From assembly GCA_036381415.1 (NCBI GenBank), contig DASVCV010000003.1, forward strand, positions 4,162-68,161: DNA of 64,000 bases, read 5' to 3'. Numbering within the stretch: the first letter of the stretch is position 1; every line of letters begins with the position of its first letter. Below are positions 1-64,000 of the stretch, in pieces. The notes below the pieces were generated by a model that saw only the letters and a program-made list of their open reading frames with translations, did not search any database and had not been told where the DNA came from. A program made the position numbers and the translations under genes. Source of the DNA: Patescibacteria group bacterium. Its GTDB lineage: Bacteria > Patescibacteriota > Microgenomatia > UBA8517.

Positions 1-250
1 TCTTTTTCAAGCTGCTTAACTATTGGGTAGGATATTCCACAAGCTGGGCACTGAAAATCTCCGAATTCTACTAATGTAACTTTAGCTTTATCTGGACTTG
101 TTTGATGGCTGTCTTTTTTTACAAGAAGAGAGGTGTCTGAGATTACTTGGGGAGGAATGGGAGCTGGAGGTTTTGATCCAAAATAAATGAAAGCTAAAAA
201 GATTAAAAAGAAAAATGCTCCAATTGCAATTATTATTTTTGTTTCTTTAT
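1..250 (-). CDS. DsbA/BdbD-like thiol:disulfide oxidoreductase (partial, C-terminus outside window)
   Basis: Reverse translation of 1..250 starts MNKETKIIIAIGAFFFLIFLAF (TM/signal) and contains VEFGDFQCPACG with a thioredoxin CxxC. It lies immediately downstream of the DsbB-like gene. Confidence 0.55.
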
Positions 251-715
251 TCATTTTTTATTCTTTCTTTTTGGTAAGGCTTTGGCTCCCCTATTATACC
301 TTTTTGCCAGGAACATGCAGATATTTACCACTGTAAAGGCAGTTAATGAAAGAAGAGGGATTGTGATAATTCCAAACCAGGCAAAGAAACGAGTGGTACA
401 AGGAACATTTAAGCTACAGGGGGTAAGATTTTCTGAAACTATATGATAGTAGAGTAGGTTGTGATAGAAAGCTATCACCCAACCTACTATTGTTAAGGGT
501 AAAACATAGTAAGGAAGGTTTTTATCTTTTCTATAAATTCCAACTGCAATTATGAAAACTTGAGGATACATAAAAATACGCTGGTACCAACAAAGAACAC
601 AAGGGGTGTATTTTAAAACTTCACTAAAATAAAGACTTCCTAAAGTTGCAACAAGGACTTGTACCCAGGCAATGTAGTAAATGTTTTCCTTTAAATATTT
701 CTTCAGACTTAACAT
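251..715 (-). CDS. DsbB/BdbC-like disulfide bond formation membrane protein
   Basis: 154 aa with 4 TM helices and the CVLCWYQR CxxC motif in the first loop, typical of the Bacillus BdbC/DsbB family. Adjacent to the DsbA-like gene. Confidence 0.6.
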   Translation of the reverse strand: MLSLKKYLKENIYYIAWVQVLVATLGSLYFSEVLKYTPCVLCWYQRIFMYPQVFIIAVGIYRKDKNLPYYVLPLTIVGWVIAFYHNLLYYHIVSENLTPCSLNVPCTTRFFAWFGIITIPLLSLTAFTVVNICMFLAKRYNRGAKALPKRKNKK

Positions 716-761
716 GCTCTTTATATTATCAGATTAGAAAGAAGAGTTGAAATAGAGGATT

Positions 762-1715
762 CTAACGAGCAAAAATAATTGCATTGGGAATATTTCTTCC
801 AGGACCTGCAAGATAGCTTCCATTGTAGTAGAGGGCAGTGGAGCCTCCGGTATCTAAGTTTAATGCACCATCTGCACTTAAACTTTTGAAAACAAAGGCG
901 AACTCCTGCATGTTTACATTGTAGGCTACAACAATCATTACATTCTTACTTCCTCTTACTCCAATCCCTACTTTTGTTCCTTTTGCTTTTTGTTTATCAG
1001 CAAGTCCTGATTGATTGTCATCAATCTGTACATTTCCACCATTTACAAGTCCAGGATAATTTACAATCCCTGCAGTTAGTCCACCACTAAATCCATTGGC
1101 ATTTTGAATATAGTGAGCACCTGATCCGTCTACGTATACCATTGATCTACTGTTCCAAGATAAATTTCCTCCATTAATCCATTTTCCGAGTCTTGTGTTA
1201 TAGACTGGAAAATCATATGAATTTTTCTTACTGCTACATTCTGGATACTCAGCTGGACAAAAATATGTACCGTTTACTCCTGCAAAACCTCCATCTCTAG
1301 TTACATAATCTTTTAAAGGAGACACTGTACAGTTATCAGTGCATTCTGAATCGTTACCGGTGTCTGTAATCATTCTTGCAGAATTTAAATCGATTGAGAG
1401 AACACTAGCTGCAAAGTCACCTTTTTCAGTGTGAACTGTAATATAGCTATACCCTGCTCCTGGAGGACCTGTAACAGGTGCAGGGGTTGGCTTAAATGTA
1501 GGCGTAGCTGTTGCAACAATGGTCGGGGTTGGAGTTAGTGTGGGAGTCGGGACAGGTGTGGGAGAGGAAGTTGGGGTGGAAGTTGATGTTGGTGTAGGAG
1601 AAGAAAGATTTATATTAAAAGGAATTACCTTTTTTTGAATCAATATTGCTAAAACAATAATAATGCCTACTATTAAAAGTAAGGGAAGAATTTGTATAAA
1701 TCCCCTTTTTCTCAT
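762..1715 (-). CDS. secreted/membrane-anchored protein with Pro/Thr-rich linker, possibly phosphodiester-glycosidase (DUF2233)-like
   Basis: N-terminal TM (ILPLLLIVGIIIVLAIL), a PTPTSTSTPTSSPTPVPTPTLTPTPT linker, and a C-terminal globular domain ending YYNGSYLAGPGRNIPNAIIFAR. Confidence 0.35.
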   Translation of the reverse strand: MRKRGFIQILPLLLIVGIIIVLAILIQKKVIPFNINLSSPTPTSTSTPTSSPTPVPTPTLTPTPTIVATATPTFKPTPAPVTGPPGAGYSYITVHTEKGDFAASVLSIDLNSARMITDTGNDSECTDNCTVSPLKDYVTRDGGFAGVNGTYFCPAEYPECSSKKNSYDFPVYNTRLGKWINGGNLSWNSRSMVYVDGSGAHYIQNANGFSGGLTAGIVNYPGLVNGGNVQIDDNQSGLADKQKAKGTKVGIGVRGSKNVMIVVAYNVNMQEFAFVFKSLSADGALNLDTGGSTALYYNGSYLAGPGRNIPNAIIFAR

Positions 1716-2114
1716 ATATATTATTTATACTATATTTGAAGTTTGAAACCTAAAGTTGAATTGATATGAAACAGGTGTCTTTGTAAAGCTTTTCCTTTAT
1801 ATATTATTTTTAGATTGCTCTTTTATATATCTTTCAATCTCAGTTGGAGTTGGAACTCTTGTTGTACCGTGGAGTGTCGGTGTTGTTTTTGAAAAGGTGC
1901 TTCCACTACCATTACCATTGTATTTGTTCTTTTTGTTGAATCCATATACTCTTTTTATTTCTTCAAGAAAATCATTTTCTTTCATACTTATTATTTATGG
2001 TTTACCTGGAAGCTAATTTCAATTCTGTATTTATATCAGGAACTTAATGTAGAATGGTGCTAGCCCACTTTTTTTAACCTTCTTATTTGACTGGTACAGC
2101 AGATAACCATATAA

Positions 2115-2837
2115 TTGCCCACAATGGAAAGACTTAATAGAGTAATACTTAAATTAAGTGGAGAATTATTTGGAGAGAATGGAAATCATATTGATTTTCA
2201 AAAATATGATGATGTTGCTAATAGGCTTATTGAGATTAAACAAAAGTCAGGCACTCAACTTGCAATAGTAGTAGGCGGAGGAAATATCTTCAGAGGCAGA
2301 CAGGCTGACATAGAAGTTGACCACACTGAGGCAGACTTCATGGGAATGCTAGCAACTGTAATTAATGGGGTTGGCTTAAGAGAAGCACTAGTTAGAAATG
2401 GAGAGGCAGACACACGACTTATGACTGCTTTTAATTTGCCTGAGATGGCAGAACCATATATTAAGCACAAAGCAAGACACCATTTGCAAAATGGAAGAAT
2501 GGTTATTATTGCAGGAGGATTAGGAATTCCTAACTTCTCAACAGATTCAGCAATAGCACAGTATGCAGATGAACTTATGTGCCAAATGGTTTTAAAAGCA
2601 AGTACTGTGGATGGAGTTTATGATTCTGATCCTAGGAAAAATCCAGATGCTAAAAGATTTGCTGAAATAAGCTACCAGGAAGCTTTACAAAAAAGACTTG
2701 CTGTAATGGATGCAACAGCATTTGCAATGTGCATGAGATCTGATATTCCTATCTTTGTATTTAATATTAAGGATTTAGATAGAGTTCCTGATGCAATTGA
2801 AGGAGATCTTTCTTTTGGAACTGTAGTAAAAGGCTGA
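2115..2837 (+). CDS. pyrH: UMP kinase
   Basis: Start KLSGELFG..., IVVGGGNIFRG, amino-acid-kinase fold motifs, 240 aa. Confidence 0.9.
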   Translation: MPTMERLNRVILKLSGELFGENGNHIDFQKYDDVANRLIEIKQKSGTQLAIVVGGGNIFRGRQADIEVDHTEADFMGMLATVINGVGLREALVRNGEADTRLMTAFNLPEMAEPYIKHKARHHLQNGRMVIIAGGLGIPNFSTDSAIAQYADELMCQMVLKASTVDGVYDSDPRKNPDAKRFAEISYQEALQKRLAVMDATAFAMCMRSDIPIFVFNIKDLDRVPDAIEGDLSFGTVVKG

Positions 2838-2841
2838 CTTC

Positions 2842-3324
2842 TTAGGCTGTTTTGCTAAAGGTATTTAAAGCATCAATCTGATTTTGGCTTAAATGAATGA
2901 CAGGACGTTTTGATTTTAGGTAATTAATTGCTTCATCTGGCTTCATACCTTTTTTAATTAGATAGGCTATAAAAAGAGTTGGAGCTCTTCCGTGTCCATT
3001 TTTACAATGGATATAAATCTTGATATTTTTATTTATTAAACTCTCTAGGACTTCTACCCCAAAGGATAATTTATCAGGACTTGGAGCCTCATGGTCAAAT
3101 GTTGGCAGCCAAATAAAATAGTCTACTCCAAGAGGTGTGTCTATTCTTTCATCTTCCAAACTAATGTCTGCACGGACATTTTTGGCAAGCAACTCTTTAT
3201 TAAATCCAAACTGACAACACATATTTGTACCGAGAAAAACATTTTCATCAATTTTTGTGTAGTCAAAGCCGGGACGGCCTGAGATGTGGTTAAATTTATC
3301 AACTAGAAGATTGGGCATGTACAC
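2842..3324 (-). CDS. dual-specificity / tyrosine protein phosphatase
   Basis: HCKNGHGRAPT matches the CX5R catalytic P-loop. 160 aa. Confidence 0.7.
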   Translation of the reverse strand: MYMPNLLVDKFNHISGRPGFDYTKIDENVFLGTNMCCQFGFNKELLAKNVRADISLEDERIDTPLGVDYFIWLPTFDHEAPSPDKLSFGVEVLESLINKNIKIYIHCKNGHGRAPTLFIAYLIKKGMKPDEAINYLKSKRPVIHLSQNQIDALNTFSKTA

Positions 3325-3363
3325 GTAAAGTATAGCAGAGGAAGATGCGAAAGAAGAAAAAAA

Positions 3364-4560
3364 TTAGTCTATAAAGGTATAGGCTTTACCTTTTTTACCA
3401 GCACGGCCTGTACGGCCAATTCTATGAACATAATCTTCATATGATTCTGGAAGATCATAGTTAATTACATGGGTGACATTATTAATATCAAGGCCACGAG
3501 AGGCAATGTCTGTTGCAAGCAATATTTGAATGTAGTCATTTTTAAAGTCAGTGATTGCACGTTGTCTTTGACCTTGAGTTTTATTTCCATGAATGGAAGC
3601 TGCTCTAAATCCCCTATATGAGAGTTCACGGGATAGATTTTCAACTCCATATTTGGTTCTACCAAAAATTAGAACTTTTTTAAATTCATCTTTAATGAGC
3701 ATTTCATGGAGAACTTCAACTTTAGGTTTTCCATTTAATCTAATAATGTCCTGGTCAACATTTGCAGTTGGGGCATTTGAGGCAATTTGAATTATGACCG
3801 GGTTTCTTAATAATCTAGCCATGACTGATTGGATTTTAGGATTAAGGGTAGCTGAAAAGAATAATGACTGACGAGAAGAGGAAAGCTTTCCTACAATATC
3901 ATTAACATCATCAATAAATCCCATATCAAGCATGTGGTCTACTTCGTCAAGAACTATGTTCTTAAATTCACTAAAGTTTAGCTTTCTTTGTCTTTCTAGG
4001 TCTTTTAACCTTCCTGGTGTTCCAATTACAAATTGTGGACGACGGGAAAGGATTTTGATCTGTCCATACATACTTACTCCCCCAATACAAAGAACAGAAT
4101 ACATATTTAATCCACGGCTAAATTTTTCAAATTCATCTCTAATTTGAACTGCAAGCTCACGGGTTGGAGCTAAGATAAGGACTCTTTCCTGTGGGTTTTT
4201 AATGAGTTTATTAATTAAAGGAATTAAAAATGCAGCAGTTTTACCTGTTCCAGTTTTTGCAATTCCTACCAAATCGCGTCCATTAAGAAGCTCAGGAATT
4301 GCCTGGTCTTGGATAGGAGTTGGGGTTACATAGCCACAAGAGACTATATTGGCCTTTAATTTATCTGAAATGGCAAATCCAGCAAAGGTGTTTTTTGCTA
4401 CATATTCTTGATCTGCAACTGGCTTTTCTTCATGGGCTGATCTTTGGATTAGGACAGTTGGGTCAAATGATCTTTGACGCCTTCCTCCTCCACGACGAGG
4501 CCTTCCGAAGCCTCTTTGGCCACGGAAATTAGAATTAGAACGAAAATTTCTGTTATACAT
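3364..4560 (-). CDS. DEAD-box ATP-dependent RNA helicase with N-terminal RGG-rich tail
   Basis: Q-motif region, Walker A AKTGTGKTAAF, PTRELA, DEVD box (LDEVDHMLDMGF), SAT, HRIGRTGR. The N-terminus is Arg/Gly-rich (GRPRRGGGRRQR). Confidence 0.9.
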   Translation of the reverse strand: MYNRNFRSNSNFRGQRGFGRPRRGGGRRQRSFDPTVLIQRSAHEEKPVADQEYVAKNTFAGFAISDKLKANIVSCGYVTPTPIQDQAIPELLNGRDLVGIAKTGTGKTAAFLIPLINKLIKNPQERVLILAPTRELAVQIRDEFEKFSRGLNMYSVLCIGGVSMYGQIKILSRRPQFVIGTPGRLKDLERQRKLNFSEFKNIVLDEVDHMLDMGFIDDVNDIVGKLSSSRQSLFFSATLNPKIQSVMARLLRNPVIIQIASNAPTANVDQDIIRLNGKPKVEVLHEMLIKDEFKKVLIFGRTKYGVENLSRELSYRGFRAASIHGNKTQGQRQRAITDFKNDYIQILLATDIASRGLDINNVTHVINYDLPESYEDYVHRIGRTGRAGKKGKAYTFID

Positions 4561-4727
4561 ATCTTTTATTTTTTGGCTGCTTAACTAAATACGTATCTAA
4601 TTTGGAGAAAAGATACAATTAAAAAAACTGGGGTACCTTTATCTATCAAACTCAAATATTACTTAACAAATTAAGCAGTGGAAGGAGTATATCAGTAGAG
4701 GTCCAAAAAAGCAATTTTTAGGGCTTT

Positions 4728-5282
4728 TTAAGCTTTTCCAGTTAAAAGAGCATCAATAACATCATGGGGTAAGGAGGCTGCATTTAGGAGCGCTTTTCTA
4801 ACTAAGCTACCTGCATCGCTTCCTACTTCATCAGCTGCTTTAAGGGTTCCAACTACTGCACTTTTGGCAAGGTCACCTGAGTTAGCTCCAACGTCCCCTG
4901 CTGCTTTAATTGCTCCTGTTACTGCTGAAACTGCTACTTCTCCTAAATCTGCTCCTACTCCTGCTGCACTTTTTACTACATTGTGTGAAGCTTGGGTTGC
5001 TGTTGTACCTAAATCTCCTCCAACTTCCTTTACTCCACCAATTACTCCTGCTACTAAACCTGTAGCTGCTTGAGAAACAGAGACTCCTGTTTCTGAGGCA
5101 ACTTTAACTCCTTCTGAGACTACTTTTCCAACAGTTTCCACTGATTGGGAAGCAACTTCACCTCCTGCTTCTAGTGTTTTTACAATTAACTCTTTGGCAA
5201 CATCACGGGTGGTAGTAACTACATCGCCTGCTCCTGCTACTAAAGAAGTATAGGTCTTTTTAAAATCTTCAACGATGTCCAT
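4728..5282 (-). CDS. Ala/Gly/Val-rich repeat protein (amphipathic 11-mer-like repeats), function unknown
   Basis: 184 aa of low complexity with recurring (A/V)xxAGxVG(A/S)D(L/A)G-type periodicity. No TM segments. Confidence 0.4.
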   Translation of the reverse strand: MDIVEDFKKTYTSLVAGAGDVVTTTRDVAKELIVKTLEAGGEVASQSVETVGKVVSEGVKVASETGVSVSQAATGLVAGVIGGVKEVGGDLGTTATQASHNVVKSAAGVGADLGEVAVSAVTGAIKAAGDVGANSGDLAKSAVVGTLKAADEVGSDAGSLVRKALLNAASLPHDVIDALLTGKA

Positions 5283-5323
5283 GTACTTTTAAAAGTACAT
5301 GTTTAGAAAAGTCCTGTCAATTA

Positions 5324-6673
5324 TTAAATTTCTATTTCCTGGTTTAGTTTAGGTAGAGCTACATCTTCAATTCTTAATTCTTGGGAGATTTTTTTGGAAA
5401 GAGCTGTTCTTGAAACATCTTCCCCATGGGTCAAAAACACTTTTTTGACATTCTTAATGTGGCTAAGCCAGCCTAGAAGCTGCTTTTGGTCGGCATGAGA
5501 ACTCATGGCTTGAGTGTCACTTACAGTTGCCATTACATTAACTTTTTGTCCTTCAATTACAATTTTTTTGCTTCCTTCAAAAAGCTGCCTTCCTAAAGTC
5601 CCCTCTCCTTGGAACCCAACGATTAAAAGACGGGTAGAGGCAAGAGGCAGATAATAGGCAGCATGATTTAAGATTCTTCCTCCAACCATCATTCCGCTTC
5701 CTGCAATAATTACTTTTGGTCCTGGTTGTTTGTGCAAAGACTCACTTTCCTGAGGGCTTTGTATTACCTTTAAACCCGTAAATTCAAAAGGATTTCTTTT
5801 TTGTAAATCAGCTTGAATATGACTGTTAAGAAGTTCTTTATAATCCAAATAGAAAACAGTTGCTTTTTTGGCCATTGGGCTGTCCATATAGATGGGAGTA
5901 GTGGGTGCTACTTTTTTTTCTTCTTTTAAGTGCATTATCATATGCAAAAGTTCCTGAGTTCTTTCTAAAGAGAAGGCTGGAATAAGAAGTGTACCTCCTG
6001 ATTTTTCAATGCTATTAATTTCAGATTGGATAGCATCGGACGGGTTAAGATGAGGGTGAAGACGGTCCCCGTAAGTTGATTCTAGAACGACTGCATCGGA
6101 AGTACTAACTAATTCTGTTTCTTTTTCTAAAGGCTCTGGAGAGTTGCCTAAGTCTCCACTAAAAACAATCTTTCGGATTTGAGAGTTAGGATGTTTGTCT
6201 TCTATTTCAAGACTTGCAGAGCCTAGAATGTGGCCTGCATCAATTGCATTAATGGTAAAGTCACCAATTGTTATTGGTGCGTGATAATTGAAAGTTTTAA
6301 ATTTAGATATTGCTTTTAGAGCAAGATTTTCATCATATAAAACCTCATGATCTCCATTTTTTGCAATTTTTGCACTATCAAGAAGAGACAATTGAGTTAG
6401 ATCGCGTGTTGCCGGAGTCATCCAGATACTTTCTTTAAAGCCTTTGGATAAAAGGATTGGAAGCCTGCCACAATGATCAAGGTGGGCATGAGTTAAAACC
6501 ATTCCAGATAGGTTTCTTACATCATAGTCAAATGGTTCATAGTTTAGCTTTTCCACTTCGGGAGTGCCTTGAAACATTCCTAAATCTATAATAATGGAAG
6601 ATCCTGCCCCTGATGTGAGGACATAACTTGAACCTGTAACAGTTCCTGCCGCTCCAAGAAATTTGATTAACAT
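5324..6673 (-). CDS. MBL-fold metallo-hydrolase, beta-CASP RNA-metabolising nuclease (RNase J/CPSF-like)
   Basis: HAHLDHCG metallo-beta-lactamase motif 2, downstream beta-CASP region, C-terminal H motifs (LTHGE). 449 aa. Confidence 0.75.
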   Translation of the reverse strand: MLIKFLGAAGTVTGSSYVLTSGAGSSIIIDLGMFQGTPEVEKLNYEPFDYDVRNLSGMVLTHAHLDHCGRLPILLSKGFKESIWMTPATRDLTQLSLLDSAKIAKNGDHEVLYDENLALKAISKFKTFNYHAPITIGDFTINAIDAGHILGSASLEIEDKHPNSQIRKIVFSGDLGNSPEPLEKETELVSTSDAVVLESTYGDRLHPHLNPSDAIQSEINSIEKSGGTLLIPAFSLERTQELLHMIMHLKEEKKVAPTTPIYMDSPMAKKATVFYLDYKELLNSHIQADLQKRNPFEFTGLKVIQSPQESESLHKQPGPKVIIAGSGMMVGGRILNHAAYYLPLASTRLLIVGFQGEGTLGRQLFEGSKKIVIEGQKVNVMATVSDTQAMSSHADQKQLLGWLSHIKNVKKVFLTHGEDVSRTALSKKISQELRIEDVALPKLNQEIEI

Positions 6674-6732
6674 TTAAGTAACTTTACAGTATCTTTCGTA
6701 TAATTGTCATTATAGAAAACTGGGAGCAAAGA

Positions 6733-7092
6733 TTATTCTTTCCAAGGAGTTACAAGCTGGAAGTAATTTCCGTCTGGGTCGGCAAAGGTTGCAATCCAAG
6801 CACCCCCCATTTCATATGGCTTGGCAATAACTTTGGCACCTGTTTTTTCTATTCTTTCAGATTCCTCCTTCACCTCGGTGGTTTCTAGATTAAACATGAA
6901 ACGTTCTGGGGTTTTATTTTTGCCTTTTACTTTGTCATGGGGGCCGATAGTTAAGAAGGTTTTTCCTACTAGAAATCCATAATAGCCATTGTCATCTGCC
7001 ATTTCTGGATCTTTTTGAAAGACTTTTTGATAGAAGCTACTTAAAGCTTTTGGATTACTAGATGAAAGTAGGATTGAGTTTAGGTTTAACAT
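6733..7092 (-). CDS. VOC (glyoxalase/bleomycin-resistance fold) family protein
   Basis: 119 aa. Size and residue pattern (GYYGFLV, GAWIATFADPDGNYFQL) fit a glyoxalase-fold domain. Confidence 0.45.
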   Translation of the reverse strand: MLNLNSILLSSSNPKALSSFYQKVFQKDPEMADDNGYYGFLVGKTFLTIGPHDKVKGKNKTPERFMFNLETTEVKEESERIEKTGAKVIAKPYEMGGAWIATFADPDGNYFQLVTPWKE

Positions 7093-7104
7093 AATTTTTT
7101 AAGA

Positions 7105-7590
7105 TTATCCTTCATATGCTTCTTTTAGCTTTTGGGTGTCAATTTTCTTCATCTTTAACATTGCAGTCATTACTCTCTTAGATTTTTCAGGATCTTTATC
7201 GGCGAGCAGTTCATTTAGAAGAGTAGGAACTATTTGCCAGGAAACTCCGTATTTATCTTTTAACCATCCACATTGGCTTTCTTGTCCTCCATTTTCAGTA
7301 AGCTTCTGCCATAATTCATCTACTTCTTCCTGGGTCTCACATTTAACAACAAAAGATATTGCTTCAGTAAACTTAAAGACAGGTCCGCCATTAAGAGCCG
7401 TAAACTCCTGGCCTTCTAAAACAAAGGCAACTGTCATTGCTGTTCCCTCTTTCATTCCTGCAGCTTTAGCTGCCTCACTATCATACTTATTTACACTTAC
7501 TATTTTGGAGTTTTTAAAGACAGAAACATAGAAGTTGGCTGCTTCTTCTGCTTGGTTATCAAACCAGAGAAATGGAGTAATTTTTTGCAT
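7105..7590 (-). CDS. VOC family protein, PhnB-like (3-demethylubiquinone-9 3-methyltransferase domain)
   Basis: The N-terminus [25 protein letters not shown] and the central [15 protein letters not shown] are typical of PhnB-type glyoxalase-fold proteins. Confidence 0.6.
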
Positions 7591-7654
7591 TTTTAAATGA
7601 TACCAGAAAAAATAAATTTATACTAATGAGCTTGGATTTTATTGAAATTAGGAC

Positions 7655-8011
7655 TTATTCTTTGCCCCTACTCTCATTTATCTTTACTCTTGCCTTTACC
7701 AGTTTTTCAATGAGTTTAATTGGCAACTTCTGACTAAGAGGAAACTGGACAGTTGATTTAGCAGTGACATATCCTTTCAATTCATCTTTATGTTCCTCAA
7801 TGACAGGAGGAGGAATATAAAGGCCAATGTGCTTTTTGGCAAGCCTAAAGTAGGCTAGTCTGCCTTTGTAGCCGTAATACGGCATGCCATAACTAATTTT
7901 TTCTTCTGCTTTTGGAGCTGCCTTTTTTATAACTGATCTAATTTTTTTAAGACTAGATTGAACATCACTAGGACAACTAGCTATATATTCATCAACATCC
8001 TTTGGCTTCAT
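7655..8011 (-). CDS. DUF1801 (YdhG-like) domain protein
   Basis: 118 aa with the pattern DVDEYIASCP...KKIRSVIKKAAPKAEEKISYGMPYY. Confidence 0.5.
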   Translation of the reverse strand: MKPKDVDEYIASCPSDVQSSLKKIRSVIKKAAPKAEEKISYGMPYYGYKGRLAYFRLAKKHIGLYIPPPVIEEHKDELKGYVTAKSTVQFPLSQKLPIKLIEKLVKARVKINESRGKE

Positions 8012-8028
8012 TTAAACATTATATCTTG

Positions 8029-8439
8029 CTATTTACTTTTAGCCAAAATGAATCCAGCAATATATGCTGCGATAAATCCTTCAACAGTCCAGACTCCAAC
8101 CATTAAGGCCGATACATTAAAACTAGTGTATGTAACAAACATGCCTGGAATTGTTGCTATCAAGAAATAAAGGATGGCAAAATTTAGAGCTTTTTGAGAA
8201 ACTTTCTTTCCTTCAATGTGACTACCTAATTTGTTCCAGAAATAAGCTAATACAAATCCAACAATAAAGGGATGTAAAAAGAAAAGCATCATTAATGGAT
8301 CTGTCCAAGGTCTAAAAAGACCACTTTGATACTGACTCCCCAGACTAGGTATTAGAAAACTTAAACCTTGAGAAAGGATAAAAGTAACTATTAAATTTAT
8401 TACTCCAATAATTAATCCTTGTTTTATGATCTTACCCAT
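8029..8439 (-). CDS. integral membrane protein (4 TM), unknown function
   Basis: Hydrophobic helices throughout 136 aa. Confidence 0.4.
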   Translation of the reverse strand: MGKIIKQGLIIGVINLIVTFILSQGLSFLIPSLGSQYQSGLFRPWTDPLMMLFFLHPFIVGFVLAYFWNKLGSHIEGKKVSQKALNFAILYFLIATIPGMFVTYTSFNVSALMVGVWTVEGFIAAYIAGFILAKSK

Positions 8440-8524
8440 TTTCTCACCTTCTTTACTCTAATTTGATAATGGAACAACTAAGGAATGTTTTCAAGTTTTA
8501 AAGAATTACTACTTTGTAAAGATC

Positions 8525-8677
8525 TTATTTTTCTTTATCAATCAATTCTTGGAGTTTAGGAGGAATTGGACGGCAATCACAATTTTTAGCATGAGAAATG
8601 TGCCATTTAATCCTTTCTTTAATAGTAGGGTTTTTTGGCATTTTATTTTTAAGATGCCAGTTTTTATTTATAGGCAT
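8525..8677 (-). CDS. unannotated small Cys/His-containing protein (50 aa)
   Basis: Manually read ORF: MPINKNWHLKNKMPKNPTIKERIKWHISHAKNCDCRPIPPKLQELIDKEK. It has a clean ATG, sits below the 60-aa ORF-track cutoff, and lies in an otherwise empty 270-bp gap. Confidence 0.3.
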   Translation of the reverse strand: MPINKNWHLKNKMPKNPTIKERIKWHISHAKNCDCRPIPPKLQELIDKEK

Positions 8678-8713
8678 AATTAATGACAGCACTAGAATCT
8701 AGGAATAAAGGGC

Positions 8714-9718
8714 TTAAGAATCTTTAATTAAACTCCAAGTTGCATATTCTTCAGGAGTAAGAGAGAGCTTTTTGGCTGATTTTCTACTGTAGGATCTTTC
8801 AAAATGCGGAACTAAAATATTTTTCTCGTAAGAAGTAATAATTACTGGGTGGATATAGTAGGTACGACAGACTTTCTTGGTATTTCCTAAATGATCTGCT
8901 ACTTCAGATACAACTTCTACGATATTTCTCTTAAGGTCAGTTGGTGTGGGGGCATTTCCTTTCTTGTACAAAGAATCTCCTGCTAAAACACTTCCTCCCC
9001 AGGTACGGAAATCTTTTGCAGAAAAGTCAGCTCCTGTGTGGACTTGCAAATAATTATTAACATCTTGGGAATCTACAACTTTTTTATTGTTGTCATCATC
9101 TACATATTGGAAGAGCTCATAACCTGGAAGTTCAATACATTCTTTTATTGTTTTGGCAATACGAGGGTAGGTAACATCAATGTCATGGAAGACACCACTT
9201 TTTCCTTTAAAGCTAAAAGTTACCGTGTTGCCTTCTACTTCTACATGTTTTTCCCGCATGGTTGTTAGACCATATGATTCATTCTCCTTGGCATATGTTT
9301 TATTGCCTACTCTAATGAAGGTGTGCTCTAACAACCAAACAACAGTTGCTACTACTCTATTCTGAGTTAGAGAACGTTCACTCATGTGAGCCTTAACTGC
9401 TTTTCGAAGAGTGGGAAGGCGCTCACCAAAGAGGACCATTTGGTCAAATTTACGTTCCTGGCTTTTTTTGACCCATTCTGGGTGATATATGTACTGCTTT
9501 CTGCCTGCAGCATCTATTCCTATTGCTTGAATATAATTCTTGGGATCTTTACTAATTTGAACATCTTTCCAGGCAGGAGGAATGACAAGACCTTTTATAC
9601 GGCTTGCTGCATTTTTAGAAACAGGTTTTCCACTTTCTGTTACAAACCTAAAGCCACTCTCCTTTTTAACTCTTTTCCAGGCAAGTTCTGTATCTTTACC
9701 ATAATGAATATGGGTCAT
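8714..9718 (-). CDS. DNA topoisomerase IB (poxvirus-type)
   Basis: 334 aa. Start MTHIHYGKDTELAWKRV..., core FRGKSG..., C-terminal CRTYYIHP...SYxK region with the active-site Tyr motif of bacterial TopIB. Confidence 0.8.
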   Translation of the reverse strand: MTHIHYGKDTELAWKRVKKESGFRFVTESGKPVSKNAASRIKGLVIPPAWKDVQISKDPKNYIQAIGIDAAGRKQYIYHPEWVKKSQERKFDQMVLFGERLPTLRKAVKAHMSERSLTQNRVVATVVWLLEHTFIRVGNKTYAKENESYGLTTMREKHVEVEGNTVTFSFKGKSGVFHDIDVTYPRIAKTIKECIELPGYELFQYVDDDNNKKVVDSQDVNNYLQVHTGADFSAKDFRTWGGSVLAGDSLYKKGNAPTPTDLKRNIVEVVSEVADHLGNTKKVCRTYYIHPVIITSYEKNILVPHFERSYSRKSAKKLSLTPEEYATWSLIKDS

Positions 9719-9793
9719 TACTTATTGTAGTTCAGTTTGGTTTTGTTAAGAAGAAGAAATTATATTTTTGATTTATCTTTTATGTGGAGGGTG

Positions 9794-10336
9794 TTATTCA
9801 AGGGAATTTACGTTGTTAACATAATAGTCTTTGATTTTCTCATTCTTACCAAACAGAAAACTTGCTTTCACTAAAGATCCTGACAAAACTTTAGGCAACC
9901 AGAACTTATCATCTGGCCACATTTTATTATATGGAATGTCTTTTACTTTAAACCATTGAGGCTTCATTTCCTCAGATTCAACTGGTTCTCCTTGCCACTT
10001 GGTTGCAGTAAATACATGAACTTGCTGGTGTTCACCCTTATCATGAGAGGAATAGAAACTTAATACTGCTACTTTTTTTGGTTCTAAAGGGATAACATCA
10101 ATTTCTTCTTTTGATTCTCTAATTGCTGTTTGTTCTATTTTTTCACCGGGATTTGGCTTTCCCCCTACCCCATTCCACTTATTAACTCCAAAACCTCTTT
10201 TCTTCATTGCAAGTAAAATTTCATCACCTTTTAAAAGAAAAACAATGGTAGCTTGTCTTAGTGGAGCCTCTAGACTTTGTTCATATTCAACGAGTTTCAT
10301 TTGAGGCATTCTATTCCAAAAATTAAAAGGAAACAA
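9794..10336 (-). CDS. NUDIX hydrolase (MutT-like)
   Basis: Nudix box GGKPNPGEKIEQTAIRESKEEIDV (GX5EX7REUXEEXGU). Paralogous to 15277..15780. Confidence 0.8.
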   Translation of the reverse strand: MFPFNFWNRMPQMKLVEYEQSLEAPLRQATIVFLLKGDEILLAMKKRGFGVNKWNGVGGKPNPGEKIEQTAIRESKEEIDVIPLEPKKVAVLSFYSSHDKGEHQQVHVFTATKWQGEPVESEEMKPQWFKVKDIPYNKMWPDDKFWLPKVLSGSLVKASFLFGKNEKIKDYYVNNVNSLE

Positions 10337-10344
10337 TACTTTTT

Positions 10345-10662
10345 TTAATTTGTACTGCGAGCTTTTTTCTTTTTACTGAGCACATACTTCACTGAGGAGC
10401 TTATTGGTTTATCCTTACGATGAATGCATCCTATCCAACAACATGGCCTTCGCATTCCTTCCTTGAGTTCACTAACTGTTCTTTTAACATGCTCCTTCCT
10501 TGTTTCATCTTTCTTAACGAAGGTAACCCAGCAGATCCACTCATTACGAGCAAGAGGTGTAATGTCTTCCCAAATTGCAAGTGCTTTTGTATCAGCAGTG
10601 AGGGCTTTTCTTAAATCTGCTGGTAATTGGTGTACTACTCCAGCTGATATTTCTTTGGCCAT
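10345..10662 (-). CDS. YdeI/OmpD-associated family-like small protein
   Basis: 105 aa with the WICWVTFVKKDETRKEHVKRTVSELKEG pattern. The start overlaps the Nudix stop. Confidence 0.4.
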   Translation of the reverse strand: MAKEISAGVVHQLPADLRKALTADTKALAIWEDITPLARNEWICWVTFVKKDETRKEHVKRTVSELKEGMRRPCCWIGCIHRKDKPISSSVKYVLSKKKKARSTN

Positions 10663-10709
10663 AATATTTAAATTATTAATTCCTTCTAATTATTTTAGAA
10701 CTTATTTTA

Positions 10710-11306
10710 CTAAAATGAACCTGTTTTAACTTTTCCAGCACGTTTGTAGTTTGCAAATATTACTCCACTTGGAGAAGTTTTAGTTTCTATTAGTTTAAAT
10801 GCTTTGGGAATTGTTCCATCTTGGAATAAATGTTTTCCTTTTCCAAGAGTTATTGGGAAAATTTTTAACCAAAGTTCATCAACTAAATCATTTTTAAGGA
10901 GTGTTTGAACTAAATTTCCACTACCATAGACTTGCATGTCTGGACCATTTCCTTTTTTAAGCTTTTTTAGTTTCTCAACAACATTGTTATTTATGAATAC
11001 AGAGTTATTCCACTCATGTTTTTTTAGAGAACTTGAAACAACATACTTTGTAGCAGCATTAACTCCTGGCCACTCTTCTTCATGCTTAGGCCAATATGAA
11101 GCAAAAATTTCAAATGTTTTTCTTCCAAGAAGCAGGCTAAAAGGCTCTTTCATTTGCTTGCCCATCTCTTTTCCTGCAAAATCATCAAAATAAGGAGCAG
11201 TCCAACCTCCATATTTAAAACCACCCGATGTGTCTTCTTTGGGTCCGCCAGGAGCTTGCATTACTCCATCCAGGGTAATAAATTCAAGAACGAGAATTTT
11301 TCTCAT
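10710..11306 (-). CDS. dihydrofolate-reductase-like protein (RibD C-terminal domain family)
   Basis: MRKILVLEFITLDGVMQAPGGP..., followed by GRKTFE and a C-terminal YKR pattern. Confidence 0.7.
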   Translation of the reverse strand: MRKILVLEFITLDGVMQAPGGPKEDTSGGFKYGGWTAPYFDDFAGKEMGKQMKEPFSLLLGRKTFEIFASYWPKHEEEWPGVNAATKYVVSSSLKKHEWNNSVFINNNVVEKLKKLKKGNGPDMQVYGSGNLVQTLLKNDLVDELWLKIFPITLGKGKHLFQDGTIPKAFKLIETKTSPSGVIFANYKRAGKVKTGSF

Positions 11307-11491
11307 TCGTTATTATATCATGTGATTTTGAAGCTAATTTGCTCCAGCTGGCGGATGAAGTTAGAATTCATTTTGATAATCTTTAATTACTTCTAATCTA
11401 CAAATATCAAATTCGCAATTTATTTCATGTCTAATATTGATCACCTTGACTTATAAAATTGAAAGGATGATGCTTCTTAGTAAGAAAGAGG

Positions 11492-11923
11492 GTGATTTAT
11501 ATGGCAGAAACACAACAAGTGATTCGGGAAAAACAATCTGGGGTAACTCCAAGTGGTAAACAAGTGGTATCTGAAAAAACTCAAGTTTCATCATCAAGTG
11601 CTGAAAAATACGAGACTGTAGGTGTTATTACTAATTTGGTTCTTTATGGTGCTGGTGTTATAGAAATCTTACTTTTGTTCCGATTTATTTTAAAAATATT
11701 AGGAGCTAATCCAGGAAGCATGTTTGTATCATTTATCTATACAGTATCTGGAATCTTTGAAATGCCTTTCCGAGGAATATTTCATTCAACAGCAACTCAA
11801 GGAATTGAAACATCGTCAATTCTTGAGCCATCTACTGTAGTAGCTTTGTTTGTATATTTAGTAATTGCAGTAGGGATAACACAACTAATAAGGTTGCTTA
11901 CAGCAACAAATAAAGGAGATTAA
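11492..11923 (+). CDS. membrane protein, possibly YggT-like
   Basis: Hydrophilic N-terminus followed by 2-3 TM segments (LLLFRFILKILGANPGS...). Confidence 0.3.
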   Translation: MIYMAETQQVIREKQSGVTPSGKQVVSEKTQVSSSSAEKYETVGVITNLVLYGAGVIEILLLFRFILKILGANPGSMFVSFIYTVSGIFEMPFRGIFHSTATQGIETSSILEPSTVVALFVYLVIAVGITQLIRLLTATNKGD

Positions 11924-12059
11924 TTTATTTTACTTACTAGGAGCATTTTAGAACGTGGTTCTTGCTGGGACGATTTTGGACTAACCCTTGTTCAATCAAT
12001 CCCCTATCTGTACCACAGTATCAGCCTCAAATAAGAATGCTTATTAGTAAAAGTAAATC

Positions 12060-12440
12060 TTATTTTTTGTTCGGCACTAACATATAAATGACGCTGCTAA
12101 TAAGTGACAGCACTATGCCAAAGACGAGCGCCCAAAGTATTCCATCTACCTTAAACCCTGGGACAATGGCTGCAACTAGCATTATCATAAGAGCATTTAT
12201 AACTAAACTAAAAAGCCCTAAAGATAGAATATTTATTGGAAGTGTCAAAAGCGAAACTAAAGGCTTTATAAAAGTATTAACAACAGCTAACAATACGGCT
12301 ACAATCAGTGCTGTAACAAATCCATCAACCTTTATACCTGGCAATATATAAGCACTAATAAAAACTGCAACCCCACTTAGTATTAAGTTAATTAAAATTT
12401 GCAAATTTATCACCCCCTCACGGATTTGATTGTTGAACAT
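12060..12440 (-). CDS. phage-holin-family (DUF360/YvlD-like) membrane protein
   Basis: 126 aa with 4 TM helices and the ILPGIKVDGF...GFKVDG pattern. Confidence 0.5.
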   Translation of the reverse strand: MFNNQIREGVINLQILINLILSGVAVFISAYILPGIKVDGFVTALIVAVLLAVVNTFIKPLVSLLTLPINILSLGLFSLVINALMIMLVAAIVPGFKVDGILWALVFGIVLSLISSVIYMLVPNKK

Positions 12441-12621
12441 TTACATCAATTTTACTAGGTACATTAATAGTCGGAGTTCCCAATTGCACATTTTTAAGTG
12501 CAGGGAGTCCGTATACGAAAAATAGATATCCCACAACAACAAGGACAACAAGAACAATGATTAAGGTTATGGGTCCGCTTGAATTATCTGAGGATTGTGG
12601 ATTGTTTATAATAGTTGCCAT
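12418..12621 (-). CDS. small single-TM protein
   Basis: 67 aa with one TM (ITLIIVLVVLVVVGYLFFVYGL). Overlaps the downstream holin-like gene start. Confidence 0.3.
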   Translation of the reverse strand: MATIINNPQSSDNSSGPITLIIVLVVLVVVGYLFFVYGLPALKNVQLGTPTINVPSKIDVNVQQSNP

Positions 12622-12722
12622 ATTTCAATCACCCCCATCCCTGATAAGCTTCTCATATATAAAATATGTGGTCAAATTTTATGCTGAAGTTGTGCTTTGT
12701 CTGGTGGATGAAGTTAGATGTA

Positions 12723-13229
12723 TTACCGGTGTTCCCAATCTTCTGGAACTGGGTGTATTTCTAAATTTCTTCTTCTATAGTCTGATTCAATTTGCTTTAA
12801 GATTAGTAATCCATTTTGAGCATCATTTAATGACGGAAGCGTAGCAGGTACTATCATTCCATTGCTGTCAAGACTAACTGTAAATTGAGAACTGCCTTCT
12901 TTGTCTTTGAAATTAATACCTATTGTGCTAATTCTTCCATATTTGTCATAGACTTTACCAACAACACGGGCAACAAGATTTATTAAAACAGATCGTCCGT
13001 CTGGGGAAGTAAATTCCATTTCTGGTGTAGCGGCAACTCCACAAGGCAATTCTCTATATTTTTGCTTATGGTCTATTTGAACGTATTCTGTAGGACCGTA
13101 ATCTAGCATAATCTTTTTTGCATTACTAACAAATGTTTCAGCAGTTTCTTGTCTTTTTAATTGTTCTTGTTCTTGAAGAATTAAAAATGATACTTGGTCA
13201 AGGTGAGATCCTGTTCTATCAGTTATCAT
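12723..13229 (-). CDS. hypothetical protein
   Basis: 168-aa ORF with coding-like composition. Confidence 0.4.
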   Translation of the reverse strand: MITDRTGSHLDQVSFLILQEQEQLKRQETAETFVSNAKKIMLDYGPTEYVQIDHKQKYRELPCGVAATPEMEFTSPDGRSVLINLVARVVGKVYDKYGRISTIGINFKDKEGSSQFTVSLDSNGMIVPATLPSLNDAQNGLLILKQIESDYRRRNLEIHPVPEDWEHR

Positions 13230-13277
13230 TTGGCTGAATAATATCTATTTGTTGAAGTTGTGTCAATGTTAAAAAAA

Positions 13278-13303
13278 GCTCGCTTACTGGGAAGATTTTA
13301 GAA
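13278..13303. repeat. 26-bp direct repeat, copy 1 (second copy at 13683..13708)
   Basis: gctcgcttactgggaAgattttagaa versus gctcgcttactgggaTgattttagaa. Each copy lies at the 3' end of a consecutive minus-strand gene. Confidence 0.5.
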
Positions 13304-13634
13304 AAGTTGATTTATAAAAGTCAGAATCTGTTATCTCTTGTGCAATCCTCTTCATTTCTTCTGTAACTTCATCAGAGCCTGCCAGCACCCATTTGTTTTT
13401 GTCTAAATGAGCAAGAACTTCAGGATACATGAGCATGATACCTATTGGAATCCAATTAACACCCTGGCTACTTACTAAAGGGGAATGTCCCTCAACGCAA
13501 AAGTACTCACCATAAGTATGTTCAGGATATTTTTTGATCAGTTCTTTCCCCCAACTTCCTTCAAAAGGAACAACTTTTCTTAATGCTCTATATGGAGAGT
13601 GGTCTGCGTCAGGTTGAAATTCTGTATTTGACAT
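13284..13634 (-). CDS. hypothetical protein
   Basis: 116-aa ORF. Its 3' end lies within a 26-bp repeat. Confidence 0.4.
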   Translation of the reverse strand: MSNTEFQPDADHSPYRALRKVVPFEGSWGKELIKKYPEHTYGEYFCVEGHSPLVSSQGVNWIPIGIMLMYPEVLAHLDKNKWVLAGSDEVTEEMKRIAQEITDSDFYKSTFLKSSQ

Positions 13635-13710
13635 GAGGTATTTTAATACAAGTTTACAATACTATCAATGTAAAATAAGTTGGCTCGCTTACTGGGATGA
13701 TTTTAGAACT

Positions 13711-14349
13711 TTATGAAAATGGATCTCTAACGTCTTTCCAATCTGTGAACTGAAATTGTGTTCCAAATATTTTACCAATATAATCTCCTATATAATTAAT
13801 TATCTTAGGAATATCTTTAATCCCTTGTTGTCTTGCTTCTTTTGCTCCTACTCTCATTGCATTACCAATAACTTGTTGAGACATACTCTTATCTCCAAAT
13901 TCTCCTTCTGTTTTTGGTCCTCGATTTTCAGCCGGCCAAAAAGCAATTCTGCCGAAGGTATTAAAAATATAATTGATTTCTGCTCCACTTGATTTGGAGG
14001 TTAAATCACTTGTCGAAGGCAGACTTGAGAAAAACTTAGATTTTTCTTCACTACCTTCGTTTGCAGGTATATGAGTATGAGCTATCAAGATTACTTTTCC
14101 TACTTGTTCCTTGAATCTTTCAAATTCGTAGCCTTCTTCCCATTTTGTTGAATATTTCTTATTATCCTCGGTAACAATAAATATTACTTCAAATGGATTT
14201 GAAGCTATCTTGATAATTTCTTCTTTAGTAGGTAAACGGTCAATTTCTACTAGTTGGTTAACGAGCTGATCTTTCAATTTCGAATGGAAAACTTCAAAAG
14301 TCATGGTGGATGGGGTTGTAACTTGTGGATCCTTTTTATCTTCAGTCAT
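13711..14349 (-). CDS. hypothetical protein
   Basis: 212-aa ORF. Confidence 0.4.
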   Translation of the reverse strand: MTEDKKDPQVTTPSTMTFEVFHSKLKDQLVNQLVEIDRLPTKEEIIKIASNPFEVIFIVTEDNKKYSTKWEEGYEFERFKEQVGKVILIAHTHIPANEGSEEKSKFFSSLPSTSDLTSKSSGAEINYIFNTFGRIAFWPAENRGPKTEGEFGDKSMSQQVIGNAMRVGAKEARQQGIKDIPKIINYIGDYIGKIFGTQFQFTDWKDVRDPFS

Positions 14350-14548
14350 ATCGTAAGAATTATATCAAAGAAGTTCTGAAATCGTCCCGCTTACACTAGT
14401 CTTAGCTCCCTAGTCCTGAGATTCTAATTTCATCTTCAGAAGCCATAATCCGAGCATTCTCTAACCCAGTTCAGCTCGAAGCAATCAAGCATAAGTGGGA
14501 GGAAATAAAGAAACTTAACATGTTTAATGAAAAATTGTGTACAAACTT

Positions 14549-14585
14549 GCTGCCAAGACGGGGTCATTCCCCGTCTTTCGGCAGC
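14549..14585. other. long near-perfect inverted repeat (15-bp stem) just downstream of hsp20
   Basis: gctgccaagacgggg-tcatt-ccccgtctttcggcagc. Possibly the hsp20 terminator, but no adjacent T-tract. Confidence 0.4.
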
Positions 14586-14598
14586 AACTCATAAACCC

Positions 14599-15063
14599 TT
14601 ATTGTTTTTTGACGCTTATCTTTTTAGGCTGAGCCTCTTGAGATTTAGCAAAAGTAACTGTCATTACACCATTCTTGCATACTGCCTCTGGCTCAACATT
14701 GTGATCAACGTCTGAAGGGATAGCGACTCTATACGAAAAAGACTGAGCTGATTGGCGGTAATACTTCCTCTTCTTGTCTTTTTCTTCCTCCTTGGTCTCG
14801 CCGTGAATCCAGACATAACCATCCTGATATGTTACTTCTATATTATCTGGATCAATTCCGGGAACAGCCGCCTCAACATACACACTCTTGTCGTCTTCCG
14901 AAACAGAAAGACCAGAATTTGTCATTGCTGGTGCTGTTAACCAATTGTCATCATCGTCCCAAAATGAAGAAATACTTGGGACTGAAAAAAATCTTTTTGG
15001 TACAAGATCAGTGATCATACTTTCTTCACCTCCTTTCCTGTATTTAGCACTCATAATAATCAA
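14599..15063 (-). CDS. Hsp20/alpha-crystallin small heat-shock protein
   Basis: Alpha-crystallin domain DDKSVYVEAAVPGIDPDNIEVTYQDGYVWIHGE...SFSYRVAIP...NGVMTVTFAK. The true start may be an internal Met (MITDLVPK). Confidence 0.85.
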   Translation of the reverse strand: MIIMSAKYRKGGEESMITDLVPKRFFSVPSISSFWDDDDNWLTAPAMTNSGLSVSEDDKSVYVEAAVPGIDPDNIEVTYQDGYVWIHGETKEEEKDKKRKYYRQSAQSFSYRVAIPSDVDHNVEPEAVCKNGVMTVTFAKSQEAQPKKISVKKQ

Positions 15064-15115
15064 GTGCTAAACGTTTGTCAAGAGTCTTTTGCTAGTCTAG
15101 GAAGGTTACCAAGGG

Positions 15116-15151
15116 CTTCCAAATCCGAAGAAATCCGTAGAAAATGCTCCC
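15116..15151. promoter_or_regulatory. 36-bp conserved element, copy A, upstream of hsp20
   Basis: cttccaaatccgaagaaatccgtagaaaatgctccc is near-identical to 15824..15860. The copy sits 53-88 nt upstream of the hsp20 start on the minus strand. Confidence 0.45.
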
Positions 15152-15276
15152 AAGTTCTGAAATACTAATTCGTATAACTCAGTCTATTATAACAGCATTT
15201 TCAGATTCAGTTTCTTTTGAATCAATGAAAATAAAATGGAAAGAAATTAAGAAAATTCAATTTACAAGCCGAACCG

Positions 15277-15780
15277 TTAATCAAGAGATTGCACTTCTGT
15301 AATGTAATAATCGTCGATACTGTCATTCTCCCCAAACATAAAGCTTCCAGTTAATAACTTTCCTGCAAAAACTTTAGGCATCCAGACTTCGTCATCAACC
15401 CACATCTCCTTAAACGGAATCTCATCCAATTTGAACCACTTGGGTCTCATTTCTTCTGTTTCTACAGGTTCGCCATGCCATTCGGTTGTAGTAAACACCC
15501 ACACTTTCATACCAAAATTATTGTGTGGAAAATGATACTTGAAAACAGCTACATTTTTAAGATTTGATGGAGTAATTCCGATTTCTTCTTGAGATTCTCT
15601 TATTGCAGTGCTTTCGATATCTTCATTGGGATTTGGTTTACCACCAACACCATTCCACTTACCAACGCCAAAGCCTCTTTTTTTCATTGCCAATAAGACT
15701 TCGTCGCCTTTCAGTAAAAGTAATACGGTTGCCTCTTTTAGAGGAATCGTTAATGTCTGCTCATATTCCCTAACTCCCAT
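15277..15780 (-). CDS. NUDIX hydrolase (paralog of 9794..10336)
   Basis: Nudix box GGKPNPNEDIESTAIRESQEEIGI. About half of its residues are identical to the other copy, including C-terminal LTGSFMFGENDSIDDYY. Confidence 0.8.
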   Translation of the reverse strand: MGVREYEQTLTIPLKEATVLLLLKGDEVLLAMKKRGFGVGKWNGVGGKPNPNEDIESTAIRESQEEIGITPSNLKNVAVFKYHFPHNNFGMKVWVFTTTEWHGEPVETEEMRPKWFKLDEIPFKEMWVDDEVWMPKVFAGKLLTGSFMFGENDSIDDYYITEVQSLD

Positions 15781-15823
15781 TGATAAATATTTTACACCTT
15801 AAAAGTAATAACACCATTGAAGG

Positions 15824-15860
15824 CTTACAAATCCGAAGAAATCCGAAGAAAATGCTCCCC
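15824..15860. promoter_or_regulatory. 36-bp conserved element, copy B, upstream of the Nudix paralog
   Basis: cttacaaatccgaagaaatccgaagaaaatgctcccc, 44-80 nt upstream of the CDS start at 15780. Confidence 0.45.
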
Positions 15861-15949
15861 CTAAAGGACTTATTCATCAACAGAGTAATTGAATTTGATA
15901 TTGATTTAGAGGGACTAAAAATATTATTCAAACATCTAAATTTAGAGAT

Positions 15950-16714
15950 CTAAACAGTTGGCAAATGTAAATATTCTGTTCCAAATACTTGTTTAAAATC
16001 AAGATCGTTTAGTGCTAAGGGGAATAAATTAGGCTTGTTATAAAAATTGTGGAACGCTAGAGCTTTGCGCTTAAGAACCAGTTGAGTCTCGGTTAATTTA
16101 TAGCTATATTCAATTTCTTTGTTTAGCAAACCAAACTCCTTTGACCAATACTCTAGTTGAGGAATTAAATCTGGATTTAGTCTCTTTTTTGCGCCTGCTA
16201 ACCAATTAGACATCGCGTCTCTGTTAATAGTAATTTCTGATAGAAAGATTTGTTCTGGATATTTATTTTTGAGATGTCTTCCCACTAGATGAATTACTTT
16301 GTGGTCTTTGTTTCCATATCCCCCATTTTTGTCGTAGGACACAAGTGAAATTGGCAGTTTGATATTATTCTTTCCAAGCGCTTCAAGAAGTTCATTACCT
16401 ACATCTTCTATTTTTTGGTTCATAAGAGGAAAAACGTTTGTCCCCTGATACTTTGGCTCACTATATTTTAAGAAAATAACCGAACTTATTCCTAATATTG
16501 AACAAGCCTCGATTGTTTGTTGTTGACGTATAATTGTTTTTTCTTCTCCCTTAACTGAAGCTGCTGCCCCATATATGGCTACACATTTTCTTTTTTTTCT
16601 GGAAAGCTCATTTAATAAACCAGCAGATAAAAAAGATTCATCGTCGCAGTGAGCATGAAAGAATACGACAGGACGATTCTTTGGAAAAATTTCATCTATT
16701 TTTGTATTACTCAT
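15950..16714 (-). CDS. PIG-L/LmbE-family N-acetylglucosaminyl deacetylase
   Basis: VVFFHAHCDDESF (the HxDD zinc-binding motif of the LmbE/MshB/BshB family). The start overlaps the GT4 stop. Confidence 0.8.
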   Translation of the reverse strand: MSNTKIDEIFPKNRPVVFFHAHCDDESFLSAGLLNELSRKKRKCVAIYGAAASVKGEEKTIIRQQQTIEACSILGISSVIFLKYSEPKYQGTNVFPLMNQKIEDVGNELLEALGKNNIKLPISLVSYDKNGGYGNKDHKVIHLVGRHLKNKYPEQIFLSEITINRDAMSNWLAGAKKRLNPDLIPQLEYWSKEFGLLNKEIEYSYKLTETQLVLKRKALAFHNFYNKPNLFPLALNDLDFKQVFGTEYLHLPTV

Positions 16715-17891
16715 TTTTACTTAGATTTTCAAACAATTTAGTATCTAATCTAGATACTTCTTTTACAGATTTAAATGATTTAATAAAGTTAAGAGCTTGG
16801 GTAGAGAGGATATTCCTTTCTTTTAGAGATTCTACTGCTAGATTTGCGAATTTCTGGAAGTTTAATAGCTTAACTTTTTTAACCGCATTTGTAGCTGAAT
16901 AATTAAGTTTGGAAAAAGGAACACTCCATGTAATGACAGGTAATCCAAGGGCCAATGCTTCATTCACTACAGTTGGATAATTGTCATAATGAGAGGGATA
17001 CAGGAAAACACCACAGGAAGGCAGTATAGAATTTTTAGTTGAATCATCAGCCCACCCTTCATAATCTGCCTCAAAGTGTTTACTTTTATTTGAAACAAGC
17101 TTAGCTAAGGCTTGTTTACTAAAAGAATCGTCTGCCCTACCTAAAATAACTATTTTTACTTTTCTTCCAATCTTTATAGATATTCTTTTCAAAATATCCT
17201 CTAAATATTCCACACCTTTACCTTTTTCCATTCTAGCCATATAGGCAAAGTCATATTTTAAGTTGCTACTGATTTTGTAAGATTTATCCGCCTCAACTAC
17301 AGATGAAGCAGGCAAAACTAAAATTGGTAAATTTTTGAAATAAGTATTGAAGTAAAAAGCAACTGTTTTGTTGTTTGCTATTATTCTTACATTTTTAAAC
17401 ACTTCTTCAACTTCTTGATAGTGATTTAAAAGATAGTCTTTACGGTAAGTTGATATTCCTGAATTTGCATATTTTTCAACATCTTTTTTGAAATCTCCGC
17501 TAGGATTAGTAGGTGAAACCAAAAATGGCATAGCGTGCACTACTGTTGCGAAAGGTACTTTTCCCTTTAGGTTTTTGCCTAATTCTCTCATTAAGTCCCA
17601 TATTTCCATCTGCAGTATTACTGCGTCGGGCTTAAATTGGGTAATAAAGCTATTTATGTTTTCAACTACCTTACTCTGATCTTTAACTTCCCAACCATTA
17701 AATTCAACTGGATAATGAAAAAAGGTAATATTTTCGTAATTCTTCTTTGTGTTTTCATCATCAGGATTTTTGCCTAAACATACAATACTAATTTCATTTA
17801 ATTGAGAGAGGTATTTTAATTCTCTTGATAAACGAGCTAGGTGGCCTGCATTAGAAGATAAAGTTGAAAACGTAAGAAACATCAATCTCAT
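16707..17891 (-). CDS. glycosyltransferase family 4 (GT-B)
   Basis: 394 aa. C-terminal GT1/GT4 pattern (E...E motif region, DNYPTVVNEALALGLPVI). Confidence 0.75.
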   Translation of the reverse strand: MRLMFLTFSTLSSNAGHLARLSRELKYLSQLNEISIVCLGKNPDDENTKKNYENITFFHYPVEFNGWEVKDQSKVVENINSFITQFKPDAVILQMEIWDLMRELGKNLKGKVPFATVVHAMPFLVSPTNPSGDFKKDVEKYANSGISTYRKDYLLNHYQEVEEVFKNVRIIANNKTVAFYFNTYFKNLPILVLPASSVVEADKSYKISSNLKYDFAYMARMEKGKGVEYLEDILKRISIKIGRKVKIVILGRADDSFSKQALAKLVSNKSKHFEADYEGWADDSTKNSILPSCGVFLYPSHYDNYPTVVNEALALGLPVITWSVPFSKLNYSATNAVKKVKLLNFQKFANLAVESLKERNILSTQALNFIKSFKSVKEVSRLDTKLFENLSKNE

Positions 17892-18544
17892 AGCTGAGAC
17901 TTATTATTTTCATTAAAAATATAGATGGTTCCTACTTTTTCCTCCATTTTTCCTTCAGAATCCAAAATCATACCTGAATCTTCAGGTAGGGCTAGAACTT
18001 CAGATTTTGTCTTTTTAATTGTTTTATATACGTTTTTGTCGGCCTCTTCCTTGTAGTGACAAATTACAGACTTACCACCAAGCAGATTAAGTCCTTCGTA
18101 ATATGAATAGTTGCTATCATTTTCCTCTTCAACTGTTCTTATATCTTTGCCCAATATTATTGCTCCTGCACTTCCTCCATATACAATTCCACCATTTTTG
18201 ATAAATGTTTTGATTTTTTCATCCAATCCACTTTTTTTAATGTAATTTAGAAGTTTATAAGTGTTTCCACCACCCATATATATGGAATCATATAGCTTAA
18301 GATCTGGGATTTCGTCATCTTCCAAAAGCATTGTAAAATCTATATCTTTTTGGTTTGAGTGCTTTACAATAACTGTAGAAAACCAATCGTAGCTAGCTTC
18401 AAATCCAGTTTTGGTTCTGTTTAGTGCTATTGGAATATAGAGTATTTTTGAGTTGTTTTTAAGTAGAGAGAAATATTTTTTATCAATTCCAACACTAATA
18501 TCTATGTCTCCTCCACCTCCTAGGATAATTTTTCCCTTCTTCAT
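17888..18544 (-). CDS. peptidase S51 (dipeptidase E / cyanophycinase-like) family protein
   Basis: YMGGGNTYKLL...IVYGGSAGAIILG places the S51 catalytic Ser in GGSAG context. Overlaps neighbours on both sides. Confidence 0.6.
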   Translation of the reverse strand: MKKGKIILGGGGDIDISVGIDKKYFSLLKNNSKILYIPIALNRTKTGFEASYDWFSTVIVKHSNQKDIDFTMLLEDDEIPDLKLYDSIYMGGGNTYKLLNYIKKSGLDEKIKTFIKNGGIVYGGSAGAIILGKDIRTVEEENDSNYSYYEGLNLLGGKSVICHYKEEADKNVYKTIKKTKSEVLALPEDSGMILDSEGKMEEKVGTIYIFNENNKSQL

Positions 18545-19704
18545 GCTATTTTTTTAACTATCTCATCTATCTTATCTTTTGGCAACGAAAAACCAACTTG
18601 TTTTAAAAAGTCTTGAGTTGGCTGATTTATATCAACATAAATTTCGGTTGTTCCCTCTCTACCCAAGGTCTCTAAAAACAAACCATTATAATTCCTATCA
18701 TTTTCTAAAGATACAACCTTTAGCACCTCTTCTTTACTTACGGTCGGCTTATATCCCCATTTTTTCCAGAACTCGTAAGATGTATCTACTAATTCTGCTA
18801 CATTAGTATTTGTCCCTATGCTTCTTTGAACAAACCGTTTTGAAAGTTGTCTTAATCTATATCCGTGATCGTGAGAGGAAGGTTTTGTTCCTTCACCTGC
18901 TATTAAGACCATTGTTCTAATGGGGTCTATTATGGAAGCAATTTTATCTGCATCTGCTTGATCGTATAGTTCGTCAAATTCAGTAAAATAATGTTTAGTG
19001 GCGTTGATTGCCCAATTTAGCCTTTCTATTCCAAAACCTATATCAACAATTGATATTTTTTTGTCTTCTGTAACAGGATAATCATGAATATACACACACT
19101 CGCCTAATTCAATTCCGCCTGCATATATTGTAAATTGTGTCTTTGTGAACTTTCTACTACCCCATCTGTCGGGCACATTTTCTACTTGGAATCTTAAACT
19201 GCTTGCACTTACACCCAAACTTGTAATAAGTTTTATAAATTGATTAGACAGTTTTATAAAGTCATCGGGTTTTGCATCTACTGATTCTACTGAAAAATTG
19301 ATGAAAGATGATGAAGTTCCTTCTTTTATTTTATCCATAAACTGGCTCCTTATAACTGGCTGACTTACAACGAATGCTTCTCGTTTTAAATCACTACCTG
19401 TTCTTAGTACTGTTTCTATATGCTGAACTCCTGCTGAAGTAAAAAATGTCGTATCGCCTTTGGGCCTACAAACGGCATCAGGCTCTATTGACTTAACTCC
19501 ATCAAAATATTGGAATATATCTTCTGGTTTTTCCAATGGTTTTCTTTCGCTTGTTACTTGGGGTTTTTCATAATGAGTTGAGGGTGATAGCCTTAGAAAA
19601 TCTTGCCTTTCTTCATCTGCGACTAATCCTAAGTTTTGTGCGATAAAATCCTTGTTTAATTCAGTTTCTTGTGGGTATTTATTTTTAACCCTATCCATGT
19701 TCAT
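18541..19704 (-). CDS. stand-alone alanyl-tRNA-synthetase catalytic-core paralog (class II aaRS-like ligase)
   Basis: FFTSAGVQHIE matches AlaRS LLFTNAGMNQFK, VLRTGSDL matches CVRAGGKHNDL, and VDIGFGIERL matches VDTGMGLERI. It is only 387 aa, with no editing or C-Ala domains. Confidence 0.55.
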   Translation of the reverse strand: MNMDRVKNKYPQETELNKDFIAQNLGLVADEERQDFLRLSPSTHYEKPQVTSERKPLEKPEDIFQYFDGVKSIEPDAVCRPKGDTTFFTSAGVQHIETVLRTGSDLKREAFVVSQPVIRSQFMDKIKEGTSSSFINFSVESVDAKPDDFIKLSNQFIKLITSLGVSASSLRFQVENVPDRWGSRKFTKTQFTIYAGGIELGECVYIHDYPVTEDKKISIVDIGFGIERLNWAINATKHYFTEFDELYDQADADKIASIIDPIRTMVLIAGEGTKPSSHDHGYRLRQLSKRFVQRSIGTNTNVAELVDTSYEFWKKWGYKPTVSKEEVLKVVSLENDRNYNGLFLETLGREGTTEIYVDINQPTQDFLKQVGFSLPKDKIDEIVKKIA

Positions 19705-19707
19705 TAT

Positions 19708-20931
19708 TTAATAAAGTTGAATTTTTTCTTGTAACAGCAATTTTGTAATTTCAGGAATAGATTTAACTTCCTTTTCAACTAGTTTTTTAACGCCATCTTT
19801 GTCTTTGAAATCTTCTGGAAGTGTTATAAATATTGCCCAAGGATCAAGTAAGTCTCTACCACTTTGGCTAATTAAGGCAACTTCGTTAGGAACTTTAAAT
19901 TCTTCATATATTTTTTTACTTATTTCATTAGCAGTCACATAATAAACTTTTCCAATATGATAAACAGGGTTTTTACCACATGCTCCTTCCATGCTCATTG
20001 GTCTAGTTGGTGAAATAACTCCATTTATTCTATTTCCTCTACCAACCAATCCTTCATCTCCACTTTCAATGGAAGAACCTATTGCCGTAAGGTAGAGCTC
20101 CATTGTGTTGAAATTGTCTCTGGTGTTGAAGTTAAGTTCTAAATCTTTTATTCCTAAATCTTTGGAAATTTTAAATATTACTTTCCTTGCCTTTTCCATA
20201 TTAGTTTTATATTCACCAGCAGATTTAACATGGTCTGCTATTTGAGGGATGCACATGGTAATTCCAAACTGGTCATGGTTTCTGTAACCCATTATTTTTA
20301 TGTCTGAACCAATCCAGGGATTTTCCTTTTTAAATTCTTCAGAATTTAAGGTGTTTTCAATTTTTAGTACTAGCTGCTCTAAGATTGTATGTGGTGCATA
20401 GCCTACCCCAAGAGATGTGTCATTTGAAACTAATTTCTTGGTTTCAGGTAAATCTTGTAGTGTTCTAGGTTCAAACCAATGCTTTCTTGGAGCATTTGTA
20501 GATTCAAATTCTTCTGTTTTTCCTGGACTACTTTGGCTACTTAAATTGTAATGAAACTCTAAATCCTTGTCTGGATTTATCATTGGAAATCTAGATTTAA
20601 GAAACTCTTTTGCCCAAGAAATTAACATTTCTTTAACAGGTATTTCTTCATCCCCAAACTTGGTTGATGCACGACCATTTAGTAAAACTCTAATTGGCTT
20701 AATCAGATAACCTTTACCAAACGTTACAAAAGAAGCTCCACCTAGAAGTCCCACTTTGTCAAAATTGTGATGTAAAACTGCTCCAAATTTTTCAAGGGTA
20801 TAGTTAGAGTATTTGACAGATAAAACCTCTGCTAATGCATCTGATAGGGTGTCTGGATGTCCAATCCCCTTTCTTTCAACAAACTCATAATCTGGGCTGT
20901 CTTTAGGCTTTTTAGTAATATAGATATTCAT
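19708..20931 (-). CDS. archaeal-type S-adenosylmethionine synthetase
   Basis: MNIYITKK...[18 protein letters not shown] is the N-terminal signature of archaeal-type MAT. 407 aa. Confidence 0.85.
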
Positions 20932-21104
20932 AGGAGCTCAATTATAGCAGTACTCATCTGTAAAACCCAAATAATAGGGTCATTTTAAAGTAGATCTAGC
21001 TTTAAAGAACCGTAATCTCTTATTCTCCTCTGGAATTAAGGATGAGTTTGTGATATTATCTTTACCCAAAGGGTGAAGAAAAACTTGATTCCAATTACTA
21101 AACA

Positions 21105-21422
21105 ATGTATATTGAATTTGTTAACAGTAAAATTCGAAAGGTGTGTGAAAAGCGTTCAATTGCCATTAAAAAATTAGGTTTGAGAAATGCAGACTTGGTG
21201 GTTCAAAGAATAATGGAAATGGAAGCGGCAGCAAGTTTACAAGATTTAAGGATTTTACCAGGCCCAAGATGTCATCCTTTGAGCGGAGATAGAAAGGGAC
21301 AATATGCTGTTGACCTTGTTCATCCCAAAAGATTAGTTTTTTTGCCAGTAACTAAACTAAACGAAATTGCAGAAAGTTTGATTACAGAAATAATGGTTAT
21401 CGAAATAGTAGATTATCATTAA
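21105..21422 (+). CDS. higB: HigB-like (plasmid-maintenance killer, RelE superfamily) toxin
   Basis: 105 aa. The pattern ...NADLVVQRI...LQDLRILPGPRCHPLSGDRKGQYAVDL is typical of the HigB killer family. It lies immediately upstream of HigA. Confidence 0.7.
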   Translation: MYIEFVNSKIRKVCEKRSIAIKKLGLRNADLVVQRIMEMEAAASLQDLRILPGPRCHPLSGDRKGQYAVDLVHPKRLVFLPVTKLNEIAESLITEIMVIEIVDYH

Positions 21423-21424
21423 CT

Positions 21425-22510
21425 ATGATTAAGCAAAAAATAAATAATTACACACCAGATTTTATTGTTCACCCAGGTGTCACTTTGTCTGAAACGCTGG
21501 GTGCTATTGGTATGAGTCAAACCGAATTGTCCAAAAGAATTTCCCGACCAGAAACGGCAATTAGTGAAATTATAAACGGTTCCAAATCACTTACTCCCGA
21601 GACAGCAATCCAATTAGAAAGAGCTCTGGGCATCCCAGCTTCATTTTGGAATAATCTTGAGAAGAATTATCAGGAACTTAAAGCTAAATCTGAGTCTAAA
21701 AAAGCTTTACTTAAACAATCCGACCTAGCTGCAAATTATCCTTATGCTGAAATGGCAAAAAATGGCTGGGTGCAACAGACCAACAGTCTAGAAGAAAAAA
21801 TTGAAAATTTGTTGTCCTTCTTTGCAGTGGATAAATTATCTGTAATACCTGAAGTCATGCCTACTGCTTTTAGACAGCATAATGGGCGTTCTATATCCCA
21901 CTACTCTATACAAGCATGGCTGAGGAAGGGACTTATAGACAGTCAAATGGTAGATACAAAACCGTTTAATAAACAAAAATTAAACAATTTACTTGACGAG
22001 TTTAGAACGCTTTCAGTTGAAACCCCCAATATTATAGTGGACAAATTAACAAGATCCCTTGCAGAGTGCGGGATTGCTCTTGTATTCACAAAGGATTTAC
22101 CAAACACTTATGTCTGTGGAGCTTCTCGTTGGATAACACCTAACAAGGCAATCCTACAACTTTCATTAAGAGGACTTTATGCAGATATAATGTGGTTTAC
22201 TTTTTATCATGAATTAGGACACTTGTTGTTGCATAGCAAAAAGAAATATTTTGTAGATTTAAATCACACGACAAATAACACTGAGGAGGAAAAAGAAGCA
22301 GACAATTTTGCTTCGGAACACATTATCCCTGAACAAAAATTGTCTGAATTTATTTCAAAGAATGAAATTAGCGTCACATCAATTACAAATTTTGCTAACG
22401 AATTAGGTATCCATCCAGGAATTATTGTAGGTAGGCTCCAACACAAAAAGAAAATAGAATACAAGGATTTTAATCACCTAAGAGCTAAATATTATTTTGT
22501 AAAATCATAA
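21425..22510 (+). CDS. higA: HigA-type HTH antitoxin fused to an ImmA/IrrE-family metallopeptidase domain
   Basis: N-terminal HigA HTH (GVTLSETLGAIGMSQTELSKRISRPETAISEIINGSKSLTPETAIQLERALGIPASFW). C-terminal HEXXH (FYHELGHLLLH) with a downstream acidic residue, as in ImmA/IrrE. Confidence 0.7.
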   Translation: MIKQKINNYTPDFIVHPGVTLSETLGAIGMSQTELSKRISRPETAISEIINGSKSLTPETAIQLERALGIPASFWNNLEKNYQELKAKSESKKALLKQSDLAANYPYAEMAKNGWVQQTNSLEEKIENLLSFFAVDKLSVIPEVMPTAFRQHNGRSISHYSIQAWLRKGLIDSQMVDTKPFNKQKLNNLLDEFRTLSVETPNIIVDKLTRSLAECGIALVFTKDLPNTYVCGASRWITPNKAILQLSLRGLYADIMWFTFYHELGHLLLHSKKKYFVDLNHTTNNTEEEKEADNFASEHIIPEQKLSEFISKNEISVTSITNFANELGIHPGIIVGRLQHKKKIEYKDFNHLRAKYYFVKS

Positions 22511-22535
22511 AATTATTCTGAAGATGTAATGAATT

Positions 22536-23519
22536 ATGATGACTGGAAAAGAAAAACTCTATTTTCTTCTTGATACTATTGATGATGCAAGGTCTGTATC
22601 ACCTTCTGGCCAACCCTTAATTATTGATCCTGCGAATGACCTAAACGACAGACTTAGAGGTGTTGAATTAGAACAACTATTCACAAAGCTAGAAAAAGAC
22701 GAACAAGTCTTGAAAATTTTGCAAATCCCGAGCGGAATAAAAACTATTAGCATAGTTGAAGATGCTGATCCTTACGATCAGCTTTATGAAAATGACGATG
22801 GGTGTTGGCACATAGAACTTTTGCCTGCTTTTGATGACTATTTTTTAAAAATTCAAAATGAGCTTGAATATCAAGAGTTTACAGGCAAAAAACCGAGTTT
22901 TGAAACAGACATCCAAAGATTGTATGAAAAAATTCAGAAAGTAGATGAGCAAATCAGCATAAGAAGAGAGGCATGGGCTAAAGCTCAATCTACGATAAGC
23001 GACAATTCTTATTATTCTGAAGCAACAAGGACTGGACACCTTGCAAAACTTGAGCAACAAGCACAAACGGATATTGGTAATTTCATTAAACAAAAGGAAA
23101 CATACTTAGTAGAACTTAATCTTAGAAAAACAGATGTTCCAAAAAGCTCCCAAGCAAAACCTTTCAACGAAGAAGATAAATCAAACTCGGACAAGGTGTA
23201 TGAAATCACGTATATCTCAAGAGATATACTGCTTAATAATACTTTTCATTTAGCTAAACCAGATTTTGATAGCGAAAATGAGGTAGTTTTTTCATTTCTG
23301 TTTAATAATCCAAATCAGACTTTTAGTCGAACTGAAATAGAGGTGGAGATCCGAAGGAAAATAGCTAAGTCGCTTCATAAAATTGTAGAGAATCTGGGAT
23401 TTGTAGGTGATCTGAAAAAAGTTTTTTTTAACGTAAGCAAGGATTCTATCTGTTTCAAGAATCCTGTAACTAGACCTGATTTAGACAAGCTAGGGGTTGT
23501 CCACATTAAACTCCCCTAG
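22536..23519 (+). CDS. hypothetical protein
   Basis: 327-aa acidic protein with no recognisable motifs. Confidence 0.4.
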   Translation: MMTGKEKLYFLLDTIDDARSVSPSGQPLIIDPANDLNDRLRGVELEQLFTKLEKDEQVLKILQIPSGIKTISIVEDADPYDQLYENDDGCWHIELLPAFDDYFLKIQNELEYQEFTGKKPSFETDIQRLYEKIQKVDEQISIRREAWAKAQSTISDNSYYSEATRTGHLAKLEQQAQTDIGNFIKQKETYLVELNLRKTDVPKSSQAKPFNEEDKSNSDKVYEITYISRDILLNNTFHLAKPDFDSENEVVFSFLFNNPNQTFSRTEIEVEIRRKIAKSLHKIVENLGFVGDLKKVFFNVSKDSICFKNPVTRPDLDKLGVVHIKLP

Positions 23520-23847
23520 CGGTTGATAGGCATACGCTCCTTTTTGTACCTAAGTTTCCCTACCACGACGACAAACTACCAAATCGTCCTTATTCTCCTT
23601 TTATGGAAACAAAAAAAGCGGAACAAACCCAAGAGGAAACAGACAGGCACAAAGATCGTTTGGCCAAATTTTTTAATCTTTTGATTGAAATTGACCAGAA
23701 GAACAAGAGGAAAGAGGTGAATAAAGATGTATAAGAAATCAAATTTTCAAAAGAAACTACAGGAATTACTAGCAAAAGAATACAAGCGAATGCTAAGCGA
23801 AAACATAAAAAAAGGTTTCAAGTTGGCTATAGAAAGGAAAAATAAAA

Positions 23848-24135
23848 ATGAGAATAAGTGAAATTCAGATTATTCCGATCAAACCGCAAAACGGCCTTGT
23901 TGCCTTTGTGAGCTTTGTTTTAGACAGTAACCTTTATCTTAGTTCAATTGGTGTAATCACAAGACCACAAGGTGGTTACAGACTTACCTACCCTACTAAA
24001 AGAGTGGGTGTAAAAGACTTAAATATTTTCTATCCGATAAATAAAACTTTTGCAGAAGAAATAGAAAAGGAGGTGTCAGCAAAGCTTGAAGAAGTAATGA
24101 ATAATTATGATAGATACAATAAAACTAGTGCTTGA
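23848..24135 (+). CDS. SpoVG-family protein
   Basis: MRISEIQIIPIKPQNGLVAFVSFVLDSNLYLSSIGVITRPQGGYRLTYPTKRV... matches the SpoVG fold pattern (MxITDVRI..., G.Y.IS.P). Confidence 0.55.
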   Translation: MRISEIQIIPIKPQNGLVAFVSFVLDSNLYLSSIGVITRPQGGYRLTYPTKRVGVKDLNIFYPINKTFAEEIEKEVSAKLEEVMNNYDRYNKTSA

Positions 24136-25243
24136 TAGCAGTATGTATACAATTTTAGGTATGAATTTTTTTGAAAAAGGTAAAACAAATATGAGTCGTG
24201 GTTATTCAACATTTGTTCAAAATCCTACACAGAGTGAGTTGAAACGAGGTATATATAGACCGAGATTAACTGAGACTCATAGATATAATTGTTCTGGCCG
24301 TTCAGGTAAGACTTTAACTATTGAACTTTCTCTTCCCAAACTTATGTATGGAAATAATTTTGATGAATTAAAAGATGAAGATTTTCCTGTCGTATTTGAA
24401 AAGCTAAGACAGGTGTTAAAAGATGTGTCTGTTCGTGTTTATGAAAAGAGTTTAGAAAATGCACCTGTTTCTGCGGCTCACTATTCAAAAAACATTCCTT
24501 TAACTGATGGTTTAACTCCTCACTTTCTTATAAGTAAAATTAAAGAAGCGAATATTAAGCTTTCTCTTGATATTAGCGAGACTAGTTACAGTAATGATGG
24601 CCACATCTACAAATGGCACAGCAATTCCTATGAAGTTACTTTTTATGACAAAATTCATGATTTAGGAAAAGCTAAGGTTAGTGACAAAAGAGCAATAGAA
24701 AGAGACAATGCAATTCAGCTTGGTCTATTTGATAACTTTAAAAATAGAAAAATGTTTGAGGTTTTGCGAATGGAGATACGTTTAAAAAGGCCAAAGATGC
24801 GTAAATTATTTAGCGAATTGGGTATAGAAAAAGAATTCACATTTAAGAAACTGTTTAGCTCTCAAATCTCACAAAAAGTATTGCTACATTACCTTAATGA
24901 GATTGAACAGCAACGACTCCCCCTTCTTGACTATTCAACTTCAGACAAAGCTTTGTTGGCTGATTTAGTTATCAATAATCCTTCACTAGGAATAAAAAGA
25001 ACCCTGCAATTATATGGGTTTAAACAAGCGTTAAATAACGTGAGTATTCGTGAATTAAGGACGATGTTTGGGAAATGCAGTTCAAATAGCTGGTATAGAT
25101 TGATGTCTGATGCTAATAAAGTTAAGCCTCTTCCCCATCCAAGTCCTTTTAAAGTTATTAGAGATAATTTAGAAAGATTTGAACCGCTAAACATTGTTGA
25201 CTTTCAAGATGACAAGATGTTAAATAATGATAAATATAACTGA
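24107..25243 (+). CDS. hypothetical protein, possibly a replication-initiation (Rep_trans/phage CRI-like) factor
   Basis: 378 aa. N-terminal MIDTIKLVLDS resembles the IDxL start of Rep_trans proteins. Embedded among recombinase and excisionase genes. Confidence 0.3.
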   Translation: MIDTIKLVLDSSMYTILGMNFFEKGKTNMSRGYSTFVQNPTQSELKRGIYRPRLTETHRYNCSGRSGKTLTIELSLPKLMYGNNFDELKDEDFPVVFEKLRQVLKDVSVRVYEKSLENAPVSAAHYSKNIPLTDGLTPHFLISKIKEANIKLSLDISETSYSNDGHIYKWHSNSYEVTFYDKIHDLGKAKVSDKRAIERDNAIQLGLFDNFKNRKMFEVLRMEIRLKRPKMRKLFSELGIEKEFTFKKLFSSQISQKVLLHYLNEIEQQRLPLLDYSTSDKALLADLVINNPSLGIKRTLQLYGFKQALNNVSIRELRTMFGKCSSNSWYRLMSDANKVKPLPHPSPFKVIRDNLERFEPLNIVDFQDDKMLNNDKYN

Positions 25244-25418
25244 TATGGCACAGGAGTATTACTACTCTATCGAGGAGGTAGCAAAAACGTTAAAAGTTGC
25301 CTACCTTACTGTTTATCGATGGGTACAAGCAAAAAAATTAGCAGCCTTCAAAGCAGGCAAGCAGTACAGGATTAGGAAAGAAGACTTAGATCTGTTCTTA
25401 AAAGGTTATGAAGAATAA
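25227..25418 (+). CDS. excisionase/MerR-like HTH DNA-binding protein
   Basis: 63 aa. YYSIEEVAKTLKVAYLTVYRWVQAKKLAAFKAGKQYRIRKEDLDLFL has the shape of excisionase-family HTH_17 proteins. Confidence 0.55.
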   Translation: MINITDMAQEYYYSIEEVAKTLKVAYLTVYRWVQAKKLAAFKAGKQYRIRKEDLDLFLKGYEE

Positions 25419-26223
25419 AGGTATGAATAACTCATTTAAAATTCCAATTGAACAAGAGGATTATGACTATTGTTCTCAATTAGTAAGAAAAGAAATCAGT
25501 AAAATAATTCAAACAGCTATTGAAAAAGGTGATAACAAAATATTTATTCATACAAATCTACGCAGAGGGCTACCATTAGAAAATATAAACAAAGTTGCAG
25601 GTCCTTTTGTGGAAGCATGGGCATTGGAAAAGTTTGAAAAAATAGCTGAAAATCCTTTAAACGAATATAACTTAGTTAATGTTGAACCTGGTGTGCGTTT
25701 GGCACCATACGATATTATTCTTCAGTTTAAGAAGAAAAAGAGTAATGCTTCAGAAGTAGCGACTGCAAATGTGGATGTGAAAGCTACCTCAGACGATATT
25801 CCAACCTCTGGCCGAAGTCCAAACATAACTTCCTTTGGCAGGATACGAACAGAATATATTAACGATCCAGATTACATTTTTATTATTTTGTCATTGAAAC
25901 ATAAAGTCTATGGTGAAAGAAATGACAAAACTGGGATGACAAATGGAATTATGGAAGTTACAACCTACTCAGTTTACGATTTAAAATATGTAGATGAAAA
26001 AGATATTAGTTATAATCCAGCTCTCGGAACAGGTCAATTGCAAATACGAGACATTCATTATGTGTCTGAGACAAAAAGAACTACTTGGGAATTTCTCCAA
26101 ATATTGGATAGGAAGTTTATACGCTCAAAAGGCCAATCTGCTTGGGACAAGTTGGCAAAAATACATGGTTGGTTAATCGGAACAGAACCAAAAGTAGAAG
26201 TTACCGCAGAAGAAGTTCTATGA
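25408..26223 (+). CDS. putative type II restriction endonuclease
   Basis: Stop overlaps the MTase start (ATGA). Possible PD-(D/E)xK elements (PYDIIL ... NVDVKAT). Confidence 0.35.
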   Translation: MKNKGMNNSFKIPIEQEDYDYCSQLVRKEISKIIQTAIEKGDNKIFIHTNLRRGLPLENINKVAGPFVEAWALEKFEKIAENPLNEYNLVNVEPGVRLAPYDIILQFKKKKSNASEVATANVDVKATSDDIPTSGRSPNITSFGRIRTEYINDPDYIFIILSLKHKVYGERNDKTGMTNGIMEVTTYSVYDLKYVDEKDISYNPALGTGQLQIRDIHYVSETKRTTWEFLQILDRKFIRSKGQSAWDKLAKIHGWLIGTEPKVEVTAEEVL

Positions 26224-27014
26224 AGACTAATTATTTCATTGTTGGTGATGCCATTGAAAAAATGCAAAGACTCCCGAACGAGTCTATTGATTTAGTGGCA
26301 ACTGATCCACCTTATAATCTAGGGAAGAATTACGGCAATAACATCGACTACAAGGAGTGGCATGATTACCAACTGTTTACAGAAAGATGGCTGTCTGAGG
26401 CTGTGAGAGTTTTGAAATCATCAGGTAGTATTTATGTGTTTATGGGGGTAAGGTTTATTTCTAAGCTATTTACTTTAATGGAAGAAAAAGGCTTATTATT
26501 CAATGGTTGGATCACCTGGCACTACACTCAAGGTATGGGTAGAACACTTGGATTTTCCCCACGACATGAAGATCTTTTGTATTTTACCAAATCATCTAAT
26601 TTTACTTTTAATTTAGATGATATAAGAGTTCCACAAAAATACTTCCGAGAAAGAAATAACATGAAGGGTGCAAACCCTGGTGACGTTTGGCTGTTTTCTC
26701 ATGTTCATTACTCAAATCCAGAAAGGCAACCTCACCCTACACAAAAACCCTTGGCTGTAATGGAAAGGATAATTAAAGCAAGTTCAAATAAAGGTGATCT
26801 CGTTTTAGATCCGTTTGTAGGAAGTGGAAGTACATGCGTTGCTGCAAATGCACTAGATCGAAAATGGATAGGAATTGATACTAATCCAGATTATATTAAA
26901 ATGTCTAAAAAAAGAATATCGGAAATTTATTCTCCTGACTCCTTTGACCCTCGTCAAAGCAGAACTCCCCGAGATCTTAAAAAAAATGTTAATCAGAAAG
27001 GTTTACTTTTTTGA
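26220..27014 (+). CDS. DNA methyltransferase, beta-class amino-MTase (N4-C or N6-A)
   Basis: Motif IV VATDPPYNL precedes motif I LDPFVGSGST. The ORF track started it at an upstream alternative codon (26142). Confidence 0.85.
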   Translation: MKTNYFIVGDAIEKMQRLPNESIDLVATDPPYNLGKNYGNNIDYKEWHDYQLFTERWLSEAVRVLKSSGSIYVFMGVRFISKLFTLMEEKGLLFNGWITWHYTQGMGRTLGFSPRHEDLLYFTKSSNFTFNLDDIRVPQKYFRERNNMKGANPGDVWLFSHVHYSNPERQPHPTQKPLAVMERIIKASSNKGDLVLDPFVGSGSTCVAANALDRKWIGIDTNPDYIKMSKKRISEIYSPDSFDPRQSRTPRDLKKNVNQKGLLF

Positions 27015-27016
27015 CA

Positions 27017-28480
27017 ATGAAAGCAATAATCCTAGCTAGAGTATCTACTGAAGAACAAAAAGAGGCTGGAAATTCTTTACCTGCTCAACAAGCTAGGCTA
27101 AGAGCCTACATAGATAGAAAGTCCGATTTTCAATTAGTAAAAGAGTTTATATTTGATGAGTCAGCATATCAAGATAAAGAAAGGAAAAAATTTCAGCAGG
27201 TTGTTGATTATATTAGCAACCAAAAAGAAACAATTGCAGTTTGTTGCGATAAAGTAGATAGATTAAGCAGAGATTTTTTACTTGGTTTGCCTGCCTTAGA
27301 AAAGCTTAGAAGAATTGGTAAGATTGAATTGCACTTTCCTTCTGATAACTTAGTTATTCATAAAGATTCTCCTGCAACTGATCTATTTCACTACAATATT
27401 GCTTTGAGTTTGGCTCAATATTTTTCAAACGCTATTAGCGATAACGTCAAAAGAGCAATTGAACAAAAGCTCCGCAATGGTGAGTGGCCAGGTAAAGCTC
27501 CTTATGGATATAAAAATATAAGTATAAGCGAAGATAAAAAGGATATTATAGTGGATGAATTTACTTCAAGAGTTGTAAAGAAAATGTATGAGTGGTATTC
27601 AACGGGTGCCTATTCCCTACTCATTATTAGAAAGAAACTTAAAGAAGATCATAACATAGATTTTTCAAAGGGTTATATTGATGCAATTCTTAAAAATCCT
27701 TTCTATTGTGGTTTAATGCGTTTCAAAGGCGACCTTTACCCTCATAAATATGAACCTTTAATTTCTAAAGAGCTGTTTGATAAGGTGCAACAAATAAAGG
27801 CTGGGTATAACAAGAAGCATCATAAGTTTGCAGGGCTTCCCTACGCATATAGGGGCTTAATTCGCTGTGCTGTGTGCGGTTGTATGATAACCCCTGAGAA
27901 GCATAAAGGTCATATTTACTATCACTGCACACAATACAAAGGTAAGCATAAGATGGAATGGCTTAGAGAAGAAGATATAACCGAACAGTTTGCACAGTTA
28001 TTTAAAAAGCTACAGATACCACAAGAAATATTGGAAGATATCACAAACTCGCTTAAAAGCGTTCATAAGGGAAAAATTGAATACAGAGAGGAAGAGTTTA
28101 AAGCATTAAATGCGGAAAAGAATAAATACGCGAAAAGAATTGAACACTCATACGAGGATAGACTTGATGGGCGTATTACTGTAAATGAATATGACAAATA
28201 TCACACTGAGTTTAGAAATAAGATAAACGAAATTGATAGTAAATTAGCAAACTTACAGAAAGCAGAAGATGACTATTATTTGAGCGCAAAATACCTTCTG
28301 GAATTGGCAAACAGAGCTTCTGATTTATTCAAAAGTTCTGAAATTGAGGAAAGACGCCAACTTTTGAAGCTTACACTTCAGAACCTTACCTTGGATGGTA
28401 AAAAAGTCCGATTCCAAGCTCAAAAACCCTTTGATACAATCTTAAATTTCGCAGATAGTCCTTCTTGGCTCCCCCGGTAG
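27017..28480 (+). CDS. large serine recombinase (resolvase/invertase N-domain plus recombinase and zinc-ribbon domains)
   Basis: KAIILARVSTEEQ (catalytic Ser), C-terminal CAVCGC...CTQYKG zinc ribbon and a coiled-coil tail. Its stop codon lies inside the tRNA-Asn 3' exon on the opposite strand. Confidence 0.85.
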   Translation: MKAIILARVSTEEQKEAGNSLPAQQARLRAYIDRKSDFQLVKEFIFDESAYQDKERKKFQQVVDYISNQKETIAVCCDKVDRLSRDFLLGLPALEKLRRIGKIELHFPSDNLVIHKDSPATDLFHYNIALSLAQYFSNAISDNVKRAIEQKLRNGEWPGKAPYGYKNISISEDKKDIIVDEFTSRVVKKMYEWYSTGAYSLLIIRKKLKEDHNIDFSKGYIDAILKNPFYCGLMRFKGDLYPHKYEPLISKELFDKVQQIKAGYNKKHHKFAGLPYAYRGLIRCAVCGCMITPEKHKGHIYYHCTQYKGKHKMEWLREEDITEQFAQLFKKLQIPQEILEDITNSLKSVHKGKIEYREEEFKALNAEKNKYAKRIEHSYEDRLDGRITVNEYDKYHTEFRNKINEIDSKLANLQKAEDDYYLSAKYLLELANRASDLFKSSEIEERRQLLKLTLQNLTLDGKKVRFQAQKPFDTILNFADSPSWLPR

Positions 28481-28727
28481 GATTCGAACCTACAACCTTA
28501 TTCTTACAGTACCCCTTCTGTTACCAAAAGGACTGGACTATCTCATCTCCCTTAATGGGAGTCGGGTATATAGTCTCTACACATTTACTCTATTTAAAAA
28601 TAGAGATTTAGCTCGGGATTATCCTTTTTACAGGATTTCCCCGAATTAGCCCGATTTTACATTCTGCATTACTACAGAACGCTGCCTAACTTGACAGGAA
28701 TCTGCTCTGCCGTTGAGCTACAGGGGA
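28469..28727 (-). tRNA. tRNA-Asn(GUU) gene interrupted by a group I intron
   Basis: The 5' exon 28694..28727 reads TCCCCTG-TA-GCTC-AACGGCA-GAGC-A-GATTC-CUGU and ends in U. The 3' exon 28469..28506 reads UAA-GAAUA-AGGUU-GUAGG-UUCGAAU-CCUAC-CGGGGGA-G and follows an intronic G. Spliced, the anticodon loop is CUGUUAA, the acceptor stem pairs with one G-U, and CCA is encoded at 28466..28468. Confidence 0.6.
28507..28693 (-). ncRNA. group I intron (Azoarcus tRNA-Ile intron-like, ~187 nt) in the anticodon loop of tRNA-Asn
   Basis: P, Q, R and S elements are present. AAUUCGGGGAAAUCC (P) pairs with AAUCCCGAGC (Q). GUGUAGAGACUAUAUACC (R) and GAGAUAGUCCAG (S) form the P7 GACUA/UAGUC pairing and closely resemble the Azoarcus GUGUAGAGACUAGACGG. 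There is a U-G pair at the 5' splice site (exon CUGU with intron GGCAG) and a terminal omega-G. Confidence 0.6.
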
Positions 28728-28809
28728 ATGTTAATGAACAGGCTTATTATATCAGATTTTAGTTAAACTGCTATTGCTTTTAACTCATCTATGATACTAA
28801 AATGAATTT

Positions 28810-28840
28810 CCAGAGCATAGTAAAAGCTCTGGGTTTTTTG
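28810..28840 (+). terminator. hairpin plus T-tract (rho-independent-terminator-like)
   Basis: ccagagc-atagtaaaa-gctctgg followed by gttttttg. Confidence 0.3.
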
Positions 28841-29008
28841 TGCATTGAAAGGAGGTGAAAAATGGAGAGACAAGATTTGATTTTTGAGCCGTCTGGATTG
28901 GTTAAGGATCCTAATAACAAAGAGGAACTTGAGTTTTGGGGGCATGATGGAGGTGAATTTGTTCCTAAAAAGAGCGAAGAAGAGTCTGGGTCTAATAAAG
29001 AAAAAAAG

Positions 29009-29911
29009 TTAGAAACCGTAGGCGCTTAAAGGAGCATTGCCTATTCTAATTCTTGGAAGAGTAAATCTTTTCTGTTTACACATAGTAGAACCTGGAACAG
29101 TTGTAAAAGCTAGTTTGTAATTTAAAGACTGCAATATACTAATTGCATAATCTGCATAATTTCCATATGGATAGGCAAAAACAAGACCCTGATTTAAACC
29201 ATGCTCCTTAAGCTGAGTATCTGCTGTTTCTATTTCTTTTTTGTCTACATCAAATGATACTGCTACAGAGTGATGACTCCAGGTATGATTGGCAATGTAT
29301 ACAAGTCCTGAGTTTGCAGCTTCTTGTACTTGGTCCCAGGTGAGAAATTCTTGATTGTTTACTAATCCAGTGGGTAGAAACAAAGTTGCTTTAAAACCAA
29401 ATTCTTTTAAGACGGGAAGGGCATTTGCTGCAAAGTCATCATACCCATCATCAAAAGTAATAAGTATTGAGTTGCTTGGAACAGATGCTCCACTATCAAA
29501 GAAGCTGGTAAGTACTTCAGGAGAAACAGGAGTGTAGCCTTTGTCTTTAAGATACTGCATTTGGCTTCTAAAATCTCCTGGGTCTACTGAAAGACCTAGG
29601 TCCCCTTTTGATCTAGCTACATCCAAGTTTCTAATGTGGTGATACATAATGGTTGGTAAATGAACACAAGGTCCATATAGTTTATTTCGTTCTTCAAAAG
29701 TAAGAGGCTTAGGGGTAGGAGTCGGAGTTGGGACAGAGGTTGGTGTGGGAGATGGTGTAGAAAGATTTGCATCACTTTTTTGAAGGAAGGGTGGCAATTC
29801 TAACCTTCCTGCTTTTGTAAGAGCCACTCCTCCAAAGCCTAAAAAGAGACCTATTACTACAAGAATAACTACATGCTGAGAGATGATGATATTTTTTAAT
29901 TTTGGCAACAT
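29009..29911 (-). CDS. polysaccharide deacetylase (NodB/CE4) family, membrane-anchored with Pro/Thr linker
   Basis: N-terminal TM, PTPTSVPTPTPTPKP linker, NodB motifs ITFDDGYDDF and HTWSHH. Confidence 0.75.
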   Translation of the reverse strand: MLPKLKNIIISQHVVILVVIGLFLGFGGVALTKAGRLELPPFLQKSDANLSTPSPTPTSVPTPTPTPKPLTFEERNKLYGPCVHLPTIMYHHIRNLDVARSKGDLGLSVDPGDFRSQMQYLKDKGYTPVSPEVLTSFFDSGASVPSNSILITFDDGYDDFAANALPVLKEFGFKATLFLPTGLVNNQEFLTWDQVQEAANSGLVYIANHTWSHHSVAVSFDVDKKEIETADTQLKEHGLNQGLVFAYPYGNYADYAISILQSLNYKLAFTTVPGSTMCKQKRFTLPRIRIGNAPLSAYGF

Positions 29912-29944
29912 TTTGTCTACTTAACAGTATATATTATTTTCTCT

Positions 29945-31075
29945 TTACTCTGCTAAATAATCTTGAAGCTTTCTTCTTCTTGAAGGGTGTCTTAATTTTC
30001 TTAGCGCCTTTGCTTCAATTTGTCTTATTCTTTCCCTTGTTACACCAAATACTTTACCTACATCTTCCAAGGTCTTTGGATCTCCACCTTCAAGACCAAA
30101 CCTATAGATAAGAACTTTGGCTTCTCTTTCTGAAAGAGTAGAAAGAATTTCATTAAGGTGGTCTTTAAGAAGCTGGCGGGAAGCTGCTTCAACTGGGGAA
30201 ACCTGGGATTCATCTTCAATGAAATCTCCAAGAGAGCTTTCTTCATCTTCACCAACTGGTGTTTGGAGTGAAGTAGTTTCTTGAGAGATCTTAAAGATTT
30301 CTCTTACTCTATCTCCACTTATTCCTAATTCTTCTCCAATTTCTTCAGGAGTTGCTTCACGGCCAAGATCCTGCATAAGTCTTTGGGAAGTCCTATAGAG
30401 CTTATTTATGGTTTCCACCATGTGGACTGGAATACGGATGGTGCGAGCCTGATCAGCAATTGCACGAGTTATTGCCTGCCTAATCCACCAGGTAGCATAG
30501 GTTGAAAACTTATACCCTCTTCTCCAGTCATACTTCTCAACTGCTCTTATAAGTCCTTGGTTTCCTTCTTGTATAAGATCAAGAAGAGATAGACCACGGC
30601 CTATATACTTTTTAGCAATGGAAACAACTAAACGAAGGTTTGACTCTGTAAGCTTGTCTTTTGCTCTTTTGTCAGCTTTTTCAAATCTCTTGGCAAGTTC
30701 TACTTCTTCTTCTGCATCAAGAAGAGCAAACTTACCAATTTCTCTTAAGTACTGCCTAACAGGATCTGTTGACTCTGGGCCTTCAATTTTGGAAAGAATT
30801 TCAATTTCTTGTTCAAGGTTGGCTTGGGCTCCTTCTTCATCTTCTTGTGGAGTGACTGATTCAAAGACATCTACACCTTCATCTAGAAGCTGGCCATACA
30901 GAAGATCTAATTCCTCTATTCTTTTTTCAGCATCGGGAAATGCAACCAGGATATCTTCCTGAGTAAGAAAGCCTTGGTCTTTTCCTTTTTTAATTAGGTC
31001 TTGGGTAATTTTTCTAAGCATAAGTTTCCTTCCTTGCTTATTAGCATTATTTACGCAAGAAAAGCGAGAGCACAC
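29945..31075 (-). CDS. rpoD: RNA polymerase sigma-70 primary sigma factor
   Basis: Region 1.2 [16 protein letters not shown], regions 2-4 ([55 protein letters not shown]). The probable true start is the internal MLRKITQ. Confidence 0.9.
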
Positions 31076-31081
31076 TCTCGC

Positions 31082-32869
31082 CTACTTGGTTTTCCCTATT
31101 ATACGCTCAAAATCAACGTCTTTAAAGCCCTTTAACTTTGCAGACAGATTTTCATACTCTTTTTGAGCTTTAGGGTCATTGTTTTCGGCTATACGCCGTA
31201 AGACTTTTTTAAGCCTTTGCTTGGTATCAAGGGTAAAAAGTTCTTTAAAAGTGAGCTTTAGCTCCTTTTGACAATCAACACCATCTTCTACCCCTTTAAA
31301 CACTAATACGCCAAATCCTTCAAAAAGTTCCACTGGAAGGCTTTCAGAAAAGCTTTTAAGGTTAAATTCAGAGTGAGATGAGAGAAATAAAGAGGCTTCT
31401 TGGACTATTCTTTTTATGAGAGGAGTTGTAAAAAATGAACTAATTTCTTCATTTTGAAAGATATGAGGATCATACTGAAAAATAAGACTGGCAAAGCGCT
31501 CTTCAATAAGTTCTCTTCTTGTTTTTGATTTTTCAACTTCAGGTACAGGAAGTGTTTTTTCATCTTTTTTAGCATCATTTGCCTCTTTGGGAGTATGTCT
31601 TACAAGTTCTTCTACTACTGCTTCATCTGGAATATCAAGTCTTTTTGCTACTAAATCAATGTAGTGAGCTTGAACAATTTTATCTGGAATGGAGGCAAGA
31701 ATAGGAGTTACTTCCCTACTAATTTTTGCTACATCTGCATCTTCTTTTCCTTCATGCTTTGAAAATACTAAGTCTAAAAGGAAATCCCAAATTCCGATTG
31801 TTTTTTTAAGTGCATCTTTATAACCTGCAGGGTCTGCACGAGCTGCATCATCTGGATCTTTATATTTAGTAAGTCTTAAAACTTTAATATCAAATCCAAA
31901 TTCATTAAGAATAGTAATTCCACGCCTTGCTGCTTCTCCTCCTGCAAAATCAGAATCTAGTGCCAAGACCACTTCTTTTGCAAAACGGGAAAGGATTCTT
32001 CCTTGGTCAGCAGTAACTGCAGATCCTTTAATTGCAACAACATTTCTAATTCCAATTTGCCAGGAAGAAATTAAATCAAGCTCTCCTTCAACAATCAATG
32101 CAGTGCCACTTTTTTTAATGTCAGGACGAGTAATGTTGAGTCCATATAATGTGGCACCTTTGTGATAAATAGGAGTTTCTGGGGAATTTATGTACTTGGC
32201 TGAATCTGGTCTTTCATAGTTAGGTAAAATGCGTCCGGCAAGAGCAAGAGTGTTGCCACGGTAATCAAGAATTGGAAAGATTGCTCTTCCTCTAAATCTG
32301 TCTAAGTAACTTCCTCTTACTTTAATAGCAAGGCCTGCTTTTTCAACATCAGCGGGTTTAAATTTCTTTTTGTTTACTAGGAAATTAAAAAGAGTGGAAG
32401 GATTATTAGGGGCAAAACCTAAATTAAAAGTTTCAATTGTTTCTTTTTTTAGTCCCCTTTTCTCACTTAAATAAGCTAGAGCATCAGTTCCAATTTTATG
32501 TTTAGTTAAAAGAAAATTATAGAATTTGGCTGCAAGAGCATTAAGTTCATATAACACTTCTTTTCCTGACTTATCCTGAAAAGAAGACCTTTCAAGTTTA
32601 ATACCGGCTCTATCTGCTAAATACTTTAAAGCTTCTCCAAAATCCATTCCTTCCTGTTTTTCAAGAAAAGAAAAAACGTCCCCACCCTCACCACATCCAA
32701 AACATTTATAAATTTGAAGTTCTGGAGAGACCATGAAGGAAGGAGACTTTTCAGAATGGAATGGACAGAGTCCTTTAAAGTTAGATCCAGCTTTTTTTAA
32801 GACAACATGCTCTCCAATAATTGCAACAATGTCTGTTTTTTGTTTTATTTCTTCAATCTGATCTGCCAT
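31082..32869 (-). CDS. dnaG: DNA primase
   Basis: Zinc-binding CPFHSEKSPSF...CFGCGEGGD, TOPRIM EGELDLIS...DSDFAGG. It lies immediately upstream of rpoD in the classic dnaG-rpoD arrangement. Confidence 0.9.
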   Translation of the reverse strand: MADQIEEIKQKTDIVAIIGEHVVLKKAGSNFKGLCPFHSEKSPSFMVSPELQIYKCFGCGEGGDVFSFLEKQEGMDFGEALKYLADRAGIKLERSSFQDKSGKEVLYELNALAAKFYNFLLTKHKIGTDALAYLSEKRGLKKETIETFNLGFAPNNPSTLFNFLVNKKKFKPADVEKAGLAIKVRGSYLDRFRGRAIFPILDYRGNTLALAGRILPNYERPDSAKYINSPETPIYHKGATLYGLNITRPDIKKSGTALIVEGELDLISSWQIGIRNVVAIKGSAVTADQGRILSRFAKEVVLALDSDFAGGEAARRGITILNEFGFDIKVLRLTKYKDPDDAARADPAGYKDALKKTIGIWDFLLDLVFSKHEGKEDADVAKISREVTPILASIPDKIVQAHYIDLVAKRLDIPDEAVVEELVRHTPKEANDAKKDEKTLPVPEVEKSKTRRELIEERFASLIFQYDPHIFQNEEISSFFTTPLIKRIVQEASLFLSSHSEFNLKSFSESLPVELFEGFGVLVFKGVEDGVDCQKELKLTFKELFTLDTKQRLKKVLRRIAENNDPKAQKEYENLSAKLKGFKDVDFERIIGKTK

Positions 32870-32948
32870 GGAGTTAGGTTGATTTTAGCACAAATACCGA
32901 AAAAATAATGAAGCTCTAGTGAAATTATAAAAATGTGGAGTAGAATAC

Positions 32949-33713
32949 TTGGAAAAGATGAACGAGAGAAAAGACCGCGCACAAACTAACTTGCTTAAGG
33001 ATTACTTTATAAGAAATGGAGTAGAACTTGTACTTTTTGACTTGGATGATACGCTTTTAAAAACCCACCAAGTTTTTGTTGACCAGATTTCAGCTTATTA
33101 TAAACATATTGCTTCATGCATTCCTGATATAGACATGGCACGTCTTATCCAAATTTTTGAAAAGGCAAACATAGATGTTTTTAGCATAAGTAGTGTTAAT
33201 CCAAATAGATGGGAGCATGTGGTTTATAGACTAAAAAGTTATTTTCCTTCAAATCCAGCTCCATTTGAATCTGGCAGGGATATCTTAATGCAGATATACA
33301 ATGTTGTTCCTGAATTGGAAGAAGGAGCAATTGAAACCCTTGAAGTTTTTTCAGAGACTGGAATACCTTTAGAATTAGTAACTCATGCAAACGAAGCTTG
33401 GACATATTTTAAACTTGATAATACAGGGCTTAGGAAATATTTTAGAGAACCTAATGTTATCAGTCAGGATGGATATAAAACTTCTGAAGAGTGGAGAAGG
33501 GTAATATCAAGAAGAAAAGTAAATCCAAATTCAGTTATGGTGATTGGAGATAACATTGAAGGAGATATTATTTCTTCAAACAAGGCAGGTGTAACAAAGC
33601 TAGTGTGGGTGAATTGTAAAGACGGGTGGAGCCGTTTTAAACAAGGAGAGGTGCCAGAAGGAACAATTAAGATTAAAGGGGTAAATGAATTAGTTAATAC
33701 CTTATTGAAGTGA
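32949..33713 (+). CDS. HAD-superfamily hydrolase
   Basis: Motif I LVLFDLDDTLL and motif IV VIGDNIEGDI. Confidence 0.6.
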   Translation: MEKMNERKDRAQTNLLKDYFIRNGVELVLFDLDDTLLKTHQVFVDQISAYYKHIASCIPDIDMARLIQIFEKANIDVFSISSVNPNRWEHVVYRLKSYFPSNPAPFESGRDILMQIYNVVPELEEGAIETLEVFSETGIPLELVTHANEAWTYFKLDNTGLRKYFREPNVISQDGYKTSEEWRRVISRRKVNPNSVMVIGDNIEGDIISSNKAGVTKLVWVNCKDGWSRFKQGEVPEGTIKIKGVNELVNTLLK

Positions 33714-33715
33714 GC

Positions 33716-33798
33716 GGAAGGGACAGGATTCGAACCTGCGAGGGCTTGCGCCCACACGCTCTCCAAGCGTGCGCCTTGAACCGCTCGGCCACCCTTCC
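33716..33798 (-). tRNA. tRNA-Ser(GGA)
   Basis: Reverse complement GGAAGGG-UG-GCC-GAGCGGUUCAA-GGC..., anticodon loop UUGGAGA, long variable arm, T-loop GGUUCGAAUCC, acceptor CCCUUCC-G. Confidence 0.75.
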
Positions 33799-34239
33799 CT
33801 ATTTTTTCTTTTTCTTTTTTTCTGCCTCTAATTTTTTAAGAAGGTCACGAGCTCCCCTTAACATGGCTTGGTCTCTTTTGGTGGTAAGCTTTTTAATAGC
33901 TTTTCCATATTCAAACCAATCATATGCAGCAAAACCTAGTACTTCTTTTCCTTCTTTATTAATCATTAAGTAATAAAGATACCTTTGAGGAACGGTGCGC
34001 CCTCCAAGCATTGCAGCTCCTCCACCACGGCCTACTTCTTCAAGGACTTTTGCTCTCATTCCACCTTGCTCACCCATGGCTCTAATTACTGCTCTAACTG
34101 AAGACTCTCCCCTTCTTGCAGTGGTTTTGGGAAGTTCCCAATCAGAATCTTCTTTTTGTTTTACAAGAAACCAAGTTGTTTTACCATTTGCCTTGCGGTA
34201 AACAACTGCTGCTCCTACTAATAATATTTTTTCTTTCAT
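33799..34239 (-). CDS. hypothetical protein, weakly NUDIX-like, Lys-rich C-tail
   Basis: 146 aa. WELPKTTARRGESSVRAVIRAMGEQGG resembles a degenerate Nudix box. The C-terminus is KKKKKK. Confidence 0.35.
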   Translation of the reverse strand: MKEKILLVGAAVVYRKANGKTTWFLVKQKEDSDWELPKTTARRGESSVRAVIRAMGEQGGMRAKVLEEVGRGGGAAMLGGRTVPQRYLYYLMINKEGKEVLGFAAYDWFEYGKAIKKLTTKRDQAMLRGARDLLKKLEAEKKKKKK

Positions 34240-34252
34240 TTTTTCAATTATG

Positions 34253-34324
34253 TGTCCCTGGTCAGAATTGAACTGACATCAAAGGTTCCGGAAACCTTTA
34301 CTTTATCCATTAAGCTACAGGGAC
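34253..34324 (-). tRNA. tRNA-Arg(CCG)
   Basis: Reverse complement GUCCCUG-UA-GCUU-AAUGGAUA-AAGU-A-AAGGU-UUCCGGA-ACCUU-UGAU-GUCAG-UUCAAUU-CUGAC-CAGGGAC-A. Confidence 0.75.
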
Positions 34325-34352
34325 TTATTATACTCTACTTTGTAGCCTAATG

Positions 34353-34435
34353 CGGAGAGGACAGGACTCGAACCTGCAAGGGCTTACGCCCGCCGGTTTT
34401 CGAAACCGGTACCTTACCATTCGGTACACCTCTCC
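34353..34435 (-). tRNA. tRNA-Ser(CGA)
   Basis: Reverse complement GGAGAGG..., anticodon stem CCGGU/ACCGG with loop UUCGAAA, long variable arm GCGGGCGUAAGCCCUUGC, T-loop GGUUCGAGUCC, acceptor CCUCUCC-G. Confidence 0.75.
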
Positions 34436-34449
34436 TTAATTTTAATTTG

Positions 34450-34521
34450 TGCACCCGCCCAGAGTCGAACTGGGATCAAAAGCTCCGCAAGCTTGTACTC
34501 TATCCATTGAGCTACGGGTGC
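34450..34521 (-). tRNA. tRNA with anticodon GCG (Arg, unusual G34)
   Basis: Reverse complement GCACCCG-UA-GCUC-AAUGGAUA-GAGU-A-CAAGC-UUGCGGA-GCUUU-UGAU-CCCAG-UUCGACU-CUGGG-CGGGUGC-A. There is a C27-U43 mismatch in the anticodon stem. Confidence 0.6.
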
Positions 34522-34524
34522 AAG

Positions 34525-35076
34525 TTATTTATTACCCGGCATCCTTTTTGAAACCCAGATGGTTGCTTTATCTATATATGAAGGTGGAATTTCTTCATGT
34601 ACTAAGTACTCTGAAATTTCCTTTTTAATTTCATCCTTCACACTAGAATTAACAACCACTTCTAGACGGCCAGGCAGAGTTACTGTTTCTACAACCAAAA
34701 GTTCACTGTCAAACCTTTTAGTAAACCAAAATCTTCCCATTACATCCCAAGATGTGGTCTTACCTGCCACATTTATTCCTTTATTAGTAATTTTGTACTG
34801 GATGTTTTCAGGCTCTACAGTACTCATTACATAGAAAAGAAATACAAGAGAAATTATTAGAATTACAGGTAAAAAGCCTTCTATTAAAAAAAGAACAAAT
34901 CCGGCAACAGCTGCCATTGCTATCACTGTTACAAAAAACTCTTTGTTTCTTCTTTTAAAAGGCCTTGCTGGCGCGGTCCAAGTTACCAAGTCTTTTTCAG
35001 GCTCAGATTTCATCACTTCTGGCTTTGTATTTTGGTTTTCTGGTAATGTGCTACTTTCTTTTTCAATGGCAGGCAT
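34525..35076 (-). CDS. membrane protein with bacterial PH (bPH_2/YdbS-like) domain
   Basis: Two TM helices followed by a PH-like domain (KITNKGINVAGKTTSWDVMGRFWFTKRFDSELLVV). Confidence 0.45.
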   Translation of the reverse strand: MPAIEKESSTLPENQNTKPEVMKSEPEKDLVTWTAPARPFKRRNKEFFVTVIAMAAVAGFVLFLIEGFLPVILIISLVFLFYVMSTVEPENIQYKITNKGINVAGKTTSWDVMGRFWFTKRFDSELLVVETVTLPGRLEVVVNSSVKDEIKKEISEYLVHEEIPPSYIDKATIWVSKRMPGNK

Positions 35077-35144
35077 ATTAACCCATATTATACGCTAGTT
35101 TAGGGTACGTTCCAAGCTTACAATCTGATATAATGTGCTTGTTT

Positions 35145-35230
35145 GGAGGGTATCCCGAACGGCTCAGGGAATGGTTTGCTAAACCATAACGTTTAATTGC
35201 GTTAGGTGGGTTCGACTCCCGCACCCTCCG
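35145..35230 (+). tRNA. tRNA-Ser(GCU)
   Basis: GGAGGGU-AU-CCC-GAACGGCUCA-GGG-AA-UGGUU-UGCUAAA-ACCAU with long variable arm AACGUUUAAUUGCGUUAG, then GUGGG-UUCGACU-CCCGC-ACCCUCC-G. This parse is a 5-bp stem with a UGCUAAA loop (the working notes used AUGGU/UUGCUAA/ACCAU); under either parse the anticodon is GCU. Confidence 0.75.
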
Positions 35231-35262
35231 CACTAAGCCAAATTTGCTATAATCTACTATAG

Positions 35263-35353
35263 GGTGAGGTGTCCGAGAGGCCGATGGAGTTAGTCTTGAA
35301 AACTAATGTAGCGAATTTCGTTACCGTGGGTTCGAATCCCACCCTCACCGCCA
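35263..35353 (+). tRNA. tRNA-Ser(UGA), CCA encoded
   Basis: GGUGAGG-UG-UCC-GAGAGGCCGAU-GGA-G-UUAGU-CUUGAAA-ACUAA with long variable arm, then GUGGG-UUCGAAU-CCCAC-CCUCACC-G-CCA. Confidence 0.75.
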
Positions 35354-35355
35354 AC

Positions 35356-35967
35356 TTACGAGGCCATAGTTAAACCTATTGTTTCTTTTGCTCCATTTTC
35401 TTTTAATACTTTTTCTACTTCTTTAATTGTTGAACCAGTTGTAGCTACATCATCAAATATAACGTAGAAAAAATCAGGCTCAATTTTTTCTTTCCAGGCG
35501 TGATTTACCGCAAATTTACCGCGTAAATTCCGCAGCCTTTCTTCCTTTGCCAGTTCAACTTGAGGCTGACTGGCTTCAGTTTTTGCTATGAGGTCTGGGT
35601 TGAATTTCCAACCAAAATCTTTAGCTATCTTTTTTCCCATCATTTCAGCCTGATTAAAACCTCTCCAGTTTTGTCTTTGTTTGTGGAGTGGGACTGGAAC
35701 TAGAATTAGGTTTTTTGGAAATGAGAAGTTTTTCCTTTTAAGTTCTAGAATGGTTAGTTTTGCTAATTCTTCCCCTACTTCAAAGGCAAACTTGTATTTT
35801 AAGGCTAGAATGGCCTGTTTAATGACTCCTTCATAATTCCAAATGGAGATTATATTTTCTTGGTTTTGAGAATACCTTACTTTAGATAGACAGCTGCCAC
35901 AGATATACTTCCCTTCTTTTTTACAGGTTAAGCATCTTTTGGGAAATACTATATCTAGGACAGACAC
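35356..35967 (-). CDS. ComF-family protein (double zinc ribbon plus phosphoribosyltransferase domain)
   Basis: N-terminal CLTCKKEGKYICGSCLSKV zinc ribbon. C-terminal PRTase motif VIFDDVATTGSTI. Confidence 0.7.
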   Translation of the reverse strand: MSVLDIVFPKRCLTCKKEGKYICGSCLSKVRYSQNQENIISIWNYEGVIKQAILALKYKFAFEVGEELAKLTILELKRKNFSFPKNLILVPVPLHKQRQNWRGFNQAEMMGKKIAKDFGWKFNPDLIAKTEASQPQVELAKEERLRNLRGKFAVNHAWKEKIEPDFFYVIFDDVATTGSTIKEVEKVLKENGAKETIGLTMAS

Positions 35968-35970
35968 CTC

Positions 35971-36447
35971 ATGTACAATATACCTAATATGAAAACTAAC
36001 AGCAAAGCTAAGCCAGTAAGACTATTTAACAAGAGGGCTAAGTTTAACTATGAGCTTGGGAAGAAATATGAGGCTGGAATAGTACTTTCCGGAGGGGAGG
36101 CTAAATCAGTGCGTACTGGGCACTGTGATCTGTCCCGCTCATACGTTAAGATCATGAATAATGAGGCTTATTTAATTAATGCCAATATTCCTGTAGCTGG
36201 GGCTTTAAACTATGACTCAACAAGAACCCGCAAGCTCCTTTTACATAGGTCAGAAATATCAGATATTGAGACTAATCTGAAGCAGAAAAAATTGACTATT
36301 GTGCCTATCAGTGTGTATACTAAGGGACGCTTAATTAAGGCTGAAATAGCCTTGGGTAAGCCCAAAAAGACGTTTGAGAAAAAAGCCTCTATAAAGCAAA
36401 AAGATATCAAAAGGGATATTGAGCGGGAGGCAAGAGTTAAAGAGTAG
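35971..36447 (+). CDS. smpB: SsrA-binding protein
   Basis: NKRAKFNYELGKKYEAGIVLSGGEAKSV... is the SmpB signature. The tmRNA gene follows directly. Confidence 0.9.
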   Translation: MYNIPNMKTNSKAKPVRLFNKRAKFNYELGKKYEAGIVLSGGEAKSVRTGHCDLSRSYVKIMNNEAYLINANIPVAGALNYDSTRTRKLLLHRSEISDIETNLKQKKLTIVPISVYTKGRLIKAEIALGKPKKTFEKKASIKQKDIKRDIEREARVKE

Positions 36448-36452
36448 TTCAT

Positions 36453-36815
36453 GGGGACGATCGGTTTCGACGAGAAGCACTTTAAAAAAACTGCAAGCCA
36501 AGTTTGATTCACACTTGTAAAAAGGGGTCAAAAAATAACAGCTAAATCTAACGATTCAGCTTCAGTTAATCAAAACTTTGTTTTTGCTTAACTGACATCC
36601 TGAGATTTGATTCTCGACCGAATTGAATGGGTGTAAGAAAGATCGAGATATATATTAGTTTTCTGGCTTAGAAACTAATAATGAAAAAATTAAGCCTTAC
36701 TCTAAATTATCCTGTTAGCTGGTAAGATTTAGAGGAAATAAATAATAACTAAACAAGCTTGTAGAGGTTTTTCGAAGCACTTTTACGGACGAGGGTTCAA
36801 TTCCCTCCGTCTCCA
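36453..36815 (+). ncRNA. ssrA: tmRNA (ssrA)
   Basis: 5' GGGGACGAUCGGUUUCGACG and 3' GGACGAGGGUUCAAUUCCCUCCGUCUCCA form a tRNA-like domain. The internal reading frame after AAAAAAUAACA reads GCU AAA UCU AAC GAU UCA GCU UCA GUU AAU CAA AAC UUU GUU UUU GCU UAA, giving tag AKSNDSASVNQNFVFA. Confidence 0.8.
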
Positions 36816-36839
36816 CTAGATTTAAGAAATATTAATTAA

Positions 36840-36867
36840 GAAGCCTAATGGTTGGGCTTCTTTTTTG
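36840..36867 (+). terminator. rho-independent terminator after ssrA
   Basis: gaagcc-uaaugguug-ggcuuc followed by uuuuuug. Confidence 0.5.
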
Positions 36868-37426
36868 TATTTTAGAAATGTTAGAAATAAACTCTTGTCT
36901 TGCCCAGAATGGTCTTTTGACCCCTGATTTGGTGCCTTACAAACACACTCCTATTTTTTCACTTAAAATTAAGGCAGACTGTAAAAAAAGAAACTGTCTG
37001 CCTTCTATTATTGAGGCTTTGGACCTTAGCTATTCTGATCACCCTGTTGCTAAAGATTTACTTTTTAGTCTAAAAAATCCTCAAAATTATGCTTTTAGAG
37101 CTTTCATAAGATCAAACAAAGCCTTGAGGGCAGTAGCTGAATCAGAAGTTGTAAAAGATAATTTAAACAAATTTGGAATTGAAGTGCCACTTACAGAAAT
37201 ATATCAAGGGGATGTGTTTATGCAGATAGGAGGAACTGATTACCTTCCTGATTATTTATGTCCTAAGTGCGATTGTTCTTTAGAAGCCAAAAAGAAAAAG
37301 TCATACCTTGTTGTCTATCACAATAATGGGCTTGAATATAATGGACATGCCTCAGCAGTTAAAATAACTGATGGAGAATCTTTAAAAGATAAAGTATTAG
37401 GTGCTATAGAAGTAATTTGGTCTTAA
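36848..37426 (+). CDS. hypothetical protein (true start probably the internal Met at ~36878)
   Basis: 192-aa ORF. The first 10 codons overlap the ssrA terminator hairpin. Confidence 0.4.
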   Translation: MVGLLFCILEMLEINSCLAQNGLLTPDLVPYKHTPIFSLKIKADCKKRNCLPSIIEALDLSYSDHPVAKDLLFSLKNPQNYAFRAFIRSNKALRAVAESEVVKDNLNKFGIEVPLTEIYQGDVFMQIGGTDYLPDYLCPKCDCSLEAKKKKSYLVVYHNNGLEYNGHASAVKITDGESLKDKVLGAIEVIWS

Positions 37427-37432
37427 ATTAGA

Positions 37433-39361
37433 TCAAAGGTGTTTTATATCAAGGTAAAACAGTTTTGTTCCTGTAAGAAATATAATCTTTTTGTCTTCTT
37501 CTGAAACAACAATTCTTTTTGCTTCCTTTAGCTTGTCAGAAATATACTGGGCTTTAAATACTCCATTTTTATCTACAACTACTACTCTTCCATTTTGACT
37601 ATCTAGGATATAAATATCCTGGGTTTCATCATTGGTAAAAATATCAGTTGGACTGGCAACTGGATTATCCATATTTGAAATAGTAAATTCCTGGGGAGAT
37701 CCAAGAGAAAACTTAAGAACTCTTCCAGAATTAGTAAGCATCCAGATTGATCCATCAATTGCCATTCCCTTAACATTTGATAGATCTGGACTGACTCCGG
37801 CTCCAAACCAGTTTTGCTTGGTTCCAAATGTTCCTCCATCCCCTGCAAATCTCCAAACTATATTTTTTCCTTTTTCTAAAACATAAATATTTCCAGAGTA
37901 AGCAGCTACTAAAGTATCACCATCCCAATCTTTTTTAACTGCTATTTCTGCTTTGTCCCCTACAGTCCAGATTCCATCATCTGAAACAACAAAGTTTCTG
38001 TCTGAATAAACTGCAAGAGCAAGAGCAGTTGGCATGGTGTCAGGACCTGCTGCAATTTCAGCTTTTTTGGTGTCTACTTTAATGCTAATGATAACTTTTT
38101 TACTTTTATCTAGAGCTGCAATTCTTCCTTCTGAAATTCCAATGTCATCTCCAATAAACCCACTGGTTTGAAGAGATAAATCAAAATAAAAATTAGAATC
38201 CTGTCTATAAATACCTGCAATTTTTCCTAACCCACTTGCTATATCTTGTGAGAGAGCTACTAACCTTTCATCTTTTACTCCTTGAGCATTTAAATCATCA
38301 ACTGCTGTTTTTGCTCCAAGAACTAAGTCTCTTGCACGGGATGGATTAAGTGAGGATAAAGAAAGAGATTTTGCTTCTTCAAAATCATGCTGGGCTTGAA
38401 TTAACTTTCCTTCATATTTTGATTTTGAGAATTTTGATGCATTTTGCTTTGCTCCAAAAGCAATGCTTACTGCTAGTAATACAAGAAGTACAAGACCAAT
38501 GGAAACTGCCATTTTCTTTTTGTGAGTGGGAGCAAAATCATTTTCACCTCTTACAAAAATCCTTCTTTCAGGCAGGATTGCAATTGCTTTATCTAAGACT
38601 TTAGCAAGAGATCTTCTAACAGGAGATATTGCTATAGTTGTTGGCTGATATGAATTAATTTTGGGTGAAGGCGGAGCATTTATTTGAAGAGCAGGATTAA
38701 TAGCTACTTTTTGGGAAACAGCTTGTGGCTTTATTTTTACAAGATAAGTGCCAAGGGTTGCAAAATTAGAAGATGAGTGGACTTTGGGTGCTAAGTTTTC
38801 TACAAAAGACTGGTGAGAAGGATTGGCAAGAGAGGCTTGCACAACTTTTAAGGGTGCAAGTTCAAAGAGATTGGTTGTTGTAAAAAGGTATGAATCTTGG
38901 TGGGATATTTTTCCAGATGCTGCAACAACTTTTTCAAAATTTCCTTTAAGTATTTGTCCGAAAGATCCTTTTCTTGAAACAAATGCTGCAACATTTCCTG
39001 AAGCTGCAAGAAAAACTGCATCATCAAGAAAAACTACAGCAAGAAGGCTTAGTTTTTCTTTTTGAGATCCAAATTCTTTAACTACTTGAGAGACTGCATC
39101 TTTTAGTGAAGTAAATGCAGGGCCGGTTTTACCAAAATATTCCTGATTTAATCTTCCTAGAATATTTCTTGCCTCAATTACTTCTTTTGCAAGTCCTGGC
39201 TGAGAGGGAGCTAAACTTTGTCTTTCCATTGAAACAACTGCTATTAAGTGGCCATGGCTTTTAACTAAATTACCTTGAGCTGGTGTGAAATCATGGATTT
39301 GCGCCCAACCACCATTGTTTGGGTGTCCTGTTAGTTTATTTGAGGCAAGTTCAAAGTTCAC
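37433..39361 (-). CDS. single-pass membrane protein with a large C-terminal repeat (beta-propeller-like) ectodomain
   Basis: 642 aa. One central TM (VSIGLVLLVLLAVSIAF). The C-terminal region has repeated hydrophobic/Gly/Asp-rich blocks. Confidence 0.4.
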   Translation of the reverse strand: MNFELASNKLTGHPNNGGWAQIHDFTPAQGNLVKSHGHLIAVVSMERQSLAPSQPGLAKEVIEARNILGRLNQEYFGKTGPAFTSLKDAVSQVVKEFGSQKEKLSLLAVVFLDDAVFLAASGNVAAFVSRKGSFGQILKGNFEKVVAASGKISHQDSYLFTTTNLFELAPLKVVQASLANPSHQSFVENLAPKVHSSSNFATLGTYLVKIKPQAVSQKVAINPALQINAPPSPKINSYQPTTIAISPVRRSLAKVLDKAIAILPERRIFVRGENDFAPTHKKKMAVSIGLVLLVLLAVSIAFGAKQNASKFSKSKYEGKLIQAQHDFEEAKSLSLSSLNPSRARDLVLGAKTAVDDLNAQGVKDERLVALSQDIASGLGKIAGIYRQDSNFYFDLSLQTSGFIGDDIGISEGRIAALDKSKKVIISIKVDTKKAEIAAGPDTMPTALALAVYSDRNFVVSDDGIWTVGDKAEIAVKKDWDGDTLVAAYSGNIYVLEKGKNIVWRFAGDGGTFGTKQNWFGAGVSPDLSNVKGMAIDGSIWMLTNSGRVLKFSLGSPQEFTISNMDNPVASPTDIFTNDETQDIYILDSQNGRVVVVDKNGVFKAQYISDKLKEAKRIVVSEEDKKIIFLTGTKLFYLDIKHL

Positions 39362-39591
39362 AATATTAGAAAAGCAATTACTAGAACGCCAAGAGCAAAA
39401 AGGAAATGCAGGTAGGCAAGAACTTTTACTGGAATTTCAAAACTTAAATCAAGAGTGTCAGTCATAATATTTACCTGCTTAATTACAACAAGGGCAAAAA
39501 TAAGGTATATAACTAAGGCAATCAAGAAAAAGATTTTGACTATTATCCAAATGGATGTACCTATTAAAGGAATTGTTTCCATATTATTCAA
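39358..39591 (-). CDS. small two-TM membrane protein
   Basis: 77 aa, strongly hydrophobic. Confidence 0.3.
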   Translation of the reverse strand: MNNMETIPLIGTSIWIIVKIFFLIALVIYLIFALVVIKQVNIMTDTLDLSFEIPVKVLAYLHFLFALGVLVIAFLIL

Positions 39592-40270
39592 CCTTCATTC
39601 TAAGCTCAGAAAGGATTCTTCCAATCCTGTCTGGGTGCGGTACTGCATCAAAAGTTACTTCTGGGATTTCAGCAGCTGTTTGAATTATTAAATCTCCATA
39701 ATCAAAAAGAGTTCTAATGACAGATCCCATTTGGACTGTTGCATCTTCAATATGAGTAATTTCTGCATCTGTTATTTTTCTGTATATTAAATTTTCAAAA
39801 TCAACATCCACTACCCTTTTGGTTGTAATTATATTTACTGTAAAAAACCAAGTTAAAAATCCCTGGATGAAAATAACAAGGTCAAGAAGGTACCAACCAA
39901 GAATTGCAACTTCTTGAAATCTAAATGGTAAAAAATCAAGAAGTGGAAAAGAAGAAAGGACTAAAGGAGCAAATGCCATGACTATTACTAATAAAATCCA
40001 AGGAATGTTTGTAATTGGATGACGGCGCACAAGAAGAATTACTTTTTCATCAGGCTCTTGTTCACTAAAAGAAACTCCATGAGGGTAGAAAGAAAATGCT
40101 GCAAAAGGGTTATGAGTGTGACCTTTTAAATCCTCAAGATGATCAGGGTGAGATGGATCAGGTGGAACAATACTTTCAGGACCATTTGTCTTTAAAGAGA
40201 CTTTTGGTTCAGCAACTGTCGGAGCAGAAGATTTTTTCTTGGGTTTTTTGGATATAAAAACATCTGGCAT
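39584..40270 (-). CDS. YdbT/DUF304-like membrane protein with bacterial PH domain
   Basis: 2 TM helices plus ...IITTKRVVDVDFENLIYRKITDAEITHIEDATVQMGSVIRTLFDYGDLIIQTAAE, matching the bPH_2 pattern. Confidence 0.5.
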   Translation of the reverse strand: MPDVFISKKPKKKSSAPTVAEPKVSLKTNGPESIVPPDPSHPDHLEDLKGHTHNPFAAFSFYPHGVSFSEQEPDEKVILLVRRHPITNIPWILLVIVMAFAPLVLSSFPLLDFLPFRFQEVAILGWYLLDLVIFIQGFLTWFFTVNIITTKRVVDVDFENLIYRKITDAEITHIEDATVQMGSVIRTLFDYGDLIIQTAAEIPEVTFDAVPHPDRIGRILSELRMKVE

Positions 40271-40357
40271 TTCACAATGATTGTATCATTTTGAACTTAA
40301 ATTTTAAATGAGTGTACAAAAATTAATGCAACACTTCAAAGAGTACAAACTGAGCAA

Positions 40358-42049
40358 TTAAAGTTTTTCTATATTAAAAAGAGAACTTTTTAAACCAATA
40401 TATCCTGGAGCTCTTAAATTGAATGCTTTTTTAAAGTCATCTCCTGATATAGTTACGCTTCCTTTATTGGTTGAAAAGGTAACTGATTGAGTTGATCCAT
40501 CATTTCCATATATAACTGAGACTCCACTTACACTGGTAAACCCGCCTAATCCTGACAACTCAGAGACAGAATATGGATTTCCTCCCCAACAATCAGTGTC
40601 AGTTGGAGAAATACGGCTTTGATCTCCCCCTCCCTGGGTCAAAACAACATTGGCATTTAGAATATCTGCCAATTGTTCTGATGTTAACCAAGGATTGCTT
40701 TTACCGCAGGTGGCACCTGAACGAGATTTATACCAGCCTTTGTAAAACCAAGGAGATCCACCTACTTTTTCATATGCAGTGTCTGGCCAAGAACCTGGTG
40801 CGTCTTTAATTCCAGACCAGCCCCATTGGGAAATTGTCCAACCCCCTGCAGTTGAAGCATAAAAAGCGGGTGCAGGAGATCCACCTTTAAGAAGAACTAC
40901 TCCTCTTGTTGCATTTACTGCATCTTTCCATTTGCCTGTTTTTAGAGCTGGCTTATAGACTTGGCAGGATTCATCGGTACAAATTGATCTTGCTCCATTT
41001 CCTGTTGCATACAAAGAATAGGTGCGGGCTGCAATTGCCTGGGCTTTAAGAGCTTCAAAACCACCTGAATCTCCCCAGGATTCAGGAATTTCATATATTC
41101 CCATTAAATAGTTGTCTTCAAAAGAAACTGTTCCAATCCCTGCAACAGTTATGTTTGCAGGTTCTGCATACCCTGTTGCAAGCTGAGATCCCTGATAGTA
41201 GGCAGAAAGAATATCTTGATATGATTGGCCGGCTTTACTTCTTCCATATGCTCCATATTGGCTCATACCGGTTCTATGAGGAGCTCCAAAAGAAAAGGCT
41301 GCAAAGGCAGGACGAAATCCTGGATCACAAAAGTTTGAAGAGTTTGGAGATCCTGAACAGGGCTCTAAAGTATCAGGAGTTTCTCCAACTGAAGTTTGAA
41401 ATCCTCCTGCTTTTAAGGCTGCTAGTTCCTGCTGCTTTGCTGACAGCTCACCAAGGTAACTATCCACTTTTGCTACCTCACTTGCTAGAAACTTTGCTCT
41501 TTCATCTACTTTTGATTGAAGAGAGGCTAAACTAGCTTTATTTTTTTCTAAATTGTCTTTATCTTTTTTAAGATTACTTAAATCAACAGCGTATTTATCA
41601 ATTGCAAGTCTGTCTTCATCAGCAGCACGCTGCCTAAAAATTAACTCTCTAAAGACAGTTGATGCATCACTTGCTGAGAAAAATGGAGCAATGGGATCAT
41701 ATGTACGAAGGAATTTGTAATGGTTTGCAGTTTTTTCTTCAAAGATTTTTCGGGTAAAAGCTAAATCCTCTTCCCTACCCTCAATCTGGGAGGCAAGATC
41801 ATCTAATTGACTAGAAAGACCTAAAATTCTATTTTTAAGATCTGCAAGTTGGGAGTTAAGGCCTGATAATTCTTTTTTGTTATTTTCTTGAGCAGGAGTT
41901 AAGGCATCTATTTCTCTTTGGATTTTTTGGATTTGACAGTCTAGGTCTGCCCCACAATCTTGTGCTTTAACTAAAGAAATGGAGAAAAAAAGTATTAAAG
42001 AAAATGAGAGCAAAAAAAGAAATAAACGTATGGGCTTAGGAAATTTCAT
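40358..42049 (-). CDS. SpoIID/LytB-domain protein with N-terminal signal peptide and long coiled coil
   Basis: Signal/TM, ~200 aa of heptad-rich coiled coil (similar in layout to PcsB/CwlO), C-terminal SpoIID/LytB block (ALKAQAIAARTYSLYA..., GWTISQWGW). Confidence 0.7.
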   Translation of the reverse strand: MKFPKPIRLFLFLLSFSLILFFSISLVKAQDCGADLDCQIQKIQREIDALTPAQENNKKELSGLNSQLADLKNRILGLSSQLDDLASQIEGREEDLAFTRKIFEEKTANHYKFLRTYDPIAPFFSASDASTVFRELIFRQRAADEDRLAIDKYAVDLSNLKKDKDNLEKNKASLASLQSKVDERAKFLASEVAKVDSYLGELSAKQQELAALKAGGFQTSVGETPDTLEPCSGSPNSSNFCDPGFRPAFAAFSFGAPHRTGMSQYGAYGRSKAGQSYQDILSAYYQGSQLATGYAEPANITVAGIGTVSFEDNYLMGIYEIPESWGDSGGFEALKAQAIAARTYSLYATGNGARSICTDESCQVYKPALKTGKWKDAVNATRGVVLLKGGSPAPAFYASTAGGWTISQWGWSGIKDAPGSWPDTAYEKVGGSPWFYKGWYKSRSGATCGKSNPWLTSEQLADILNANVVLTQGGGDQSRISPTDTDCWGGNPYSVSELSGLGGFTSVSGVSVIYGNDGSTQSVTFSTNKGSVTISGDDFKKAFNLRAPGYIGLKSSLFNIEKL

Positions 42050-42103
42050 TGCTTTTACATTATACCAGTCATTTTCTCTATTGGTTGTGATAAAATTTAA
42101 TGA

Positions 42104-42706
42104 ATGAGAAAATTTTTTTGGTTGGGTTTTGTTTTTTTGCTTTTGGGCCTAATATTTCCCCTCAGCGTAAGAGCTGCAGACTGTTATGAGTCTAACGTTC
42201 AACCTGGCTACAATGCCTGTATTAATTCATCAGGCCATAATAGTTGCGGGAAGGGAGCTGATGGTTTAGATGTATGCTGCAATCCTGGCATAATTGTTTG
42301 CCCGCCCGATACAGCTAAAGGCAAAACACAGGATCCACACCAAACTGTTGGTACAGAATACACAGGCATAACTTGTGGAACAGATGGAGAAGGAATAAAC
42401 ACAGCCATTGGTTGCATCCCATTTGGTGATTCAACTAAATTGATTTCATTTTTCCTTGGATGGGGTATGGGAATTGCAGGAGGAATTGCATTTTTATTGA
42501 TACTTTTTGCAGGTTTTCAAATTATGACATCTAGGGGAGATCCCAACAGACTTAAGGCTGGACAAGAGCTACTTACTTCTGCAATTGCCGGACTAATTTT
42601 ACTAATATTTTCTATATTTATACTAAGAGTGATTGGAGTTGATATACTACAAATAAAGGAAATAAGTACAAGTACATCAACACAAACAACAGGAGGTAAA
42701 CAGTAA
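42104..42706 (+). CDS. Cys-rich extracellular domain fused to a VirB2/TrbC-like pilin module
   Basis: Signal peptide, about 12 Cys in the first 100 aa, then FFLGWGMGIAGGIAFLLILFAGFQIMTSRGDPNRLKAGQELLTSAIAGLILLIFSIFIL. This helix-loop(GDP)-helix unit is shared with the seven downstream small genes. Confidence 0.5.
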   Translation: MRKFFWLGFVFLLLGLIFPLSVRAADCYESNVQPGYNACINSSGHNSCGKGADGLDVCCNPGIIVCPPDTAKGKTQDPHQTVGTEYTGITCGTDGEGINTAIGCIPFGDSTKLISFFLGWGMGIAGGIAFLLILFAGFQIMTSRGDPNRLKAGQELLTSAIAGLILLIFSIFILRVIGVDILQIKEISTSTSTQTTGGKQ

Positions 42707-43029
42707 TGACCACAAAACTAGCACAAATTGACTTTAACGCACTACAAAATGCAAATGGAGGGACTTTTCAGCCAACTAGTATTGGAGACTTAATCTCCAG
42801 GCTTCTTCCGTATCTTTTTACAATAGCGGGGTTAGTACTGCTTCTTTATCTTATATTTGGGGGTCTTCAACTTATGCTTTCAGGCGGAGATCCTAAAGGA
42901 GCTGCTTCTGCAAAAGCACATATTACAAATGCGTTGATTGGCTTTGTAATAATTTTTATTGCTTTTTGGGCAGTACAGATATTTGGAGCAGTATTGGGAC
43001 TAAAAGGTATAACTGCAATATTTAGATAA
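42706..43029 (+). CDS. VirB2/TrbC-like pilin paralog 2
   Basis: 107 aa with two hydrophobic helices flanking LSGGDPKGAASAKAHITNALIGFVIIFIAFWAVQI. Confidence 0.5.
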   Translation: MTTKLAQIDFNALQNANGGTFQPTSIGDLISRLLPYLFTIAGLVLLLYLIFGGLQLMLSGGDPKGAASAKAHITNALIGFVIIFIAFWAVQIFGAVLGLKGITAIFR

Positions 43030-43078
43030 ATTAGGCTCTTTTCATTGCTATATAGTAGAGAGGTTGATAAAATAAGGT

Positions 43079-43384
43079 GTGAATTACTTAGCGGTTAACA
43101 TTGGAAGTCAGTTTGGCTCTCCATTTGGAGTTACAAACACACTTGGAGATCTTGTTTCACTTCTTTTAAAAGCATCTTTTACAATTGCAGGGCTTTTAAT
43201 TTTATTTTTTATAGCTTTTGCTGGATTTCAGATGATTGCTGGAGCAGGGAGTGGAAATCCAGAATCTGCTAAAAAAGGAAGAGAGGCAGCAACTGCAGCA
43301 GTTCTTGGATTTGTAATTATATTTGTGGCATACTGGATAGTAAGGATTATTGAGATCATTACAGGATTAAGATTAATATCATAA
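43079..43384 (+). CDS. VirB2/TrbC-like pilin paralog 3
   Basis: 101 aa. ...FQMIAGAGSGNPESAKKGREAATAAVLGFVIIFVAYWIVRII. Confidence 0.5.
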   Translation: MNYLAVNIGSQFGSPFGVTNTLGDLVSLLLKASFTIAGLLILFFIAFAGFQMIAGAGSGNPESAKKGREAATAAVLGFVIIFVAYWIVRIIEIITGLRLIS

Positions 43385-43386
43385 AA

Positions 43387-43746
43387 ATGAAATTTTTAGC
43401 ACAAGCTGATAACATCTTTGGAACAGTCACCCCACCTTCCCCACTTGCTGCTGGAGGTAAATTTGACTTATTAAATGGTGGAATTGGAAATTTTTTAAAT
43501 TTGATTTTAAAACTTTTAATTGTGGGTGGTGGAATTTATGCTCTATTTAATTTGGTTTTAGCTGGGTATGCATTTATGTCAGCTGGAGATGATCCTAAAA
43601 AGATGGAGGGGGCAACCGCTAAAATCTGGCAAACTGCAATTGGACTTGTTTTTATGGCAGGGGCTTTTGTACTGGCAGCAATATTTGGACTATTAATTTT
43701 TGGAAGGGCAGATGCGATACTTAATCCAAGTATTCCTACGATTTAA
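43387..43746 (+). CDS. VirB2/TrbC-like pilin paralog 4
   Basis: 119 aa. ...AFMSAGDDPKKMEGATAKIWQTAIGLVFMAGAFVLAAIFG. Confidence 0.5.
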   Translation: MKFLAQADNIFGTVTPPSPLAAGGKFDLLNGGIGNFLNLILKLLIVGGGIYALFNLVLAGYAFMSAGDDPKKMEGATAKIWQTAIGLVFMAGAFVLAAIFGLLIFGRADAILNPSIPTI

Positions 43747-43752
43747 TTAATT

Positions 43753-44109
43753 ATGAAAAACTTGCTATCTGATATAAATATAGGACCCCTTCAAGGGGTG
43801 GGTCCTCTTGGGACGGGAATTAGTGATGCTAATGCTGCAACTAAGTTTAACGATGTCATATCCAAAATAATTGGAGTTATGACAGTTGTTGCTTTTATAT
43901 GGTTTACTTTTCAAGTTGTAATGGGAGCCATAAGAATTGTTACATCTGGTGGAGATAAAGGAGCATTAGAGGGAGCAAGAAAACAAATTACAACAGGCAT
44001 CATCGGGTTGGTTGTAGTTGTTGCAGCAATATTTATAGTAAAGCTATTAGGAACACTTCTTGGAATTCCCGATATTCTTAACCCAACAACAATTTTAAAT
44101 ACAAAATGA
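43753..44109 (+). CDS. VirB2/TrbC-like pilin paralog 5
   Basis: 118 aa. ...IRIVTSGGDKGALEGARKQITTGIIGLVVVVAAIFIVKLLG. Confidence 0.5.
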   Translation: MKNLLSDINIGPLQGVGPLGTGISDANAATKFNDVISKIIGVMTVVAFIWFTFQVVMGAIRIVTSGGDKGALEGARKQITTGIIGLVVVVAAIFIVKLLGTLLGIPDILNPTTILNTK

Positions 44110-44450
44110 AAAACAAATTACTAGCTGCTGATTCCATAAGTAATCCCGCACTTGGCAATCTTAATACCAATTCTGGTGTTACTTTTTTCCAAAAACTTAT
44201 TCCCTCTTTAATAGGACTTGCTTTTGTTGCAGGAGTTTTAATATTTTTTTTCATGCTTTTATTGGGAGCAATTCAATGGATAACTTCAGGTGGAGATAAG
44301 GGAGCTTTAGAGGGAGCAAAAGGAAGACTAACCAATGCTTTGATAGGAATAATTGTGCTTTTTGCGGTTTTTGCTATAATAAAACTTATTGAAGGGTTTT
44401 TTGGCATATCAATATTGACACTTGACATAGGACCTTTGATAATTAAATAA
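44106..44450 (+). CDS. VirB2/TrbC-like pilin paralog 6
   Basis: 114 aa. ...IQWITSGGDKGALEGAKGRLTNALIGIIVLFAVFAIIKLIEG. The start overlaps the previous stop. Confidence 0.5.
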   Translation: MKNKLLAADSISNPALGNLNTNSGVTFFQKLIPSLIGLAFVAGVLIFFFMLLLGAIQWITSGGDKGALEGAKGRLTNALIGIIVLFAVFAIIKLIEGFFGISILTLDIGPLIIK

Positions 44451-44456
44451 TAAATT

Positions 44457-44849
44457 ATGTTGAATAGATTATTAGCAGCAACTAATCCAACCTCAGGTGC
44501 TGATAAAACCATAAACATTGCTCCTGGTGGTGGTGGAGAAGCTCAATTTGGTGCTTTAAAGGATATAACCATTGGAGGTCTTATTTCAGGGGCAATTTCA
44601 CTTGCCCTTTTGGTTGCAGCAGTTGTTTTCTTCTTCATGTTGGTAATTGGAGGCATTAAATGGATAACTTCAGGTGGAGATAAAGGACAAACTGAAGCTG
44701 CAAGAAGCCAAATTACAGCTGCATTGGTCGGGCTTGTAATAGTATTTGCTGCTTGGGCAATTGCACAGTTAATTTCAAGCTTGTTCGGTATTACAATCTT
44801 TAGCGGATCTTTCCAACTTCCCACTTTTACAAGTGGAGCTGCAAAATAA
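44457..44849 (+). CDS. VirB2/TrbC-like pilin paralog 7
   Basis: 130 aa. ...IKWITSGGDKGQTEAARSQITAALVGLVIVFAAWAIAQLISS. Confidence 0.5.
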   Translation: MLNRLLAATNPTSGADKTINIAPGGGGEAQFGALKDITIGGLISGAISLALLVAAVVFFFMLVIGGIKWITSGGDKGQTEAARSQITAALVGLVIVFAAWAIAQLISSLFGITIFSGSFQLPTFTSGAAK

Positions 44850-44893
44850 ATAATTGGTTGCTTCAAAGATTGTGTTGAGATAAACTTACATTA

Positions 44894-45211
44894 ATGGGTT
44901 TAGTTAAAACTGTTTATGCACAAGGTACTGGTGCTCCCCCGGCACAGCTATCTGGATTAGAAGGTATTTTTTCAAACATTATTTCTCTTGCAATTGGTTT
45001 TGCTGGAATTGCTTTTTTTGTAATGTTTCTTGTTGGAGGATTTCAATATCTAACTGCAGGTGGAAACCCTCAACAAGCAGAGGGGGCAAAGAAAACTTTA
45101 ACTTATGCAATTTTTGGGCTTGTCTTTATTGCACTTGCTTATCTTATATTAAGATTCATTGCATCTTTAACTGGAGTGGACAGCATTCTTAACTTTAAAA
45201 TTTCTCAATAA
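44894..45211 (+). CDS. VirB2/TrbC-like pilin paralog 8
   Basis: 105 aa. ...FQYLTAGGNPQQAEGAKKTLTYAIFGLVFIALAYLILRFIAS. Confidence 0.5.
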   Translation: MGLVKTVYAQGTGAPPAQLSGLEGIFSNIISLAIGFAGIAFFVMFLVGGFQYLTAGGNPQQAEGAKKTLTYAIFGLVFIALAYLILRFIASLTGVDSILNFKISQ

Positions 45212-45253
45212 CTACTATTCTGACACTTCTGCCTTTGCTATATAATTAAGATC

Positions 45254-48200
45254 ATGCTGAAGAAATCTTTCAAATTGTTTTTTATTTTAACGGTATTGTT
45301 TTCATTCCTTAGAATTGTTAATTCTAAAAGCAGTTTTGTATATGCACAGGCTGCTTGTAGTACAGCAGGTGCTACGTGCTGCAAAGATACTTCTAATAAA
45401 TATTTCTGCAATAACGGACTTAATCCCACCTCACAGACAGCACTTTGTACATGTAGTGGCAGCACACCTTCTACCCAAACTCCAACTCAAAATTCATCTA
45501 CCCCTGTGACTCAATCTCATGCAAATGGAGATAAGATTGGACCTGAACTTGCAGACCCGGCAGCTGGGGCAAATGTTGTAGATAGAAATGGATTCAAAGG
45601 AACAGTTGCTGTAATCAATAGCATTGGCGGTTCAGTCCAGAATACTGTTCCGAGCAAAAGTAGCAATCCGGTTGCCTTGAGGCTTCTTATGGATTCAGGT
45701 ACAACAATTGATTCAATGATACTTTATGCAAATCTGCTAAATGGATCGGGTCCTAGTCAATTTCCCAATGGGGCTATCATAATCCTTGGCAATGAGCTTA
45801 ATAACCTTAAGGGAGAATGGAAAGATACAAACTTTACACTTAGAGACGCAGGTGCAAGATATGCATTTATGTTTAACTCATTTGCGGACAATGTAACGCT
45901 TGATCGAGGAAAGTTTAAAGTGGCTCCAGCTCCACCTGATATGTACAATGGCGATTTTGATCCAGTGGAGTGGCTAAATGGATTTTTATACGGAGACGAA
46001 AAACACCGATATAGCTACGGCGTAGATTGTGACAGAATAGATACTTTAATTGCAAATGTTTTTCAAGTTCAGCCGGCGGCAAAAGTAGGAGGACAATGGG
46101 ATCAAACTTATATTTTTCTTCAAAATTATATAGGCAAAAAGTGTCCTGGAAAAACTGTGACTCATTTTGAAGGCTGGGGAGCTGATCCACATGCCTCTGT
46201 TTCAGATCAAGTAAACTTTTTAAACACACAGCCTTTGCCTGTTAACTCAGCTGCTACCTTAATAGTTGATAACTGTGATGGAAGTTTTGGAGGAAATGGC
46301 ATTAAACCGTGGCTTTACTATATTCCAAAAGCTCCTTTTGTTTACAAAGCTGATGGAACTCCCTTAGATCCTCAAACTTGTAGTGGAAGTTCAAATCTTG
46401 CAACAACTAAAAATCCTTATACTCCAAAAGACGTGCCATGTGATTCAAGAATTGGTGAATACTCTGATGAGTACCACTCACTTCGACCCTACCCTGCTTC
46501 TCCTTGTAAAAAAGAAGTGAGTGAAACAGCACTCATGTGTGGAAATGATTTAATTGTTAAAAAAACATTTAGTGATTTGGCTCCAAGTGGCGATTGTACA
46601 TCGCCGGGAGCTGATGGATCATTTTTCTGCAATTATAAATATTCAGGACTAACCGACAATGTAACCATAAATCTTAAAAATGCAGAGTTACCAATTCTTG
46701 GGAACACTGAGTTAGTACCAAATTCAACTGATAGAAACGGTGCTAAAAGAGCTTATATAACTTATGGTCAGAGAGTAAATGAATATGTCAGCTGGTACTT
46801 AAATGGAGCTATAGACAGAGCTGAGGAAAACTTTATTAAAATTCCATCTGATATTGACACTCTTCTTAACTACTCTGGACCTTTAAGGAAACTTTTTCCT
46901 TGGAGTGTTCAGATTAATCAAGGAATGAAAACAGTACAGCAGGTTTTTGATACGAGACACGATCAGACAGTTGGCTGCTATTCAAATGGCCAACCTGTTT
47001 CTTGTGCAACACCTGAAGCTTTAAAGGATACACAAGAAGTAAGGGCAAGTTTCTGGAAGAATGCATCTCCCCCATTAGAATCTGCATTTAGTGATTTTAG
47101 AGAATACTGGAAAGCTTATATGACTTGGAGAGGACAATTTTGCACTCCAAGCCTTTTAGGATTTTTTCTCTGTAGCCCAGATCTAACTGCTGGGCCAAAC
47201 TGGCTTGCTTCATTTTTCCCTTTTATTCCTCAATCCTCTACTGAAGATAGGACAGGGCAGGTTATTACTGACAACAATATTGTAGTGAATGGAAAGCAAC
47301 AACTTGAACATACTGTGCAACTTAAGGATGGACAAGGAAATGGAGGTACAGTGGAGAATGTTTCATTTACACCTGTAAGTGATAACCACAATCTGTATTT
47401 TGCACACACTGAAGAAGTAGCAACCTTGGGACAACTTTTACAAAGTACATTTGCTACTAAAAGTGATCCAATCAATGACTGGGAGACAAGACTTTCTCGA
47501 GATGTAGCAATTCATGATCCTGATGCAGTTGGAGGAATGCAAAAATACCAAACATATGGATGCAATACCCAGGATGTGCGTATAAATCCAGGAGACAATC
47601 TATATGGAGACTTGCCAAAAGATGGAAACCAGATAACTGGAAACTTGAACTATGATGCTACTTTTAGCTGCAAGTTTGAAAGGAAAACTGATCAAGCTTG
47701 TGTAGACAACTGTAAGGGAGATCAGACCTGTGCTGCAGCTTGTACACACACAAATGGGTGTAGTAAAGATATTTATGTTTCCCTGGCAATTTATACTAAA
47801 ACTCCCAAAGCACAAGAGATTTGGGACAGACTCGTTGACGGGGAAATGTCTGTTTTTAAAAAGATATTTCCTAAAGCTGGTCCAAACAGCCCTGTAGAAT
47901 CTATTAAAGACATTCCTGCTGCAAGCAAGGTTGTCTATACATCAACAACTGATGAAGCAAAAGCTGGAATGACTGGAAGAGGTGGAGCTGAGGCACAGCT
48001 ATTTTTCCCACATATAGGGAGCTTGGAAGAATATTTCTTAAAAGGTATACAACAGGCACTTAGACCGAAAGATGTAGGTGAAACTGCCATTGCTGGAAAG
48101 CCAGGAGCAATGTGTAGCCCAACAAACCCAACTAACAAATCAACATTTAGGGATACTGAAATTTCAGATGGAGTAATTGGACTTGCCCTACAAGTAAGCA

Positions 48201-48781
48201 GATACACTTGCACCCCAGCTGAACTTTTAATTGGAGTTTTGTCACAGGAAACCAGAGGAAGAACAGTTACTTCATTTAATCCCCTAACCCAAGAACCTAT
48301 TACTGGAGATCCTAATCAAAAGGTTGTAAGAACTGAGAGGTGTTTAAATGGAGATTTGAATGATCCAAATGGGTGTGGTCCCTATTCCTGGCATCCTTTT
48401 GTGACATATACAAACATGGCTGGCCAATGGCAAAAACAAGCTGCCGACTGCATTAACCACTTTGGTGTGTCATCCCCTCTTGACCAAAGAATTATTGCAC
48501 AGGCAATGTGCTACACTTCTGCTCATTTCTGGGGGTCAATTAGACTGAAGGATAGTTCTTTGCCTGATTGCACAGGAGAAAATCAAAAACCTTATACGCT
48601 TGACCAAGTTGATCCGGCTGGAGTGAGGCTTGCAACACTACAATTTTGCGGAGAAGCTGAAAATGGAGTTTTTACTCCAAGGTGTCAATCATATGCTGAT
48701 ACCTACAATACAATGATTGAGGGATACAAAGCTTCAGTTGGAATAGTAAGAGATCAGATGAAGGCATGTTTGACTCCATAA
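45254..48781 (+). CDS. large secreted Cys-rich protein (1175 aa), possible T4SS-associated surface/adhesin or cell-wall-active protein
   Basis: Signal peptide and many paired Cys (CSTAGATCCKD..., CVDNCKGDQTCAAACTHTNGC). The C-terminal region has ELLIGVLSQETRG, weakly reminiscent of lytic-transglycosylase catalytic-Glu context. Confidence 0.45.
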   Translation: MLKKSFKLFFILTVLFSFLRIVNSKSSFVYAQAACSTAGATCCKDTSNKYFCNNGLNPTSQTALCTCSGSTPSTQTPTQNSSTPVTQSHANGDKIGPELADPAAGANVVDRNGFKGTVAVINSIGGSVQNTVPSKSSNPVALRLLMDSGTTIDSMILYANLLNGSGPSQFPNGAIIILGNELNNLKGEWKDTNFTLRDAGARYAFMFNSFADNVTLDRGKFKVAPAPPDMYNGDFDPVEWLNGFLYGDEKHRYSYGVDCDRIDTLIANVFQVQPAAKVGGQWDQTYIFLQNYIGKKCPGKTVTHFEGWGADPHASVSDQVNFLNTQPLPVNSAATLIVDNCDGSFGGNGIKPWLYYIPKAPFVYKADGTPLDPQTCSGSSNLATTKNPYTPKDVPCDSRIGEYSDEYHSLRPYPASPCKKEVSETALMCGNDLIVKKTFSDLAPSGDCTSPGADGSFFCNYKYSGLTDNVTINLKNAELPILGNTELVPNSTDRNGAKRAYITYGQRVNEYVSWYLNGAIDRAEENFIKIPSDIDTLLNYSGPLRKLFPWSVQINQGMKTVQQVFDTRHDQTVGCYSNGQPVSCATPEALKDTQEVRASFWKNASPPLESAFSDFREYWKAYMTWRGQFCTPSLLGFFLCSPDLTAGPNWLASFFPFIPQSSTEDRTGQVITDNNIVVNGKQQLEHTVQLKDGQGNGGTVENVSFTPVSDNHNLYFAHTEEVATLGQLLQSTFATKSDPINDWETRLSRDVAIHDPDAVGGMQKYQTYGCNTQDVRINPGDNLYGDLPKDGNQITGNLNYDATFSCKFERKTDQACVDNCKGDQTCAAACTHTNGCSKDIYVSLAIYTKTPKAQEIWDRLVDGEMSVFKKIFPKAGPNSPVESIKDIPAASKVVYTSTTDEAKAGMTGRGGAEAQLFFPHIGSLEEYFLKGIQQALRPKDVGETAIAGKPGAMCSPTNPTNKSTFRDTEISDGVIGLALQVSRYTCTPAELLIGVLSQETRGRTVTSFNPLTQEPITGDPNQKVVRTERCLNGDLNDPNGCGPYSWHPFVTYTNMAGQWQKQAADCINHFGVSSPLDQRIIAQAMCYTSAHFWGSIRLKDSSLPDCTGENQKPYTLDQVDPAGVRLATLQFCGEAENGVFTPRCQSYADTYNTMIEGYKASVGIVRDQMKACLTP

Positions 48782-48833
48782 AAGAATCTAAACGGGACTT
48801 TAGTTTTTGGATCAAGTATAATATGATAAATCA

Positions 48834-50525
48834 ATGTCCAAACTATTCAAGAAATTTTTAGCTTCGTTTTTGGTTGCATTTTTTTTGCTCATAACGGTTG
48901 CAACACCTTTTGCTCATGCTCAATCAAATGGTACTTGGTATTCTCAGGGTTTTGACCAGTGGTATGCCAAGGTTTATGACACAAGTAATCCCCAAGAAAT
49001 TTTTGGAGAAAGGTATACTGCAGCACAAGTACAATGGGTTTTTTATGGAGCTGCTTCTTTTTTCTTAAATTTAGCCTTGGGAGGCAATACCGATTTAGTT
49101 CAGTGTTCAATTCTACATGACGTAGGAAAATGTAATGCAGCGGTTCAAAAAATGTTTTCATTTAGAGACAATGCCATACCTGTAGCTGAAAAAAATGAAA
49201 CTCTTTTATCACAAATATTTGCTGACCGTCCCCTTTCAGGCATTACTTATGTAAAAGATTTAGGACGAAAATTCCATCTTGTTCCTGAGGCAAAAGCTCA
49301 GTCTGTCGGGTTTGGATATCAGGCACTCTATATTATTCAGGATGCATGGAGGGCAGTACGAGATCTTTCATATGTGTTCTTTGTGATAGTAATTTTAGTT
49401 TTTGCCTTCATGATCATGTTTAGAGTAAAGATATCACCCCAAGTGGTAATTACTGTTCAATCAGCGCTTCCAAAGCTGGTTGTTGGACTTATTCTTGTTA
49501 CTTTTTCCTACGCTATTGCAGGGTTTTTAATAGACTTGATGTATGTGATTATTGGTTTTATCAGTATTATTTTCTCCCGAATCGATGTGATCGGGTTTTC
49601 TAAAAATGCGGTAGATTATTTTAATTTGTTTACCAAAGGACCGGCAATTGGGCCAGTACGAGGAGGGGTTGTACTGTTTTTAGTCTATTATTTCCTTTAT
49701 TTCTTGGTAGCCTGGGTTCTTACTTTTTTCTTTGGCTTAGTCAGCTCCCTAACAAGTTTAACAAATCAGAATCTTAGCGGATTTATAGGTGGAGAGAGTA
49801 TGAGTGCTTTAATACTTCTAGTAGGAATAATTTTGCTGATTGTACTTATAATATTAATCATCATAAATATTTTTAAAATTTTGTTGATGCTTGTAAAAGC
49901 TTTCGCATCGATACTTCTTTTGACGATATTTGCGCCTCTTCAGCTAACGGTAGGTATGGTTGTCCCAGGCCTAGGTTTTGGTTCGTGGCTCAAAAGTTTT
50001 GTCTCTAAACTTGCAGTGTTCCCTGTAACTGGAGCTCTTTTTATGCTGGCTTTCTGGTTTTTGAATCTTGCAGTTGGTATAGCATTTGATCAAACTCGTA
50101 TTAACCTGGCAAGCGGAGCTCTTTCTGGGCTTATTGTTAAGGTTGACCCCAATGTAATTAGTGGATTTAATGCAAGTTTTACTCAAGGTTGGCCTCCCCT
50201 TCTAGGCGGACTTCCCCAAATGGCAGCACTTGTAATGTTAGTTGTAAGTTTTATGGTTTTTGCAATGATACCTAAAGCAGGAGATATGGTAGAAGGACTT
50301 ATTTCAGGAAAGTTTGCATTTGGTAGTGCAATTGGAGATTCATTTAAGCCATTCACAGCTTTTGGTGGAGCAATCTATGGAACAGCCCAAAAAGCTGGTG
50401 CTGAAGGAGCTGTTGGCTATATAGGCGGCAGGCTTGCACAACAAGGAGGCTTAGTCGCTAGAGGAGGTAGATATCTAGAACAAGCCGTAAGAAGAGGTAG
50501 AACAGTGAAGGAGGAAGAAGCTTAA
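48834..50525 (+). CDS. polytopic membrane protein, VirB6/TrbL-like
   Basis: Signal peptide, ~150-aa extracytoplasmic segment, at least 7 TM helices, Gly-rich C-terminal tail. The layout and position next to the pilin genes fit a VirB6 analogue. Confidence 0.4.
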   Translation: MSKLFKKFLASFLVAFFLLITVATPFAHAQSNGTWYSQGFDQWYAKVYDTSNPQEIFGERYTAAQVQWVFYGAASFFLNLALGGNTDLVQCSILHDVGKCNAAVQKMFSFRDNAIPVAEKNETLLSQIFADRPLSGITYVKDLGRKFHLVPEAKAQSVGFGYQALYIIQDAWRAVRDLSYVFFVIVILVFAFMIMFRVKISPQVVITVQSALPKLVVGLILVTFSYAIAGFLIDLMYVIIGFISIIFSRIDVIGFSKNAVDYFNLFTKGPAIGPVRGGVVLFLVYYFLYFLVAWVLTFFFGLVSSLTSLTNQNLSGFIGGESMSALILLVGIILLIVLIILIIINIFKILLMLVKAFASILLLTIFAPLQLTVGMVVPGLGFGSWLKSFVSKLAVFPVTGALFMLAFWFLNLAVGIAFDQTRINLASGALSGLIVKVDPNVISGFNASFTQGWPPLLGGLPQMAALVMLVVSFMVFAMIPKAGDMVEGLISGKFAFGSAIGDSFKPFTAFGGAIYGTAQKAGAEGAVGYIGGRLAQQGGLVARGGRYLEQAVRRGRTVKEEEA

Positions 50526-50678
50526 CAGTATGAGAAAAAAAGCTTTCACTCCAAAGAATGTTGAAGATGGTGGGCAAAATGTGAGAAAGGGAAAAGTATC
50601 TCGTGAAATTTTAAAATGGATTAATATTGGAAAAAAGCAGAAAGATGTCTATGTCCCAACGAATGAATAAAAGATAGT

Positions 50679-52538
50679 TTACCCTCCTCTTGTACGTACG
50701 ATTTTCTCTAGTGTTGCTACGGCTGAGTTTATAGCCAAGCGCCTATAAGGGTGAACAATTTTTACAATCTTATCTATTTGTGTTGGGGTTATAAGCATAA
50801 AAGGTTGGCGTGTTTCTGGATCTATACCTACAGGTCTTTGCAACATATTAAGAAATGTTCCCATTTGGGGTGCATCCCAAGTAAGAAGAGTTGCTTGTCT
50901 TGTAGCTTCTTCAACTATGCCTAATGCAAGATAGTAACGAAGTCTAAAAATTTCTTTGGTTGGGTAGGCGGGTATATTGGCATCGGGGATATCAGGAGGA
51001 TCAGGGGTTTCTGTTGTATCTGCTCTCATAGCGGCTCCAATCCAGCTGACGGCGTTGTCTTCAGTTGTGTCACTTGGTTTATAGTCTGATTTCAACAAAT
51101 TCACCGAGGTATTAACAACCGATGGCAGATAGACAGCTAAATACACAGCATAACTCCCTCCTGGAAGGTTTTTGTAATTAGGTGCGGATGTGTCTAAATG
51201 AAAATCAGCGTAGGTTTGATCATCGGGTCTTCCTGTTTTACCCATTAGCTTTCGTATACAAGTTATTTTGTAGACTACGTCCATAGCGTCTCTCATTTTG
51301 TGCATTTTGTTTAATCTCCCTGCTTCTTGCCATTTTTGTTCATTAAAGAGGTGAGCTTTGTTTGCATAAGCAGCTCTTCTTAAATAGGAGGTTGCAAAAC
51401 CGTCAATAAGTTCGAGAGTGATAGCAGGCCCAAAATCCCCACCAGTTTTAAGCTCTGTTCTTCTGAACTCTGAAAAGTAGGCAGCTTTTGTAATTGGATC
51501 TTGAGCATTAACTTCTTTCCACAATGAATATTCAAACGTTGCATGAGCGAGTCGTTCTGCAAGCGTAACAGCTTTGCGTATTTCTGGAGTATCACCACCC
51601 AATTCGCTCCTAATAAATTCATCCATTCTTCCAGCTTGATCGCTAGACATCCTTCCTGCGTACCTTATCGGTTTCCCTTTATCATCTACTCCAACAGAGC
51701 GTGCTCCTTCAAAGGCTGTTCTTTCCAAAACAGCGTGAGCTCTGGATATTCCTAAGTCACTTTCTTTATATAGATACTCTAAATCTTCACCTTCTAAAAG
51801 CAGTCCTCTAACTGTCATTTCCTTAACTATATCTCTCATCGAATTTACGAAGTCTTCAGGCCTACCGCTTACTCTTTCTACCAGAGTGTAACATGCGTGC
51901 AACCGAAGTCTTGCCTGGACTTCTTTTGCAACTTCAGGAGATAAATGCTGATTCTTTAAAGCATCTGCTAACTGCTGATAGTTGTGTGCATTAATTTGGT
52001 GATCTAGAGGATAGGTATTTGCTTCTATTTTATCCAATACTTCTCTAACCTTTTGACGCTGTAGCTCCGGATTTCCCTTGTCTCTTTCTATTTCAGATAA
52101 GTTCAGTCCTCCAATTTGAGTTGCTGACTCACCTACAGCTTTTCTAACTTTCTTTAACTCTCTTACAACAGGGTCTTCATGGGGATTTTCTTGTCGAGCT
52201 TGTCTTATGCTTCCATGGCCGGAAGTTTGTGCGAGTCTTTCCTTTTCTTCACCTATTACACCTGCTAATTTTGCCCAGTCCTCAAGACTAATTCTTTTTG
52301 ATGGGTCTTTGTCCATGACCATATCATTACCCCTATCTAGGATTTGATCTAAAGTCTTTAAATTTTTACTAGAAGGAAGCAATGCTACTCTAGCAAGATG
52401 TTGGACATTCTCGTCTTTTATTTCAACTTCTTTGCCTTTTTCAGAGTAGATTAAACCCTTTACTTTCTCTTCAAAGGACTTCGGGGATGGCAATTCTGGT
52501 GTGCGATTATTTTCTACTGGCATATTTCCCTCGGGCAT
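50679..52538 (-). CDS. large soluble hypothetical protein (619 aa)
   Basis: Long ORF with no TM segments and no recognisable catalytic motifs. Antisense to the flanking T4SS-like genes. Confidence 0.4.
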   Translation of the reverse strand: MPEGNMPVENNRTPELPSPKSFEEKVKGLIYSEKGKEVEIKDENVQHLARVALLPSSKNLKTLDQILDRGNDMVMDKDPSKRISLEDWAKLAGVIGEEKERLAQTSGHGSIRQARQENPHEDPVVRELKKVRKAVGESATQIGGLNLSEIERDKGNPELQRQKVREVLDKIEANTYPLDHQINAHNYQQLADALKNQHLSPEVAKEVQARLRLHACYTLVERVSGRPEDFVNSMRDIVKEMTVRGLLLEGEDLEYLYKESDLGISRAHAVLERTAFEGARSVGVDDKGKPIRYAGRMSSDQAGRMDEFIRSELGGDTPEIRKAVTLAERLAHATFEYSLWKEVNAQDPITKAAYFSEFRRTELKTGGDFGPAITLELIDGFATSYLRRAAYANKAHLFNEQKWQEAGRLNKMHKMRDAMDVVYKITCIRKLMGKTGRPDDQTYADFHLDTSAPNYKNLPGGSYAVYLAVYLPSVVNTSVNLLKSDYKPSDTTEDNAVSWIGAAMRADTTETPDPPDIPDANIPAYPTKEIFRLRYYLALGIVEEATRQATLLTWDAPQMGTFLNMLQRPVGIDPETRQPFMLITPTQIDKIVKIVHPYRRLAINSAVATLEKIVRTRGG

Positions 52539-52665
52539 GGCCTATTTTAACATTTTGTAAACGGTTTATCTAATTAACTTCTTGTAGTTTCTTTATAATA
52601 CTAAACTCTTTTATGTTAAAGGTGTTTGAAATTGCTTAAAAAGGGATTTGAAAGAAATGTTTCTA

Positions 52666-53424
52666 TTATATATTTGGTATTGGTGTCACTAACGCAGCTA
52701 TTGCAAAAGATCGCCCAAGTGGATCTCTATTCTCTGATCTTATGTATAAATTGCCACTTTCATCAAAGGGGCCAACGGTGGCAAAGTTGTTTCGCATACT
52801 GCCTGCATCATCTGCAGGAGTGGAAGTTATTATATGTTGGTTTTGGTCAAATAGTTTTTCACCTGTTTTTTCTAGATGTAAGATTGCTAGCTCTGCATAT
52901 TGATTTACTCTGCCCATCACAGCGAATGCGCCTGTTTTTAAATTTATTTGTTCTGAAAAGTGAGATATTCTTTTGGGCCAATCCCACCAAGGCCAGGCGT
53001 TACTTCCCGGAAGAAGAAAGGTGTTTGGTTTTACTGCTACTTCAACAGCCTTTGAAACATCCTCAAAAAAGCTTTCACGAGAGTAGTCCCAACCAAACTT
53101 TTCACTGCTATTTTTTGCAGAATCAATAATTGGCTTACCTGCTTCCATTAATTCTGAGATGGATGAACCTGTTAGTGTATAAACAAAGAATCCAGCCTGT
53201 TCCAGTTTTTCTAGCGTTTCTGGATTAAATCTAGAGACATAAACTTTTTTCTCAGAACTTCCATAGCCAGTAACAGGAATGTCTTTCCCCCGCTGCTTCA
53301 AAATTTTATTGATAACATCGGCGTGGTTAGAGTCATCTAGATTTCCAGTAGATCTTAGCTCTTCTTCAATTCTTCTCAGCATAGCGAGATTATAATAACG
53401 GTGGCGTAGAAAATCAAATATCAA
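52666..53424 (-). CDS. hypothetical protein (252 aa)
   Basis: ORF with coding composition. The overlapping + strand ORF 52626..53129 is Leu-rich and low-complexity, and is treated as spurious. Confidence 0.35.
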   Translation of the reverse strand: MIFDFLRHRYYNLAMLRRIEEELRSTGNLDDSNHADVINKILKQRGKDIPVTGYGSSEKKVYVSRFNPETLEKLEQAGFFVYTLTGSSISELMEAGKPIIDSAKNSSEKFGWDYSRESFFEDVSKAVEVAVKPNTFLLPGSNAWPWWDWPKRISHFSEQINLKTGAFAVMGRVNQYAELAILHLEKTGEKLFDQNQHIITSTPADDAGSMRNNFATVGPFDESGNLYIRSENRDPLGRSFAIAALVTPIPNI

Positions 53425-53459
53425 TATGCGTATTAGTTGGCAGGGGGGTTATGGAATAT

Positions 53460-54428
53460 TTAACACTTAACATTTTCTCCACAGTGTTTGCAGTTAGATA
53501 GCAATTTATGAGGTTCTCTTGTGTTTATTCTATGGCAATATGGACACTCAAAATTTAATGATCCATATTCGTCTTCTTGTCTAACAATCTTTACCATTCC
53601 AAATAAACTTTTGTTTTGCATTGAAAGAAGATCTCTGTTTAATACACCACACCCACCCCGAGAGAGGTTCCATCCCCTCTCCTCCATTCCATTTTCAATT
53701 CTTGCACCTCTGTGCAACAGATCCTCCTTACTAACTTTGGCGTCATTTAATACTTTTTTGCTTTCTTCTCTTGCATCTTTAAGGGCCTTCATTTTTAAAT
53801 GGTGAGCTTCTCCATGGCTAATTTTTTCAAACAGGACTGACAGTTCTGGAAAAGTTGATGAAAGGAAATTAACCCAATTGGAGTTTTGAGGTGGCAAAAA
53901 GATAGAGATCTTATCTCTTAAGTCTTCTGGGGCTTTTATTTGCTGACTTGGTTTATCAGAAAACTCTTCAAGCATTAAGAATAACTTTTCACAATATTCT
54001 GGAGTTACATCTTTTAATGGGATCCCATATGATTGAAGTACTTTTACTCCTAATATTTCTCTAACTTTTCCAATTTCAAACCTACCTTCCTGATAATTAA
54101 ATTCTCCTCCGGGCGGACTGACCCAGGCTAAAACTGTTCCAGGTTCTTCATCAACTAAAGCTTGCCTTATTATTAACCCTGCAATTTTTTCTTTTTGAGT
54201 TTGAGGTGTTTCATCTGAATAAAAATCTTTGACATCTCTTGTCTTATCTAAGCTGGGATTAACTACTAGTCCATTCGACAGATGAGCAAGAAAAAAGCTG
54301 TGTATATTTCCTGAAGATTCTATGACTAAAGCTGCAGTATCTCTTTCAAGAGCCTTTCTATTAAAGCCTTCTGACTTTTGATACCTTGATAGATCAAATG
54401 CTTTGCGTGATTCTAATATTCTTTCCAT
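53460..54428 (-). CDS. hypothetical protein with C-terminal zinc ribbon
   Basis: 322 aa ending CPYCHRINTREPHKLLSNCKHCGENVKC (CxxC...CxxC). Confidence 0.4.
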   Translation of the reverse strand: MERILESRKAFDLSRYQKSEGFNRKALERDTAALVIESSGNIHSFFLAHLSNGLVVNPSLDKTRDVKDFYSDETPQTQKEKIAGLIIRQALVDEEPGTVLAWVSPPGGEFNYQEGRFEIGKVREILGVKVLQSYGIPLKDVTPEYCEKLFLMLEEFSDKPSQQIKAPEDLRDKISIFLPPQNSNWVNFLSSTFPELSVLFEKISHGEAHHLKMKALKDAREESKKVLNDAKVSKEDLLHRGARIENGMEERGWNLSRGGCGVLNRDLLSMQNKSLFGMVKIVRQEDEYGSLNFECPYCHRINTREPHKLLSNCKHCGENVKC

Positions 54429-54537
54429 ATTCCTGCTCGGGATATTAGATTGTTAGTTTTCTGGCTTTACAGTTGCGGCACAGCTAGGGATTTGCACCCT
54501 ATTCCTTAAACACAATCTTTAAGTCATCATAAAATCT

Positions 54538-55359
54538 TTGTGTTTATTTTCAATAGGCAAATTGACAATAAAACCTATAATATCTATAATCCAGACCATG
54601 AGTGATTTTGAAAGAGCAAGACATAGACTGCAACAAAAAGCAGAAGAATCACAGAGAAGAAAATTAGAAGAGACTGAGACAGAAAAAATCTTCCAAGAGA
54701 CAGAGCAGTCAAGGTTGAAAAATGAGGCTGAACAATTAAGATTAGACCAAGAAGGGCTAGAAGCAAGAAAAAAAATACTACCCGCAGCCCAATTAAAAAT
54801 ATCTGAATTTTTATCTGAAATTAATGCTAAGCTTTTTTTAAATAAAGGTGCAATATCAGGCTGGAGAGTAGTTGAAGATCTACATGATCACACTACTTAT
54901 TACGAAGAGGGCATGTATGATAACTATTGTAGCTGGTCAGAAACTGAGCACCATAAATCTAAACAACTTGTAACCAGCCTCCATCTGGACGCCAATCAAT
55001 CCCTCTTCTTTTCTATACCTGTAATGAGTTCTACATTGGTAGAGAAAGAAAAATTCATAGAAGAGAGAGACTGGTTGATGCGTAAAACTGGGGTTGTCTT
55101 TTCCGATGGTTATGAAAAATTGTGGGAAGACAGATTAGCTTTGGATAAACAGTTGGGTCAAGTATCTTTAGGTGGAGAAAAATGTTACAGAGAAACTGCA
55201 AGGGTTCCTATTAGTTATTATAATGAGGAAGAGAGGAAGAAACTCTTTATTGCAGGTGAACCAATAGTTTGCAGATTACCACTTAAGGGTGACGAGTGGA
55301 ATAAATTTAGAGAACTAGTTCTTTATTATATTGCCGAAGAGTTGAATCTTCCTGATTAA
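54538..55359 (+). CDS. hypothetical protein (start probably the internal Met at ~54599)
   Basis: 273-aa ORF. The N-terminal 60 aa are charged and coiled-coil-like. Confidence 0.35.
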   Translation: MCLFSIGKLTIKPIISIIQTMSDFERARHRLQQKAEESQRRKLEETETEKIFQETEQSRLKNEAEQLRLDQEGLEARKKILPAAQLKISEFLSEINAKLFLNKGAISGWRVVEDLHDHTTYYEEGMYDNYCSWSETEHHKSKQLVTSLHLDANQSLFFSIPVMSSTLVEKEKFIEERDWLMRKTGVVFSDGYEKLWEDRLALDKQLGQVSLGGEKCYRETARVPISYYNEEERKKLFIAGEPIVCRLPLKGDEWNKFRELVLYYIAEELNLPD

Positions 55360-55454
55360 TAATTTGTGAAAAGGGCAACTACTTGCAATAGACACTTCAC
55401 GCAGTAAGCTAAACATAGCCGTACAAAGTATTAATAATGTAATCACTGCCTATC

Positions 55455-56498
55455 ATGGAACAGCATCCAGTACCACAACAAATTTCATCCTATCAATTCC
55501 ATTTGGTAGGAGACATGACTCTAAAACAGTTCCTGCAGCTAGCAGGAGGTGTTGTTGTGGGAATAGTTTTCTATGCAACAGGGCTACCTGGAATTATTAA
55601 ATGGCCACTTATTCTAATTTCAGTAGCAATAGGTGGAGCAATGGCTTTTATTCCTTTTGAAGAAAGACCACTTGAACAATGGTTTATTGCATTTTTTAGA
55701 TCTATTTACTCCCCTACTATTTTTGTTTGGAGCCACCAAGCAGGTACTGCCAAGATTTTTCAGGATGAAACAGTAGTGGGTGAAGTAATTGAGGCAAAAT
55801 CAACAGGTCCAAAGATTCCATTTCTTTCTAATTTGGAAGATAGTGAAAATAAATTCCTCTCTAAGATTTCATCATTTTTTACACCATCTTCTGCACCTAC
55901 TCCACAGGTTCAATTTCATCCTACTCCTGTTGTCCAAGCCCAACCTCCTGCTCCTACTCCTCAAGCACCTGTTCAAACTTCCCCTTTTGGAGGAGTACCT
56001 ACTGAAGGAGTTCAGGCATTTAGGCCTGCAAGTGAAGTGCAAAATGTGCAGCAAGCTAAACCTAGTCTTGTAATAGAAGATAAAGTTACAACTCCTGGAG
56101 TGACTGCTGATATTGCACCTTTAAGGCAATCTATAACTACTCAACCTGCTATGAATTTACCACAGGCTGCATTTTCAACTCAGGCTGCTCCCCCTTCTCC
56201 TCCAACAATTCCTAACACTATTGTTGGACAAGTTATTGATCCTGATGGAAAAATCGTTGAAGGTGCAATACTTGAGATTCGGGATACCTTAGGAAGACCA
56301 GTCAGAGCTTTAAAAACTAACAAAGCCGGGCACTTTTTAATTGTTACACCTTTAATGGAAGGAAGGTATGAGCTTATCACTGAAAAAGATGGACTTTTGT
56401 TTGATTCAATGGCTTTTGAGGCACAGGGAGCAATTATTCCACCTATAGCAATTAAAGCAAAAGGAAGACAAGTTGCTCCAGAGGAGGTTAAAAATTAA
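55455..56498 (+). CDS. PrgI/VirB3-like membrane protein with Pro/Gln-rich extension
   Basis: N-terminal YQFHLVGDMTLKQFLQLAGGVVVGIVFYATGL plus a second TM matches the PrgI/VirB3 pattern found directly upstream of VirB4 in Gram-positive-type T4SS. The remainder is PAPTPQAP-rich. Confidence 0.45.
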   Translation: MEQHPVPQQISSYQFHLVGDMTLKQFLQLAGGVVVGIVFYATGLPGIIKWPLILISVAIGGAMAFIPFEERPLEQWFIAFFRSIYSPTIFVWSHQAGTAKIFQDETVVGEVIEAKSTGPKIPFLSNLEDSENKFLSKISSFFTPSSAPTPQVQFHPTPVVQAQPPAPTPQAPVQTSPFGGVPTEGVQAFRPASEVQNVQQAKPSLVIEDKVTTPGVTADIAPLRQSITTQPAMNLPQAAFSTQAAPPSPPTIPNTIVGQVIDPDGKIVEGAILEIRDTLGRPVRALKTNKAGHFLIVTPLMEGRYELITEKDGLLFDSMAFEAQGAIIPPIAIKAKGRQVAPEEVKN

Positions 56499-57215
56499 AT
56501 GAAAATCTCACCTCCAAAAACCAATCCTATAGGGAATGTGGTCAAGAATGTTCCTTTTTTAAGCTTGCCTGATAGGCCACTTGTTACTTCTACTCAAGAA
56601 CAAATGCCTATTGCTGATATTACAGATGAAGGCTTGGTTCTTTTTAAAGATGGAGGAGCTTCAGTAATACTTGAGTCAACTTCACTTAATTTTGGATTGT
56701 TGTCTGAGAAAGAACAGGAGGCAGTTATTTATGCATACGCAGCACTCCTTAATTCTCTTTCCTACACAATACAGATTGTTGTAAGGTCTCAAAGAAAGGA
56801 TATCTCAAACTACTTAACCTACTTAGATAGGTCATACCAAAAACTAACAAATCCTAAATTGAAGGAGTTGATGGCAGGATATAAAAGCTTTATCTCAGAA
56901 ACTATTAAAAAGAAAAATGTTTTGGGGAAAAGATTTTTTGTTGTAATTCCCTTTTCTCCACTGGAGCTTGGAGTAACTAAATCTTTTTTGTCAGTTACTA
57001 AAAGGAAAGGGCCTCTCCCCTTTCCTAAAAGCTACATTATTAAAAAAGCAGCAGTGGCTCTTTTTCCAAAAAGAGATCATTTAATAAGACAGGCAGGAAG
57101 ATTAGGAATAAAACTGACACAAGTGCAAAAAGAAGAAATCATTACACTTTTTTATGATGTATTTAATCCTAGTGCACCTGTTATTAGATCTAATGAGCAG
57201 GCAACAAAAGCTTAA
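56499..57215 (+). CDS. VirB4 N-terminal (CagE/TrbE/VirB) domain encoded as a separate ORF
   Basis: MPIADITDEGLVLFKDGGASVILESTSLNFGLLSEKEQEAVIYAYAALLNSL...TIQIVVRSQRKD matches the canonical VirB4 N-terminus. The ORF stops 17 nt before, and in a different frame from, the ATPase ORF. Confidence 0.5.
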   Translation: MKISPPKTNPIGNVVKNVPFLSLPDRPLVTSTQEQMPIADITDEGLVLFKDGGASVILESTSLNFGLLSEKEQEAVIYAYAALLNSLSYTIQIVVRSQRKDISNYLTYLDRSYQKLTNPKLKELMAGYKSFISETIKKKNVLGKRFFVVIPFSPLELGVTKSFLSVTKRKGPLPFPKSYIIKKAAVALFPKRDHLIRQAGRLGIKLTQVQKEEIITLFYDVFNPSAPVIRSNEQATKA

Positions 57216-57231
57216 GGAGTAATTTTAAAAT

Positions 57232-59073
57232 ATGGATAAACAAGGCTTAACTACACAAAAACAAGTATTTACAAGTGGCACTGTAAATCCAAGTACAGGA
57301 GCTGTTGTACAGACTACTACTAGCGAGCAAAAACCAAATGTGGCTAATCCTGCTGCTGCAATTAAAGAAGGCAAAATTGGAATACAGGATTTAATTTCTC
57401 CAAAGAGTATGGAGATTGATTTTGAATATTTAAAAATCGGAGATGTTTATCTTAGAACTCTTTTTGTAGCAGGATATCCCAGGTTTGTTTCTGCCGGATG
57501 GCTAGAACCTGTTATTAATTTTGACCACTCAATGGATATTTCTTTTTATGTATATCCAGTAGAGGGAAAATCAGTACTTGATGATCTTAGGCGAAAGATT
57601 GCTGAGATGGAAGCTGAGATTTCAACGGATATACAGCGTGGAAAAGTAGTTAATCCTTCCACTCAGGCAAAACTTGAGGATGCATTAGTACTGCAAGAGC
57701 AGCTTGTTAAAGGATCCGAGAGATTTTTTGAGTTTTCTTTTTACATAACAATACCTGCTGCAACTTTGGAAGAACTTGATCATGTAACAAGACAAATTAT
57801 TTCAACACTAGGTTCCCTTCTTATTGTTGGCAAGAAGGCAACACTTGATATGGAAAGCGGATTTTTATCCACTGCTCCATTTGGAGTGGATAGACTTTCC
57901 ATAACAAGGAATATGGATACAACTTCACTTGCCACTACTTTTCCATTTACATCAGCAGAGCTTTCAAGTGACACTGGAATTTTATATGGAATTAATCCTC
58001 AAAATGAATCTTTTATTATTTTTGATAGATTCTCTTTGGAAAACTACAACATGACAATATTTGCTACCTCTGGAGCTGGAAAATCATTCTTTGTGAAGCT
58101 TGAATCAATTAGATCTTTAATGCTTGGAAGCGATGTGATTATTCTTGATCCTGAGGCAGAATATAAACCTCTTGCAGAAGCTGCAGGAGGAGAATATATA
58201 TCTTTTTCATTTAACTCCCCTTCTAAAATAAATCCTTTTGATTTATCAGCAATACAGGAAGAAGGAGAAAATCAACTGGGACTAAAAATTCTTTCACTTC
58301 ATTCTTTGTTTAAAGTAATTATGGGGGAACTTAATGCAACCCAGGAGGCACTACTAGATAGAGCTTTGATTGGAACATATAGGGCAAAAGGAATTACACA
58401 AGACCCTGCAACTCAGACAAAAGAACCACCTTTAATAGAAGATCTATACAAAACTTTAATTGGAATGGAGGTGCCTGAGGCACTTGATTTGGCAGCTAGA
58501 ATAGAAAAATTTGTAAAAGGCTCATTTGTAGGAATATTTGACCAGCAAACAAATATTGATATTAAAAATCCTTTTACTGTTTTTAGCGTAAAGGATCTAC
58601 AAGATGTACTTAGGCCAATTGCAATGTTTATTATCCTAGATTTTATTTGGACCAAGGTTAAGAAAGACATTAAAAAGAGACTTCTAATAGTTGATGAGGC
58701 ATGGCACATGATGAGATATCCTGACTCAGCACAATTCTTGTGGTCTGTTGTGAAGAGGGCCCGCAAGTACTACCTAGGACTTACCACAATCACCCAGGAC
58801 GTGGAGGACTTCCTTGCACAGGACATTGGAAAGGCAATTGTTACTAACTCATCTTTGAGAGTGCTTTTAAAACAATCTCCTGCTGCAATTGATAAAATAG
58901 GAGAATTGTTTTATTTGTCTCAAGGAGAAAAACAATTATTACTTGCAGCTAATGTGGGTGAAGGAATATTTTTTGCAGGGCCACACCATGCACCAATTAG
59001 AGTTGTTGCATCACCTAGCGAATATCAATTAATTACAACCAAACCTGCTGACATTATTAATCAAAGACAATGA
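57232..59073 (+). CDS. VirB4/TrbE-family T4SS ATPase (C-terminal ATPase portion)
   Basis: Walker A FATSGAGKSFFVKL, Walker B with the VirB4-diagnostic LLIVDEAWHMM, and C-terminal motifs. 613 aa. Its own AAGGAG RBS lies upstream. Confidence 0.85.
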   Translation: MDKQGLTTQKQVFTSGTVNPSTGAVVQTTTSEQKPNVANPAAAIKEGKIGIQDLISPKSMEIDFEYLKIGDVYLRTLFVAGYPRFVSAGWLEPVINFDHSMDISFYVYPVEGKSVLDDLRRKIAEMEAEISTDIQRGKVVNPSTQAKLEDALVLQEQLVKGSERFFEFSFYITIPAATLEELDHVTRQIISTLGSLLIVGKKATLDMESGFLSTAPFGVDRLSITRNMDTTSLATTFPFTSAELSSDTGILYGINPQNESFIIFDRFSLENYNMTIFATSGAGKSFFVKLESIRSLMLGSDVIILDPEAEYKPLAEAAGGEYISFSFNSPSKINPFDLSAIQEEGENQLGLKILSLHSLFKVIMGELNATQEALLDRALIGTYRAKGITQDPATQTKEPPLIEDLYKTLIGMEVPEALDLAARIEKFVKGSFVGIFDQQTNIDIKNPFTVFSVKDLQDVLRPIAMFIILDFIWTKVKKDIKKRLLIVDEAWHMMRYPDSAQFLWSVVKRARKYYLGLTTITQDVEDFLAQDIGKAIVTNSSLRVLLKQSPAAIDKIGELFYLSQGEKQLLLAANVGEGIFFAGPHHAPIRVVASPSEYQLITTKPADIINQRQ

Positions 59074-60833
59074 ATAAATCTGTAGGAAATTTTTTATTTC
59101 AAGCTTCTCAGTTTTTTGCTACCAATCCTAGAGAAACTGCATATAAAGATATTTTTCCAAAAGACCACATGCTTTCTCTTTTTTTCAAGAGACAAGAGTT
59201 TAGGAAAAAGCTACTTGAGAAAAATGAAGATGTAGAGAAAAGAAAAGATAAACAGATGCAAAGGATCAAACAAACTTTGCAGACAATTTCATCTACCCCA
59301 GAAGAAATTCCTTCTGTCTCACCTGAAGCAGAAAATATAGTAAGTGAGTATGCAACTTTAACACAAGCTAAGGATTTGGGAGGAATAGACCAAGAACAAA
59401 TTAATGCAAGGAAAGGTCAGATAGATCAGAAGTTTAATGGCTTTATAGACAAAAATCCTGCACCACTTTCTGCATTAACTAATTTTGCATTACAAAAAGC
59501 TGGAGGAAAAATTGCAGAGGCAGCTGCAACAAAGGCAGTTGCTGCAGTTGCAACAGGAATCAATCCAGCATTGGGAGCTATTGTTACTTTTATAAGCAAA
59601 GAGGTAATTTCAAGAGTCATAACCTGGCTTGCAAAGAACAAAGAAAGGTTTTTTGAGGTATTGGGTGGAGGAATGATTTTAGGAGGAATACTTGTTGGAG
59701 GAACAGGAGGAAGCGTATTGGCTGTTGCAGGAGCAGGAGTTGGAGCAGCAGGAGTGATAAGTGCTGCAGGCGGAGTAAGTGCTGCGGCCGGAACTCTTGG
59801 AGCTGCTTTCTTCACTTTTGTTGGAGCAATTTTAGGAACAATTATTGCGGCAATTATAATTCCTTTAACAATTGCCTTTATTGCAATACCAATAATAACT
59901 GTTTTAATTCTTTTTATAATTAATTCAGGAGCTTATGTAGTACCACCTGCTCCATCTCTTTCTGGAACATCGGGCAGCAGTACTCTTGGAATTACTATTT
60001 CTTCTCCCTATATAGATGTTGTAAAGACAGCATCTCCTGCTGGACCATTTGAAAATAGTGCACTTACTAACGGTCTTACTATTAAATATGATGTTACAGT
60101 ACGTGCAAAAAAGGGTGCTTTATCTAACTTGAAATTCGAAAATACTTGCCAACAGGTTAAAAAGGGAGGGTCAGCTGTTTGTGATGCACAGATTCCAAGC
60201 AAAGATGCTATGCCTCAGTTTGTTGATCCCGGCAAACCTTATACATTTTCTTATTCTGAAACATACTTTTCACCTAGCTTTGAAGATTCTTTTGTAGTTG
60301 ACACATTTAAAGTTACCGCTGATGCTGTTCCGGAAAAAACAGGGGCAATAGCTGCAGCTAGTGCGGTAGTTAAAATTGGAAAGCCGCCTGAAGATTGCCC
60401 CTCGGGGTGGCCAGTGGATGGAGATATTGTTATTACCCAAGGACCAAACGGTTCCCTCTCCCATTACGGCTATCAAGCAATAGATATAAGTAAGCCTGCA
60501 CTGACTCCTATACATGCAACACATGCTGGCACTGTTATATCTCAGTACTGGGAAGTGTCCTATGGGCATCATGTCAGAATTGTTTCAAGCTGTAATGGAA
60601 AGACTTTTGAGTCAGTATATGGGCATATGGATACAATTGCAGTTAAGACGGGAGATTTTGTGGCACCTGGAGAAATTATAGGGACAATAGATAATACTGG
60701 CCGAAGCTCTGGGAACCATCTTCACTATGAATTCCGGCCAGTTACACCTGGGTCAAATGATGGTCCAGTTTTCCCACAATCTAATCAGCCTTTACTTATG
60801 AATCCGCCTTATATTCCAAAGTCGGTGCAGTAA
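59070..60833 (+). CDS. membrane-anchored M23 (LytM-type) metallopeptidase with Gly/Ala-rich TM region
   Basis: C-terminal M23 motifs HYGYQAIDI (HxxxD) and GNHLHYEF (HxH). The central region is extremely Gly/Ala-rich and hydrophobic. The start overlaps the VirB4 stop. Confidence 0.7.
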   Translation: MNKSVGNFLFQASQFFATNPRETAYKDIFPKDHMLSLFFKRQEFRKKLLEKNEDVEKRKDKQMQRIKQTLQTISSTPEEIPSVSPEAENIVSEYATLTQAKDLGGIDQEQINARKGQIDQKFNGFIDKNPAPLSALTNFALQKAGGKIAEAAATKAVAAVATGINPALGAIVTFISKEVISRVITWLAKNKERFFEVLGGGMILGGILVGGTGGSVLAVAGAGVGAAGVISAAGGVSAAAGTLGAAFFTFVGAILGTIIAAIIIPLTIAFIAIPIITVLILFIINSGAYVVPPAPSLSGTSGSSTLGITISSPYIDVVKTASPAGPFENSALTNGLTIKYDVTVRAKKGALSNLKFENTCQQVKKGGSAVCDAQIPSKDAMPQFVDPGKPYTFSYSETYFSPSFEDSFVVDTFKVTADAVPEKTGAIAAASAVVKIGKPPEDCPSGWPVDGDIVITQGPNGSLSHYGYQAIDISKPALTPIHATHAGTVISQYWEVSYGHHVRIVSSCNGKTFESVYGHMDTIAVKTGDFVAPGEIIGTIDNTGRSSGNHLHYEFRPVTPGSNDGPVFPQSNQPLLMNPPYIPKSVQ

Positions 60834-60859
60834 ACAGAGGTAAAGCAAAGTTGTAAAAT

Positions 60860-61873
60860 ATGTTTATGAATTTATCAAGCAGAAAAAGAATAATTATGTT
60901 TTTAGCAGCCTTTACTTTTTTTGTGGCTGTAATGGGATTTTTGTTCATAAGAGGAAGACAAAATGTTTCTCCTGCTAATCCACCTGCTCCTCCCCAGATT
61001 TCAACATATGTGAATCAGACTTTTCCTATAAAAGTACAGCTTACTAAAGATGATTTTAATTTCCCAACTTCCCTCCCCCTTTTATATAAAGGAGGTTCTA
61101 GTCCAATAACTTTAGCTGAAGCAAAAGAAATTGCACTAAAGTTTGGATTTACTGGAGAGGTGCAAGAGCTTAAGGATATTCAGGAAGGAATTGTCTACTC
61201 CTGGTCAAACGAGACGGCAGGGTTATCTATCAGACCTAATAGAAAGGAAATCAAATACACAGTAAATCAGGCTCTCTCAACTTCGATTAGAAAACTATCA
61301 GAACCTGAGCTTATAGAAAAAGCTGCTACATTCTTAGAGCAAAAAAATCTCTTGGGAAATGACCAGGCAAAAACAGCCTTTGTTTATTATTTTTCTACTC
61401 AGGCTAGTGGAACAGATGAATTAAAACTTACCACTATTGATAAAGCAGATTATGTTGAAGTTAATTTTTCAGTAAAAGCTTCAGACTATAAACTCCTTAC
61501 TTTGGATCCACTTTCTTCCCCTATTGGGGTTCGACTTTTGCCAGATGGGAATATCACAGAAGTTGATTTAGCTAAACTTCCAGAAATTACAAAAGGAGGA
61601 GATTTGTTTAAGATTAAGAACTATGATCAGTTTGTATCAACTATCAAGGAGGCAAAAATAGTCAGTCTTAATGAAGGTGAAATGTTAAGCACAGATCCAA
61701 ATGCCAATCCAATTAACAGTGTAAATGTAACTGAGGTTGAACTTGTATATTTAATTGATTCGTCATCTTCAAATTATTATCAACCTGTTTTTCTTATTAA
61801 AGGGACGGCTGATATTGAGGGTATTGGAAAATATATTAGTAGCTATATGTACCTTCCAGCAATTACGAAGTAA
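60860..61873 (+). CDS. hypothetical signal-anchored extracytoplasmic protein
   Basis: N-terminal TM, then a 300-aa soluble domain. The last gene of the cluster. Confidence 0.4.
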   Translation: MFMNLSSRKRIIMFLAAFTFFVAVMGFLFIRGRQNVSPANPPAPPQISTYVNQTFPIKVQLTKDDFNFPTSLPLLYKGGSSPITLAEAKEIALKFGFTGEVQELKDIQEGIVYSWSNETAGLSIRPNRKEIKYTVNQALSTSIRKLSEPELIEKAATFLEQKNLLGNDQAKTAFVYYFSTQASGTDELKLTTIDKADYVEVNFSVKASDYKLLTLDPLSSPIGVRLLPDGNITEVDLAKLPEITKGGDLFKIKNYDQFVSTIKEAKIVSLNEGEMLSTDPNANPINSVNVTEVELVYLIDSSSSNYYQPVFLIKGTADIEGIGKYISSYMYLPAITK

Positions 61874-62972
61874 CTTTTACAGGCATTATTAAGTGAAGAA
61901 AATCAGGGTCTTTTGAATCTCTAAATACCCCGGGAGAGGAAGTATCAACTAAGGCAATTTCTATTTCTTCTCCTTCTACTGCATTTGCTACTTCTTCAAT
62001 AAATTTCCAGTTAAAGGATATTTCAACAGATGGACCAACAACATTTGCATCTAGTTTTGTTTTCTGGTTTCCAACTGATGAGGATTCTGCACTTACGGTC
62101 AGACTCCCCTCACCTGTCGTGAGTTTAACAATATTTCCCTGATCTTTTGCAAAAACAGATGCAATTTTTACAGCTCTTACTAGATCTTCTCTTCCTACCT
62201 TTACTTTTGTATTTGAAACTTTGGGGATTATTTTTTCAAAATTAGGAAACTCCCCTTCTATAATTCTTGTAGCTAAAAATGCATCTGACTCCCCTATTCC
62301 AAAAACAACCTGGTTGGCTCCGGATTTTATTTGAAAAGAAAGAGAATCTGAACTGCTTGCAATTTTTACTAGTTCCATTAATGCAGGCTTTGGAATAACA
62401 ACTTTCCCCTCCCCTTTAAGTTTGGCTGGTATCTTTTTTTGAGAAAGACGAAAGCCATCGGATGCAACTAAAGTTAATGAGTCTGGTGAGAGTAAAAACA
62501 ACACTCCAGTTAAAACAGGTCTTGTTTCATCTTGGGAAACTGCAAAGGCGACTTTAGAAAGACTTTTAATTAGGTCATCTTTGGGAAGAGTCAAAATGTC
62601 CCCTTTTTCAAAAGATTGAGGAATTGAGGGGAAATCATTGGTATTCATTCCTGCAACATTTCCTAGAAATCCTTCTTGAGATATAGCAAGCTGCTCTTTG
62701 TTTTGAACAAGATCAACTGTTCCTTTAGAAAGATGGGAAACTAATTCAACTATTGTTTTTGCAGGAACTGCGACTTTGCCTTCTTTTTCTACTTTTGCTC
62801 CAATTGAAGTAGAAAGGGACATCTCAAGATTGGTTGAAAGAACATAGAGCTTTGTTTTATTTGCTTCTAAAAGAATATTTCCTAGAACTGGAAGCTGGGC
62901 GTGGGGGTTTACAAAGTGTGAGGCTTGGGAAAGGGCTTTGGAAAAGTTTTCTTGTAAAACAGCTGCCTTCAT
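61863..62972 (-). CDS. dnaN: DNA polymerase III beta subunit (sliding clamp)
   Basis: MKAAVLQENFSKALSQASHFVNPHAQLPVLGNILLEANKTKLYVLSTNLEMSL... 369 aa with three-domain clamp pattern. Confidence 0.9.
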   Translation of the reverse strand: MKAAVLQENFSKALSQASHFVNPHAQLPVLGNILLEANKTKLYVLSTNLEMSLSTSIGAKVEKEGKVAVPAKTIVELVSHLSKGTVDLVQNKEQLAISQEGFLGNVAGMNTNDFPSIPQSFEKGDILTLPKDDLIKSLSKVAFAVSQDETRPVLTGVLFLLSPDSLTLVASDGFRLSQKKIPAKLKGEGKVVIPKPALMELVKIASSSDSLSFQIKSGANQVVFGIGESDAFLATRIIEGEFPNFEKIIPKVSNTKVKVGREDLVRAVKIASVFAKDQGNIVKLTTGEGSLTVSAESSSVGNQKTKLDANVVGPSVEISFNWKFIEEVANAVEGEEIEIALVDTSSPGVFRDSKDPDFLHLIMPVKVTS

Positions 62973-63198
62973 TGTGGAAAGAGTATATGTAATATTAGGT
63001 TCTTTGTCAAAATGAGTGGATATTGTTATTTAAATAGTAGCAGTAGTAGTAGAGGTTGTGGATATGTTGATAGATGAGCTTAGTCAGGCATTAAATTTGT
63101 GTGGATAATCGTGCGTAGGTCTTTGTTGATAGAATTGTGGACAAGTGAGTTTTCATTGGGGATAAGTGGATAAATAAGGTTTTTTCCCCAATTTGACC
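62973..63198. promoter_or_regulatory. dnaA-dnaN intergenic region with DnaA-box cluster (candidate oriC/dnaN promoter)
   Basis: Perfect TTATCCACA (reverse complement of tgtggataa at 63100..63108). Near-consensus boxes at about 63016 (gtggatatt), 63057 (tgtggatat), 63146 (tgtggacaa) and 63165 (agtggataaat). AT-rich tract at 63030..63050. Confidence 0.5.
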
Positions 63199-64000
63199 TC
63201 AGAAAGAATTTTTTATCCCCACTAAATCTTCACGGATCTTCACATTTTCTGAAGCTAGGTGGGTAATAGTTTCCACAGCGTGCATTACTGTTGAATGGTC
63301 ACGGCCACCAATTAATCTTCCTACCTCTTGGAGTGGGAGCCCAAGCTCTTTTCTTAATAAATACATGAGAATTTGTCTGGGTCTTACAACAATTCTTGCT
63401 CTTTGGGGACCCATGAGAACTTTTTTATTAATTGAGAAGTGGGATGAGACTGCATCAATTACTTTGTCTGGAGTAACTGCTTTTTTGGTTTCTTCAAGCT
63501 GGCCAGCACCTTTACTAAGGAGCCCTTTTACTAATTCTTCAGTGATACTGACATTTTTAAGCTTTGCTTCTGAAGTAAGCCTTATTAGAAATCCTTCTAT
63601 TTCACGAGCTGTAACAATATTGCCTGCAACAAGCTGGACAAGACTGGTGTCTAGCTCAATCCCCTTTTCTTGGCATTTAATTTGAATAATTGCACAACGG
63701 AGTTCAAAGTCAGGCGGGGCAACGTCTACTATGAGACCAGCTTGAAATCTGCTTCTTAATCTTTCTGCTAGTTTAGCAATTTCATGAGGAGGCCTATCTG
63801 AGGTAAGAACCACCTGTCCTCCTGCTCCTGTAACGGCATTGAAGGTGTGGAAGAATTCATCTTGAACTGCATCTTTGCCTGCAATGAATTGAATATCATC
63901 TATAAAAAGAGCTTTTAGCTTTCTATATTTATCTCTAAAACCCTGAGTTGTTTTGTTTCTAATTCCTTCAACAATATCGTTTGTAAACTCCTCTGCTGAG
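63199..64000 (-). CDS. dnaA: chromosomal replication initiator DnaA (C-terminal ~270 aa; gene continues beyond window end)
   Basis: The frame stays open to position 64000 and reads ...LFIDDIQFIAGKDAVQDEFFHTFNAV...VVLTSDRPPHEI... (AAA+ box VII region), then domain IV HTH (RQILMYLLRKELGLPLQEVGRLIGGRDHSTVMHAVE). Confidence 0.9.
   Translation of the reverse strand, partial: SAEEFTNDIVEGIRNKTTQGFRDKYRKLKALFIDDIQFIAGKDAVQDEFFHTFNAVTGAGGQVVLTSDRPPHEIAKLAERLRSRFQAGLIVDVAPPDFELRCAIIQIKCQEKGIELDTSLVQLVAGNIVTAREIEGFLIRLTSEAKLKNVSITEELVKGLLSKGAGQLEETKKAVTPDKVIDAVSSHFSINKKVLMGPQRARIVVRPRQILMYLLRKELGLPLQEVGRLIGGRDHSTVMHAVETITHLASENVKIREDLVGIKNSF

Follow-up and report, generated by a model that had tools for sequence, protein, structure and literature searches.

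The question raised by this locus was what a block of four genes (A to D) is doing inside a T4SS-like gene cluster, between the VirB6-like gene and the PrgI/VirB4 core. The window, namely the whole stretch of DNA from a Patescibacteria MAG that was analyzed, was 64,000 nucleotides in length. The first-pass annotation had placed three of the four ORFs antisense to the cluster and the fourth divergent from them, and its coordinates were found to be exact (Table 1). The Patescibacteria T4SS-like locus is derived from MPF-FATA (Quinonero-Coronel et al. 2025, PMC12102498). Previous studies indicated that the Patescibacteria T4SS has no relaxase and mostly no nearby coupling protein, and that it is essential in Saccharibacteria, for epibiotic growth in one tested species (PMC12102498; PMC10633639; PMC11665869). 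Its role was termed "completely unknown" in reviews, and effector delivery was only speculated on (PMC11665869; PMC12102498; PMC10633639).

The window carried the features by which a Patescibacteria T4SS-like locus is recognized, namely a VirB4 ATPase of the Patescibacteria clade directly preceded by PrgI/VirB3 and a TrsD/TraC-like gene, a VirB2-like pilin array, and the proximity of dnaA and dnaN. Like the published loci, it also had an M23 hydrolase and a VirB6-like protein, and no relaxase or coupling protein was present in the locus. PF12666 (PrgI) matched 55455-56498, and PF19044, PF12846 and PF01935 matched 57232-59073 (VirB4). The TraC-like gene was 58-68% identical to the PF26593-carrying proteins of related loci. 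PF18895 (VirB2-like pilin) was found on 42104-42706 and 43753-44109, followed by more small paralogous ORFs as far as 45211, and dnaN lay at 61863-62972 and dnaA from 63199 onward. The protein of the left border gave no Pfam match and was assigned as VirB6-like from its topology and synteny only; its orthologues at the same position in related loci were 29-51% identical to it.

Table 1. Coordinates of the genes, borders and sequence elements of the block in the window.
Feature	Position	Strand	Remark
Left slot border: VirB6-like polytopic membrane protein	48834-50525	(+)	563 aa, 10 predicted TM segments
Gene A	50679-52538	(-)	619 aa ORF
N-terminal motif of A, MPEGNMPVENN	52506-52538	(-)	Common to otherwise unalignable slot proteins
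Promoter-like site of A, extended -10 TGTTAAAAT	52544-52572	(-)	Ends 5 nt before ATG
Gene B	52666-53382	(-)	238 aa from ATG at 53382; ORF reaches TTG at 53424 (252 aa; 52666-53424)
Gene C	53460-54428	(-)	322 aa ORF, C-terminal CPYC...CKHC...C
Zinc ribbon of C, CPYC...x14...CKHC...C	53463-53546	(-)	Cysteines conserved, spacers variable
C/D intergenic region with divergent promoters	54429-54597	both strands	Promoter sequences on each strand
Gene D	54598-55359	(+)	253 aa from ATG at 54598; ORF reaches TTG at 54538 (273 aa; 54538-55359)
Right slot border: PrgI (VirB3-like), TraC/TrsD-like protein, VirB4 ATPase	55455-59073	(+)	Pfam and orthologues

All four ORFs are real genes, since homologues are known for each one. 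The description of the block as lacking recognizable motifs held, because A to D gave no match above threshold in Pfam, NCBIfam, PADLOC or PHROGs, and when profiles of B, C and A (the last built from 4 and from 8 sequences) were searched against PDB sequences, only chance-level matches were obtained. Moreover, no TM segment was predicted in any of the four proteins. The lengths first given (619, 252, 322 and 273 aa) were correct as ORFs, but B and D start at internal ATGs, and their start codons need correcting. The public protein library contained the ATG-start forms of both as exact sequences, and a -10 hexamer precedes each of these ATGs by 6-7 nt.

A promoter-like site was found directly ahead of the start of each gene of the block. 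The total of such sites in the region (14) was not above the shuffled expectation (13), and only their placement before starts is informative. As the extended -10 of A ends so close to its ATG, a leaderless mRNA is probable, as is the transcription of A as a separate unit. Most slot genes of other loci are likewise preceded by this TGnTAAAAT-ATG arrangement, which is common in this genome (33 of 67 long ORFs). Further, B had its own -35/-10 at 53417-53389. In the region between C and D, the minus strand carried TTGAAA-16-TATGAT and the plus strand a perfect consensus, TTGACA-17-TATAAT, ending 7 nt before the ATG of D.

The presence or absence of the block was compared across related T4SS-like loci. 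One large antisense ORF of 528-925 aa filled the virB6-like/prgI gap in every one of the 21 related loci that had retained both genes. The encoded slot proteins were acidic, hydrophilic and essentially without TM segments, and hence they are not Sec-type exported proteins. The slot was present where VirB4 was at least 64% identical to that of the window and absent in Paceibacteria-type loci; in the loci as far as L014, which have both a slot and a VirB6-like border, the VirB4 identity was 75-87%. The TraC-like protein and PrgI were 58-68% and 42-52% identical to those of the window, respectively. Apart from a short N-terminal motif, the slot protein changes far faster in sequence than any of the machine components, or is replaced outright. 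In addition, small lineage-specific genes accumulate in the slot (B and D here, HicAB and an AAA_14 ATPase elsewhere), and in many loci the large gene stood alone. Pfam searches on 13 of the slot proteins outside the A family gave nothing useful. The slot proteins of 800-925 aa were considered as fusions of C and A, and this was rejected, as they showed no match to the C-domain HMM and no zinc ribbon. The block is probably the local version of a conserved antisense variable slot in the virB6-like/prgI gap of a Microgenomatia/Woesebacteria-type clade of Patescibacteria.

It was different from the published Patescibacteria loci, whose descriptions mention no antisense gene between virB6-like and prgI (PMC12102498; PMC10633639). 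For instance, in the T4SS locus of S. epibionticum (SEML1_0006-0019; Wang et al. 2023, PMC10633639), PrgI (0010) is followed by the same-strand genes 0011-0013 and there is no such antisense gene, which indicates that the slot is dispensable for T4SS function in general. The hypervariable antisense slot was limited to the Woesebacteria/Microgenomatia-type clade.

The protein of gene A was large, soluble and acidic (pI 6.4). Three homologues were obtained by word search (P0009-P0011) and more by HMM; the word-indexed search with the 8-sequence profile of A gave fewer matches than the single sequence. The HMM family was present in L001, L002/3, L004, L014, L028 and L040, always antisense between virB6-like and prgI. 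Within the family, the conserved part covered residues ~145-619, and several R, H, E and D positions of the alignment were invariant. The identity of A to its counterparts ranged from 29% to 43% (42-43% for the best), and the other slot proteins were unalignable, with an hhalign probability below 1% for the A family profile against 13 of them. In L091, where C, VirB4 and the VirB6-like protein were 58%, 84% and 46% identical to those of the window, A was undetectable. The absence of similarity is compatible both with extreme divergence and with non-homologous replacement. The AF2 model of A consisted of helices throughout with a pLDDT of 50, and Foldseek searches against PDB and BFVD gave no match at E 0.001 or better, only generic helical repeats that could not be trusted.

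The slot proteins nevertheless shared an N-terminal motif across bodies that could not be aligned. The motif MP(D/E)G..M(T/S/P)PE, which was defined post hoc, was matched as a regular expression by 12 of 20 slot proteins and by 5-7 of 853 control long ORFs. Furthermore, it was present in all three slot-gene starts that were fetched later (MPNDMSNSE, MPDSMTPE and MPDGPNMTPE), and the slot protein of L091 had a near-match only. Part of the motif could reflect constraints of translation initiation, because it sits on leaderless mRNAs. At the other end, A terminates in ...IVRTRGG; this basic RTRGG tail was not conserved across slot proteins, several of which ended in GGGGKK(R) or KRR. No Pfam domain for a known T4SS recognition element was found in A to D. 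The T4SS signals described so far mostly lie at the C-terminus and depend on a coupling protein, and the lack of such a protein in the locus speaks against a substrate reading.

Gene C encoded a conserved alpha/beta and helical domain of ~280 aa followed by a C-terminal zinc ribbon, and at least 8 homologues were found. Many polar residues of the domain were invariant (WxSPPGGEFxY, LERDT and CGxLNxD). The zinc ribbon proposed at the first pass was borne out: in 12 sequences C295, C298 and C313 were invariant and C316 was at least 90% conserved, and the divergent C tails of L004, L008, L022 and L027 also carried CxxC...CxxC. A rubrerythrin-like match was sub-threshold only. C recurred in a subset of the slot loci. 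In L001, L002/3, L004, L008, L027, L091 and L093-95 it adjoined prgI and was divergently oriented; the exception was L022, a contig-end fragment in which it lay on the strand of prgI. Two metagenome scans for further C loci returned only the already known contig. The AF2 model of C had a pLDDT of 66, and in Foldseek searches of PDB and BFVD it likewise found nothing at E 0.001 or better. The top matches were PAS/GAF/Cache domains (E 0.002-0.2, TM-scores up to 0.34), so that structure prediction, which the first-pass annotation had called for, yielded weak PAS/GAF-like matches for C and nothing trustworthy for A. The fold-based clues for both proteins are soft because the models are weak. The weak fold matches of the N-terminal domain of C recall PAS/GAF-type ligand-binding regulators such as VqmA, which has a PAS and a DNA-binding domain, and C is transcribed divergently from an operon that it could control. 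However, C has a zinc ribbon instead of an HTH, and no match to such regulators was found at the sequence level.

The history of A and C within the slot was mosaic. L004 retained A (42%) with a very divergent C, and L091 and L002 retained C (58-60%) without A, or with a marginal A only. C was more conserved than A and did not co-vary with it. Among relatives with examinable context, neither family was met outside this slot, and both always occurred with a T4SS-like locus.

B and D were of another kind. The B family comprised ~170 clusters at 50% identity, dispersed and made up of proteins of ~200-230 aa; its members sat in non-T4SS neighborhoods and were absent from 84 other T4SS loci. The only near-match of A to D in the family scans was that of B to phrog_23235 (E 0.0012, sub-threshold), a family of unknown function. 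B thus looks like an unrelated passenger gene. D had a charged, coiled-coil-like N-terminal region and a C-terminal domain, and its family was rare, with two relatives in the library (P0022 and P0038) and one in L093. The latter lay inside the slot, on the other strand, and P0038 had unrelated genes for neighbors at the end of a contig. D is probably a passenger too. B and probably D, half of the genes singled out at the first pass, are incidental, and the block, which had been treated as one unit, was composite rather than a single cassette. Conservation independent of the T4SS genes was true of B and not of A and C. No housekeeping homology was found for any of the four.

The reading we prefer, at a probability of about 0.4, is that A is a diversifying T4SS substrate or host-interaction factor tagged at its N-terminus, that C has a regulatory or adaptor role and that B and probably D are passengers, all in a variable slot linked to the T4SS. 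In this mechanism, A would be a dedicated factor of the T4SS-like machine, and the N-terminal motif may serve as a recognition tag common to slot proteins. C would act as a regulator or adaptor, either for A or for the prgI-virB4 operon that diverges from it, and B, probably also D, would be unrelated to either function. The faster evolution of A than of every machine gene fits the proposal of effector candidates made at the first pass, as far as A is concerned, and is not proof of it.

It is a more doubtful extension of this reading that the slot proteins are polymorphic T4SS substrates recognized by the N-terminal tag, not by a C-terminal signal dependent on a coupling protein, and that their bodies track host-specific targets. 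The X-Tfe effectors of the Xanthomonas T4SS, which carry the XVIPCD domain, and the LXG/T7SS toxins combine a conserved delivery tag with a variable body. The slot proteins resemble them in a short conserved terminal element with a variable or replaced remainder, and the slot gene likewise adjoins a secretion machine and has variable small neighbors. However, the tag of these candidate substrates comprises only ~10 N-terminal residues and is not a folded domain. Moreover, there is no VirD4 to bind the tag and no recognizable toxin domain, nor does an immunity gene regularly accompany the slot gene.

Other explanations were weighed against the same data. A and its positional counterparts might be cytoplasmic and serve the T4SS-like machine as a structural part or an adaptor, for example as a substrate-recruiting platform that replaces the missing VirD4-type coupling protein, with C as its partner. 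This is rather unlikely, though a gene found once per locus resembles a core component as much as a cargo. Each locus of the clade had the large gene once, and always in the same place, and A is predicted to be helical and of the cytoplasmic type. In the sister clade (L046, L048, L051 and L054), the equivalent antisense position beside prgI was held by a VirD4-type coupling protein (TrwB_AAD_bind, TraG-D_C) of similar size range (about 600-730 aa). Nevertheless, A was rejected as a degenerate coupling protein, since its hhalign probability against the sister-clade proteins was 0.1% and it had no P-loop or conserved Walker A and no TM anchor. Furthermore, the failure to align A in a locus where VirB4 and the VirB6-like protein remained similar would be unusual for a stoichiometric component that keeps its interfaces. 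A very divergent DNA-processing protein, such as a novel relaxase or ssDNA-binding factor restoring a role in conjugation or DNA uptake, is highly improbable. Unknown relaxases of the Patescibacteria T4SS could not be excluded in a previous study (PMC12102498), and the invariant positions noted within the A family would suit such an enzyme. However, no HUH or other relaxase domain was found in A to D in Pfam, NCBIfam or PDB, A is predicted to be all-alpha, and hypervariability is unexpected for a catalytic DNA enzyme.

The insertion of the whole block as an independent cassette (defence, toxin-antitoxin or mobile DNA) into a permissive intergenic site of the T4SS is improbable. The dispersal of the B family, the promoter-like site of each gene, and the slot of L002, the only one with HicAB, which also held an AAA_14/DUF4143 ATPase, would all be in agreement with it. 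The separate cassette proposed at the first pass did not hold for A and C, because these were found with a T4SS-like locus in every relative with examinable context and were syntenic across many genomes. In addition, no repeats, integrase or tRNA flanked the block, a repeat search gave short chance repeats and no insertion scars, the GC shift was slight (0.41 versus ~0.37), PADLOC defence models and Pfam toxin-antitoxin domains gave no match for A to D, and PHROGs gave none of note. It is equally hard to favor A as an interbacterial toxin delivered by the machine in the manner of X-Tfe, with B or C as the immunity protein. A hypervariable body with a conserved terminal tag does resemble polymorphic toxins, and small variable genes adjoin A. 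However, no toxin or immunity domain was detected, many loci had the large gene and no candidate immunity gene, the B family occurs without an A-like partner, and C was better conserved than A, with no co-variation between them. Nothing supported the immunity proteins suggested earlier.

The Patescibacteria T4SS-like system is widespread and lacks the parts needed for conjugation. A gene embedded in its locus, separately transcribed, tagged and fast in diversification, is a concrete candidate for the cargo of the machine or for a determinant of host specificity, and the motif together with the slot provides a simple rule for gathering such candidates across genomes. If the substrate reading is true, the slot proteins would be the first cargo candidates of this secretion system, which is essential to cultivated relatives.

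ORF calling placed the four flagged open reading frames within the T4SS-like locus (A to D) at exactly the coordinates named in the first-pass annotation. Homologues exist for all four, so they are genes rather than chance ORFs. The window proteins are carried in NCBI as HEX69771xx (Patescibacteria MAG). The claim that the four lack recognisable motifs also held, as no meaningful match was found in Pfam, NCBIfam, PADLOC or PHROGs; in addition, no transmembrane segments were predicted in any of them. For B and D, internal ATGs are most likely the true starts, because the exact 238- and 253-aa sequences occur in a public library and the ATGs lie 6-7 nt past a -10 hexamer. The left border is a 563-aa protein with 10 predicted transmembrane segments and no match in Pfam, so "VirB6-like" denotes topology and synteny only. 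The right border consists of PrgI (PF12666), a TraC/TrsD-like gene, VirB4 (PF19044) and an M23 peptidase, followed on the opposite strand by dnaN and dnaA. Upstream, the 1175-aa protein has an N-terminal signal-like segment, is cysteine-rich and has no Pfam match. The cumulative GC skew of the window reaches its minimum near 20-21 kb, together with a switch in gene orientation; dnaN and dnaA are found at 62-64 kb.

Features of the block and of related loci (empty cells: no value reported)
Feature	Locus	Position	Strand	Remark
Gene A	window	50679-52538	-	619-aa ORF
Gene B	window	52666-53424	-	252-aa ORF; probable ATG start 53382 (238 aa)
Gene C	window	53460-54428	-	322-aa ORF; C-terminal CPYC...CKHC...C
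Gene D	window	54538-55359	+	273-aa ORF; probable ATG start 54598 (253 aa)
Sigma-70 consensus promoter	window	54562-54590	+	TTGACA-17-TATAAT, 12/12; 7 nt before D ATG (54598)
Conserved C-terminus of A	window	50679-50700	-	...I(V/I)RTR(G/P)G
VirB2-like pilin genes	window	from 42104
1175-aa protein	window	45254-48781	+	between pilin array and VirB6-like gene
HicAB and AAA_14/DUF4143 ATPase	L002	11174-12984		between its C and A-like genes
B-family protein P0029	L085	10001-11146		two tandem B domains; Woesebacteria
Membrane protein	L091	8476-8799		C/large-gene interval
Membrane protein	L095	1679-2302		C/large-gene interval
Coupling protein	L046	5677-7863	-	sister clade, slot-equivalent position
Coupling protein	L048	5589-7784	-	sister clade, slot-equivalent position
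Coupling protein	L051, L054			sister clade, slot-equivalent position

Among 5.8 billion clustered proteins, A and C were very rare, with 3 and 8 homologues, respectively. All those with readable context (L001, L002/3, L004, L091 and L093-95) were antisense to T4SS genes, in the interval between prgI and the VirB6-like gene (the slot), near dnaN and dnaA. Furthermore, 80 loci surrounding the nearest VirB4 relatives were collected from species-representative genomes. Both borders were present in 16 of these, and in all 16 the gap of 2.2-4.9 kb was occupied by a single large antisense ORF (528-925 aa); with the window, L001, L002, L004 and L091 the count was 21/21. Position, orientation and size class of the slot are conserved, and the arrangement persists in loci whose VirB4 is at least about 64% identical to that of the window. 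In Paceibacteria-type loci, which are more distant, same-strand membrane-protein genes occupy this position instead. Likewise, in the cultivated S. epibionticum ML1 the interval from PrgI (SEML1_0010) to the VirB6-like genes lacks an antisense gene. Many GTDB records with the T4SS locus (L008, L011, L017, L018 and others) bear the title "uncultured Gammaproteobacteria" or "Pseudomonadales", while one bears "Methanoperedens"; such titles are probably wrong.

The large slot protein itself is hypervariable in sequence. Identity to the window counterpart was 75-87% for VirB4 (loci keeping the slot and the VirB6-like border, down to L014), 58-68% for TraC-like, 42-52% for PrgI, 29-51% for VirB6-like and 26-40% for the 1175-aa protein. 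A was 42-43% identical in L001 and L004 and 29% in L014; L002, L028 and L040 matched at about 29% over one stretch of about 85 aa with weaker patches, and nothing was found elsewhere. After HMM iteration the A family comprised only seven full-length members, and hhalign of this family against 13 other slot proteins gave probabilities below 1%. The clearest case was L091, in which VirB4, C and VirB6-like retained 84%, 58% and 46% identity to the window, whereas the 704-aa slot protein could not be aligned with A. The pattern is a mosaic, as L004 retains A, yet its C is very divergent and recognisable mainly by the zinc-ribbon tail. All slot proteins are hydrophilic, with virtually no transmembrane segments, and with one exception they are acidic at pI 5.2-6.4. 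The predicted model of A was all-helical with low confidence (pLDDT 50), and its fold matches were uninformative. A was also considered as a coupling protein, which was rejected on comparison with VirD4-type coupling proteins. The C-termini of the closest A-family members (window and P0009-P0011) were near-invariant, and could form a second, C-terminal signal. The slot proteins of L002 and L011 terminate in GGGGKK(R).

An N-terminal motif is nevertheless common to the main slot occupants. Their first 10-15 residues follow M-(P/S)-(D/E)-G-x-M-(T/S/P)-P-E, for example MPEGNMPVE in the window and MPDMTPE, MPDGMSPE and MNEGENDMPNE elsewhere. The regular expression matched 12/20 slot proteins versus 5/853 other long ORFs of the same loci (7/853 with any Met start permitted), and A was its sole match in the window. 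Since the pattern was defined post hoc, it was retested on the slot-gene starts of three contigs retrieved afterwards by way of C homologues, and all three matched (MPNDMSNSE, MPDSMTPE and MPDGPNMTPE). The L091 protein was a near match only: MSDNPQSMKSENPE. Leaderless-initiation constraints could be part of the cause, as most slot genes, A included, have an extended -10 (TGnTAAAAT) 5-7 nt 5' of the ATG, an arrangement implying that they are transcribed separately and without a leader. However, a -10-like hexamer 4-9 nt ahead of an ATG at or near the start was found in 33/67 long ORFs across the window, some matches being due to chance in this AT-rich genome. Leaderless mRNAs thus appear to be the rule in the organism, and the spacing in slot genes indicates independent transcription and nothing more special. 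From the promoter of D a leaderless mRNA would be expected, and the downstream prgI-virB4 operon may be under its control as well.

Over roughly 280 residues, C homologues were about 60% identical, and many polar positions were invariant. The zinc ribbon described at the end of C was confirmed, with four conserved cysteines and variable spacers among homologues. C adjoins prgI wherever it occurs, D having been inserted between them in the window, and is divergent from it in all loci except L022, a contig-end fragment with C on the strand of prgI. The AF2 model was of medium quality (pLDDT 66, pTM 0.58), and its top PDB and BFVD matches were all PAS/GAF/Cache sensor domains, although weak (E 0.002-0.2, TM-scores ≤0.34). 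A role as regulator or adaptor would fit the sensor-like domain, the zinc ribbon and the transcription divergent from the operon.

The first-pass annotation had also suggested an inserted cassette and raised the presence of the block in related loci as a check. An independent-cassette reading holds for B only. A and C occupied the same T4SS slot in every readable locus; the large antisense gene recurred throughout, C in a subset, and profiles of B and D found no member in 84 other T4SS loci. Exhaustive searches gave about 170 representative B homologues (30-40% identity, about 200-230 aa) without Pfam or PDB matches and in unrelated neighbourhoods, near RuvX and sortase, RNase J, or type IV pilus genes (Woesebacteria). 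P0029 lies among unknown genes adjoining a type IV pilus/T2SS cluster and a two-component system. For D these searches gave two homologues only, one of which lies at a contig end with unrelated neighbours. A further D-family gene is present in the L093 slot between C and the large gene, on the opposite strand. Other slots held HicAB with an ATPase (L002, a JGI groundwater contig) or small membrane proteins (L091 and L095), so lineage-specific passengers gather in the interval from C to the large gene. By eye, the two membrane proteins share NPVTYL(K/R)(I/L)WWKKV, and L002 has a PIN/MazE pair past the 1317-aa protein. No repeats or integrase marking insertion were found around the block. The small slot genes are incidental, D probably so.

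A functional link between the large slot protein and the T4SS-like machine would follow, the protein most likely being a diversifying substrate or a factor in host interaction. Such a reading agrees with the literature, in which the Patescibacteria machine has neither a relaxase nor a coupling protein nearby, and protein export is considered possible (PMC12102498, PMC10633639). The chief alternative is a structural or adaptor role in the cytoplasm, favoured by one slot protein per locus and by the sister clade (VirB4 about 62% identical), where the prgI-adjacent antisense gene encodes a VirD4/TrwB-type coupling protein and is followed by a cytidylyltransferase-like gene; the extreme divergence argues against it. 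A toxin-immunity reading, with immunity proteins as proposed in the first-pass annotation, has no positive support, nor has a relaxase reading.

The Patescibacteria T4SS-like locus itself is already known, and the published accounts consulted describe no hypervariable antisense slot, N-terminal motif, A family or C family. We know of no cultivated member of the slot-bearing clade. On purely comparative evidence, the slot nominates concrete candidates for the question of what the Patescibacteria T4SS does, a role termed completely unknown (PMC11665869).
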